DNA from: Eubacteriales bacterium | GTDB taxonomy: Bacteria; Bacillota; Clostridia; Oscillospirales; CAG-272 | DNA: 46,342 nt | Direction: 5' to 3' | NCBI GenBank assembly: GCA_045602205.1 | Contig: JAZSBF010000084.1 | Span: 1 to 46,342 of the forward strand | Shown: piece after piece, positions 1 to 46,342 of the stretch | Numbering within the stretch: the stretch's first letter is position 1 | How the letters are laid out: the number at the start of each line of letters is the position of its first letter | Position numbers and translations under genes: made by a program | Notes under the pieces: model-generated | The model's database searches: none | The model's input: only the letters and a program-made list of their open reading frames with translations | Told to the model about the DNA's origin: nothing

Positions 1-1247
1 CCGTACTTGTCAAACATTCTCCACATTGCGGGGATTCTCTTCATAATAGTTCCCTCTCCGCCGATCTTCTCTATCATAGGAGTATCAAGCCATACAGCAA
101 AGCCCTCGTCTGTCTCTACGCCGTTTCCTCTTGTCGAGCACTCGCGAATGATAGATGCCGCAGATACGTCTCTTGTCTCAAGAGGATGCATAAATGCCTC
201 GCCGTTTACGTTTATAAGCTTAGCACCGAGCGAACGGACCTTCTCTGTAACGAGAGCGCCGAATATCTGCTCGGGGTATGCCGCACCCGTGGGGTGATAC
301 TGAAGTGTTTCAGCATAAAGAAGCTTTGCTCCTGCACGGTAACCGAGAACCAATCCGTCAGCGGTAGCTCCGTAGTGGTTAGATGTCGGGAAGCCCTGAT
401 AGTGCATACGTCCTGCGCCGCCTGTTGCGATTATGACTGTCTTTGCTCTTGCAACGAGAAGCTCCTTGGTCTCCATGTTCAAAAGAACAGCTCCTGCCGC
501 GTTGCCGTTTTCGTCAAGAATAAGCTCGATAGCCGATGTGAAATCAACAACAGGGATCTCGCGGTTGAGAACCTCGTCACGGAGAGTTCTCATTATCTCA
601 GCTCCCGAATAGTCCTTTGCGGCGTGCATACGCTTGCGGGAAGTTCCGCCGCCGTGAGTTGTTACCATTGTGCCGTTTTCGTCCTTGTCGAACTCAACGC
701 CAAGGTTGCTGAGCCACTGAATAGCCTCGGGAGCGTCGCAAACGAGCTTGGAGAGAAGCTCTCTCTTTGCCGCGAAGTGTCCGCCGCCGAAAGCGTCAAC
801 GAAGTGGATAGCGGGCGAGTCGTTGGGCTTATCAGCAGCCTGAATTCCACCCTCAGCCATCATTGTGTTAGCATCTCCCATACGAAGCTTTGTAACGATC
901 ATTACGTTAGCGCCTGCCTCGTGAGCCTCAATAGCAGCAGAAGTACCTGCTCCGCCGCCGCCGATTATAAGAACGTCAACGTCGTAGTCGGGTGTTGTGA
1001 GATCAACGTCAGCCGCAGTGATTCTGCTGTGAGCCTGAAGTATTTCAGCAAGCTCTGTGGGAACTTTGTCTCCCTTGTTAGGACCGATCTCAAGAACTGC
1101 AAATTCGTCCTGCTTGTAGTCGGGGTGGTAAGCCGCAAGAAGATCTTCCTTCTGCTGTGCTGTCATACGCGCGGGTTCAAGCGCGATATTCTTCTCTCTT
1201 GCCGCCTCAACAGCCGCAAGAGATTTTTGGAATTTCTCTGAATACAT
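1..1247 (-). CDS. Soluble fumarate reductase/succinate dehydrogenase-type flavoprotein subunit (FrdA/SdhA/TfrA-like); 3' end runs off the window
   Basis: Missing from the ORF track; translated by hand from ATG at 1247 (RBS GAGGGG): MYSEKFQKSL...DVLIIGGGGAG...DANTMMAEGGIQ...HGGTSRKRMHAAKDYSGAEI...QYHPTG...LVTEKVRSLG...LETRDV. It has the FAD Rossmann motif and FrdA-type catalytic His, Thr/Glu and Arg motifs. Confidence 0.88.
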   Translation of the reverse strand, partial: MYSEKFQKSLAAVEAAREKNIALEPARMTAQQKEDLLAAYHPDYKQDEFAVLEIGPNKGDKVPTELAEILQAHSRITAADVDLTTPDYDVDVLIIGGGGAGTSAAIEAHEAGANVMIVTKLRMGDANTMMAEGGIQAADKPNDSPAIHFVDAFGGGHFAAKRELLSKLVCDAPEAIQWLSNLGVEFDKDENGTMVTTHGGGTSRKRMHAAKDYSGAEIMRTLRDEVLNREIPVVDFTSAIELILDENGNAAGAVLLNMETKELLVARAKTVIIATGGAGRMHYQGFPTSNHYGATADGLVLGYRAGAKLLYAETLQYHPTGAAYPEQIFGALVTEKVRSLGAKLINVNGEAFMHPLETRDVSAASIIRECSTRGNGVETDEGFAVWLDTPMIEKIGGEGTIMKRIPAMWRMFDKY

Positions 1248-1261
1248 TCTTCTTCCCCTCC

Positions 1262-1936
1262 TTATTTCTCTATCTCACGAGTATTGTAGAGTTCCTTGAG
1301 CTCTTCAACGGGTTTCTGCATAAGAGCCTCTATAAGCTCGTTGAAATCACCGTTCTTGATCTCTTTTACTCTGTCCTCAAGGTGTCCGCATCCGGGAGCA
1401 AGATACTTACCGTTTATTCTACGAGCAAGCATTGCGACCTGAGGATGAGAGATTCCCGCAGGGCATCTGGAAGAACAAACTCCGCACATTACGCAGTCAA
1501 AGGATTCCTCAGCGCACTTTTCAAAGTCGCCTCTCTGAGCGTATGCTATGTACTGCATAACGTTAAGTCCCTGAGTACATGCCTTTGTGCAGGCGTTACA
1601 GCCAACACACGCGTATATCTCGGGATAAAGCTGCATCATAACAGCCTCATTTGTCTTTACTGTTTCAATATCGTAAACCTGCTTAACAAGCGGGAAGAAG
1701 GGCAAAGTAGCGATATACATATTATCCTCTACCTTTGTCTGACATGCAAGGCACGCCTTAAGCTCCTTGTCTCCCTTTATACGATAGATAGTAGCGCAAG
1801 CGCCGCAAAATCCGTTACGGCAGCCGCATCCTCTTACGAGCTGGTAGCCTGCATACTCCATAGCATTCATTATAGTCAGGTTATCCGGCACTGTATACTT
1901 TTTTCCAAAAAGGAAAATATTTACCATATTAGCCAT
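1262..1936 (-). CDS. FrdB/SdhB-like iron-sulfur subunit ([2Fe-2S] plus two [4Fe-4S])
   Basis: GCRNGFCGAC...LACQ [2Fe-2S] motif; CVGCNACTKAC and CVMCGVCSSRCP [4Fe-4S] motifs; lies directly upstream of the flavoprotein gene. Confidence 0.85.
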   Translation of the reverse strand: MANMVNIFLFGKKYTVPDNLTIMNAMEYAGYQLVRGCGCRNGFCGACATIYRIKGDKELKACLACQTKVEDNMYIATLPFFPLVKQVYDIETVKTNEAVMMQLYPEIYACVGCNACTKACTQGLNVMQYIAYAQRGDFEKCAEESFDCVMCGVCSSRCPAGISHPQVAMLARRINGKYLAPGCGHLEDRVKEIKNGDFNELIEALMQKPVEELKELYNTREIEK

Positions 1937-1954
1937 ATCAATCCTCCACCTTTA

Positions 1955-2788
1955 TTAATATTCATCCGGCAACTCGTCCAGCTCATCCAAACGGAAGACA
2001 GGACCGTCTTTGCAAACATATTTTGAACCAACGTTACATCTTCCGCACTTGCCCACTCCGCACTTCATTCGAAGCTCAAGTGTTGTGTATACCTGAGTCT
2101 TCTCAAATCCGAGAGAGGTAAGTCCGTCAAGCGTGAACTTTATCATTATGGGAGGTCCGCAAAGGACTGCCATCTTATCGGTATCAAAGCCAAGCTCCTT
2201 TACGTAGTTAGGAACAAAACCAACGTGTCCGTCCCAACCCTCTTGCTCACGGTCGATCGTAAGATGAACGTGAACGTTTTCATCGTTGCACCACTCGTCG
2301 ATGATCTCCTTGTAATCAAGCAGGTCATCCTTGCTGCGAGAACCGTAAACGATGTCTATCTTTCCGTAGCGGTCACGGTAGTGACGGCAGTAATTTATTA
2401 CCGAACGGAGAGGCGCAAGACCGACACCGCCCGCAATAAAGAGCATATTCTTTCCCGCAAAAACGTCGTCAACGGGGAAAGGATTGCCGTAAGGACCTCT
2501 GATGGTTATCTGCTGTCCTACCTCTGCCTGATGAAGCCACTCGGTAACGCATCCGCACTTCTTGATAGAAAACTCCATATACTCGGTATTTGTGGGAGAC
2601 GACGTTATAGAGAACATCGCTTCGCCTACACCGGGGATAGAGAGCATAGCGCACTGACCGGGACGATGATCAAAAGCCTTTTTGCCGTCGGGGGTGACTA
2701 CTCTGAAGGTCTTGATATCAGGTGTATCGATACGAACATCGGTAATAACTCCAAGCTTAGGTATCAGTGTTTCTTCTCTGTTATTCAT
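1955..2788 (-). CDS. flxA: FlxA-like FAD/NAD(P)-binding oxidoreductase (PyrK/AsrB/HydG family)
   Basis: RGPYGN, IAGGVGLAP, CGPPIM and C-terminal MKCGVGKCGRC...CKDGPVF [2Fe-2S] motif; start at ATG 2788 after GGAGG, overlapping the upstream stop. Confidence 0.88.
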   Translation of the reverse strand: MNNREETLIPKLGVITDVRIDTPDIKTFRVVTPDGKKAFDHRPGQCAMLSIPGVGEAMFSITSSPTNTEYMEFSIKKCGCVTEWLHQAEVGQQITIRGPYGNPFPVDDVFAGKNMLFIAGGVGLAPLRSVINYCRHYRDRYGKIDIVYGSRSKDDLLDYKEIIDEWCNDENVHVHLTIDREQEGWDGHVGFVPNYVKELGFDTDKMAVLCGPPIMIKFTLDGLTSLGFEKTQVYTTLELRMKCGVGKCGRCNVGSKYVCKDGPVFRLDELDELPDEY

Positions 2789-3809
2789 TTTCCTTACCTC
2801 CAAGCTTTTTCATAACCTTTACGATATTCATTGATATCGGACATCTGGAAAGACAGCGTCCGCAACCTACACAGCTGAACATTCCGTCGTTATTCTCGGG
2901 ATAGTATACGAGCTTGTGCATAAATCTCTGACGAAATCTCTCCTTCTGAGAATTTCTGTTGTTTCCGTGAGCCATTCTTGTGAATTCTGAATACATACAG
3001 GAGTCCCAGCAACGGAAACGTACAACACCGTTACCCGTGTCGAAGTCCTTTATGTCGTAGCACTGACACGTGGGGCACACGAAGGTACAAGTTCCGCAAC
3101 CGAGACAAGCCTCGGAAAGCTCTGCCCACTCGGGAGCGTCGAAGTATTCCTTTGTCTTGCCGCCGCCAAAAGCGTCTGTGGAAAGGTCGGCAAGAGGAAG
3201 TCGCTTCATTATTACTTTGGTCTTTTCCTTCTGAGCCTCAACAGCCTCGCTACCGCACTCTTCGGTAAGTCCCTCAAGCTTCTTCATAAGAGCCTCACCC
3301 TTTTCGGTGTTGCTCTGCCAGAATATCTCGTTCTCTGTTTTCCAGATCGATATGTCGCCGGCAGGCTCTGTCGCGTCTATTCCAAAAGCTCCGCAGAAGC
3401 AGGTCTCGGAGGGTCTTGAACAAGCAAGGGACACGATAACGCCGTGCTCGCGTCTTGAAGCGTAGAAGCTGTCAACGGGCTCTGCGAGGAACACTCTGTC
3501 AAGCACGTCAAAGCTCTTTACGTCGCACGCGCGAACTCCGAAGACTACAAAATCTTCAGCCTCGTTGCGCACGTCAACTATTTCTATATTCTTACCCGAG
3601 GTCTTGAATTCCATAAGGTCTTCTGTCTGGGGGAAGAAAAAGTCCTTGGGGCTTCTCACTGTATTGAGCGCATCGCTCCATACCGCGCCTTCTGCCCACT
3701 CTGTATACTTAGCCTTGCCGCTCGCATCGGTGGTGGGAAGATAAAGCTTTGCCTCTTTTGCTATCTCGGCAAATATTTGGTTAATTGATGAAATCGAAGA
3801 TTTACGCAT
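2781..3809 (-). CDS. flxB: FlxB-like 4Fe-4S dicluster protein (AsrA/HydB family)
   Basis: SPKDFFFP, GVRACD, CLGCGTCTFVCPTCQC, RCWDSC, RFRQRFMHK, CVGCGRCLSRCP; start trimmed to ATG 3809 (GGGGGG RBS). Confidence 0.85.
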   Translation of the reverse strand: MRKSSISSINQIFAEIAKEAKLYLPTTDASGKAKYTEWAEGAVWSDALNTVRSPKDFFFPQTEDLMEFKTSGKNIEIVDVRNEAEDFVVFGVRACDVKSFDVLDRVFLAEPVDSFYASRREHGVIVSLACSRPSETCFCGAFGIDATEPAGDISIWKTENEIFWQSNTEKGEALMKKLEGLTEECGSEAVEAQKEKTKVIMKRLPLADLSTDAFGGGKTKEYFDAPEWAELSEACLGCGTCTFVCPTCQCYDIKDFDTGNGVVRFRCWDSCMYSEFTRMAHGNNRNSQKERFRQRFMHKLVYYPENNDGMFSCVGCGRCLSRCPISMNIVKVMKKLGGKENE

Positions 3810-4800
3810 TTGCATCCCCCCTGTCAAAAACTTCACCGGGTTCGAGATCCTCGGTAGTATAATCAACAAGCGGCGCTCTTGAGCCTACCTCAGCACCTGC
3901 CTGATAGTCGCCGTAAAATTCGTTTATATCCTTTATAAACTTACGGTTGAGCAAGTGAAGCGGTATGTTCTGAGGACATACGCGAGAGCACTCTCCGCAG
4001 TCGGTACAACGGCCTGCAACGTGGAAAGCGCGAATGATGTGGAACATCTTCTCCTCAAAGCTGTTTGAGGCTGCCTTGTTTTCAACTCCCGAATCAGGAT
4101 TGTTGAAAACGCACTTTTCGCAGGTACAAGCGGGACATACGTCGCGGCAAGCATTGCAACGAATGCAACGGGAAAGCTCGTTCTGCCAGAAAGCAAATCT
4201 TTCGTCGGGAGTCATAGCCTCAAGCTTTGCGACCTCGTCAAAGCGCGCAGAATCGATGATCTCTCCGTCCTCGCCCATAAGCTCGTCGTAAGCGACGTGC
4301 TTGCGGCTCTTGCAGTTTACACAACGCTCAAGAAGAACATCCTCAAGAGCTACCTTGACAGGCGCATCCTCATAAATAGTCTGCACCGCGATCTTCTCTC
4401 CTGTACAATCAATAGAGGAAATACCCTCACCGCAAACTGCTTTTACCTTTTCTATATCAGCCATTCCCTCGCAGGGGATCCCCACAGCATAAACCTTTTC
4501 GCGATCGAAGCGGTGCTCTGTGAGAAGCTGATTGAAGCTGTATGTATCGCAGGGCTTGAGGAATACAAGCACCTTGCCCTCACGCTTCTTTGTTTTTGCT
4601 ATAAGATATTTTGAGAAGTTTGCGCCGCAGAAATCGTTCCATACAAATTCCTTGCGAAGCGCCTCCTCGCTCTCAAATACCGCGGGAGTGATATCATAAT
4701 CAAATTCTCCCTTTTTCCAACCGAGCACACACTCTACTGCGCCCTCGGAAAGCAGAGAAACTGCTTTGTCAATTATCTGTTCACGGCTTATTTTTTGCAT
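3802..4800 (-). CDS. flxC: FlxC-like 4Fe-4S protein (FrhB/FdhB-related)
   Basis: LKPCD, CIRCNACRDVCPACTCEKC, FHVAGRCTDCGECSRVCP; lies between flxD and flxB. Confidence 0.85.
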   Translation of the reverse strand: MQKISREQIIDKAVSLLSEGAVECVLGWKKGEFDYDITPAVFESEEALRKEFVWNDFCGANFSKYLIAKTKKREGKVLVFLKPCDTYSFNQLLTEHRFDREKVYAVGIPCEGMADIEKVKAVCGEGISSIDCTGEKIAVQTIYEDAPVKVALEDVLLERCVNCKSRKHVAYDELMGEDGEIIDSARFDEVAKLEAMTPDERFAFWQNELSRCIRCNACRDVCPACTCEKCVFNNPDSGVENKAASNSFEEKMFHIIRAFHVAGRCTDCGECSRVCPQNIPLHLLNRKFIKDINEFYGDYQAGAEVGSRAPLVDYTTEDLEPGEVFDRGDANA

Positions 4801-5222
4801 CGCAGATCCTCCAATCTCTTATTTTCGCCAAGAGCTGCAACCTTTTCGGCGAAATCGTTCATTGTAGCGGCAAACTTTGCTCCCTCTGCCGCGGATACCC
4901 ACTCAACGCGGGTACGTTCTCTCTCTATTCCAAGGTAGTCAAGCATAGAGAACAGGAGCGCCATACGGCGACGGGTATAATAGTTACCCGATGTATAGTG
5001 ACAGTCACCGGGGTGACAGCCACAGATTATAACTCCGTCAGCGCCGCGCTGGAAAGCGCGGAGCACGAACATGGGGTTAACTCTGCACGAGCAGGGTACG
5101 CGGATTATTTTTACGTCCGCGGGATAGTTAAGTCTGTTGTTACCCGCAAGGTCTGCGCCCGCATAGGAACACCAGTTACAGCAAAATGCCACGATAAGGG
5201 GCTTATATTCTTTTACTTGCAT
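4788..5222 (-). CDS. flxD: FlxD/MvhD [2Fe-2S] subunit
   Basis: IVAFCCNWCSYAGADLAG, RVPCSCRV, GCHPGDCHY, WVSAAEG are the MvhD family signature. Confidence 0.93.
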   Translation of the reverse strand: MQVKEYKPLIVAFCCNWCSYAGADLAGNNRLNYPADVKIIRVPCSCRVNPMFVLRAFQRGADGVIICGCHPGDCHYTSGNYYTRRRMALLFSMLDYLGIERERTRVEWVSAAEGAKFAATMNDFAEKVAALGENKRLEDLRCKK

Positions 5223-7207
5223 ATTGCGTCAACCTCCGCCATTATCTGTTTGCTTGAGAAGCCCTGAAGATCCATAGCTCCCGAAGGACATGCCACAGTA
5301 CAAGCTCCGCAACCCTGACATACCGCGGGATTTACCTTTGCGACACGTCTGATTGCCGTTGTTCTGTCGGGCATACGGAATTCCTTATCCTCGTAAGTGA
5401 TAGCGCCGTAAGGACATACTCTCTCACAAGTAGAGCATCCGTTACACATAAGCTCATCGGATTTAGCTACGCAGGGGTTACCCATAAGCTTATCCTTTGC
5501 GAGAAGTCCGATAACCTTGGATGCCGCAGCTCCTGCCTGAGAAACTGTTTCGGGGATATCCTTAGGTCCTTGGCAAGCTCCCGAGAGGAATACGCCTGCC
5601 GTGGGGCTTTCTACGGGACGAAGCTTGGGATGCGCTTCTGTGAAGAAATCGTTGGTATCCATACTTGCGGTAAGCATAGTAGCAAGAGGTCTTGCCGACT
5701 TATCGGGCTCGATAGCCGCCGCGAGAACCACAAGATCGGCATCGATATGAAGCTGCTTGTTTGAAAGCAGATCGGATGCCTGAACCTTGAGCTTGTCGCC
5801 CTCGGGAGAAACCTTTCCTACCATGCCCTTTATGTAGTGAACGCCGTATTCTTCAACCGCGCGTCTGTAAAACTCGTCAAAGTTCTTACCGGGTGTTCTG
5901 ACATCTATGTAGAATACGTAAACGTCTGTATCCGGATATTTATCTCTTGTAAGCATCGCATGCTTTGCTGTATACATACAACAGATCTTGGAGCAATACT
6001 CCTTGCCCTTTTCAGCGCACGCGCTGCAACGAGAGCCTACACACTGAACGAATACGATAGTGTGGGGGTGCTTTCCGTCGGAGGGACGGAGAAGCTTTCC
6101 TGCCGTAGGTCCTGCCGCGTTTGTAAGTCTCTCGAATTCAAGAGACGTGATAACGTCCTTGGACTGATTGTAAGCGAACTCATCAAACTTATCCATGCTT
6201 ATAGGATTAAATCCTGTCGCGACTACGATAGCGCCGTACTTTTCTTCGATAAACTCATCCTTCTGTGTATAATCGATAGCTCCTGCCGCGCATATCTTTG
6301 AGCAGAGTCCGCACTTGCCCTTCTGGAGCATCGTGCAGGCGCTGGGGTCGATAGTAGCAACCTTCGGAACTGCCTGTGCAAAAGGAATATAAACTGCGTG
6401 GCGGTTGTCCATACCGAGATTGAACTCGTTGGGAACTTTCTTCTGCGGACACTTTTCAACACAAGCGCCACAACCCGTACAAAGCTCTTCCTTTACATAA
6501 CGAGCTTTTTTCTTTATCTTAACGTCGAAGTTACCGACGAATCCCTTTACACTCTCAACTTCACTGTAAGAGAATATCCTGATCTTGTCATTCTGCGCAA
6601 CGTCAACCATCTTAGGTGTGAGGATACAAGCCGCACAGTCAAGAGTCGGGAATGTTTTGTCAAGCTGAGCCATCTTTCCGCCGATAGTAGGCTTTTTCTC
6701 TACGATATCAATAGGGAAACCTGCGTCAGCAATATCAAGCGCTGTCTGAATACCCGCAATACCGCCGCCGATAACGAGCGCGCGCTTGGTTACGGGAGAC
6801 TCACCGGGGGTGAGGGGTGTATTGAGATTTACCTTCGCAACTGCCGCTTTACCGAGTATTATTGCCTTTTCGGTCCCGGTCATCATGTCCTTATGTACCC
6901 AAGAACACTGCTCACGAATGTTTGCGATCTCAACCATATAAGGATTGAGTCCCGCAGCCGCCGCGGTCTTACGGAAGGTAGCCTCGTGCATACGGGGAGA
7001 ACAAGAACAAACAACAACACCTGTAAGCTTATGCTCTGCCACAGCATTTTTGATTATATCCTGTCCTGCCTGAGAACACATATACTGATAATCTGTGGAA
7101 AAGACTACGCCGGGCTCAAGCTTGAGTGCCTCGGCAACTGCGTGAACGTCCACAGTACCTGCGATATTACTACCGCACCAACATACAAAAACGCCTATTC
7201 TCTGCAT
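5213..7207 (-). CDS. hdrA: Heterodisulfide reductase subunit A (bifurcating FAD/Fe-S subunit)
   Basis: RIGVFVCWCGSNI, CSPRMHEATF, NIREQCSW, VIGGGIAG, LDKTFPTLDC, VQCVGSR, YCSKICCM, GACQGPKDIP and ferredoxin motifs. Confidence 0.96.
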   Translation of the reverse strand: MQRIGVFVCWCGSNIAGTVDVHAVAEALKLEPGVVFSTDYQYMCSQAGQDIIKNAVAEHKLTGVVVCSCSPRMHEATFRKTAAAAGLNPYMVEIANIREQCSWVHKDMMTGTEKAIILGKAAVAKVNLNTPLTPGESPVTKRALVIGGGIAGIQTALDIADAGFPIDIVEKKPTIGGKMAQLDKTFPTLDCAACILTPKMVDVAQNDKIRIFSYSEVESVKGFVGNFDVKIKKKARYVKEELCTGCGACVEKCPQKKVPNEFNLGMDNRHAVYIPFAQAVPKVATIDPSACTMLQKGKCGLCSKICAAGAIDYTQKDEFIEEKYGAIVVATGFNPISMDKFDEFAYNQSKDVITSLEFERLTNAAGPTAGKLLRPSDGKHPHTIVFVQCVGSRCSACAEKGKEYCSKICCMYTAKHAMLTRDKYPDTDVYVFYIDVRTPGKNFDEFYRRAVEEYGVHYIKGMVGKVSPEGDKLKVQASDLLSNKQLHIDADLVVLAAAIEPDKSARPLATMLTASMDTNDFFTEAHPKLRPVESPTAGVFLSGACQGPKDIPETVSQAGAAASKVIGLLAKDKLMGNPCVAKSDELMCNGCSTCERVCPYGAITYEDKEFRMPDRTTAIRRVAKVNPAVCQGCGACTVACPSGAMDLQGFSSKQIMAEVDAICK

Positions 7208-7221
7208 CTGTCTTTTCCTCC

Positions 7222-7614
7222 TTATTTACTGTATTTTCTGAACGCGCTGACGATAAGCTGCTGAGGTGTCTCGTCATCGAGATACGCAGGAACGTCATTC
7301 TTAGTCATATGGTTTGCGCCCTGCTTACGTACAGCGGCAAGGCGAACCGCTTCAACCAGCTTTGCGGGCTCAACGCCTCTGGGACATCTGTCAACACAAG
7401 CAAAGCAGGTCAGACATCTGTAAAGCGACTTAGAACCCAGCAACGGCTCAACATCTCCGCTCTCTACCATACTTACAAACTGATGCGGATGATACTCCAT
7501 CTCATCATATGCGGGGCAGGTAGCCGAGCATTTTCCGCATTTCATACACTTTTTGGGATTAACTCCGCTCATACGCAAGAGTTCTTCCTGAAGATACTCA
7601 TTCTTCTTATCCAT
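7222..7614 (-). CDS. hdrC: Heterodisulfide reductase subunit C
   Basis: CMKCGKCSATCP and CLTCFACVDRCPRG motifs; lies between hdrB and hdrA. Confidence 0.93.
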   Translation of the reverse strand: MDKKNEYLQEELLRMSGVNPKKCMKCGKCSATCPAYDEMEYHPHQFVSMVESGDVEPLLGSKSLYRCLTCFACVDRCPRGVEPAKLVEAVRLAAVRKQGANHMTKNDVPAYLDDETPQQLIVSAFRKYSK

Positions 7615-8398
7615 TTGTATCCTCCTTTACTCCAAGCGCCTCTGCAAGCAGCTCTGTGAAATATACAACAGGTATATCCGAACCGCTCTTTATGAGGTTG
7701 TATTTGCAAAGCGGGCATGCGGTAATTATCATCTCTGCACCTGCCGCCTTTGCGTTCTTGATAACCGAGTGGCTCTTCTTAGCCGCAAACTCGGGAGCTT
7801 CCATCGAAACGTATCCGCCGCAGCACTCATTTCTGTTTGCGTAAACAACGGGATCAGCGCCGATAGCTCTGATAAGATCCTCGATAATGGTGGGGTTTTC
7901 GGGATCATCCATCTTCATTACCGCGTTAGGTCTGAGAAGCAAGCAGCCGTAATAAGCAGCTATCTTCTTGCCCTTAAGCGGATTTACCACCTTTTCTTTT
8001 ACAGTGTCAAAGCCAACGAGGTCTCTGAGCATCTCAAGATAATGATATACCTCAGTCTCACCCGCGTAGGCCTCTTCGTCTGACATATAATTGTTCACCT
8101 TGCTTGCGAACTCAGCGTCGTTCTGCATAGCGTGATTTGTCTGCTTTATTACGTTGTGACAAGCTGAGCAAACGCTTACGAGCGGCTGTTCTGCCGCCTT
8201 TGCAGCCTTGAGCGCGCGGACCGACGAAAGCTTGGTCGCAACCTCGTCCTTTGCTGTGGTGAACACACCGCCGCAGCACTGCCAATCTTCTATCTCTTCC
8301 AGAGTTACGCCGAGAACCTCAGCGGATCTGCGAGCGTATGCATCAAGATCCTTAGCCTTGTTTTTCAGCGTACATCCGGGGAAATAACTAACCTTCAT
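7607..8398 (-). CDS. hdrB: Heterodisulfide reductase subunit B (two CCG domains)
   Basis: YFPGC...WQCCGG...CSAC and YYGCLL...ECCGG...CPLC; start at ATG 8398 after GGAGG. Confidence 0.93.
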   Translation of the reverse strand: MKVSYFPGCTLKNKAKDLDAYARRSAEVLGVTLEEIEDWQCCGGVFTTAKDEVATKLSSVRALKAAKAAEQPLVSVCSACHNVIKQTNHAMQNDAEFASKVNNYMSDEEAYAGETEVYHYLEMLRDLVGFDTVKEKVVNPLKGKKIAAYYGCLLLRPNAVMKMDDPENPTIIEDLIRAIGADPVVYANRNECCGGYVSMEAPEFAAKKSHSVIKNAKAAGAEMIITACPLCKYNLIKSGSDIPVVYFTELLAEALGVKEDTNG

Positions 8399-8412
8399 TT
8401 CTTTACCTCCGA

Positions 8413-9789
8413 TCATACCATTTGTTCGGGATGGAACACCTCATCAAACTTTTCTGCGGTGAGGAAGCCGAGTTCTACACACGCTTCTTTAAGCGAGATG
8501 TTGTCCTTAAATGCCTTTTTAGCTGTCTTTGCCGCATTTTCATAGCCTATGTAAGGATTGAGCGCCGTAACGAGCATAAGAGAGTTGTGCAAATTATGAT
8601 GCATCTTTTCCTTATTAGCCTTGATTCCTACCGCGCAGTTCTTGTTGAAGGAAACTATCGCCTCAGCAAGAAGACGGACAGACTGCAGGAAGTTATATGC
8701 GCATACAGGCATAAATACGTTAAGCTCAAAGTTACCCTGAGAAGCAGCCATACCGACAGCAACATCGTTACCCATTACCTGAACGGCAACCATTGTAACA
8801 GCCTCGCACTGTGTGGGATTTACCTTGCCGGGCATGATAGACGAGCCGGGCTCGTTCTCGGGAATAAATATCTCTCCAAGACCGTCGCGGGGACCCGAAG
8901 CAAGCCAACGGATATCGTTTGCTATCTTCATCATATCGCAAGCAAGAGCCTTTACAGCACCGTGCGCGAAAACGATCTCATCCTTAGATGTGAGGGAGTG
9001 GAACTTGTTAGCGGCGGTAACGAAAGGCTTACCTGTAAGCGCGCCTATCTCTGCCGCAACCTTTTCAGCGAATCCCTTGGGAGCGTTAAGTCCTGTTCCA
9101 ACAGCAGTTCCGCCCAGAGCAAGCTCGTAAAGAGGCTCGAGCGAACGCTCTATAAGCTCAACGTCTCTCTCAAGGCTTGTTCTCCAGCCGCTTATCTCCT
9201 GACTGAACTTTATAGGAGTAGCATCCTGAAGATGCGTTCTTCCGCTCTTAACGATTCCCTCATTCTCCGCCTCAAGTCTGACAAATGTAGCTATAAGCTC
9301 CTTGACTGCGGGGATAAGCTTATCTGTAAGACTAAGAACAGCAGCTATGTGCATTGCCGTGGGGAATGTATCGTTAGATGACTGGCTCATATTTACATCA
9401 TCATTGGGATGAAGCTTCTTTTCACCGAGTATCTGATTTCCTCTGTTAGCAATTACCTCGTTCGAATTCATATTTGACTGTGTTCCCGAACCTGTCTGCC
9501 ATACTACAAGCGGAAAATGATCGTTAAGCTTGCCTGCGATGACCTCGTCGCACGCCTGCTTTATAGCGTTCATCTTTTCCTCTGTCATCTTCTCGGGACG
9601 CAGAGCGTTGTTGGCGATAGATGCCGCTTTTTTAAGTATTCCAAAAGCATGTACTATCTCTGCGGGCATTGTCTCAATTCCAACACCGATCTCAAAATTT
9701 TCATGGCTTCTCTGAGTCTGCGCAGCCCAAAGACGATCCGCGGGAACTTTTACTTCTCCCATTGAGTCATGTTCAATACGGTATTCCAT
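8413..9789 (-). CDS. fumC: Class II fumarate hydratase
   Basis: [43 protein letters not shown]. Confidence 0.95.
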
Positions 9790-9836
9790 AATATCATCCT
9801 TTCAACTGAAATAAAATTTATCCTTATTATATTCTA

Positions 9837-10778
9837 TCAAAGCTCAATGCTCTTGATTACGTTCTTGAGGCTCTCTGCGCTTGCGTGAAGGTCGGCAAGC
9901 TCCTTCTCGTTAAGACGAAGGAATACTTTTCCGTGAGCGCCCTTTGTTCCTACTACATTGAGAAGACTGAGACACACATCGTCTATGCCATACTCTCCGT
10001 GAAGCATCGTGGAAACCGTAAGTGTCGTATCCATAGAGCCAAGCAAGCACTTGCAGAGGTGGCAAACAGACATCGATACGGCGTAGAAGGTAGCGCCCTT
10101 ACGCTGAATAACTCTCGCGCCCGACTTGCGAACATACTCCTCAACGTCACTCTTGTCGAGTTCGGGATATACACCCTGATTGGAGATAGAATCTCTGAAA
10201 TCCTGAACAGGAACGTTGGAGATATTTGCTACCGACCACGGAACGAATGCCGAATCTCCGTGCTCGCCGAGAACGTACGCGTGCACGTTATGCTGGCTTA
10301 CCGAATAATATTCAGAAAGTCTGGAACGGAGACGAGCTGTGTCAAGTATAGTTCCCGAACCGATTATTCTCTCCTCGGGAATATCTGTATATTTACAGAA
10401 TGCATAAGTAAGAATATCAACAGGGTTACTTACGATAACGTATGTAGCATCTGGGGCATACTTTGTTATCTGAGAAGCGACCGACTTGAGAATATTTACA
10501 TTTGTCTGAGCAAGATCAAGTCTTGACTGACCCGCTTTTCTTGCAACTCCCGAGGTGATAACTACGATGTTTGATCCAACCGCATCAGAGTAATTTCCCG
10601 CATAGATATTGCAAGGGTTGCAGAAGGGAGTTCCCTGTCTGATATCGAGTGCCTCGCCTATTGCCTTTTCGCCGTTAATGTCGATCATAACGATCTCGGA
10701 AGCAATTCCCGATGTAGTGAGCGTGTACGCTATGGTAGAACCTACGCTACCCGTTCCGATTACTGTGATTTTGTTCAT
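9837..10778 (-). CDS. mdh: LDH-like malate dehydrogenase
   Basis: LDH/MDH fold (GTGSVG, VSNPVD, LDTARL, GEHGDS). The substrate loop GVARKAGQSRLDL has Arg at the specificity position (Gln in LDH), and the gene is co-operonic with fumC. Confidence 0.8.
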   Translation of the reverse strand: MNKITVIGTGSVGSTIAYTLTTSGIASEIVMIDINGEKAIGEALDIRQGTPFCNPCNIYAGNYSDAVGSNIVVITSGVARKAGQSRLDLAQTNVNILKSVASQITKYAPDATYVIVSNPVDILTYAFCKYTDIPEERIIGSGTILDTARLRSRLSEYYSVSQHNVHAYVLGEHGDSAFVPWSVANISNVPVQDFRDSISNQGVYPELDKSDVEEYVRKSGARVIQRKGATFYAVSMSVCHLCKCLLGSMDTTLTVSTMLHGEYGIDDVCLSLLNVVGTKGAHGKVFLRLNEKELADLHASAESLKNVIKSIEL

Positions 10779-10870
10779 AAATTTCCCTCTTTGATTTCCT
10801 TATTTTTGAGCATATTTTAGGGCCATTATTTTTCGTTTAAAAGAGGTATAGCCCACTCCACCCCATTATA

Positions 10871-10933
10871 TCGTTATTATTTTAACACATACAACAAACT
10901 TTGTCAACAGCTATATTGGCAAAAGCTTAACAA
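10871..10933. promoter_or_regulatory. Two putative Rex (NADH/NAD+ sensor) operators
   Basis: TTGGCAA-AAGC-TTAACAA (10916-10933, 2 mismatches) and TCGTTAT-TATT-TTAACAC (10871-10888, 3 mismatches, over the -10), compared with the clostridial consensus TTGTTAA-N4-TTAACAA. Confidence 0.55.
10879..10907 (-). promoter_or_regulatory. Sigma-A promoter of the mdh-fumC-hdr-flx-frd operon
   Basis: TTGACA (10907-10902), 17 bp spacer, TAAAAT (10884-10879) with extended TG. A second TATAAT at 10870-10865 has TTGTAT 18 bp upstream. Confidence 0.7.
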
Positions 10934-10983
10934 TTTTTACTTACATTTACATTTAATATAAGGCAACTATTCCAAAAAACGTC

Positions 10984-11020
10984 AAAAAACAGCCGATTCG
11001 TCACCGAACAGGCTGTTTTC
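10984..11020 (-). terminator. Intrinsic terminator after thrS
   Basis: AAAACAGCC...GGCTGTTTT inverted repeat with a U-tract on the minus strand. Confidence 0.8.
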
Positions 11021-11034
11021 TTCAATAATTAATT

Positions 11035-12972
11035 TTATCTTACCTTATCCTTGATCTGCTGTTCTGCGAAAGCGATAAAGTCGGACGCGGACATAACTCC
11101 CATATCTCCGTCCTTGCGAGAACGTACCGAAACAGTTCCCTCGTTCATTTCCTTTTCGCCTATAACTATCATACAAGGTATCTTTTCAAGCTGTGCTGCG
11201 CGTATCTTGTATCCTATCTTCTCGTTTCTCTCGTCAACAGTCACTCTCATTCCCTTTGCGATACACTCGTCCGCAAGCTTGTGAGCATACTCAGCCTGCT
11301 CGTCTCCGATAGGCATAAATCTTATCTGCTCGGGCGCCATCCACATCGGCAAAGCCCCCGCGTATTTTTCAAGCAAGAGCGCGAGCGTACGCTCGTAACA
11401 GCCGAGAGAGGTACGGTGAATGATATAAGGAGTTACGCGGTTATCATTGGAATCGGTATATTCCATACCGAACTTCTTCGCAAGAAGCATATCTATCTGA
11501 ATAGTAACTATCGTGTCCTCTTTTCCGAATACGTTCTTGCACTGAATGTCGAGCTTAGGTCCGTAGAACGCCGCCTCGTCTATACCTATGGCATAATTGC
11601 CCTTACCAAGATAATTGTCGAGAAGCTCGCCCATAATACCCTGAGCCTCATCCCACTGTTCGGGAGTACCCTCGTATTTATCTGTTCTCTTAGGATCCCA
11701 CTGTGAAAATCTGAAGGAGCAATCCTCCCAAAGTCCGACGGTCTCAAGACAGTTCTTTGCAAGCTCGAGACAGCCCTTGAATTCCTCTGCAAGCTGGTCG
11801 GGACGAAGAACGAGATGTCCCTCGGAAATAGTAAACTGACGGACTCTGATAAGGCCGTGCATTTCTCCGCTGTCTTCGTTACGGAAGAGAGTGGAGGTCT
11901 CGCCGAGTCTCATTGGAAGATCTCTGTACGAGCGCTTCTTGTTGAGAAAGACCTGATACTGGAAAGGGCAGGTCATGGGGCGGAGCGCAAAGCACTCCTT
12001 CGTATAGTCGTCGGGATCGCCCATCACGAACATACCGTCAAGATAATGATCCCAGTGTCCCGATATCTTATAGAGCTCTCTCTTTGCCATAAGCGGAGTC
12101 TTTGTGAGAAGATATCCTCTCTTCTGCTCCTCGTCCTCGACCCATCTCTGAAGAGTTTGGATAACTCTTGCGCCCTTGGGAAGAAGGATAGGCAATCCCT
12201 GTCCGATAGAATCTACCGTCGTGAAATACTCAAGTTCGCGACCTATCTTGTTATGGTCGCGCTTTCTTGCCTCCTCGACAGCCTCAAGGTAAGCCTTGAG
12301 CTGATCCTTGGTCGGATACGCGATGCCGTATATTCTCTGAAGCATCTTGTTCTTCTGGTCGCCCTTCCAATAAGCTCCCGTACACTGTGTAAGCTTGAGC
12401 GCTTTGACCGCTCCCGTTGCAAAGAGGTGAGGTCCTGCGCAAAGGTCGGTGAACTCTCCCTGACGGTAAAAGCTTATTACCGCATCCTCGGGAAGCTCCT
12501 CGATAAGCTGTACCTTATAAGGCTCGTCCTTCTCTGTCATAAGAGCCATAGCCTCCTCGCGAGGAAGCTCAAAGCGCTCTATACGCAAATTCTCCTTAAC
12601 TATCTTCTTCATCTCATCCTCTATCTTCGAGAGTATCTCGGGGGTAAAGGAGACGTCGCTGTCAATATCGTAATAAAATCCGTTTTCGATAGCAGGTCCT
12701 ATGGTAAGCTTAGCTTCGGGATAAAGACGTTTTACCGCCTGAGCGAGAATATGCGACGCGGTATGGCGGAATACGTGCTTTCCACCTTCGCTCTCGAAGG
12801 TCAGAAGCTTCACTTCGCTTCCGTTCGAAGGTACAGCGGTAAGCGCGCAAAGCTCTCCGCCTATCTCAGCCGCAATAACACTGCGGTCAATAACACCGGC
12901 CTCAGCCGCAGCGTCGTAAACGCTGACTCCGTCTTTAGCCTCTACTGTCTTGTCATTAAAGATGATCTTCAT
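11035..12972 (-). CDS. thrS: Threonyl-tRNA synthetase
   Basis: FRHTASHILAQAV, DLCAGPH, RDHNKIG, LRPMTCP, HGLIRVRQFT, AAFYGPKLD, IHRTSLG. Confidence 0.97.
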   Translation of the reverse strand: MKIIFNDKTVEAKDGVSVYDAAAEAGVIDRSVIAAEIGGELCALTAVPSNGSEVKLLTFESEGGKHVFRHTASHILAQAVKRLYPEAKLTIGPAIENGFYYDIDSDVSFTPEILSKIEDEMKKIVKENLRIERFELPREEAMALMTEKDEPYKVQLIEELPEDAVISFYRQGEFTDLCAGPHLFATGAVKALKLTQCTGAYWKGDQKNKMLQRIYGIAYPTKDQLKAYLEAVEEARKRDHNKIGRELEYFTTVDSIGQGLPILLPKGARVIQTLQRWVEDEEQKRGYLLTKTPLMAKRELYKISGHWDHYLDGMFVMGDPDDYTKECFALRPMTCPFQYQVFLNKKRSYRDLPMRLGETSTLFRNEDSGEMHGLIRVRQFTISEGHLVLRPDQLAEEFKGCLELAKNCLETVGLWEDCSFRFSQWDPKRTDKYEGTPEQWDEAQGIMGELLDNYLGKGNYAIGIDEAAFYGPKLDIQCKNVFGKEDTIVTIQIDMLLAKKFGMEYTDSNDNRVTPYIIHRTSLGCYERTLALLLEKYAGALPMWMAPEQIRFMPIGDEQAEYAHKLADECIAKGMRVTVDERNEKIGYKIRAAQLEKIPCMIVIGEKEMNEGTVSVRSRKDGDMGVMSASDFIAFAEQQIKDKVR

Positions 12973-13002
12973 TTTTATAATTTCCTTTCAACATATTTTT
13001 CA

Positions 13003-13195
13003 AAAATAAAACACACCTCGAACAGCAAATAACTGTTCGGGGTGTGGATAAAATCCGCACGGTTCCACCCGAAGCTTTAACTCATTTATATCAAATTACA
13101 AACCAAAGCGGTATCTTGTGCAAACGTATATGGAAGCTCTCAGCGCCCTTCCTCTCTGTAATACCGTTTTTGCAAAGACGTATCCTTGGCGACAC
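13003..13195 (-). ncRNA. T-box riboswitch (Thr specifier) leader of thrS
   Basis: On the minus strand: AGAGA and GCTGAG stem-I motifs, specifier ACC (13112-13110), T-box GGGTGGAACCGTG (13070-13058), then terminator CACACCCCGAACAG...CTGTTCGAGGTGTG plus U-tract. Confidence 0.9.
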
Positions 13196-13624
13196 TTATT
13201 TCTTTTTGGATCTATTATACTCCGAATGAGGATTTACTATCTCTCTCCAGTCAAGATCTCCTCTTTCAAGTGCGGTGATTATGACCTCAGCTGTCGCAAT
13301 ATTGGTAGCAACCGGAACATTGTAAAGGTCGCACATTCTGAGGAGCTCGTACTCAGCGGGGTTGAATTTAGCATCGGGACGCGTGTCTCTGAAATAGAGC
13401 AATACGTCTATCTCGTTATACGCAACTCTTGAGGCTATCTGTTCTTCACCGCCCTGCTCTCCCGACATAAGTCTGTTTATATCAAGCCCTGTTGCTTCGG
13501 ATATATATTTTCCGGTAACGGCGGTAGCACAAATGTTATGCTTATTAAGTATTCCACAATACGCAATACAAAACTGTGCCATCAACTCTTTTTTTACATC
13601 GTGCGCAATTATAGCAATTTCCAT
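13196..13624 (-). CDS. mgsA: Methylglyoxal synthase family protein with altered catalytic motifs
   Basis: IAIIAHDVKK, ATAVTG, SGEQGGEEQI, FRD, CDLYNVPVATNIATAE. Confidence 0.85.
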   Translation of the reverse strand: MEIAIIAHDVKKELMAQFCIAYCGILNKHNICATAVTGKYISEATGLDINRLMSGEQGGEEQIASRVAYNEIDVLLYFRDTRPDAKFNPAEYELLRMCDLYNVPVATNIATAEVIITALERGDLDWREIVNPHSEYNRSKKK

Positions 13625-13681
13625 CTGTCTCCTCCGTCGAACAATATCGATTATGTTGTCGCAAATAAACTAATTTATGCT

Positions 13682-13711
13682 ATTATACCACTAAAAACAT
13701 TATTTTGTCAA
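13682..13711 (-). promoter_or_regulatory. Sigma-A promoter for mgsA(-T-box-thrS)
   Basis: TTGACA, 18 bp spacer, TG-n-TATAAT. Confidence 0.75.
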
Positions 13712-13835
13712 TACGATAGCGAATATTTATGTAAAATAACCAAGAATATTTTTGTTTTTCCTCTTGTTTTTTGAGTGTCAGTGTTCTATAATATTATCAG
13801 TAGGAAAAATTCAAAAAACGGAGGTATATAAAAAA

Positions 13836-15080
13836 ATGGTAAAAAGATCCATTGAGACCGTTGCGCTTACAGATCCCGAGGTAGCGGCGGTTATTCAGAG
13901 TGAGCTCGACCGTCAGAGAGACGGACTTGAGCTTATCGCTTCAGAAAATATAGTATCCGAGGCAGTGCTCTTCGCTATGGGCTCTGTTCTCACAAATAAA
14001 TATGCAGAGGGTTATCCCGCAAAGCGTTACTATGGAGGCTGTCAGTGTGTCGACGTCGTTGAAAATATAGCGATCGAGAGAGCTAAAAAGCTTTTCAACG
14101 CAGCCTATGCTAACGTTCAGCCCCACAGCGGCGCTCAGGCAAACACAGCTGTTTACTTCGCGCTTCTCAATCCCGGAGACACTGTTATGGGAATGAGCCT
14201 CGCTCACGGAGGTCACCTCACCCACGGAAGTCCCGTAAACATTTCGGGTATGTATTATAATTTTGTCCCCTACGAGTTGAACGCGGAGACAGAGCGCATT
14301 GATTACGACGAGTTTGAAAAGCTCGCTCGCGAACATAAGCCGAAGCTTATCGTAGCAGGCGCTTCCGCATATCCCCGTATCATTGATTTCGAGAGAATGG
14401 CAAATGTAGCGCACTCGGTCGGCGCATATTTTATGGTCGATATGGCGCATATCGCAGGTCTTGTTGCCGCAGGCGAGCACCCCTCTCCCATGCCCTACGC
14501 AGATGTTGTTACAACAACGACTCATAAGACGCTCAGAGGTCCTCGCGGAGGTATGATCCTCACCAACGACGAGGAACTCGCAAAGAAATTCAACAAGGCT
14601 ATTTTCCCCGGAACACAGGGCGGACCTCTTATGCACACGATCGCCGCTAAGGCCGTTTGCTTTGGCGAGGCGCTCAAGCCCGAGTTCAAGGCATATCAGC
14701 ACAATATTGTTGAGAACGCAAGAGTTCTCGCAGACTCCCTACTCGCAGAAGGATTCGATCTCGTTTCGGGCGGAACAGACAACCACCTTATGCTCGTTGA
14801 CCTCAGACCTATGAAGATCACAGGCAAGGAGTTTGAGGCAAGACTTGATGCCGTTCATATCACGGTCAATAAGAACGCTATCCCCAACGACCCCGAAAAG
14901 CCCTTCGTTACCTCGGGCGTCCGCGTAGGAACTCCCGCTGTCACCTCAAGAGGTCTCGGGACAGACGATATGAAGACCATCGCAAACCTCTTCAAGCTCA
15001 CAGCTACCGACTTTGAGAACAGCGCAGAGTCCGTAAGAGCTACCGTTGCGGAGATCTGCAAAAAATATCCGCTTTACTGA
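13836..15080 (+). CDS. glyA: Serine hydroxymethyltransferase
   Basis: [44 protein letters not shown]; start ATG 13836 after GGAGG; TTGTTT-17-TATAAT promoter at 13764-13792. Confidence 0.97.
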
Positions 15081-15120
15081 TATCGTCTGTAAAGAAAATC
15101 GACACACAAACAATTGCCAA

Positions 15121-15154
15121 GAGGCTGTCTCAGATTTGCATTTGAGACAGTCTC
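15121..15154. repeat. 34-bp palindromic element, copy 1 (downstream of glyA)
   Basis: GAGGCTGTCTCAGATTTGCATTTGAGACAGTCTC; 29/34 identical to the copy at 33702-33735. Confidence 0.75.
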
Positions 15155-15275
15155 AAAATAAATCTGTGAAATTTTCAATTTTTTTTGAAAAATATCTTGT
15201 CGATTTCCTTTTTTTGTGATAAAATAATACCGTTATATATTCAATTATTTTTTCCGATTTTCAGGAGGATACATT

Positions 15276-16280
15276 ATGCAGAACAACCTACGTCCCGAAT
15301 CGATGAAAAGGATCACCACAAAGGAGCTTGCAGACGCCTTTATCGAGGAGCAGATAAAAGAAGTCAGAGAACAGGTAAAGGATAAGAAGGTCTTGCTTGC
15401 GCTTTCAGGCGGAGTCGATTCTTCTGTCGTTGCCGCGCTTCTTATAAAAGCTATCGGCAAACAGCTCGTTTGCGTACACGTAAACCACGGACTTATGAGA
15501 AAGAACGAGTCCGAGAATGTGGTAGAGCTTTTCCGCAACCAGCTTGACGCTAACCTCATCTATGTTGACGCTACCGACCGTTTTCTCGATCTTCTTGCGG
15601 GAGTTTCAGACCCCGAGAAGAAGAGAAAGATCATCGGCGCAGAGTTTATAAACGTATTTGCGGACGAAGCGCGTAAGCTCGACGGCGTAGCTTTTCTCGC
15701 ACAGGGAACTATCTATCCCGATATTCTCGAGAGCATAAAGCAGGCTGAAGGCAAAAAGGCTGTTAAATCCCACCACAACGTCGGCGGGCTTCCCGAGGAC
15801 CTCAAGTTTGACGGTCTCGTTGAGCCTGTAAAGCTTCTCTTTAAGGATGAAGTAAGAGTTGTCGGCGAGGCGCTCGGTCTCCCGCACGAAATGGTTTACC
15901 GTCAGCCGTTCCCCGGTCCCGGACTTGGTGTTCGTTGCCTTGGCGCTATCACAAGAGACAGACTCCACGCGCTCAGAGAAGCTGACGCCATTCTTCGCGA
16001 GGAGTTCGACAAGAACGGTCTCGCAGGTAAGGTATGGCAGTATTTCGTGGTCGTTCCGGATGTCAAGAGCGTAGGAGTTAAGGACGACAGCCGTTATGAA
16101 GGCTGGCCCGCTATCATCCGCGCCGTAAATACCACCGACGCTATGAGTGCAACCATTGAGGAGATCCCCTATGCAGTTCTCCATAAGATAACTTACAGGA
16201 TCACCGATGAGGTAGACGGAATCAACCGTGTTCTCTACGACCTCACCCCAAAGCCAGTCGGAACAATAGAATGGGAATGA
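15276..16280 (+). CDS. guaA: GMP synthase ATP-pyrophosphatase/dimerisation subunit (no glutaminase domain)
   Basis: LSGGVDSSV PP-loop, DPEKKRKIIG, QGTIYPD, KSHHNVGGLP, RQPFPGPGLGVR, terminal KPVGTIEWE. Only 334 aa, with its own RBS (AGGAGG) and promoter (TTGTCG-17-TAAAAT, 15197-15225). Confidence 0.92.
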   Translation: MQNNLRPESMKRITTKELADAFIEEQIKEVREQVKDKKVLLALSGGVDSSVVAALLIKAIGKQLVCVHVNHGLMRKNESENVVELFRNQLDANLIYVDATDRFLDLLAGVSDPEKKRKIIGAEFINVFADEARKLDGVAFLAQGTIYPDILESIKQAEGKKAVKSHHNVGGLPEDLKFDGLVEPVKLLFKDEVRVVGEALGLPHEMVYRQPFPGPGLGVRCLGAITRDRLHALREADAILREEFDKNGLAGKVWQYFVVVPDVKSVGVKDDSRYEGWPAIIRAVNTTDAMSATIEEIPYAVLHKITYRITDEVDGINRVLYDLTPKPVGTIEWE

Positions 16281-16353
16281 TATCTATTGTCCAAGTCCAA
16301 TCTCGTTCAGCTTAAAAAGCCAAAATCGAGTATTCTCATATGAGTAAGAAAAT

Positions 16354-16390
16354 AGCCTTGTAAAAGCAATTTTACAGGGCTTTTTCTTTT
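16354..16390 (+). terminator. Intrinsic terminator after guaA
   Basis: AGCCTTGTAAA/TTTACAGGGCT stem followed by a T-run. Confidence 0.75.
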
Positions 16391-16481
16391 GAACGAGCAG
16401 TGGTAAACGTTTTTTGTTTATTACCGACTTTATAAAATAGTAAAAATTTACAATATCACTTGTTGAAAATTTTTATAAATA

Positions 16482-16510
16482 TTGATTTTTGTTTGCTTCT
16501 GTGTTATAAT
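16482..16510 (+). promoter_or_regulatory. Sigma-A promoter for the LRR lipoprotein gene
   Basis: TTGATT, 17 bp spacer, TG-n-TATAAT. Confidence 0.6.
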
Positions 16511-16743
16511 AAATGCCAAACTAGTTGAATAAATTTTTAAGTGTGTTTTGCCAATGGGGTATTTATACTTTTTTCGGCGTACACCTGTATAATAGGATTT
16601 TGTTGATAAAAACGCAAATTCCATCTATGCAAGTGTAAACACACTTTATATTAGACTGGTTTGGCGACTATCGAAGTTTGCGTTTTTCGGAACGTCAACT
16701 GCGGTATATAAAATAAACAAATAATAATGGAGGAACGACAAAA

Positions 16744-18750
16744 ATGAACACTAAAAAAAGATTTAGCTCTATGATAGGCGTTTTGCTTCTGATTGCTGTT
16801 TTGGCAATTGGAGTATTTGCGTTTACTGGATGCGAAAATAAGGAGTGCGAGACTCACGATTTCGACGTTTATCCCATTACGGTAACCTGTACCTCTGCGG
16901 GAACTGTTGAGAGAGTATGCAAAAACTGTGCTTATCGTGACGTAGTGGAATCCGAGCCCTTAGGTCATGAATTCACTGATTGGCAGACAGAGAATGAGGC
17001 AACCTGCTCATCCCAAGGTCACAAGCTTCGTTATTGCAAGGTTTGCAATGAGTACGAGCACGAATATAGCGCTAAGACAGAGCACAGCGTTGAGACGTGG
17101 GCCGTCGCAAAAACACCTACCGAAGACGCGGTTGGTAAAGCATCGGGTAACTGTTCGAGTTGCTCCTATCTTGTAGAGATAGAATTGCCTAAGCTTAGCG
17201 ATACGAGCTATACGGTAGAGAATATTGACTCTGAGAGCCAAAAGTATATCTACACTACTGAAGGCGCGAACGTTGAATTTATCAACTCAAAATATACGTT
17301 CCGGGAGATATACGGTGAGGGCGGTGAGGTTATCGGATACTCAATCCGCGGCAGCCGTATCACGACAGAGGTTCTTACTCTCCCCACCAGCTATAATGGT
17401 AAGCCTGTGCTTGGTATTGACGGAGAGGGCTTCAGTTACTCAAGCTTCAAAGAACTGATTATTCCCGAGGGATATAAGTTCCTCTGCAGAAACTCATTCT
17501 ACAATCACAACGTGCCGATTGAAAAGATTACTCTTCCGAGCACTATTGAGGAGCTTGGCAAGGCACCTTGGGGCGGATCTGCCGGTAGTGCGTTCGGCGG
17601 AGTCACGAACGTTTATTACAACGGTACCGTTGAAAGCTGGTGCAACATCACGTTGCGCGGTTGGAGTGCCCCTGAGAACATCTTCTTTAAGACCGCTAAC
17701 GGTTACAGCGCGCTTACCGAGCTCACCATCCCATCTTCAATAACGGCTATCGGAAAATATCAGTTCTGCGGCTTTAAAACCATAGAAACTGTTACTATGT
17801 CTGACAGCGTAACCTCAATCGGACAAAACGCATTTTCAGGTTGCTCCTCTCTCAGAGAGATCAGACTTTCCGCAAATATCAGCGTTATTGACGAATACGC
17901 ATTCAGCTATTGCACATCGCTCTCAAGCATTGTGATTCCCGATAAGGTCACTGACATAAAATATTACGCATTCAGGAGCTGCGAGTCGCTTGCTGACGTA
18001 AAATTCTCAAGCAACAGCCGGCTTCAGACAATAGGCGCAGAAGCTTTCTATGGATGCTCTAATTTAACAAGTGTTGTTATTCCGGGAACCGTGCTTAAGG
18101 TCGGAAGAGATGCATTTGCTTATCCTTTACAAACGATATATTATATGAGAAATGCAAACGCATTTGATAATATAGAGGGTAAAAATTATCTCAATGTTTC
18201 CGGCTCAACAATTTATTATTATTCTGAAAACGTTCCAATGAACACAGAATATACTTATTGGCACTATAACGAAAACAGTACGGCAACTCTTTGGGTTCAG
18301 GGAACTGTTGTAAATGGCAAAGAATATACTTATTCTCATACCGAAACTGTCGTTACCGATCAATATTGGGGAATGCTGAAAGCAGCAGAAGCACAAGGTA
18401 TGTTGGAATTCCTCTTCCCGTCTTCTGAGCTCGGCGTAGATCTTGCTCAACAGCAAATAGAGATGGTAACGAGCAGTTCCACCAAAGCGGAGTACGAGCA
18501 AAAGCTTTGTGCGTTTAGTGCCTCGACAGGTCAGGGAGCTTCGTACAAGTTTGAAAACGGCAAGGTAACGATAGCTATAAACGGTCAGCCTCAAATTGCA
18601 ATAGATTACGTTGAATTTGACAACGTGATTTACCTTGCAAACGGTAGCCCCCTTTGCTACATAGATACGGAAAACAACTGCATCTATGAATTTAACGAAA
18701 CCGAATACAACACCGTTTGGCATTATTACGAATTGGTCTCTAATGACTAA
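16744..18750 (+). CDS. BspA-type leucine-rich repeat (LRR_5) surface lipoprotein with N-terminal Cys/His repeats
   Basis: Signal peptide and lipobox FAFTGC; three H..TC/TE..G..CxxC repeats; repeats such as LTIPSSITAIGKYQFCG, VTSIGQNAFSGCSSL, IGAEAFYGCSNLTSVVIP; RBS GGAGG. Confidence 0.88.
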   Translation: MNTKKRFSSMIGVLLLIAVLAIGVFAFTGCENKECETHDFDVYPITVTCTSAGTVERVCKNCAYRDVVESEPLGHEFTDWQTENEATCSSQGHKLRYCKVCNEYEHEYSAKTEHSVETWAVAKTPTEDAVGKASGNCSSCSYLVEIELPKLSDTSYTVENIDSESQKYIYTTEGANVEFINSKYTFREIYGEGGEVIGYSIRGSRITTEVLTLPTSYNGKPVLGIDGEGFSYSSFKELIIPEGYKFLCRNSFYNHNVPIEKITLPSTIEELGKAPWGGSAGSAFGGVTNVYYNGTVESWCNITLRGWSAPENIFFKTANGYSALTELTIPSSITAIGKYQFCGFKTIETVTMSDSVTSIGQNAFSGCSSLREIRLSANISVIDEYAFSYCTSLSSIVIPDKVTDIKYYAFRSCESLADVKFSSNSRLQTIGAEAFYGCSNLTSVVIPGTVLKVGRDAFAYPLQTIYYMRNANAFDNIEGKNYLNVSGSTIYYYSENVPMNTEYTYWHYNENSTATLWVQGTVVNGKEYTYSHTETVVTDQYWGMLKAAEAQGMLEFLFPSSELGVDLAQQQIEMVTSSSTKAEYEQKLCAFSASTGQGASYKFENGKVTIAINGQPQIAIDYVEFDNVIYLANGSPLCYIDTENNCIYEFNETEYNTVWHYYELVSND

Positions 18751-18810
18751 ATAAAGCACCTTACATGCCCACAATGTAGTTGACCATTGCATTGTGGGCG
18801 TTACTTTATT
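18749..18810 (+). terminator. Long hairpin after the LRR gene
   Basis: GCCCACAATGTAGT/ATTGCATTGTGGGC stem flanked by AATAAAG/CTTTATT. Confidence 0.55.
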
Positions 18811-18982
18811 CTTGGAGCATTTTTGTGTTTTCGATAATGAGGTAAAGTCCCTGAGGTAATTACTTTTAGTACTGTTGATGAGTTGATTTTGTTTTTTGAA
18901 GCTAAATTTATTTGTCTTGTAATATCTATTTCTCGCCACACATTCGGCAAGGGCTAAAAAACGCACAAGCTGAACTGATATG

Positions 18983-19020
18983 AAAAAGTCTTGTAGAATA
19001 TAATTCTGCAAGGCTTTTTC
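18983..19020. terminator. Bidirectional terminator-like hairpin resembling the one after guaA
   Basis: AAAAAGTCTTGTAGAAT-ATA-ATTCTGCAAGGCTTTTT. Confidence 0.6.
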
Positions 19021-19195
19021 CATTTGTTGATTTTTGGTTTTTCTATTGAAAACAGAGCAAAAACATGGTATAATCAAGCCGTCAGCTCTACAACAATTAC
19101 AAGAGGTGCTATGTAAACGCTATACACACAAAAGAGCCTATTTCGTAATTTTAATTACAGTGCACCGTCACAAATATTTCAGGGGGAGCGCTTTT

Positions 19196-20023
19196 ATGTA
19201 CAACAAGGTCTATATAGAAATAACCAACATATGCAATATGAAGTGCTCTTTTTGTCACGGTCACAAAAGAGCGCCAAGGAGAATGAGCACAGATGAGTTC
19301 TCTCTCATTCTCGATAAGCTTACAGACCAGACGAAATATGTCTATTATCATTTAATGGGCGAACCGCTTACACACCCAAATCTTGCCGAATTTATAAAAC
19401 TGGCAAAGGATCGCGGATACAAGTCGATAATCACCACCAACGGAACTCTCCTGAAGAGCCGAGGCGACGAGATTTTATCCGCAGGCGTTCACAAAGTAAA
19501 CCTTTCTCTGCACAGCTTTGAGAATGGAAGCGACGAGGAGCATACCCAGTACGTACGCGAGCTCGCGCAATTTTCAAAGCTTGCCGCCGAGCAAGGAACT
19601 ATCGTGGTTTTCCGCCTTTGGAACAAGGGAGCTGACGGCGGGCTGAACGAAAACTCGCTCAAAACTCTCAAGAAAGAGATATCGGGAGTCTGGTCGGAAA
19701 ATTCACGAGGTATCAAAATACGCGACAATACATATCTTGAATGGGGAGAGCGCTTTGAGTGGCCCGACGAAAATGCCGAAATTAAGGGCAACAAATTTTT
19801 CTGCTACGGCCTCAAGGATCAATTCGGTATCCTTGCAGACGGTACGGTAGTCCCCTGCTGTCTTGACAGCGACGGCATAATAAATCTTGGCAATATATTT
19901 AATGAGGATATCGAATCTATCCTCAATTCCAAACGGGCTTTGGATATAGTCGATGGATTTAAGTGCGGAAAAGCATCTGAGGAGCTGTGCAAAAAATGCG
20001 GCTATGCGCAAAAATTTGTTTGA
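19196..20023 (+). CDS. Radical SAM protein with SPASM/twitch domain
   Basis: CNMKCSFC (CxxxCxxC), MGEPL, TTNGT and C-terminal CYG...PCC...CKKC; start ATG 19196 after GGGGGAG; promoter TTGAAA-17-TATAAT at 19046-19074. Confidence 0.88.
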   Translation: MYNKVYIEITNICNMKCSFCHGHKRAPRRMSTDEFSLILDKLTDQTKYVYYHLMGEPLTHPNLAEFIKLAKDRGYKSIITTNGTLLKSRGDEILSAGVHKVNLSLHSFENGSDEEHTQYVRELAQFSKLAAEQGTIVVFRLWNKGADGGLNENSLKTLKKEISGVWSENSRGIKIRDNTYLEWGERFEWPDENAEIKGNKFFCYGLKDQFGILADGTVVPCCLDSDGIINLGNIFNEDIESILNSKRALDIVDGFKCGKASEELCKKCGYAQKFV

Positions 20024-20168
20024 AAATTTTCTCTTGTTGAATCCAAAAAGTTCCAAAAAACATTTTGGACATTTTTTACTTTAAAATATTAATTTTTTAT
20101 TGACAAATACGGAAAAATGTGCTATCATCAATTTGGTTTCAAAATTTATTTTTTATAAGGAGAAAAAT

Positions 20169-20846
20169 ATGAAAAAGCTTAAGTTTTTGTTCAAGGATGC
20201 CTCCCAGAAGGGTCGTATTCTGGCAATCATTGCTATGGCAATGGGAGTTCTGTTCATCGCTCTCGCATTCATCGGCGCTAACAGTGCCATTAATAACGAG
20301 ATCACAAAGCTGCCCTTCATTTCTATGCTGGGCGGAGAGGCCGTTGATGAAATTGAAGACGCAATGGACGAAGCGTTGGACGCTATTGACGAGGTTATCG
20401 CAGAAAGCGATGATGAGATGATCGAGGCGCTCGAAGATGAATTTGGTCTTTCCGTAAAAGACATCAGAAAAACATTGGATCCTCTTTCCCTCAAGAACCT
20501 TTCAACTCTGTTCGATATTATGGCTGACAAGATCAATATGCCTAACATAATCGCTGCCGTTATTACTGTTATCAACGGTTATGCTTGGGTGATCGCAATT
20601 ATCACACTCTTGGCTACCGTATTCTTGAAGAAGGGCTTGCTGATATTCGGTTACATAGTTTCCTGCCCGTTCTTCCTTATATTCGCAGGCATGCCCTCTT
20701 TCATAATCGCAACTATCGCGTTTATAGTTTTCTTGGTACTTACCACGATGTGCAACAAGGAGTACAAAGATTACCAGCTCACACTTCGCGCAGAAGAGCT
20801 TATAGAGAAAACAAAGTCTATTGAAGAAGAAAAGGTTGCCGAGTAA
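20169..20846 (+). CDS. Hypothetical membrane protein (N-terminal TM, acidic helical loop, ~3 C-terminal TMs)
   Basis: RBS AAGGAG, host-like codon usage, promoter TTGACA-17-TATCAT (20100-20128) and its own terminator. Confidence 0.8.
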   Translation: MKKLKFLFKDASQKGRILAIIAMAMGVLFIALAFIGANSAINNEITKLPFISMLGGEAVDEIEDAMDEALDAIDEVIAESDDEMIEALEDEFGLSVKDIRKTLDPLSLKNLSTLFDIMADKINMPNIIAAVITVINGYAWVIAIITLLATVFLKKGLLIFGYIVSCPFFLIFAGMPSFIIATIAFIVFLVLTTMCNKEYKDYQLTLRAEELIEKTKSIEEEKVAE

Positions 20847-20870
20847 TAACTCTTTCCAACGTATTTTCAT

Positions 20871-20910
20871 AAAAGGCAGAGACTCTTGCAAAAGAGTCTC
20901 TGCTTTTTGT
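20871..20910 (+). terminator. Intrinsic terminator
   Basis: GGCAGAGACTCTT-GCAA-AAGAGTCTCTGCT followed by TTTT. Confidence 0.85.
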
Positions 20911-21240
20911 TTTCGAGCGTCATTTTTATTGTATTGTATTTTTTATCACATATCATCACAAACAGTTGGCTATATCATTGCGTTTTACGACTATTTGTTA
21001 TATTTTAAAACGCAAATTTGCCATTTTTGCACTCGATAAACCGTATTTTTGCCCCATATCTCACCCTAAAAAATATCACAAAAACAAATACCTTCTATCC
21101 TATGTGATTATATAAATCAGAAAAAATTAATATAAATGCAAATAATCCTTGACTTTAGGAAGTTAATGTGATAATATATAATGTAGAAAATTGACAAACC
21201 TCGTTTGTCGATAAAAAATTTTATTTTGAGGTGAATAACC

Positions 21241-22428
21241 ATGAAAAAAACAATTTGCAAAGTCCTTGCGCTCTGCATCTGTCTCACTATGGTTGCAGCT
21301 TGCTTTGTAGGATGCGGCAAAAAAGACGATGTAATCACAATCGGACTTACAGGCCCCCTTACCGGCGGTGCGTCTATCTACGGTATCGCAGTAAGAAACT
21401 CCGCTCAGCTTGCTGTTGACGAGATCAACGAGGCAGGCGGTCTTAACGGCGTTAAGTTTGCACTTGACATGCGTGATGACCAGCACAACCCCGAAAACGT
21501 TGCTAACCTTTACACCGGTCTCATAGAGGACGGCATGCAGGTATCTCTCGGAACCGTTACCACAAAGCCCGGTCTCGAGTTCAAGAGCCTCTCTAAAGAG
21601 GACAACGTATTCTTCCTCACACCTTCCGCAACAGGCGATGCTATCCCCGAGTTTGCTAACGGCTACCAGATGTGCTTTGCTGACTCCAATCAGGGTACAG
21701 CTGCAGCTAAGTTCTTCAACGAGAACTACGTTGGCAAGAAGGTAGGTATCTTCTTCAAGGCTGACGACGAATACTCAACAGGTATAAACAAGAACTTCAA
21801 AGACAATCTTGCAGAATCCTTCAAGGCTGGTCTCGTTGAAGCAAGCTTCACAGGCGAGGCTTCCACTTTCGATTCTCAGATCGCTCTTCTCAAGGATTGC
21901 GAAATAGTATTTATGCCTATCTACTACACTCCCGCATCCCAGTTCATGACTCAGGCAAAGAACGTTGAAAATAAGATAACAACATACTACGGCTGCGACG
22001 GATTTGACGGTATCGACGCTATCGAGGGCTTCGACATCAATTCGATTCCTCAGGAAGTAAGTATGCTTTCTCACTTCAACTCCACAGCAACAGAAGGACC
22101 TGCTGCTGACTTCATAAAGAAGTACAACGACAAGTACGATGAGGCAAAAGAGCCCCTCAACCAGTTCGGTGCTGCTGCTTACGACTGCGTATACGCAATC
22201 TACGAGGCACTCAAGGTTGCAGTTGCAAACGGTAAAGAGGTTGACGCAGACACATCCGCTTCCGATATGTGCGAAATACTCAAGGAAGTATTCAACAGCG
22301 ACACATTCGAGTTCAGAGGAATTACCGGTAAGTGTGACGGTAACGAAAAGTCTCACATCAGCTGGAGCAATGACGGAACAGTCGTTAAGGAAGCTATAAA
22401 GTACATCGTTAAGGAAAAGAACGCGTAA
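21241..22428 (+). CDS. livK: Branched-chain amino acid ABC transporter substrate-binding lipoprotein
   Basis: Lipobox FVGC; IGLTGPLTGGASIYG, AVDEINEAGGLNG, CFADSNQG, AAAYDCVY. Confidence 0.9.
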   Translation: MKKTICKVLALCICLTMVAACFVGCGKKDDVITIGLTGPLTGGASIYGIAVRNSAQLAVDEINEAGGLNGVKFALDMRDDQHNPENVANLYTGLIEDGMQVSLGTVTTKPGLEFKSLSKEDNVFFLTPSATGDAIPEFANGYQMCFADSNQGTAAAKFFNENYVGKKVGIFFKADDEYSTGINKNFKDNLAESFKAGLVEASFTGEASTFDSQIALLKDCEIVFMPIYYTPASQFMTQAKNVENKITTYYGCDGFDGIDAIEGFDINSIPQEVSMLSHFNSTATEGPAADFIKKYNDKYDEAKEPLNQFGAAAYDCVYAIYEALKVAVANGKEVDADTSASDMCEILKEVFNSDTFEFRGITGKCDGNEKSHISWSNDGTVVKEAIKYIVKEKNA

Positions 22429-22452
22429 TCGGCGTAAGATTTTAATATTAGC

Positions 22453-22496
22453 GAGAAACAATTACCTACGCAGCAATGCGTAGGCAATTGTTTCTT
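22453..22496 (+). terminator. Intercistronic hairpin after livK (partial terminator or mRNA stabiliser)
   Basis: GAGAAACAATTACCTACGCA-GCAA-TGCGTAGGCAATTGTTTCTT. Confidence 0.65.
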
Positions 22497-22525
22497 AAAA
22501 AGTGTTGATAGTAAAGGAAATTACT

Positions 22526-23392
22526 ATGGAATTTTTAACCACATTTGTAAACGGTTTGAGCCTTGGCGGTATCTACGCTATGATAGCGCTTGGATATACC
22601 ATGGTTTACGGAATCGCCAAAATGCTCAATTTTGCGCACGGCGATGTAATAATGGTAGGCGGATACGCTATTCTACTCTTTTTGCCTATAAACCCTATCG
22701 TTGCCATAGTTGCGGCTACAATATTCTGTATCCTGCTCGGAATCGTTATTGAAAAACTTGCTTACAAGCCTCTGCGCGGCTCGTCTCCTCTCGCCGTACT
22801 CATTACAGCGATAGGCGTCAGCTACCTCTTACAGAGCATTGCGCAGATGATATTCGGATCTGCTCCGAAATTTATCACCATAGCTAATTTGGGTATTCTT
22901 AAGATAGGCGGACTTTCGATAGGATATTCCACAATAATAACTCTCATCGCTTCGGTGGTAGTTATGATAGCACTAAGCGTTTTTGTTAAATTTTCCAAAA
23001 CCGGACGCGCTATGGTCGCGGTATCGGAAGATAAAGGCGCAGCTCAGCTTATGGGCATAAACGTAAACAACATAATTATGATAACCTTTGCGATCGGCTC
23101 GGCTCTCGCAGCTCTCGCAAGTGTTTTCTTCTTACTTAAAGCTCCCACGATGACTCCTACGTTCGGTTCGCTCCCCGGCATCAAAGCGTTCACTGCGGCA
23201 GTTATCGGCGGTATAGGCTCTATTCCCGGTGCTATGCTTGGAGGTCTCTTGCTCGGTGTTATCGAGTGCTTCGCGCAGGCAGTTCCCGCAATATCGCCTT
23301 ATACAGATGCTATCGAGTTTTCAATTTTGATAATACTTCTTCTCGTTAAGCCCTCAGGCTTACTTGGCAAGATGAGAAGGGAGAAAGTATAA
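22526..23392 (+). CDS. livH: Branched-chain amino acid ABC transporter permease
   Basis: ALGYTMVYGIAKMLNFAHG, GRAMVAVSED, AAVIGGIGSIPGA; start ATG 22526. Confidence 0.92.
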   Translation: MEFLTTFVNGLSLGGIYAMIALGYTMVYGIAKMLNFAHGDVIMVGGYAILLFLPINPIVAIVAATIFCILLGIVIEKLAYKPLRGSSPLAVLITAIGVSYLLQSIAQMIFGSAPKFITIANLGILKIGGLSIGYSTIITLIASVVVMIALSVFVKFSKTGRAMVAVSEDKGAAQLMGINVNNIIMITFAIGSALAALASVFFLLKAPTMTPTFGSLPGIKAFTAAVIGGIGSIPGAMLGGLLLGVIECFAQAVPAISPYTDAIEFSILIILLLVKPSGLLGKMRREKV

Positions 23393-23394
23393 TT

Positions 23395-24426
23395 ATGAAA
23401 AAATTAAGCAATATGAAGTGGACGCGCAACCTCAACTATTTGATAGTCGGCGCGATCATGTTAATTCTTGTGGTACTTTCTTTCTGTGGGGCGCTTAAGA
23501 CCTCAACCATCTATCTGCTCGAGGAGATATCCATAAAAATAGTTCTTGCCCTCTCTCTTAGTCTCGTAGTGGGCTTTTTGGGTGAGCTTTCTCTCGGACA
23601 CGCCGGATTTATGTGCGTAGGAGCATACCTTGGCGGCAAGGTATCCGCGATGCTCGTAGCCCCGCTTGGAAACGGCATTCTCACTCTTATCATAGCACTT
23701 GCTGTCGGCGGTGCTTGCGCGGCAGCATGCGGATTTCTTATCGGTCTTCCCGCCCTTCGACTCCGCGGTGACTATCTGGCGATCACAACTCTCGCATTCG
23801 GTGAAATAGTAAGAACTATATTCCAAAATACAAGTGAGAACACCTTTGGCGGTCCTGTTGGACTCGCAACCCCCAGATTTGATAAATCTTATTTCTATCT
23901 AATATGCTTTGCAGTGGTATTCATAACCCTCTTCATTATTCAGAGCCTTATCCGAAGCAAGCACGGACGCGCAATAAAGGCAATACGTGACAACGAGATA
24001 GCCGCAAAAGCTACCGGTATAAACGTCACAAGATATAAGCTTATAGGCTTTATACTCTCGGCTGCCTTTGCAGGACTCGCAGGTGTACTTTACAGCTATA
24101 CAAAGTTCAATGTCTCCAGCCAGATATTCGACTATAACTACTCTATCGAGATACTCGTTATCGTCGTTCTCGGCGGCATGGGAAGCATAAACGGTTCTAT
24201 GATATCGGCAGTTCTCGTAACCCTTCTTAACAGAGTTCTCGCAAACACTCTTACAGGTGAGAGAGCACTCCTTAAGGATATTATTTACGCGCTCGTTCTT
24301 ATAGCAATAGTTATCTATAACAACGCGCCCGCACTCAAAACCTTCAGAGAAAACCACAACTTGAAAAATTTCTTTTCAAAAAAGAAAAAGGCTCCCGACA
24401 AGACTGAGCAGAAGGAGGTAGCGTGA
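23395..24426 (+). CDS. livM: Branched-chain amino acid ABC transporter permease
   Basis: GELSLGHAGF, LRLRGDYLAITTLAFGE, GRAIKAIRDNE. Confidence 0.92.
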   Translation: MKKLSNMKWTRNLNYLIVGAIMLILVVLSFCGALKTSTIYLLEEISIKIVLALSLSLVVGFLGELSLGHAGFMCVGAYLGGKVSAMLVAPLGNGILTLIIALAVGGACAAACGFLIGLPALRLRGDYLAITTLAFGEIVRTIFQNTSENTFGGPVGLATPRFDKSYFYLICFAVVFITLFIIQSLIRSKHGRAIKAIRDNEIAAKATGINVTRYKLIGFILSAAFAGLAGVLYSYTKFNVSSQIFDYNYSIEILVIVVLGGMGSINGSMISAVLVTLLNRVLANTLTGERALLKDIIYALVLIAIVIYNNAPALKTFRENHNLKNFFSKKKKAPDKTEQKEVA

Positions 24427-24427
24427 T

Positions 24428-25225
24428 ATGGCAGACGTAAAGAAGATATACGCTGAGGACGGACGAGAGATAGTCCTCAAAGCCGATCACCTCTGTATTC
24501 AGTTCGGTGGTCTTAAAGCGGTCGACGACGTAAACATTGAAATAAAGCAGGGTGAGCTTTACGGTCTTATCGGACCTAACGGAGCTGGAAAAACCACCGT
24601 ATTCAATCTTTTGACAGGCGTTTATAAGCCTACGTCGGGAAGATTTTATCTTTGCGGTGAGGACCTTACAGGTAAAGCTCCCGCAGAGGTCAATAAAAAG
24701 GGAATCGCAAGAACCTTCCAGAACATTCGTCTTTTCTCAAACCTCACGGTAATAGAAAACGTTATGGTAGGACTTGCTAACCAAATTCCCTGCTCTCTCC
24801 CCGAATCTATTTTCCGTCTTCCCAGACACAAAAAGTCAGAACGCGAGTTTTATGAACGCGCACTCGAGCTCTTAAAGGTATTTAAGCTCGACGAATATAA
24901 AGACTATCTTGCCGCAAATCTTCCCTACGGTAAGCAGAGAAAGCTTGAGATAGCGAGAGCTATGGCTACAAATCCAAAGCTTCTCCTTCTCGATGAGCCC
25001 GCTGCGGGAATGAACCCGAACGAGACACAGGAGCTTATGGACGTTATAACCTTTATCCGTAAAGAGTTTAATATGACAATTCTTCTTATCGAGCACGATA
25101 TGCGCCTCGTTGGAGGAATTTGTGAAAAGCTCACAGTTCTTAACTTTGGCACAGAGCTTGCCAAGGGTGAGACCTCTGCTGTTCTCAACAACCCCGACGT
25201 AATCAAGGCATACATCGGCGAATAA
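24428..25225 (+). CDS. livG: Branched-chain amino acid ABC transporter ATP-binding protein
   Basis: GPNGAGKTT, ARTFQNIRLF, LPYGKQRKLEIARA, LDEPAAGMN. Confidence 0.93.
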   Translation: MADVKKIYAEDGREIVLKADHLCIQFGGLKAVDDVNIEIKQGELYGLIGPNGAGKTTVFNLLTGVYKPTSGRFYLCGEDLTGKAPAEVNKKGIARTFQNIRLFSNLTVIENVMVGLANQIPCSLPESIFRLPRHKKSEREFYERALELLKVFKLDEYKDYLAANLPYGKQRKLEIARAMATNPKLLLLDEPAAGMNPNETQELMDVITFIRKEFNMTILLIEHDMRLVGGICEKLTVLNFGTELAKGETSAVLNNPDVIKAYIGE

Positions 25226-25249
25226 ATCTCAAGAAAGGAACTTTTATAT

Positions 25250-25966
25250 ATGTCAGAACATTTACTTGAAGTAAAAGATCTTGAGGTGTATTACGGCGTT
25301 ATCAACGCCCTCAAAGGAATATCCTTCTACGTCGATAAGGGCGAGATCGTCTCTCTTATCGGTGCAAACGGTGCAGGAAAGACAACCACGCTTCACACGA
25401 TCACAGGTCTTATCCGTCCCAAAAACGGTTCGATAATCTACAAGGGCACAGACCTTCGCCATACCCCCGCACACAAGATAGTTTCTATGGGAATGTGTCA
25501 CGTACCAGAGGGAAGACGAATATTCCAAAACCTCACGGTGTACGAAAATCTTTTGATGGGAGCATATTCTCAGAAGGATAAGAATAAAATAGCTGAGAAC
25601 CTTAAATATGTTTTCGAGCAATTCCCGCGTCTTGAAGAAAGACGCAAACAGCTTGCGGGAACTCTTTCGGGCGGTGAGCAGCAGATGCTTGCAATGGGCC
25701 GTGCGCTTCTCTCAAATCCCGATCTGATAGTTCTTGACGAGCCCTCGATGGGACTCTCCCCTCTCCTCGTATCCGAAATATTTGATATAATCAAAACACT
25801 CCGCGACGCAGGAAAGACTGTCCTTCTCGTTGAACAGAACGCAAAGAAAGCGATGTCTATATCGGATAGAGTCTACGTGCTCGAAACGGGTAGCATCTCA
25901 ACCGAGGGAAAAGCTTCGGACCTCATAAACGACGAACGTATCAAAAAAGCTTATTTGGGTGAATAA
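25250..25966 (+). CDS. livF: Branched-chain amino acid ABC transporter ATP-binding protein
   Basis: GANGAGKTT, VPEGRRIF, LSGGEQQMLAMGRAL, LDEPSMGL, LLVEQN. Confidence 0.93.
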   Translation: MSEHLLEVKDLEVYYGVINALKGISFYVDKGEIVSLIGANGAGKTTTLHTITGLIRPKNGSIIYKGTDLRHTPAHKIVSMGMCHVPEGRRIFQNLTVYENLLMGAYSQKDKNKIAENLKYVFEQFPRLEERRKQLAGTLSGGEQQMLAMGRALLSNPDLIVLDEPSMGLSPLLVSEIFDIIKTLRDAGKTVLLVEQNAKKAMSISDRVYVLETGSISTEGKASDLINDERIKKAYLGE

Positions 25967-25990
25967 TATTTGTTTTTTAATTCAATGCTA

Positions 25991-26019
25991 TTGACAAAAA
26001 GGCTTTTTTATGGTAATAT
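25991..26019 (+). promoter_or_regulatory. Sigma-A promoter for the riboswitch-ATPase unit
   Basis: TTGACA, 17 bp spacer, TG-n-TAATAT. Confidence 0.75.
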
Positions 26020-26025
26020 TACTAT

Positions 26026-26143
26026 AACATCGTGAGGGAGTAGTAACACGTAAGTGTGATAAGTCAACATCCTGACCGCAAGGTCTGGCTTATCTTAATA
26101 TACGAGACTCATGTACGCCTTAAGTACATGAGTCTCGTTTTTT
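26026..26143 (+). ncRNA. yybP-ykoY (Mn2+) riboswitch with overlapping terminator
   Basis: GAGGGAGTAG, GTCAACAT, CTGGC and GAGAC motifs. The P1 3' strand (CTCAT) overlaps the terminator CGAGACTCATGTAC...GTACATGAGTCTCG-TTTTTT. It sits upstream of a P-type IIA ATPase, a known context for this riboswitch. Confidence 0.88.
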
Positions 26144-26181
26144 ATCACAAAAAACATACGCAAAACGCAGAAAGGAAGCTT

Positions 26182-28827
26182 ATGAAATTTTATCTTGAAG
26201 AAAAAGAGAACGTTATTTCCGAGTTAAATTCTTCCCCGCAGGGTCTTTCTTCCGAGGAAGCCGCACGCAGACTTGAAGAAAACGGAAAAAATGCGCTCAA
26301 AGCGGCAAAGCCAAAATCTCTTATAAGAAGATTTTTTGAACAGCTTGCAGACCCGATGACGATAATCCTCATCGTTGCCGCGGCTGTCAGCGGCGCTTTG
26401 GCGGTGTATGAAACTATCAACCACCCCGGAGAAGGCGAAGGCTTTACTGACGTTATTATTATACTTGCAGTCGTTCTGATAAACGCGATACTCGGAGTTT
26501 ATCAGGAAAGTAAGGCAGAGAAGGCAATAGAAGCCTTGCAGCAAATGTCTGCCGCGACCTCAAAGGTCTTAAGAGACGGAAAGCTTCAGATAGTACGCAG
26601 CGAAGACCTTGTTATCGGAGATGTAATTATTCTTGAAGCAGGCGACGCTGTTCCCGCTGACGCAAGAATCATCGAGGATGCCAGCCTCAAGGTCGAGGAA
26701 GCCGCTCTTACGGGAGAATCTGTTCCCGTTACTAAGTTTATTGATATTATAAATCTGCGTGAGGGCGAAAAGGATGTCTCGCTCGGCGACAGAAAAAACA
26801 TGCTTTATATGGGTTCGACCGTTGTTTACGGACGCGGTGTCGCAGTCGTTACCGCAACGGGTATGGACACCGAAATGGGTAAGATCGCAGACGCGCTTGC
26901 AAGCGCGGAGGAAGGCGAAACTCCCCTCCAGATAAAGCTTCACCAGCTTTCAAAGATCCTTACTTGGTTGGTTATCGGTATCTCTGTTATCGTATTCGGA
27001 GTTCAGCTCCTTCGTCACGGATCGTTCGACTTTGAATTTGCGCTCGACGCCTTTATGATCGCGATATCTCTTGCTGTTGCAGCTATTCCCGAGGGACTTG
27101 CGGCAGTCGTTACAGTAGTTCTTTCTATCGGCGTTACGAATATGTCAAAGAGAAACGCTATCATACGCCGTCTCACAGCCGTTGAAACGCTTGGATGCGC
27201 ACAGATAATCTGCTCTGACAAAACAGGTACGCTTACTCAGAACAAAATGACTGTCGTCGACCACTTTGGAGACGACCAAAACCACCTTGCGACCGCAATG
27301 GCTCTCTGCTGTGATGCCGAAATAGACGATGCGGGCGAGGTAACAGGAGAGCCGACAGAGGCAGCTCTCGTTGCTTGGGCGTATAAGCTCGAGATTAGCA
27401 AGAACGTCCTTAAGACAGAGCTCCCCAGAAGCGGAGAGGCTCCTTTCGACTCAAGCAGAAAGATGATGTCTACCGTCCATAGAAGAGAGGCTGATTTCAT
27501 TCAGTTCACCAAGGGCGCTCCCGACGTCGTTATAAACAAATGTAAGTATTACCTCAAGGACGGCGCTCCCGTTCCTATGACAGAGGAATACAAGTCAGAA
27601 ATTCTCACAGCTAACAAGGCTATGGCAGATAGAGCTCTCAGAGTTCTTGCTTGTGCCGAGAGAATATATACCTCCGAGCCCACCTCGTACGAGGCTGAGC
27701 TTCTTGAGACAGATCTTTGCTTCATCGGTCTTACGGGTATGATCGACCCTGTTCGTCCCGAGGTAAAGGATGCTATCGTTGAGTGTCGCAATGCCGGTAT
27801 TCGTCCCATTATGATAACAGGAGACCATATCGACACCGCAACGGCAATAGCTAAAGAGCTCGGTATCATAGGTGAAGAACAGTACGCCATCACAGGCGCT
27901 CAACTGAATGATATGAGCGACGAAGAATTTGAAAAGCACTTTATGAACATCAGCGTTTACGCGAGAGTTCAGCCCGAGCACAAGACAAGGATCGTCACCG
28001 CATGGCGCAACGCAGGCTATGTGACCGCTATGACAGGAGACGGTGTAAACGACGCCCCCTCGATAAAGTCGGCGGATATCGGCGTTGGTATGGGTATCAC
28101 AGGTACGGACGTAACCAAAAATGTTGCGGATATGGTCCTTGCCGACGACAACTTTGCAACTATCGTCAATGCAGTCGAGGAAGGCCGTCGTATATATGAC
28201 AACATCAGAAAAGCTATTCAGTTCTTGCTTGGCTCTAATCTCAGCGAGGTGCTCTGTATCTTCATTGCAACGCTTATTGGATTTACCATACTTGAACCCG
28301 TTCACCTTCTTTGGATCAACCTTGTAACAGATACTTTTCCTGCTATCGCTCTTGGTGTGGAAAAGGCAGAGCCCAATGTTATGAAGAGATCTCCCCGTTC
28401 TTCAAAATCGGGAATCTTCTCGGACGGACTTGGAATAAACGTCGCTTATCAGGGCGCGCTCGTAACAGCTTTGGTGCTTACCTCTTACTTTATAGGAAAC
28501 TCGTTTGGCGGCGCAAGTCACGGTATGACTATGGCGTTCCTTACGCTCTCAATGGCTGAGATATTCCACAGTATAAATATGCGCTCTGTTCGTGAAAGTA
28601 TCTTCGGATTGAGATCCACAAATAAGCTTCTCATTTTTGCAGCTTTAGCTTCTTTCCTTGCGACGACCTTGGTTTGCGAGATCCCCTTCCTTGCGACTGC
28701 ATTTGGATTTGTTCCCGTCGGAATAAAGGAATATCTGATAGCTATGGGACTTGGTCTTGTTGTTATCCCCATAGTAGAGATAGTAAAGCTCTTCCAGAGA
28801 ATTTATTACAACAAAAAACAGCTTTGA
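26182..28827 (+). CDS. P-type IIA cation-transporting ATPase (Ca2+/Mn2+ efflux, YoaB/YloB-like)
   Basis: TGES, AIPEGL, CSDKTGTLT, KGAP, DPVR, MITGD, TGDGVNDAP; start ATG 26182. Confidence 0.95.
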   Translation: MKFYLEEKENVISELNSSPQGLSSEEAARRLEENGKNALKAAKPKSLIRRFFEQLADPMTIILIVAAAVSGALAVYETINHPGEGEGFTDVIIILAVVLINAILGVYQESKAEKAIEALQQMSAATSKVLRDGKLQIVRSEDLVIGDVIILEAGDAVPADARIIEDASLKVEEAALTGESVPVTKFIDIINLREGEKDVSLGDRKNMLYMGSTVVYGRGVAVVTATGMDTEMGKIADALASAEEGETPLQIKLHQLSKILTWLVIGISVIVFGVQLLRHGSFDFEFALDAFMIAISLAVAAIPEGLAAVVTVVLSIGVTNMSKRNAIIRRLTAVETLGCAQIICSDKTGTLTQNKMTVVDHFGDDQNHLATAMALCCDAEIDDAGEVTGEPTEAALVAWAYKLEISKNVLKTELPRSGEAPFDSSRKMMSTVHRREADFIQFTKGAPDVVINKCKYYLKDGAPVPMTEEYKSEILTANKAMADRALRVLACAERIYTSEPTSYEAELLETDLCFIGLTGMIDPVRPEVKDAIVECRNAGIRPIMITGDHIDTATAIAKELGIIGEEQYAITGAQLNDMSDEEFEKHFMNISVYARVQPEHKTRIVTAWRNAGYVTAMTGDGVNDAPSIKSADIGVGMGITGTDVTKNVADMVLADDNFATIVNAVEEGRRIYDNIRKAIQFLLGSNLSEVLCIFIATLIGFTILEPVHLLWINLVTDTFPAIALGVEKAEPNVMKRSPRSSKSGIFSDGLGINVAYQGALVTALVLTSYFIGNSFGGASHGMTMAFLTLSMAEIFHSINMRSVRESIFGLRSTNKLLIFAALASFLATTLVCEIPFLATAFGFVPVGIKEYLIAMGLGLVVIPIVEIVKLFQRIYYNKKQL

Positions 28828-28828
28828 T

Positions 28829-28870
28829 AAAAAGCATAGCCCATCGGCTCTATGATGCCGATGGGCTTTT
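28829..28870. terminator. Terminator between the convergent ATPase and ftsK genes
   Basis: AGCCCATCGGC...GCCGATGGGCT-TTT. Confidence 0.8.
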
Positions 28871-28886
28871 CGTATTCAATTCGGGG

Positions 28887-31619
28887 TCATTCTCCATCTC
28901 CACCAAGCTCATTATCAACTATACGGCGCATATACTCCTCCATAGTTATAAGAACTCGTCTGGGCTTGTTTCCGTCGGGCTTTGAGACGTATCCCATCTC
29001 CTCCATGGTATCTATCATCTTTGCGGCTCTGCCGTAGCCTACGCCAAGACGTCTTTGCATAAGAGATGTGGATATCTTGCCTTCCTCGATCGCAAGCTTA
29101 ACAGCCTCACTGAATTTAGAGTCCCCCCCTTGTACGTCCGAGCCGTCTCCGCCATCGAAGCTTGAGCCGCCGCCCGCGTTTGCTCCCTTCTTGGACATAC
29201 CGCAAAGCTTAGCGTTTTCCTCCATACTGCTGATAAATTCTTTGTTGTACTTAACAGTGGAGTTGTTCTCCTTGATAAAGGTCACTATCTTTTCTACCTC
29301 GGGGTCGCTTACGAAAGCGCCCTGAACTCGAACAGGCTTTGCCGCGCCGACAGGAGCAAAAAGCATATCTCCGTATCCTATAAGATTTTCAGCGCCCGCA
29401 ACGTCAATTATCGTTCTGGAGTCTACCTGCGAGGTTACCGTGCACGCGATACGTGACGGAATGTTTGCCTTTATAAGACCGGTAATAACGTCAACAGAAG
29501 GTCTTTGAGTACCGAGTATTACATGGATACCCGCCGCACGAGCCTTTTGAGCAAGACGGCATATTGAGGTCTCGACCTCGTCACGCGCCGTCATCATAAG
29601 GTCAGCAAGCTCGTCTATGATTATGACCATCTTGGGCATATATTCCTTGTCCGGATCATCTGCGGTCACCTCGTTGTAAGCCTCGATATTTCTTACACCC
29701 ACCGACTTTATAAGCTCGAAGCGGCGCTCCATTTCGGCCACAGCGGATGCAAGCGCGCCCGCCGCCTTCTTGGGCTCGCTGACGATAGGACAATAGAGAT
29801 GAGGTATGTTCTCGTATACGGTAAACTCGACCTGCTTGGGATCTATAAGTATAAGCTTGACCTCGTCGGGACGAGCCTTGTAGAGAATACTCAGGATTAT
29901 CGTGTTTATACATACCGACTTACCCGAACCCGTAGTACCCGCGATAAGCAAGTGAGGCATCTTTCCTACGTCAAAGAAAACGGGATTTCCTGCAACGTCC
30001 ATACCGAGACAAGAGGTAATTCGGCTCTTTGCATCGGTAAATTTGGGATTTTCAATAAGGTCGCGGAGATACACCGTAGCCCTTTCTCTGTTAGGAACTT
30101 CTATTCCTACGGCAGGCTTGTTGGGTATGGGCGCTTCTATACGAACACCCGACGTAGCAAGATTGAGCGCGATATCATCGACAAGATTGGCGATAGCTCT
30201 TACTCTCGTGCCCGCCTCGGGCTTAAGCTCATATCTCGTTATCGTAGGTCCGCGTGAATATGTTATCTCGCGGATACTTACCTTGAAGCTCTTGAGCGTT
30301 TCCATAAGTATCTTAGCGTTTTCCTGAAGCTCTTGAGTAAAATCGTTCTGCTGTGTATTTTTGTTCATCACAAGCATATCAACGGGAGGAAATACGTAAG
30401 GAAGTTCTACCTCCGTGACCTCTTCCTCATCGACACCTTCATTAGGAGCAACACCCTCAAGATCGGAAAGAAACTCGTCAGAGCCTATCTCTCCAAGGTG
30501 TATCTCCTCAACATCAAGTGTCTCGCTCGCGTCTTCGACGTCCTCCTCGGACTTAAGACTGTCTATAATACTTGATATTCCCGCAAACTCCGTATTATCA
30601 AATACAGGGTCTCCGCCAAAATCTTCGCCTATAATCTCTTCTTCGTCCTCACCGTCCGTCTGCTCGACTTGGTCGCTGACGCCACCCTCGGACTTCGCGT
30701 TCGCTGCTCTGTTTGCAAATTCCTCAGAAGGTCCTATATAAACCTCTTTATATTCGGGCTCGTCTATGACATCGCTTTCACCGCCATCGTTGTCCATCAT
30801 CTCGTCAACAGACATTCCCTTTGACATCTTTTCCGCTTTTGCCGTGTTATTTACAGCTTCTGCTGTCTGCGACCGCCTATCCGGCTTAACTGCCGCTGCC
30901 AAAAGCTCCTCCTGTTCTCTTTCCTCAGCTTCCCTTTCTTCACGGCGTATTCTGTTTTTCTCACGTATATAGATTATTATTCTGTCGGGTGTAAGACCGA
31001 TCATAAATACCACAACAAAGGCAAGTACCGTTATTATTATGATTACCGATATGACCGATTCAAAGCCCATAACCATAAGAGCGGCAATAATTCCGCCTAT
31101 AACTCCGCCGCCTTCAAGATCTTGTCCGGCCTCCCAAAAATCAGCGATATCTATGCCGTCGTGGGCATCCGAGAAAACACCGATGAGCGCCGCAAGAAAT
31201 ACTACAAGCAAACAAGCCATGACGGTTTGAAGAATATTTCTCTTTCTGTATGAATCGATAGCATCCTCGCTATCCCCATCATTTTCCTTTATGTTATAGA
31301 GACACCATTTGACTCCCACGTATATAAAGGCAAGCGGAACAAGGAAAGCCGAAGCACCAAAAAGACCGCACCAAAATTTCTGTATAAAGCCTCCGATAAC
31401 TCCCGCTCCGTCATCCATCTGCAATATCTGAACGGTAAAGAAAGCCACAAGAAAGATAAGACCCAGCATTATCAACAGATACGGGGTTATGCTTTTCATA
31501 ACCGTGTTATCTTTCTTTGCACAGACCGAAGCAGCCTTTTGCGCTCTTTTATTTGAGCTTTGAGCATTTGATCTGGCTTTTCCGCTATTTTTATTATTTT
31601 TCTTAACTTGATTTGCCAT
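28887..31619 (-). CDS. ftsK: DNA translocase FtsK/SpoIIIE
   Basis: N-terminal TM domain, acidic linker, PHLLIAGTTGSGKS, LIDPKQVE, IIDELADLM, QRPSVDVITG and gamma domain QRRLGVGYGRAA; promoter TTGAAA-17-TATAAT at 31728-31700. Confidence 0.96.
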   Translation of the reverse strand: MANQVKKNNKNSGKARSNAQSSNKRAQKAASVCAKKDNTVMKSITPYLLIMLGLIFLVAFFTVQILQMDDGAGVIGGFIQKFWCGLFGASAFLVPLAFIYVGVKWCLYNIKENDGDSEDAIDSYRKRNILQTVMACLLVVFLAALIGVFSDAHDGIDIADFWEAGQDLEGGGVIGGIIAALMVMGFESVISVIIIITVLAFVVVFMIGLTPDRIIIYIREKNRIRREEREAEEREQEELLAAAVKPDRRSQTAEAVNNTAKAEKMSKGMSVDEMMDNDGGESDVIDEPEYKEVYIGPSEEFANRAANAKSEGGVSDQVEQTDGEDEEEIIGEDFGGDPVFDNTEFAGISSIIDSLKSEEDVEDASETLDVEEIHLGEIGSDEFLSDLEGVAPNEGVDEEEVTEVELPYVFPPVDMLVMNKNTQQNDFTQELQENAKILMETLKSFKVSIREITYSRGPTITRYELKPEAGTRVRAIANLVDDIALNLATSGVRIEAPIPNKPAVGIEVPNRERATVYLRDLIENPKFTDAKSRITSCLGMDVAGNPVFFDVGKMPHLLIAGTTGSGKSVCINTIILSILYKARPDEVKLILIDPKQVEFTVYENIPHLYCPIVSEPKKAAGALASAVAEMERRFELIKSVGVRNIEAYNEVTADDPDKEYMPKMVIIIDELADLMMTARDEVETSICRLAQKARAAGIHVILGTQRPSVDVITGLIKANIPSRIACTVTSQVDSRTIIDVAGAENLIGYGDMLFAPVGAAKPVRVQGAFVSDPEVEKIVTFIKENNSTVKYNKEFISSMEENAKLCGMSKKGANAGGGSSFDGGDGSDVQGGDSKFSEAVKLAIEEGKISTSLMQRRLGVGYGRAAKMIDTMEEMGYVSKPDGNKPRRVLITMEEYMRRIVDNELGGDGE

Positions 31620-31767
31620 TGTAGGACATATCTCCCTTACTTATTTTTACAGTTTATTTTAAATTACTTAGGTGAAACTAATATATACGATACACAATAA
31701 TTATACCATATCATAAGCTCGGTTTCAAGAAATACTTTCAATAATTTCTATTTTTCAAGGAGATTTT

Positions 31768-32145
31768 ATGCAAAAAGTAATAAAAGATAAATTTTTTCTG
31801 CCCTTAATGGGGTTTTTGTCGGGACTTGCCAACGGTCTTTTGGGAGCGGGAGGCGGAATAATCATTGTTTACGCCTTAAGATATAAGCTTGGCGAGATCG
31901 ATTGCGACACTCGCGACATATTCGCTAACGCGCTATGCGTTATGCTTCCTATCTCCGCGCTCTCCTGTATTCTTTACGCAAGAGCGGGAAATCTATCGGT
32001 TTCGGGGCTTGGAGTTTATATACTCCCCGCGATCCTCGGGGGACTTGCGGGCGGCGCTATACTTGGAAAGATCAACACAGGCTTTCTCAAAAAGCTGTTT
32101 GCGGCTCTCGTTATCTATTCGGGAATAACACTTATGATGAAATAG
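31768..32145 (+). CDS. Half-size TauE/SafE (TSUP) family membrane protein
   Basis: GLANGLLGAGGGII...GGLAGG...LKKLFA; RBS AAGGAG. Confidence 0.8.
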   Translation: MQKVIKDKFFLPLMGFLSGLANGLLGAGGGIIIVYALRYKLGEIDCDTRDIFANALCVMLPISALSCILYARAGNLSVSGLGVYILPAILGGLAGGAILGKINTGFLKKLFAALVIYSGITLMMK

Positions 32146-32156
32146 GAGGATATATT

Positions 32157-32543
32157 TTGATATTTACAGTTATAGCGTCTTTTTTTATCGCTCTGCTTTC
32201 CGGAATGGGAGTTGGAGGCGGCGGACTTTTCGTGGTCTTTCTCAATATTTTCACCGACACTCCTCAGCTCACAGCGCAAGGGATAAATCTTCTCTTCTTC
32301 CTTTTTTCATCGGGAAGCGCGGTCTGCATTCACCTTACACGGCGCGTCATATATACGTCTGCCGTTATTACTATGATAATATTCGGGCTTTTTGGCGGAC
32401 TCTTTGGATCTCTGCTCTCCTCGCGCATTCCGCAAACACTGCTCAGAAAAATATTCGGTGCTATGCTTGTAGCGTCAGGAATTCTCTCGCTGAAGCAAAA
32501 ATCCCCCTCTAACGTCCGAGAAGCTTTAAGGAAGCGTCGGTAA
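32157..32543 (+). CDS. Half-size TauE/SafE (TSUP) family membrane protein
   Basis: TTG start after AGGAGG; LSGMGVGGGG...QLTAQGINLLFF...LRKIFG. The upstream part of the track ORF 31935-32543 is spurious. Confidence 0.8.
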   Translation: MIFTVIASFFIALLSGMGVGGGGLFVVFLNIFTDTPQLTAQGINLLFFLFSSGSAVCIHLTRRVIYTSAVITMIIFGLFGGLFGSLLSSRIPQTLLRKIFGAMLVASGILSLKQKSPSNVREALRKRR

Positions 32544-33630
32544 CGACGGTATCTATTCCGTAAATTATCAATATCTTATCTGCCTTCGCGCGCTCTATTT
32601 CCTCTCCTATCCTTCCCTCAAAATAGCGAAGGTCGTACATCTCGATATTAAAATGACACGCCAAAAACGGCACAAGACAATTTGCGAAGCTGTCTTTTAT
32701 TATCACAAGCGTATCGCGCTCACCCTCTCCGTATATTCCTATATGCCCAAAATTACCCCCCAAAAAGACCCCGTATTTATCCTTTGTCAACGCCTTTTCC
32801 ATAAAATAAAGGCTGTCGCAGAGCTCGTCTGTATCGTAATTTACTACCGAATATTCCCCTTTTCCGCGAAGTATAAAAAGCTCGTCGGCTACCCCGCCTG
32901 AAATACCGGATTCCGACCATACAGAGCCGAAAAACTCGCGGCTTACACTTTCATACTCAAAGCTCGATAGTTCCTCTGCCTCATCGCCAAAGCGTGAGAT
33001 TATTTTTTTATAGCCCTCATATGCCCCAAGAGGCGTCCAATGATGGTCGTTTCTGTAAAAGACGTATCCTCCCCTCTCCGCCGACTTCTCTATCTCGGAA
33101 TTGGCGACAAGAATCTCGGGTATCTCTCTGTGTGCCATCTCCCACAGCGATCTGTCTTCGGAATTTGAATAGATACCGGGCACTTTATCCTTTAGCACGT
33201 CGATACCTCGCGGAGCGAAAAAGACCTCTGTTTTTATTCCCTCCGACCCGTATTTTTGGCAAAAATCCTCTATTGCAGCGAGATTTTCGGTATAAAGAGA
33301 GTTATCCTCATATCTGTGAGCTTTTATGAGATATCCATCCGCGCCAAAAATGATGCCGTTATTCTCTCCCCTCATCATAGCACGTTCGCTAAGTGCCTTA
33401 AACGAAGTAAAATATCTTCTGAGGGGGAATTGGTCCTCGTAAAATCTACCAAGTCGATACGAGAAATCGCCGTCCAAAATACTCTCTGCCGATATTTTCG
33501 GAAATCCGTTCAGCACTCTGTTTTCATCCTCCGAAAAGCTTTTATGCTCTCGAACCAGAACCGAAATACCAAGAGCCGCGACAAGTGCGGCGCACCCTGC
33601 GATAAAAGCCTTATCTGCCCTTTTTTTCAT
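32509..33630 (-). CDS. DHHW family protein (AlgX/AlgJ-like SGNH O-acetyltransferase-related)
   Basis: N-terminal TM, SEDENR, DQFPLR, YRNDHHWTPLGAY, IKDSFAN, DLRYF; RBS GAGGTG. Confidence 0.85.
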   Translation of the reverse strand: MKKRADKAFIAGCAALVAALGISVLVREHKSFSEDENRVLNGFPKISAESILDGDFSYRLGRFYEDQFPLRRYFTSFKALSERAMMRGENNGIIFGADGYLIKAHRYEDNSLYTENLAAIEDFCQKYGSEGIKTEVFFAPRGIDVLKDKVPGIYSNSEDRSLWEMAHREIPEILVANSEIEKSAERGGYVFYRNDHHWTPLGAYEGYKKIISRFGDEAEELSSFEYESVSREFFGSVWSESGISGGVADELFILRGKGEYSVVNYDTDELCDSLYFMEKALTKDKYGVFLGGNFGHIGIYGEGERDTLVIIKDSFANCLVPFLACHFNIEMYDLRYFEGRIGEEIERAKADKILIIYGIDTVVTDASLKLLGR

Positions 33631-33701
33631 AACATCACCTCTTCTGATAGTATGGCTTATTGGCTTTGATTTTATTTAGATAGCGACATCTATGAAAAAA
33701 C

Positions 33702-33735
33702 GAGACTGTCTCAAAATTACATTTGAAACAGTCTC
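33702..33735. repeat. 34-bp palindromic element, copy 2 (terminator after alaS)
   Basis: GAGACTGTCTCAAAATTACATTTGAAACAGTCTC; the adjacent A-run gives a U-tract on the minus strand. Confidence 0.75.
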
Positions 33736-33752
33736 ATTAAGACTATATTAGA

Positions 33753-36395
33753 TTATTTTATCATACCCTCAAGCGTTGTTTTTGCAAGCTCAAGCGCATC
33801 TGATATCTTAGATACGTCGCTTCCGCCCGCCATAGCATTGTCAGGACGTCCGCCGCCCTTTCCGCCTGTCACAGCCGCAACTGCGCCTACAAGCTTGCCT
33901 GCGTGAGCGCCTGCCGAAACAGCATCCTTGCCTGCCACAGCTATAAAGTTAAGCTTTCCGTTTGCGTTTACGGCAAGGACCGCTACGATATCGGAATTGT
34001 TTGCCTTAAGCTCGTCAGCAAGAGTACGAGCCGCGTCAAGCTGCATATCGTCAAGCTTTGCAGAGACCAGACGGACTCCGCCGATCTGTACCGCCCCCGC
34101 AAGAATATCTCCAAGCTTAGAAGCCGCGAGCTTAGAGTTAAGAGCGTCTATCTCGCCCTTAGCCGCGTGAAGCTCCTCACGTACAATAGATGCTCGCTTT
34201 GCGATGTCAGAGGGATTCTGAGCCTTAAGCTCTGCCGCCGTGTCAGCTATAAGCTTCTGCTGATCCGCGATTATAGAAAGCACTCCAAGACCTGTCTTCG
34301 CCTCTACTCTTCTGACGCCTGCCGCAACAGAGGATTCCGATACTATCTTGAAAAGACCTATTTTTGCAGTATTGTCAAGGTGTGTTCCTCCGCAGAATTC
34401 AACAGAGAAGTCACCCATCTTTACAACGCGTACGATCTTTCCGTATTTCTCTCCAAACAGAGCCATAGCTCCAAGCTTCTTAGCCTCGTCAAGTTCCATC
34501 TCTTTCATAGAAACATTCTCGCCAAAGAGTATATAAGAGTTAACAAGAGCCTCGACCGAAGCGAGCTCCTCCTTGGTCATAGCCGCAAAGTGAGTAAAGT
34601 CAAAGCGAACGTGGTCGTTGTCAACATAAGAGCCTGCCTGCTCAACGTGGTTGCCAAGCACCTTGCGAAGCGCCGCCTGAAGCAAGTGGCAGGACGAATG
34701 CGCTCTCATAATAGCTTTACGTCTTACCTCGTCAAGTACAGCCTTAACGCTGTCTCCAACCTTAAGAGTTCCGTTTGCGAGTGAGCAAATATGGAGATAA
34801 ACTCCGTCGTTTTTCTTTGTGTCAATTACATTTATCAAAAGATTTTCAGCGCTTATAAGACCTGTGTCTCCTACCTGTCCGCCGCCCTCTCCGTAGAAGG
34901 GAGTTTTGTCAAGAACTACTGTAAATTCGCCCTCGCTGACAGTCTCGACAGAGCGCGCTCCGTCCTCATCCTCGATAATTATAGCGAGAACCTTTGCGTC
35001 GGACTCAAACGCGCCGTAGCCAACGAATTCGGTCTTGGGAAGGTCTGCAAGCATCTGCTTTGAGGTCTCGTCCCAACCGCCGATATTTCCTCTTGCCGCT
35101 CTTGCTCTTTCCTTCTGAGCCGTCATAAGCGCCGTAAATGTATCCTCGTCGATATTGAGATTATTTTCCGCAACTATCTCACGTGTAAGGTCTATCGGGA
35201 ATCCAAAGGTATCGTAAAGCTTGAATACGTCCTCACCGTCGATGACAGTCTTATTTGCGGCTGTCGCCTCACGGATAATACTCGAAAGGATATTCAGTCC
35301 CGCATCGATGGTAGCATCGAATCTGGTCTCCTCGTTCTCTATTACCTTAATGATATAATTTTTCTTTTCGCCAAGCTCGGGATATGCGGAAATATTCTCG
35401 CCGATAACCACCTCGCAAAGCTCTGCAAGGAAGGCTCTGTTTATACCGAGGAGCTTTCCGTGACGGCAAGCTCTGCGCAAAATTCTGCGAAGAACGTAGC
35501 CTCTGCCCTCGTTGGAAGGAATAACGCCGTCGCATATCATAAAGGTAGCGCTTCTGATGTGGTCGGTAACAACACGGATAGAAACGTCGTTCTTTGCGTC
35601 AACGCCGTACTCCTTGTCCGCTATCGAGCAAACCGTGTTAAGTATCTTTCTTACGGTATCGACTTCAAAGAGGTTGTCCACTCCCTGCATAACGCAAGCA
35701 AGTCTCTCAAGCCCCATACCCGTATCTATATTCTTCTGAGTAAGCTCTGTGTAATTGCCGTTTCCATCGTTGTTGAACTGAGAGAAAACGTTGTTCCAGA
35801 TCTCCATAAATCTGTCGCAGTCGCATCCCGGCTTACAATCGGGAGATCCGCAGCCGTATTTTTCTCCGCGGTCAAAATATATCTCAGAGCAAGGTCCGCA
35901 GGGGCCAGAGCCGTGCTCCCAGAAGTTATCTGCCTTGCCGAGTCTCACTATTCTCTCGGCGGGAACACCTATCTTCTTGTTCCATATCTCAAAGGCTTCC
36001 TCGTCATTCTCGTAGATAGAGGGCCAGAGAAGCTCTGCGGGGATCTCGAGCCATTCGGTAAGAAATTCCCACGCCCACGGAATAGCCTCATCCTTGAAAT
36101 AATCTCCAAACGAAAAGTTTCCGAGCATTTCAAAATACGTGCCGTGACGAGCGGTGTGTCCAACTCGCTCAAGGTCGGGTGTACGAATACACTTCTGGCA
36201 GGTAGTTACACGGTTGCGGGGAGGGATCTCCTCTCCTGTAAAATACTTTTTCATGGGAGCCATTCCCGAGTTTATAAGAAGAAGAGATTTGTCATTGATC
36301 GGCACAAGCGGAAAAGAGGGGAGTCTCAAGTGTCCCTTTGACTCAAAAAAAGATAAATACTTTTCGCGCAAGTCGTTAAGTGATGTCCACTGCAT
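33753..36395 (-). CDS. alaS: Alanyl-tRNA synthetase
   Basis: INSGMAP, CQKCIRT, FEMLGNFSFGDYFK, IDTGMGLER, HSSCH editing motif, EFCGGTH, GGKGGGRP. Confidence 0.97.
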   Translation of the reverse strand: MQWTSLNDLREKYLSFFESKGHLRLPSFPLVPINDKSLLLINSGMAPMKKYFTGEEIPPRNRVTTCQKCIRTPDLERVGHTARHGTYFEMLGNFSFGDYFKDEAIPWAWEFLTEWLEIPAELLWPSIYENDEEAFEIWNKKIGVPAERIVRLGKADNFWEHGSGPCGPCSEIYFDRGEKYGCGSPDCKPGCDCDRFMEIWNNVFSQFNNDGNGNYTELTQKNIDTGMGLERLACVMQGVDNLFEVDTVRKILNTVCSIADKEYGVDAKNDVSIRVVTDHIRSATFMICDGVIPSNEGRGYVLRRILRRACRHGKLLGINRAFLAELCEVVIGENISAYPELGEKKNYIIKVIENEETRFDATIDAGLNILSSIIREATAANKTVIDGEDVFKLYDTFGFPIDLTREIVAENNLNIDEDTFTALMTAQKERARAARGNIGGWDETSKQMLADLPKTEFVGYGAFESDAKVLAIIIEDEDGARSVETVSEGEFTVVLDKTPFYGEGGGQVGDTGLISAENLLINVIDTKKNDGVYLHICSLANGTLKVGDSVKAVLDEVRRKAIMRAHSSCHLLQAALRKVLGNHVEQAGSYVDNDHVRFDFTHFAAMTKEELASVEALVNSYILFGENVSMKEMELDEAKKLGAMALFGEKYGKIVRVVKMGDFSVEFCGGTHLDNTAKIGLFKIVSESSVAAGVRRVEAKTGLGVLSIIADQQKLIADTAAELKAQNPSDIAKRASIVREELHAAKGEIDALNSKLAASKLGDILAGAVQIGGVRLVSAKLDDMQLDAARTLADELKANNSDIVAVLAVNANGKLNFIAVAGKDAVSAGAHAGKLVGAVAAVTGGKGGGRPDNAMAGGSDVSKISDALELAKTTLEGMIK

Positions 36396-36447
36396 AGATT
36401 AAAAGCCTAACCTTTCTTTACGTTTATTAATGTAATTCTAAATATTT

Positions 36448-36476
36448 ATTATATCACCAAAAGCCTTATATGTCAA
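36448..36476 (-). promoter_or_regulatory. Consensus sigma-A promoter of alaS
   Basis: TTGACA, 17 bp spacer, TG-n-TATAAT. Confidence 0.8.
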
Positions 36477-36491
36477 TAGCTTTCGCCATTC

Positions 36492-37343
36492 TCACGCATT
36501 CTCGTCGTCACAGAGCGCTACTCCGATAACGGTTGCGTACTGCGCGTTTTTGGGAACTATAAACCTTACGTCAAAATTCTCCTCAAGGATAGCAAACACA
36601 CGTGTTACTGCTTCTATGTTAGCAAGATTTCCCGTCAGAACAACGTTCTTTATGTTGTAATTGCGAGCCGCAAAAACGCCAAGCATTGCGATCGTTTCTG
36701 CCACCATATTCACTATTCCGAGAGCTATATCGTTCTTTGTGGCGATATCCGACAGCTTTCCAAAGTTAGACGCGGTAAACTCCTCGTTTATCTGAAAGGT
36801 CTTATCCCCCGAAATATCCTTTATGCGAAGGTCCACATTTGAAAGATCTCCGTATTGGCACATATCCTCGATATGCTCGACAGTATCAACGCCAAGCATC
36901 TTCTTTGAAAGTCCGAGAAGCGTTCCGCCGCCAACTCCCGTACCGCCGAGATATTTAGTCTCAGTTCCGTTTGCTGTCTTCTTTGCGTGCACGAACGCCG
37001 TTCCCGTGCCCATACTGACAACTATCGCCTCGTCAAGCCCCGAAAGATAGAGTCCGCCAAGTCCGATAGAATCAAACTCGGATACCGTCTTGCAGGTGAG
37101 CGAGTATATGGGCTTGTCTATAAACGACGCTCCGACTCCCGTCATAAGCACCTGATTTATATCTCCAAGACCGATACCGTTCTGCATCGTGAATTTTCCG
37201 AATGCTCCGTATACAGAGGTGATAGCGTCTGTCGCTCTCACAAATTGAGGCTCGACAAGCTCTGAACGCCCATCCTCATATTTTTTAAGCGCAACTATCT
37301 TTGTTGTGCTTCCTCCAACGTCTATTCCTATAACTGTTCTCAT
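36492..37343 (-). CDS. coaW: Type II pantothenate kinase (ASKHA/fumble family)
   Basis: GIDVGGSTTK, SEFDSIGLG, VSMGTGT, GGTGVGGGTLLGL, VDLRIKDI, ASNFG. Confidence 0.85.
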   Translation of the reverse strand: MRTVIGIDVGGSTTKIVALKKYEDGRSELVEPQFVRATDAITSVYGAFGKFTMQNGIGLGDINQVLMTGVGASFIDKPIYSLTCKTVSEFDSIGLGGLYLSGLDEAIVVSMGTGTAFVHAKKTANGTETKYLGGTGVGGGTLLGLSKKMLGVDTVEHIEDMCQYGDLSNVDLRIKDISGDKTFQINEEFTASNFGKLSDIATKNDIALGIVNMVAETIAMLGVFAARNYNIKNVVLTGNLANIEAVTRVFAILEENFDVRFIVPKNAQYATVIGVALCDDENA

Positions 37344-37402
37344 AAAGGTAATTCCTTTCTTTCAAACTATCGTTAAAAATTTTTAAAAAATATATCTTAT
37401 AT

Positions 37403-37445
37403 ATTATATCACTCTCTTGAAAAAAAATCAAGAATATGTTATAAT
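37403..37445. promoter_or_regulatory. Overlapping divergent sigma-A promoters (coaW and HAD gene)
   Basis: Plus strand TTGAAA(37417)-17-TATAAT(37440); minus strand TTGATT(37431)-17-TATAAT(37408). Confidence 0.65.
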
Positions 37446-37486
37446 TACCTTATCATTTAAAATATTTTAAAAAAAGGACTGATATT

Positions 37487-38308
37487 ATGAACTTTACAAA
37501 TCCCGATACCTCAATTTTGAAAAAGAAAAAATTGTTTGTTTTCGATATGGACGGAACTATCTATCTCGGAAACTGCCCCTTTGATTTTGCGATAAAGTTT
37601 ATCGAAAATCTTCACAAGAACGACAAGAACGTGCTTTTCTTTACGAACAACGCGTCTCACACCCCTGATTTCTACATCAAAAAGCTCAACCGCCTCGGTT
37701 TTGATGCGCGCGAGGGCGAGATAATGACCTCGGGAGACGTTACGATAGAATTTCTCAAGCGTCACCGCGCGGGAAAGACGGTATACCTTGTCGGCACAGA
37801 TGAGCTTGTAAAGAATTTTGAAGAAAGCGGCATCCCTATGCTGAAGGGCAACGAGGAGAGCGCTGATATCGTTGTTACAAGCTTCGATACCTCTCTCACC
37901 TACGAAAAGCTTGATAACGCTTGCCGTCTTATAAGAGGCGGAGCAGAATATCTCTCCACCCACCCCGACAAGAACTGTCCCACCGAGAACGGATTTATCC
38001 CCGACAGCGGCGCTATCGCAGCTCTTGTAACCACATCTACCGACGTAGTTCCCACCTACTTTGGAAAGCCTTATAAGGAAACTATCGAGATGATAAGCGA
38101 GGCTACGGGCTTCGATCCTTCCGAAATGTGCATTTTCGGCGACAGACTTATGACAGATATCGCGCTTGGAAAGAGGTTTGGAGTTACCTCGATTCTCGTG
38201 CTCACAGGCGAGACTCAGATGCGCGACGTTGAAGCGGCTGCCGAAGCTGATCGCCCCGACTTCATATTCGACTCGCTTGCAGACGTTGATAAAATTATAT
38301 TTGGTTGA
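37487..38308 (+). CDS. HAD-IIA family hydrolase (NagD-like phosphatase)
   Basis: FDMDGTIY, FTNN, FGKP, GDRLMTDI, VLTGET. Confidence 0.92.
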   Translation: MNFTNPDTSILKKKKLFVFDMDGTIYLGNCPFDFAIKFIENLHKNDKNVLFFTNNASHTPDFYIKKLNRLGFDAREGEIMTSGDVTIEFLKRHRAGKTVYLVGTDELVKNFEESGIPMLKGNEESADIVVTSFDTSLTYEKLDNACRLIRGGAEYLSTHPDKNCPTENGFIPDSGAIAALVTTSTDVVPTYFGKPYKETIEMISEATGFDPSEMCIFGDRLMTDIALGKRFGVTSILVLTGETQMRDVEAAAEADRPDFIFDSLADVDKIIFG

Positions 38309-38318
38309 TCTTAACCAC

Positions 38319-38357
38319 ATATTATGGGAGCTTCTTTTAAAGAAGCTCCCATAATAT
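38319..38357. repeat. Near-perfect 39-bp palindrome without U-tract
   Basis: ATATTATGGGAGCTTCTTT-T-AAAGAAGCTCCCATAATAT. Confidence 0.7.
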
Positions 38358-38379
38358 CAAACCGAAAGGAGAACTGACT

Positions 38380-40146
38380 ATGGCGTTCGACGCAGGTATG
38401 CTTGCCTGTACGCTCAGTGAAATAAAAAGACTTGCGCTTGGTGCGCGTATCGAGAAGGTATATCAGCCCGAAAAGGACGAGATCATTCTTCAAATGCGCA
38501 GTCTTGACGGCGGAAAGCGCCTTCTTATAAACGCGGGCTCTAACAATCCAAGGATAGGATTTTCTTCTATACCAAAGGAAAACCCTCAAAATCCGCCTAT
38601 GTTCTGTATGCTTCTCAGAAAATATCTTCAGGGCGCGAAGCTTGTATCTGTCACTCAAGCTGATTTTGACAGAATAGCGTTTCTTGAATTTCATACCCGT
38701 GACGAAATGGGATTTGACTGCACTCGTTTTCTTATTGCCGAGCTTATGGGAAAATACAGCAATCTCATTTTTGCCGACGAAAACAAAAAAATAATATCGG
38801 CGCTGAAAACAGCGGATTTTTCTCTCGATTCGGCGCGTCAGCTCCTCTCGGGCGGTGTTTACTCTCTGCCCTCTTTGGGTGGCAAAATTTCCCCTTTGGG
38901 CGTCGATGAGCAAAAATTTGATGAGATACTCGCCTCAGCGCCACTTGGGCTTGAGGGCGATAAATTCCTTGTCAAGACCTTTTCGGGACTCTCTCCCGTC
39001 GTGGCAAGAGAGACGATATTCAGAGCGAGCGGAAGATCCGACACGCCTTTGCGCGACTGTCAACCCTCGGCCCTAAAAAAGGAATTTTTTGCGCTCACGG
39101 ATACGATAAAAAGCGAAGCTTTTGAGCCCACCGTTGTATATGACAACGGAAAGCCCGTAGAATATTCATTTATATCGCTGTCGCATTACACCTCACTTGA
39201 AGCTAAATCTTTTGACTCCGCGGGACAAATGCTCGACATTTTCTTTGACACCCGAGACAAAGAGCTCAGAGTACGTCAAAGAGCCTCGGATATACTGAGA
39301 CTTCTCACTAACGCCGAAACGAGAATAAGAAAGAAGCTGGATATTCAGACCGCTGAGCTCGGAGACTGCGAAAAAGCTATCGTATACAAAAAATACGGCG
39401 ATCTCATAACCGCGAATATTTACCGTCTTTCAAGAGGCGACAGATTTGCCGAGCTTGAGGACTATGAGTCGATGGACGACGACGGCAATTTCAAGACTCT
39501 CAAAATAGAGCTTGACTCCCGTCTTACCCCCTCGGCAAACGCTCAGAAATACTATAAAAAATACAACAAAAGCAAGACTGCGAAAGCCGAGCTTACAAAG
39601 CAGATACAACTCGGTAAAGAGGAGCTCAATTATATATACACGGTCTTTGACGCGCTTACAAGAGCCGAGACTCCCACAGACCTTGCCGAAATACGCGATG
39701 AGCTTTATCGTGCGGGATATGCTTCCAAGCTCAAGGGATATAACGATAGAGATAAGAAAAACCGTCACGCGCTCTCGTATATGCAATTTCTCACCGACGA
39801 CGGTATGACAGTGCTTTGCGGAAAAAACAACGCGCAAAACGAACACATCACTCACAAGCTCGCAAAAAAATTCGACTATTGGTTTCACGCAAAGAACACC
39901 CCGGGCTCACACGTGTTGCTTATAACCGACGGCAACGAGCCCTCTGACCGCGACTTTACACAAGCGGCGGAAATAGCCGCGTTCCATTCGAAAGCCGAAG
40001 GGCAAAATATTGCGGTAGACTATACCTTTGCGAAGAATATCAAAAAACCTGCGGGCGCAAAACCCGGTCTTGTGATATACCATACGAACTATACCGCATA
40101 CGTGACCCCAAACGCCGACAAGATCGCACAAATGCGAAAAAAATAA
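38380..40146 (+). CDS. rqcH: Ribosome quality control factor RqcH (FbpA/NFACT family)
   Basis: MAFDAG, RIEKVYQP, FCMLLRKYL, FDRI, ELMGKYSN, NAQKYYKKY, GKNNAQNE, WFHAKNTPGSHV. Confidence 0.93.
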   Translation: MAFDAGMLACTLSEIKRLALGARIEKVYQPEKDEIILQMRSLDGGKRLLINAGSNNPRIGFSSIPKENPQNPPMFCMLLRKYLQGAKLVSVTQADFDRIAFLEFHTRDEMGFDCTRFLIAELMGKYSNLIFADENKKIISALKTADFSLDSARQLLSGGVYSLPSLGGKISPLGVDEQKFDEILASAPLGLEGDKFLVKTFSGLSPVVARETIFRASGRSDTPLRDCQPSALKKEFFALTDTIKSEAFEPTVVYDNGKPVEYSFISLSHYTSLEAKSFDSAGQMLDIFFDTRDKELRVRQRASDILRLLTNAETRIRKKLDIQTAELGDCEKAIVYKKYGDLITANIYRLSRGDRFAELEDYESMDDDGNFKTLKIELDSRLTPSANAQKYYKKYNKSKTAKAELTKQIQLGKEELNYIYTVFDALTRAETPTDLAEIRDELYRAGYASKLKGYNDRDKKNRHALSYMQFLTDDGMTVLCGKNNAQNEHITHKLAKKFDYWFHAKNTPGSHVLLITDGNEPSDRDFTQAAEIAAFHSKAEGQNIAVDYTFAKNIKKPAGAKPGLVIYHTNYTAYVTPNADKIAQMRKK

Positions 40147-40156
40147 TCCAAAAAAG

Positions 40157-40300
40157 AAAAGATCACCCCTCGTACGCCTCTTGACGTATGATCGGTGATC
40201 TTTTTTTGCTCAAAATCAGCTTCTATATCACAAAACTCGGCAGAAGTTTTCTTCTGCCGAGTTTTGTATATGATATTCTTGAGATCTCGTACGAGCTCTC
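40157..40300. terminator. Cluster of hairpins/terminators between convergent rqcH and rplQ
   Basis: AAAAGATCACC...GGTGATCTTTT (40157-40207); ACAAAACTCGGCAGAAG-TTTT-CTTCTGCCGAGTTTTGT (40230-40267); GAGATCTCGTACGAGCTCTC (40281-40300). Confidence 0.75.
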
Positions 40301-40316
40301 TTTGACCCAAGAAAGA

Positions 40317-40736
40317 TTATTTCTCGAGAGGTGCAGCCTCTACTTTTTTATCCTTCTTCTTGTCCTTCTTATCGTCTTCAGTTGTCTTCTTGTAGTCGAT
40401 AAGCTTAACAATTGCCATTTCAGCACCGTCGCCTCTACGAGCGCCGAGCTTGAATATCTGTGTATATCCACCGTTGCGGTTTTCATACAAGGGAGCGAGT
40501 TCGTTGAATACTTTCTTTACAACGTCCTCCTTTGTAATGTATGCGAGAGCCGCACGACGGCTGGCAAGAGTGTTCTTCTTGCCAAGAGTAATCATTTTTT
40601 CTGCAACAGAACGAACTTCCTTTGCTCTGGTGAGAGTTGTCTCTACCTGTCCGTTCTCGAGCAACAATGTAACCATACCGCGAAGCATAGCATTTCTATG
40701 CGCAGTAGGTCTGCCGAGTTTTCTTGTTCCGGGCAT
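40317..40736 (-). CDS. rplQ: 50S ribosomal protein L17
   Basis: [39 protein letters not shown]; Lys/Asp-rich C-terminal tail. Confidence 0.97.
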
Positions 40737-40809
40737 TGTCGTTTTCCCTCCTTCTACGGTTTTTCAATCTAATTAAGATACATTCTTAGTCTCAATGAGC
40801 GCTATTTGC

Positions 40810-41784
40810 TCAGTCCTCTTCTTTTCTGAGTTCAAGACCCAAAGAATGCAGTTTCTGTATAACTTCTTCAAGCGACTTCTTACCAAGGTTACGGACTTTG
40901 ATCATATCCTCCTCAGTACGGTTTGTCAGATCTTCCACTGTGTCAATGCCTGCACGCTTCAAGCAGTTGAAGCTTCTTACAGACATGTCAAGCTCCTCAA
41001 TGGTCATCTCAAGAACCTTTTCCTTGATGGTCTCTTCTCTTTCGACCATGATCTCTACGTTCTTTGCTTCATCCGACAAATCAACAAACAAGTTGAGATG
41101 CTCGTTGAGAATCTTGGCGCCGAACGAAATCGCTTCCTTAGCCGAAATTGTTCCGTTTGTAAGAACTTCAAGTGTCAGCTTGTCGAAATCTGTTATATTT
41201 CCTACACGAGTATTCTCAACTGTGTAGCTGACATTGTAAACAGGTGTGTAGATCGAATCGGTATATATAGTTCCGATAGGTGCAGAAATATTTGCTCCAA
41301 GCATCTGAGCGTGAAGCTGCTTATTGCGATCCTGCGAAACATATCCTCTGCCGTGGTCGAATGTAAGCTCCATATAGAGTCTCTCGCCTTCAGCGACGGT
41401 TGCTATATGGTGCGCGGGATTGAGAATTTCAATATCAGAATCCTGCTTTATATCACCGGCAGTAACCTCCTGCTCGCCTACAACATCTATTATAACGGTC
41501 TTGGGCGCATTGCCGTGAATCTTTGCTATAATACCCTTAACATTGAGCACGATCTCGGTTACATCCTCTCTTACACCGGGGATAGTGGAAAACTCATGAA
41601 GAACGCCGTCGATCTTTATATTGGTAACAGCGTATCCGGGCAACGAGCTGAGCATTATTCTGCGCAACGAGTTACCAAGAGTTATTCCAAATCCTCTCTC
41701 AAGAGGTTCAACGATAAACTTGCCACTTGTACCGTCTTCGCTAAGGTTAACAGTTGTTATATTGGGCTTTTCTATCTCTATCAT
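40810..41784 (-). CDS. rpoA: RNA polymerase alpha subunit
   Basis: [46 protein letters not shown]. Confidence 0.98.
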
Positions 41785-41880
41785 TCCAAATAAACCCTCC
41801 TAAAAATATTGTGTGTTACAAACTTTTTTGTGTTTAAACGCAGTGCTTCCTTATACGGTTCTCCGAATAAAGATTGGAAA

Positions 41881-42507
41881 TTACTTGGAATAATGCTCGA
41901 CGATAAGCTGCTCGTTGAAATCGAAATCAACGTCATCTCTCTCGGGGAGAGCAACAACCTTTGCACTGAGGTTGGTCTTATCAACGTCAAGCCACTTGGG
42001 TGCAGTCTTTGTCTGAAGAGCTTCAGCAAGGCTCTTGCACTTTGCAGAACCGCGGAAATTCTCCTTAACAGCTACTACATCACCCGCACTTACAATAATG
42101 GAAGGGATATTTACCTTCTTACCGTTGAGTGTGAAGTGCTCATGAAGAACGAGCTGACGAGCTTCCTTGCGGCTCTCTGCCATACCCATTCTGTAAACCA
42201 CGTTATCAAGACGGCGCTCAATAAGCTTGAGAAGGTTCTCACCTGTCATTCCGTCCTTACGTGCTGCCTCTACGAAGTAGTTCTTGAACTGCTTCTCAAG
42301 AACACCGTAGTATCTCTTTGCCTTCTGCTTCTCACGAAGCTGCATTCCATATTCTCTCTGCTTCTTATTTGCTGCGCCGTGCTGTCCGGGAGCTGTTGCT
42401 CTGCGGTCAATTGCGCACTTGCCGGAAGTACATCTTTCTCCCTTAAGGAAGAGCTTTGTGCCTTCTCTGCGGCAAAGCTTACAAGCAGGTCCTGTATATC
42501 TTGCCAT
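41881..42507 (-). CDS. rpsD: 30S ribosomal protein S4 (Cys-containing form)
   Basis: [33 protein letters not shown]. Confidence 0.98.
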
Positions 42508-42529
42508 TTTCTTTACCTCCTGTTATTAA

Positions 42530-42928
42530 TTAAACGCGTCTGCGCTTAGGCGGTCTGCATCCGTTATGAGGAACGGGAGTTACGTCTTTGATCATTGTGA
42601 TCTGAAGTCCTGCGGTCTCAAGTGCGCGGATTGCGGACTCACGTCCCGATCCGGGGCCCTTTACGTATACTTCAACAGACTTAAGTCCGTGTTCCATAGC
42701 TGCCTTCGCAGCTGTCTCAGAAGCTGTCTGAGCTGCATACGGAGTTGACTTTCTGGAGCCTTTGAATCCGAGTTCGCCTGCCGATGCCCAAGAAATAGCG
42801 TTTCCGGCAACGTCGGTGATTGTGATGATTGTGTTATTGAAAGTTGCACTGATGTGAACCGCGCCTTTTTCAATGTTCTTTCTCTCGCGGCGTCTCTTGA
42901 CAACTTTCTTTGCTGCAACTTTAGCCAT
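42530..42928 (-). CDS. rpsK: 30S ribosomal protein S11
   Basis: [32 protein letters not shown]. Confidence 0.98.
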
Positions 42929-42944
42929 CTGTCATGCCTCTCCT

Positions 42945-43313
42945 TTACTTCTTCTTGTTTGCTATCGTCTTTGCAGGACCTTTTCTGGTTCTTGCATTTG
43001 TCTTTGTTCTCTGTCCTCTTACAGGAAGACCTTTTCTGTGTCTGATTCCGCGATAGCAGTTGATCTCTACCATTCTCTTGATGTTAAGAGCTACCTCACG
43101 ACGAAGGTCACCCTCAACGGTGTAGTTGTTTTCAATTACATCACGGAGCTTTGCGATCTCTTCTTCGGTGAGATCTTTTGCACGTGTATCAGGATTTATA
43201 CCTGTTTTTGCGAGAATATCGTTAGAGCTCTTTCTGCCTATTCCGTAGATATAGGTAAGCGCTATCTCAACTCGCTTGTTGTTAGGAATATCAACACCAG
43301 CTATACGAGCCAT
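42945..43313 (-). CDS. rpsM: 30S ribosomal protein S13
   Basis: [32 protein letters not shown]. Confidence 0.98.
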
Positions 43314-43349
43314 TCTGTTTATTTACCTTTCTGTTAAATTTTAAGACAA

Positions 43350-43463
43350 TCAACCCTGTCTCTGCTTGTGCTTGGGGTTCTCGCAGATAACCATTATTTT
43401 GCCTTTTCTTTTTATGATTTTGCACTTATCGCAAATCTTCTTAACGGATGGTTTAACCTTCAT
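43350..43463 (-). CDS. rpmJ: 50S ribosomal protein L36
   Basis: Hand translation [37 protein letters not shown] (37 aa, too short for the ORF track). Confidence 0.97.
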
Positions 43464-43504
43464 TCTATTATACCATACCTTTCTTAATTTGTTATCCGTT
43501 TAAC

Positions 43505-43723
43505 TTACTTTGCTCGCCAGGTTATGCGGCCTTTGTTAAGGTCGTATACCGACACCTCAACAGTAACCTTATCACCGGGCAATATTCTGATATAATTCAT
43601 TCTGAGCTTCCCGGATATATGAGCTGTTACTATGTGCTCGTTAGGAAGCTTTACCTTGAAGGTTGCGTTAGGCAGTGCCTCAACGACCGTACCCTCAAAC
43701 TCTATTACATCATCCTTTGGCAG
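43505..43723 (-). CDS. infA: Translation initiation factor IF-1 (probable CUG start)
   Basis: Hand translation (M)[71 protein letters not shown] (72 aa); AGGAGG, 7 nt, then CTG. Confidence 0.95.
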
Positions 43724-43762
43724 AACAATCCCTCCTCTGCTGTAAATTCTGTGATATCAACC

Positions 43763-44524
43763 TTACCAGTCCTTATCGATAAGCGTTGTTATTATAACGC
43801 CTTCACTTGTAAGCGCGACTGTATTTTCATAATGTGCCGACAGCCCCTTATCAGCGGTTTTAACCGTCCAGCCGTCAGGCAGTTCATAAACGTCCTCGGT
43901 ACCTGTATTGACCATAGGCTCTATCGCCAATGTCATTCCCGCGCACAGTCTCGTACCTCTTCCCGCAGTTCCGTAATTGGGAACGTCGGGCTGTTCGTGA
44001 AGCGCTCGCCCCACTCCGTGACCGATATAACGGCGTACTACCGAAAATCCTTCCTTTTCAACGCAATTCTGAATAGCGCTTCCAACATCGCCTATTCTAT
44101 TTCCCGTCTTAAGCATATCAACGCCCGCAAAAAAGCTGTTTCTCGTTACCTCGATAAGCTTCATTGCCTCGTCGCTGACCTTTCCGACAGGAATAGTTCT
44201 TGCGCTGTCTCCGTGGAATCCGCCATAAAAAGCTCCCACATCTATCTTAACGATATCTCCTTCGCGCAAAATCCTCTTTTCAGAGGGTATTCCATGAATG
44301 ACCTCATCGTTTATACTGATGCAAGCGGATGCGGGGAAGCCGCCATATCCGAGGAAGGACGGTTTAGCTCCGCAACGCTCTATATACTCTCTTATAAGAG
44401 TATCAAGCGCTTTAGTGCTGATTCCTTCCCGAACATGCTCGCGTGCGAGCAGTAGTGCTTCGCCCGTGATCCTTCCTGCTTCCTTCATTGCTGAAATCTG
44501 AGCGGAATTTTTAAGTTGAATCAT
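43763..44524 (-). CDS. map: Methionine aminopeptidase type I
   Basis: CISINDEVIHGIP, DVGAFYGGFHGDSART, GHGVG, LAIEPMV, SAHYENT. Confidence 0.97.
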   Translation of the reverse strand: MIQLKNSAQISAMKEAGRITGEALLLAREHVREGISTKALDTLIREYIERCGAKPSFLGYGGFPASACISINDEVIHGIPSEKRILREGDIVKIDVGAFYGGFHGDSARTIPVGKVSDEAMKLIEVTRNSFFAGVDMLKTGNRIGDVGSAIQNCVEKEGFSVVRRYIGHGVGRALHEQPDVPNYGTAGRGTRLCAGMTLAIEPMVNTGTEDVYELPDGWTVKTADKGLSAHYENTVALTSEGVIITTLIDKDW

Positions 44525-44526
44525 GC

Positions 44527-45171
44527 TTATGCCTCAAACTTTTCAAGTGCCTTAAACACGTTCGCGGTGGTATCCTCCACACGCTCCATTCCCTTAGCGC
44601 ACACAAGAATTCCCTTGTTTCCATAAAATTCTTTAAGTGGCTCGGTTATTTCGTGATAAGTGTTAAGACGATTGATAACTGTTTCGGCTGCGTCATCGTC
44701 TCTGATATAGAGAGACGATCCACAAGCATCACAGACATCTGCCGATTTGGGCGGATTATAAACAACGTGGTAAGATGCTCCGCAGGACGAGCAGATTCTG
44801 CGTCCGCTCATTCTTTCGATGATCTTTTCATCCTCGACCTCTATACTGAGGACTGCATCGATCTCAACTCCCATCTGATCAAGCGCCTCTGCCTGAGGTA
44901 TCGATCTGGGAAATCCGTCGAGTATAAATCCGTTTTTACATTTATCAGATGCGAGATAATCCTTGATAATTCCAATGACGAGCTCATCGGGAACAAGTTT
45001 ACCTGCATCCATATATGCTTTTGCGGAAATTCCCTGCTTCGTGCCCTCTTTTACAGCGGCACGAAGCATTTCTCCGGTAGATACCGCGGGAATGTTCCAC
45101 TTTTGTGAAATTTTTGTTGACTGAGTTCCTTTACCTGCTCCGGGAGCACCCAATAAAATCAATTTCATCAC
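44527..45171 (-). CDS. adk: Adenylate kinase
   Basis: GAPGAGKGTQ, GFILDGFPR, Zn-LID CSSC...CDAC; start is GTG 45171 or ATG 45168. Confidence 0.97.
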   Translation of the reverse strand: MMKLILLGAPGAGKGTQSTKISQKWNIPAVSTGEMLRAAVKEGTKQGISAKAYMDAGKLVPDELVIGIIKDYLASDKCKNGFILDGFPRSIPQAEALDQMGVEIDAVLSIEVEDEKIIERMSGRRICSSCGASYHVVYNPPKSADVCDACGSSLYIRDDDAAETVINRLNTYHEITEPLKEFYGNKGILVCAKGMERVEDTTANVFKALEKFEA

Positions 45172-45189
45172 TGTTCCTCCAAGTCAGGA

Positions 45190-46342
45190 TCAGTCAAGGA
45201 AGCCCTTATAGTTTCTAAGCGACATCTGAGCCTCAAGCTCACGCACAGTTTCAAGCGCAACTCCGACAACGATGATCAAAGAAGAACCACCGAAGGAAAG
45301 AGCCGCAAATCTCACGCTACCGGGAGTGATCATATTATCAATGATAGTAATGAGCATCGGGAAGCATGCGATAAACGCGATAATAATTGCGCCGAGAAGC
45401 GTGATTCTGTTAAGGATCTTCTTGATGTACACTATGGTGGGTCTGCCGGAACGAATTCCGGGAATAGCTCCGCCGTTATTCTTGATGTTGTTTGCAACCC
45501 CTACGGGATTAAACGAGATAGCCACGTAGAAATACGCAAACGCGAACATAAGGATAGTATACACTATAAGATAGGGCCATGTAGTTACGCTAAACCATTT
45601 TTCAATAAATCTGGTAAAGCCATTCGGACTCATAAATCCTGCTATCATCGAGGGCAAAGAAACTATCGAGCTTGCAAAGATTATAGGCATAACTCCGGCC
45701 ATATTTACCTTGAGAGGCAAATTGGTGTTCTGTCCGCCGTACATCTTTCTGCCGACAACTCTCTTTGCGTACTGAACGGGGATTCTTCTCTCGGAGTCCG
45801 TTACCCAAACAACGAATACTACGAGCGCGATAAGGGTCGCGATGAGCGCAAGTGCGAAGAGAGTGGAGATGATACCGTAAAGCCAAGCCTTCTCGCTATA
45901 CTGGAAGGTGGAAATTACAAGGCTTACGAGGTTGTAAATAAGAGAAGGAAGAGAGGATACGATATTTGCGAAGAGTATCATCGAAATACCGTTACCGATA
46001 CCTCTTTCATTGATTCTGTCTGCAAGCCACATAATCATTGATGCGCCTGCAACGTAGCAAGCTACGATTACGATTCCGTAGAACCAGTACATAGAACTGT
46101 CTTCCTTAGTAGCAGCGTTCGTAAGAGCGCCGTTATTCTTAAGAAGGAAGTAGTAACCGATAGCTGTGATGATAGCGAGAATAACAGTTGTTATTCTTGT
46201 TATCAGGTTCATCTTCTCTTTATCGTTCTTTGCAAGCTCACCGAGCTTCGGGAAAACGATACCGAGAAGCTGAATTATAATTGACGAGTTAATATATGGT
46301 GATACGCCGAGGGCGAAGAGCGTTGCAGTTCCGAGTGATCCA
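45190..46342 (-). CDS. secY: Preprotein translocase SecY; 5' end lies outside the window
   Basis: Frame open to the right edge (TLFALGVSPYINSSIIIQLL); GIGNGISM, RRIPVQYAKR, AGVMPIIFAS, IPGIRSG, GGSSLIIVVGV. Confidence 0.96.
   Translation of the reverse strand, partial: GSLGTATLFALGVSPYINSSIIIQLLGIVFPKLGELAKNDKEKMNLITRITTVILAIITAIGYYFLLKNNGALTNAATKEDSSMYWFYGIVIVACYVAGASMIMWLADRINERGIGNGISMILFANIVSSLPSLIYNLVSLVISTFQYSEKAWLYGIISTLFALALIATLIALVVFVVWVTDSERRIPVQYAKRVVGRKMYGGQNTNLPLKVNMAGVMPIIFASSIVSLPSMIAGFMSPNGFTRFIEKWFSVTTWPYLIVYTILMFAFAYFYVAISFNPVGVANNIKNNGGAIPGIRSGRPTIVYIKKILNRITLLGAIIIAFIACFPMLITIIDNMITPGSVRFAALSFGGSSLIIVVGVALETVRELEAQMSLRNYKGFLD

Follow-up and report, generated by a model that had tools for sequence, protein, structure and literature searches.

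The gene content, synteny, and cofactor motifs of an operon from a gut or rumen bacterium, along with the presence of Rnf and the absence of membrane anchor and MenA genes, suggest that it may encode a soluble, bifurcating NADH-dependent fumarate reductase. We consider this proposal as a whole moderately probable. The operon's products would carry oxaloacetate to succinate along the reductive C4 branch. Fumarate would be made by a malate dehydrogenase of the LDH clade together with a class II fumarase. FlxA would oxidize NADH, and the electrons would travel via FlxB, FlxC, and FlxD to the HdrA flavin. There one path would lead through HdrC, HdrB, and FrdB to the non-covalent FAD of FrdA and on to fumarate, and the other would reduce ferredoxin by flavin-based bifurcation. 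The predicted overall reaction is 2 NADH + fumarate + Fd(ox) -> 2 NAD+ + succinate + Fd(red), with neither a quinone nor a membrane anchor involved. Either Rnf, which would build up an ion gradient, or [FeFe] hydrogenases could reoxidize the reduced ferredoxin, and succinate could be exported by an AAE-family transporter encoded just 3' of frdA. We infer only from sequence that NADH would be the donor and that its oxidation would be coupled to ferredoxin reduction, and it is solely the homology of HdrA that points to bifurcation. No biochemical assay of any member, or of NADH-ferredoxin coupling, was found in the literature searched.

The window, which is the whole stretch of DNA analyzed (46,342 nt; G000:C84:1-46342, where G000 is the organism's own genome), comes from a Clostridia MAG of gut or rumen origin with a small genome, 83% complete. 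As the earlier note had claimed, eleven co-oriented genes are found in positions 1-10778; the ORFs are on the minus strand and are read from high to low coordinates. The ORF listing and domain and family profiles give the order mdh, fumC, hdrB, hdrC, hdrA, flxD, flxC, flxB, flxA, frdB-like, and frdA-like. The overlapping stop and start codons described in that note are present at six of the ten junctions (4, 8, 10, 13, up to 68, and 23 nt) but not at the other four, which have gaps of 14-47 nt, all counted from longest-ORF starts. The note's gene content, absence of an anchor, and precedent stand, but calling the operon complete was an overstatement. The frdA gene is cut by the contig start, so the operon is incomplete within the window; the exporter and the PEP carboxykinase are on other contigs (C36 and C33, respectively).

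The region upstream of mdh has features of a transcriptional boundary, all on the minus strand. A hairpin followed by a T-run (10984..11016; arms ACAGCC/GGCTGT, then TTTTTT) lies after the thrS stop codon (TAA, 11037-11035) and is the predicted upstream boundary of the unit. It was found by eye and was missed by the automated scan, which has a loop limit of 8 nt. The best promoter-like site in the region, TTGACA-17-TAAAAT with a TG extension (10879..10907; 11/12 matches), precedes the ATG of mdh by about 100 nt, consistent with a predicted single transcription unit. The -35 box is preceded, at a distance of 8 nt, by the palindrome TTGTTAAGCTTTTGCCAA (10916..10933), which has two mismatches to the Rex-operator consensus. 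Of 46 regions upstream of mdh, 13 contain a Rex-like site with at least 12/14 matches, as against 6 of 920 shuffles, and a Rex N-terminal domain is present in the genome. The palindrome is thus a candidate operator, as a lead only.

The first two genes would supply fumarate. The mdh product (9837..10778) belongs by profile to the L-lactate dehydrogenases, contrary to its original naming: it clears two NCBIfam cut-offs for L-lactate dehydrogenase (341.9/339 and 330.3/303.55) but falls below the malate dehydrogenase cut-off (277.5/283). However, it has Arg at the Gln102 position, where lactate dehydrogenases carry Gln, and so the original call is probably right in function, with the protein being a malate dehydrogenase of the LDH clade. 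The fumC product (8413..9789) is a class II fumarate hydratase (TIGR00979, 720.8 bits; cut-off 664.75). An identity as aspA was rejected (457 bits, below 681.2).

The next seven genes encode the Hdr and Flx proteins. HdrB (7607..8416) has two CCG motifs, and Cys 15, 47, 48, 83, 86, 158, 198, 199, 234, and 237 are invariant; HdrC (7222..7614) has two 4Fe-4S clusters. HdrA (5213..7207; 664 aa) is a FAD and Fe-S subunit that scores 781 bits with the HdrA2 model. The idea that it is a bifurcating-type subunit agrees with its full-length similarity to the structurally characterized bifurcating HdrA of a methanogen, 5odc_A (679 bits, E 4.5e-203; residues 3-661 aligned to 5-648). FlxD (4788..5222) is MvhD-like (PF02662, 187 bits). 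Domain and family profiles identify FlxC (3802..4800) as a 4Fe-4S protein and FlxB (2781..3869) as an AsrA/HydB-like Fe-S protein; the start codon of flxB is uncertain, and taking its longest ORF gives a 68-nt overlap with flxC. FlxA (1955..2803) is NAD(P)H- and FAD-binding and AsrB/HydG-like, with NAD_binding_1, FAD_binding_6, and DHODB 2Fe-2S domains. In domain profiles FrdB and FrdA have no NAD(P)H-binding or thiol-oxidizing domain of their own. Their electrons would therefore have to come from another protein, and Flx-Hdr is the sole donor that the operon encodes.

The distribution of these genes bears on whether they bifurcate. In all 53 close loci whose upstream flank is a full 10 kb, hdrB, hdrC, hdrA, flxD, flxC, flxB, flxA, and frdB are colinear with frdA; fumC is present in 50 of them and mdh in 46. 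This operon layout is common among bacteria of the gut and rumen. In a sample taken across the phylum, frdB adjoins frdA in 40/40 fetched loci, hdrB and hdrC are nearby in 20, and the full hdrBCA-flxDCBA set is found in eight, in three different gene orders. The linkage of frd, flx, and hdr thus survives rearrangement. The fetched stretch contains no Hdr gene in the other 20 of the 40, and hdrC-hdrB alone accompanies FrdBA in two of the 40, so the full Flx-Hdr set is not needed by FrdBA generally. It is possible, though unlikely, that Flx and Hdr are only an electron wire here and that NADH reduces fumarate linearly with no reduction of ferredoxin. Textbook potentials make the reduction of fumarate by NADH strongly exergonic in itself, and the sampled loci suggest that simpler donors suffice elsewhere. 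On the other hand, HdrA retains all domains of the bifurcating enzyme and, with FlxD, is kept in 53/53 close loci; a 664-aa flavoprotein retained as a mere wire would be unparsimonious, and ferredoxin sinks are available.

Modelling and domain correspondence suggest that FrdB may receive electrons directly from HdrB. FrdB (1262..1936) has a 2Fe-2S motif (Cys 39, 44, 47, 65) and two CxxCxxCxxxC motifs (Cys 110-120 and 148-158). A complex model of HdrB, HdrC, and FrdB scored 0.87, against 0.00 for the best of three controls. In calibration, 58 of 80 solved complexes and 2 of 110 mismatched pairs attained this score; unlike the calibration cases, the present model had custom alignments and three chains. 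Its contacts are 100% identical between runs, with a partner pLDDT of 73 or more. The modelled interface places FrdB 108-114, which includes Cys110 and Cys113 of a 4Fe-4S site, on HdrB residues 15 and 44-47, the first CCG motif. The model supports docking of FrdB on HdrB/HdrC, at a site that HdrA might need. In sequence, the TfrB model is covered by FrdB (19-148), HdrC (125-220), and HdrB (260-487), and HdrB matches the CCG-type SdhE of methylmenaquinol:fumarate reductase (1.1e-44). Along with a naturally occurring 727-aa protein in which FrdB and FrdA are fused, these matches provide Rosetta-stone evidence that the subunits may associate. The TfrB coverage, the best NCBIfam match of FrdA (TfrA), and the intact CCG motifs of HdrB would also suit a methanogen-like scheme, in which Flx-Hdr reduces a disulfide carrier and HdrB/C with FrdBA reoxidizes the thiols and reduces fumarate. 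We find this quite improbable. The operon has one HdrB/HdrC pair and tblastn found no second HdrB in the genome, so one site would have to carry out both disulfide reduction and thiol oxidation. In addition, DsrC is found in 0/4 genomes (this one and three operon-carrying relatives), the TfrA cut-off is missed, and the model sets the FrdB cluster directly on the CCG site.

FrdA has the properties expected of a fumarate reductase flavoprotein. The window contains the first 415 of about 532 codons (1..1247; ORF 1247-3), and 50 full-length relatives have 530-545 aa. Its closest fold is E. coli QFR FrdA, 1kf6_A (Foldseek E 7.5e-35, TM 0.71). The equivalents of E. coli FrdA H232, E245, R248, H355, and R390 and of SdhA R286 are invariant in 44 sequences, with the C-terminal third (H355 and R390) known from relatives of 82-93% identity. 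The position of the covalent-FAD His is Asn, as in 118/120 FrdA matches, and there is a conserved 87-aa N-terminal extension. The TfrA match is 343 bits for a full-length relative, below the cut-off of 718, and NadB models are close behind at 266 bits. The NadB score and the missing His, a feature of NadB and of soluble reductases, raise the question of whether FrdA is an L-aspartate oxidase or another enoate reductase, with the C4 genes as neighbors for a different reason. This appears very improbable: the nadB cut-off (452.75) is missed, the dicarboxylate-site residues are all invariant, and a Fe-S subunit is always paired with FrdA, in 75/75 close loci having at least 700 nt upstream as well as in the 40 sampled loci. 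FrdA sits among fumarase and malate dehydrogenase here, and elsewhere its neighbors include malic enzyme, pyruvate carboxylase, or fumarase-sized ORFs.

Relatives show what follows frdA. Because the window ends inside frdA, a downstream anchor cannot be judged from it, and an ordinary membrane-bound quinol:fumarate reductase with anchor genes past the contig edge has to be considered. It is extremely improbable and is already contradicted by the relatives' loci and the missing anchor and quinone genes. In the loci examined frdA ends at about 532 aa and no anchor gene follows, bearing out the earlier note on FrdCD and cytochrome b; of the 72 close loci that extend far enough past frdA, 50 have an AAE-family transporter next. 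This twelfth gene is also at the end of the organism's own contig C36, which stops 11 nt before it in matching orientation. FrdB fails the SdhB model (TIGR00384, 30.8 bits; cut-off 88), PF02910 is absent from the genome in a profile search, and both Sdh_cyt and UbiA/MenA are found in 0/4 genomes, with the MenA control positive in 14/14. Since this genome is 83% complete, its own absences are weak, and the case rests on the complete relatives. As sinks for the proposed bifurcation, Rnf and [FeFe] hydrogenases are present: RnfD is found in 3/4 genomes (not in G306, although it has the full operon), RnfC in this genome (446 bits), and [FeFe] hydrogenase in 4/4. GTP-PEPCK is encoded here on C33, and relative G074 has ATP-PEPCK directly after the transporter gene.

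The proposed enzyme combines features of several known systems. It shares the flavoprotein fold and catalytic residues with E. coli FrdABCD, but FrdA lacks the covalent-FAD His and the C-terminal PF02910 and has the N-terminal extension, FrdB has two full four-Cys motifs and fails the SdhB model, and FrdC/D genes and quinone synthesis were not found. The FlxABCD-HdrABC of Desulfovibrio vulgaris, reportedly the subject of Ramos et al. 2015, is said to have DsrC as its proposed acceptor. Both systems have an NADH-binding FlxA, Fe-S proteins FlxB and FlxC, an MvhD-like FlxD, and HdrA/B/C with two CCG motifs. Here the order is hdrBCA-flxDCBA, DsrC was not found in the four genomes, and a fumarate reductase is in the operon instead. 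Methanogen TfrAB with HdrABC-MvhAGD likewise has fumarate as the final sink of Hdr-based bifurcation, and TfrB has the domain order of FrdB, HdrC, and HdrB. In contrast, the parts are separate subunits here, TfrA and TfrB cut-offs are missed, electrons would come from NADH through Flx instead of from H2 through Mvh, and a CoM/CoB thiol shuttle would not be expected in a bacterium.

PMC6315080 describes tfrAB interspersed with flxABCD-hdrABC in the rTCA clusters of tubeworm symbionts and hypothesizes that Flx-Hdr shuttles electrons straight to the thiol:fumarate-reductase-like enzyme. Those organisms are Gammaproteobacteria with an autotrophic rTCA cycle and korABCD, whereas this operon would be fermentative and form succinate. 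The precedent named in the earlier note, Pseudoclostridium thermosuccinogenes, is real. The same layout was already proposed there, and the enzyme is thus of a biochemically unproven kind. The sections of PMC7282089 on its 'succinate operon' (CDQ83_RS03365-RS03315), which cite a 2019 preprint of Koendjbiharie & van Kranenburg, give the layout, describe the operon as co-regulated, and propose that succinate formation is coupled to ferredoxin reduction. The likeness, which is one of gene order and description rather than protein sequence, extends to fumarate hydratase, seven Flx-Hdr genes, two fumarate reductase genes, and a putative succinate transporter in the same order, and to GTP-PEPCK for PEP carboxylation. 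P. thermosuccinogenes is a thermophile, while the present operon is from a gut or rumen MAG and has mdh in front, as in 46 of the 53 close loci.

The operon very probably encodes the conversion of oxaloacetate to succinate by a route that needs no quinone and is fed through Flx-Hdr. The eleven co-oriented genes that the earlier note described at 1-10778 are confirmed: all of the open reading frames are on the minus strand, and the Pfam and NCBIfam assignments agree with the gene names. Six of the ten junctions between genes overlap, and the other four are gaps of 14-47 nt when the longest-ORF starts are used. The description of the operon as complete does not hold, as frdA is cut at the contig start and the exporter gene lies on another contig. 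The frdA-like gene (1247-3) has 415 codons here, compared to 530-545 aa in 50 full-length relatives. The window is the opening 46,342 bases of contig C84 in an assembly that comprises 1.43 Mb in 101 contigs, with 83% completeness. The 3' part of frdA is absent from the rest of this assembly, both in a PF02910 profile search and in tblastn with a full-length relative, and it is in the assembly gap between the contig studied here (C84) and contig C36. About 17 nt beyond frdA, relatives have a gene for a 420-aa AAE-family permease (PF06826), a putative succinate exporter. The permease gene of this genome (83% identity) starts 11 nt from the end of C36, in the orientation that continues C84. The predicted unit therefore has twelve genes, with about 360 nt unassembled, which would hold the final ~117 codons of frdA. 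A 144-aa ORF directly after the permease gene (C36:16524-16958) matches no NCBIfam model at an E value of 1e-10 or lower.

Control of the operon promoter by Rex is a lead suggested by the upstream sequence. The strongest promoter-like site here (TTGACA-17-TAAAAT with a TG extension, 10907-10879) precedes the mdh start by about 100 nt. It is flanked by two Rex-operator-like palindromes. One is at 10916-10933, 8 nt upstream of the -35 box, and has two mismatches to an assumed consensus; the other is at 10871-10888. Of 46 related regions upstream of mdh, 13 have sites with at least 12 of 14 matches to this consensus, compared to 6 of 920 mononucleotide shuffles. The Rex N-terminal domain is encoded in this genome and in one complete relative that carries the operon (G380), and it was not found in two others (G074 and G306). 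The upstream gene thrS (11035-12972, minus strand) ends in a hairpin and T-run as read by eye. A terminator scan gave 14 sites compared to a mean of 12.9 in shuffled sequence, which is no excess, and an Rfam scan of the whole window gave no matches at gathering scores and no T-box. Further upstream are genes for methylglyoxal synthase (13196-13624, minus strand) and serine hydroxymethyltransferase (13752-15080, plus strand). Four more genes that were noted are ordinary housekeeping surroundings. They encode a leucine-rich-repeat adhesin-like protein (16744-18750, a weak match), a P-type Ca2+-ATPase-like pump (26056-28827), FtsK (28887-31619), and AlaS (33753-36395).

The arrangement of mdh/fumC, hdr, flx, and frd is recurrent in Clostridia, as found in the synteny search that the earlier note had suggested. 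At least 589 stretches in species-representative genomes encode FrdA relatives. The best 80 of them (82-93% identity) all come from gut, rumen, or faecal Clostridia MAGs, among them Congzhengia, Ructibacterium, Parachristensenella, 'Oscillospiraceae', and similar groups. Among these close loci, 53 have the full 10-kb upstream flank, and in every one hdrB, hdrC, hdrA, flxD, flxC, flxB, flxA, and frdB are colinear with frdA. Fifty of the 53 also have fumC and 46 have mdh, and the AAE permease gene directly follows frdA in 50 of the 72 close loci with enough downstream DNA. The operon often carries its own MDH and exporter.

The absence of a quinone and of a membrane anchor is borne out by the relatives and by genome searches. 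The earlier note had seen no anchor gene upstream of frdA, and none follows frdA in the relatives compared. Searches of this genome and of the three complete operon carriers gave no UbiA/MenA family protein (PF01040) in any of the four, with 14 of 14 positive in the control, and no Sdh_cyt anchor (PF01127) in any of the four. A hidden membrane anchor is contradicted by both lines of evidence and is extremely improbable. Possible sinks for reduced ferredoxin were part of the same check. RnfD is found in three of the four genomes, all but G306, and [FeFe] hydrogenase in all four. RnfC of this genome (446 bits) is encoded beside RnfD. A GTP-type PEP carboxykinase is encoded on another contig of this genome (C33). 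In G074 an ATP-type PEP carboxykinase gene directly follows the AAE permease gene (locus L151, G074:C21:191488-192897), so that this one row of genes covers every step from PEP to the export of succinate.

Judged from its sequence, the fumarate reductase of the operon differs from the respiratory type. For FrdA, the C-terminal third is known from relatives only. In a full-length relative that is 93% identical over the shared part, the only domain is FAD_binding_2 (residues 91-472), and the PF02910 C-terminal domain was found neither in this protein nor in the genome under study. The best NCBIfam family of the relative is methanogen TfrA (NF004900, 343 bits against a cut-off of 718), which ranks above SdhA/FrdA and NadB; the nadB model TIGR00551 gives 266 bits, below its cut-off of 452.75. 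The predicted fold of FrdA is of high confidence (pLDDT 88 overall), including a conserved 87-residue N-terminal extension with invariant R17, H41, P42, D43, and G55. The nearest solved fold is FrdA of E. coli QFR (E 7.5e-35, TM 0.71). The partner protein FrdB-like (1936-1262, 224 aa) carries a single 2Fe-2S motif together with two full CxxCxxCxxxC motifs, and all twelve Cys are invariant. With 30.8 bits it stays below the cut-off (88) of the SdhB/FrdB model TIGR00384, and no solved structure is closely related: the top SdhB hit in the PDB has an E value of 6e-5.

FrdA retains the residues of a dicarboxylate site. The residues opposite E. coli FrdA H232, E245, R248, H355, and R390 and opposite SdhA R286 are kept. 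An Asn is opposite the covalent-FAD His, and this is so in 118 of 120 FrdA matches. The aligned active-site positions and the Asn are invariant in 44 sequences, from an alignment that omits six near-duplicates of one family (loci L137 and L139-L143) among the 50 full-length proteins; another locus, L124, whose match starts at residue 82, was omitted from the FrdA alignment. Action of FrdA on another substrate is quite improbable given the invariant dicarboxylate-site residues, the obligatory Fe-S partner, and the C4 gene context. Two known classes were considered and rejected. Quinol:fumarate or succinate:quinone reductase does not fit, as there is no covalent-FAD His, PF02910, SdhB-family subunit, anchor, or MenA. 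NadB does not fit since the equivalog cut-off is not reached, FrdA is always paired with FrdB in the loci compared, and a fused form of the two exists.

Fumarate is probably supplied from oxaloacetate by the first two genes. The fumC product (9789-8413) passes the class II fumarase equivalog with 720.8 bits (cut-off 664.75). The product of mdh (10778-9837) is probably a malate dehydrogenase, as a single position in its sequence suggests. It passes both NCBIfam cut-offs for L-lactate dehydrogenase and fails the malate dehydrogenase models (NF004863, 277.5 against 283; TIGR01763, 215 against 351.85). Among the best 60 of its 92 PDB neighbours, all are deposited as L-lactate dehydrogenases except one named MGS-M5. 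Its GVARKAGQSR aligns with G(A/V)xQKPGETR, so that Arg is found where four lactate dehydrogenase chains from three proteins (4m1q, 3pqd, 3pqe, and 1a5z) have Gln; chain 1y6j has Arg as well. This is Gln102 of lactate dehydrogenase, the substrate-discriminating position, where Arg predicts specificity for oxaloacetate. Arg is present in 47 of the 48 readable mdh orthologue matches, and the only Gln is in a distant locus with 39% identity. A second gene of this clade in the genome (C98:20458-21396) is 54% identical to the operon copy; it was compared for an LDH/MDH contrast and gives none, as it too has Arg. Because the NCBIfam cut-offs name the operon copy L-lactate dehydrogenase, genes of this kind are probably misnamed in annotations.

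The seven clustered Flx-Hdr genes are present (flxA-D and hdrA-C), and they show each sequence-level feature expected of FlxABCD-HdrABC except the DsrC acceptor. HdrB (8416-7607) has ten invariant Cys and two CCG motifs. HdrC (7614-7222) and FlxC (4800-3802) are assigned by Pfam and NCBIfam. HdrA (7207-5213) aligns over its full length, residues 3-661 to 5-648, with HdrA in the solved structure of methanogen HdrABC-MvhAGD (chain 5odc_A; 679 bits, E 4.5e-203). FlxD (5222-4788) is of the MvhD/FlpD type (PF02662, 187 bits), FlxB (3869-2781) is AsrA/HydB-like, and FlxA (2803-1955) has NAD(P)-binding, FAD-binding, and 2Fe-2S domains (PF00175, PF00970, and PF10418). DsrC (PF04358) was found in none of the four genomes, three of which are complete, with a thin control in which only 1 of 14 genomes is positive.

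Electrons probably reach fumarate through Flx-Hdr. Neither subunit of FrdBA has a domain for NAD(P)H binding or thiol oxidation. The pair therefore needs an Fe-S donor, and Flx-Hdr is the only one encoded in the operon. NADH would be oxidised at FlxA, and the flavin of HdrA would split the electron pair. On the first branch electrons would pass from HdrC to HdrB, then to FrdB and fumarate. On the second branch ferredoxin would be reduced, to be re-oxidised by Rnf or hydrogenases. The potentials are about +30 mV for fumarate/succinate, about -320 mV for NAD, and about -400 to -500 mV for ferredoxin, and by these values the overall bifurcating reaction is exergonic. The whole bifurcating scheme, from NADH to fumarate and ferredoxin, is somewhat favored, with the bifurcation step itself suggested by homology. 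A linear wire from NADH to fumarate, in which no ferredoxin is reduced, is considered unlikely.

Structure prediction supports binding of FrdB to HdrB and HdrC. The earlier note had suggested modeling FrdAB with HdrABC; the model covers HdrB, HdrC, and FrdB, and within it FrdB docks on the two Hdr subunits. The predicted complex scores 0.87 and the best control 0.00. As a rough guide, since this model uses its own alignments and three chains, 58 of 80 solved complexes and 2 of 110 mismatched pairs attain such a mark. The contacts are the same in all three runs (100%), with a partner pLDDT of 73 or more. In the modeled interface, FrdB 108-114 (with Cys110 and Cys113) is placed against the first CCG motif of HdrB (residues 15 and 44-47). 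FrdB also touches the C-terminal tail of HdrC (105-129) and not its cluster-binding core. Over the whole predicted interface, FrdB 96-114, 125-137, and 159-160 meet HdrB 15-19, 44-47, and 60-64 and the HdrC tail. A thiol shuttle as in methanogens, with HdrB acting on a disulfide, is improbable, as there is only one HdrB, DsrC was not found, and FrdB contacts HdrB directly in the model. There is about an even chance that FlxABCD-HdrABC-FrdBA is one soluble eleven-subunit enzyme of a new bifurcating class, NADH:fumarate/ferredoxin oxidoreductase, in which the non-cubane CCG clusters of HdrB pass electrons directly to one 4Fe-4S cluster of FrdB and no longer reduce a disulfide. The predicted contact between FrdB and HdrB/HdrC is itself concrete and testable.

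FrdBA is a modular soluble C4-dicarboxylate reductase for which Flx-Hdr is a recurrent but not the sole partner, since both Hdr-linked and Hdr-free loci are found in the phylum. When the phylum is sampled evenly, 42 of the 401 genomes have FrdB-like, and so do 32 of the 278 genera. Loci were fetched for 40 of the 42 places outside this genome (those of G380 and G268 were left out). FrdB adjoins frdA in all 40, and hdrB and hdrC are nearby in 20. Complete hdrBCA-flxDCBA is found in eight of the loci, seven loci having been extended. The full set has three gene orders: before frdBA, before frdBA with hdrC and hdrB swapped, and after frdBA. Ten loci of one family (L129 and L136-L144) have hdrC-hdrB-hdrA, a spacer of about 3.5 kb, flxD, a flxC-like gene, and frdBA, and they lack flxA and flxB. 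In L129 the spacer encodes an HdrA-like protein of about 1057 aa with Pyr_redox_2 and several 4Fe-4S domains; it was annotated in this locus only, and the other nine are taken as the same from their equal spacing. The same Hdr-Frd core may here take its NAD(P)H electrons from another input module. Two loci have hdrC-hdrB only. No Hdr gene was found within the fetched stretch in 20 of the 40 loci. In those annotated, frdBA adjoins malic enzyme, pyruvate carboxylase, CoA-transferase, fumarase-sized ORFs, or other Fe-S/FMN-binding proteins. Two loci without Hdr (L122, 5758-9374; L133, 7068-9908) have small Fe-S proteins and a protein with FMN_bind and 4Fe-4S domains beside frdB, and these may be other donor modules. 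Neither of two neighbouring ORFs (190 and 536 aa) matches a Pfam family. A natural fusion of 727 aa (P0055) joins FrdB-like residues 2-219 to an FrdA-like part with FAD_binding_2 at 293-674.

Succinate is a key intermediate in the gut and rumen, both as a propionate precursor and as a host signal. The classical enzymes of its formation are fumarate reductases that sit in the membrane and depend on quinone. This locus and its many relatives suggest a cytoplasmic alternative without quinone, in which energy would be conserved by way of ferredoxin and Rnf, and bifurcation would then be used with fumarate as the high-potential acceptor. If the eleven-subunit enzyme exists, it would together with Rnf amount to a quinone-free 'fumarate respiration'. 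As FrdBA is present in about a tenth of the sampled phylum genomes and is Hdr-linked in half of the fetched loci, Flx-Hdr-Frd could be a major and so far overlooked way for gut and rumen Clostridia to form succinate and conserve energy.

Parts of this system resemble known enzymes. Methanogen TfrB is matched in turn by FrdB (positions 19-148), HdrC (125-220), and HdrB (260-487). SdhE, the CCG-type subunit of methylmenaquinol:fumarate reductase, matches HdrB at 1.1e-44, nearly equal to the HdrB models at 1.6e-45. A CCG protein beside an SdhB-like protein therefore has precedent. The TfrAB equivalog itself was rejected, as the TfrA cut-off of 718 is not reached and the single TfrB-type chain is absent, being split into FrdB, HdrC, and HdrB. 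At the level of the operon, the precedent that the earlier note named from the thermophile P. thermosuccinogenes is real. PMC7282089 describes a co-regulated 'succinate operon' made up of genes for fumarate hydratase, for Flx-Hdr (seven genes), for a fumarate reductase (two genes), and for a hypothetical protein, possibly the succinate exporter. The paper calls the system unique and, citing a 2019 preprint, proposes that succinate formation is coupled to ferredoxin reduction. By this published description, rather than by sequence, the order of fumarase, seven Flx-Hdr genes, two reductase genes, and transporter is the same as here. For the rTCA clusters of tubeworm symbionts, PMC6315080 proposes that Flx-Hdr passes electrons directly to a thiol:fumarate reductase. 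No biochemical demonstration of a bifurcating fumarate reductase was found in the literature searched, with most subscription journals outside the search, and the literature on Congzhengia and succinate had nothing on fumarate reductase. With its layout in print and no assay found, the locus belongs to a proposed, biochemically unproven kind. New compared to these published accounts are the wide spread in uncultured gut and rumen Clostridia, the inclusion of mdh and the exporter in the predicted unit, the three gene orders, the modular FrdBA, and the modeled contact.
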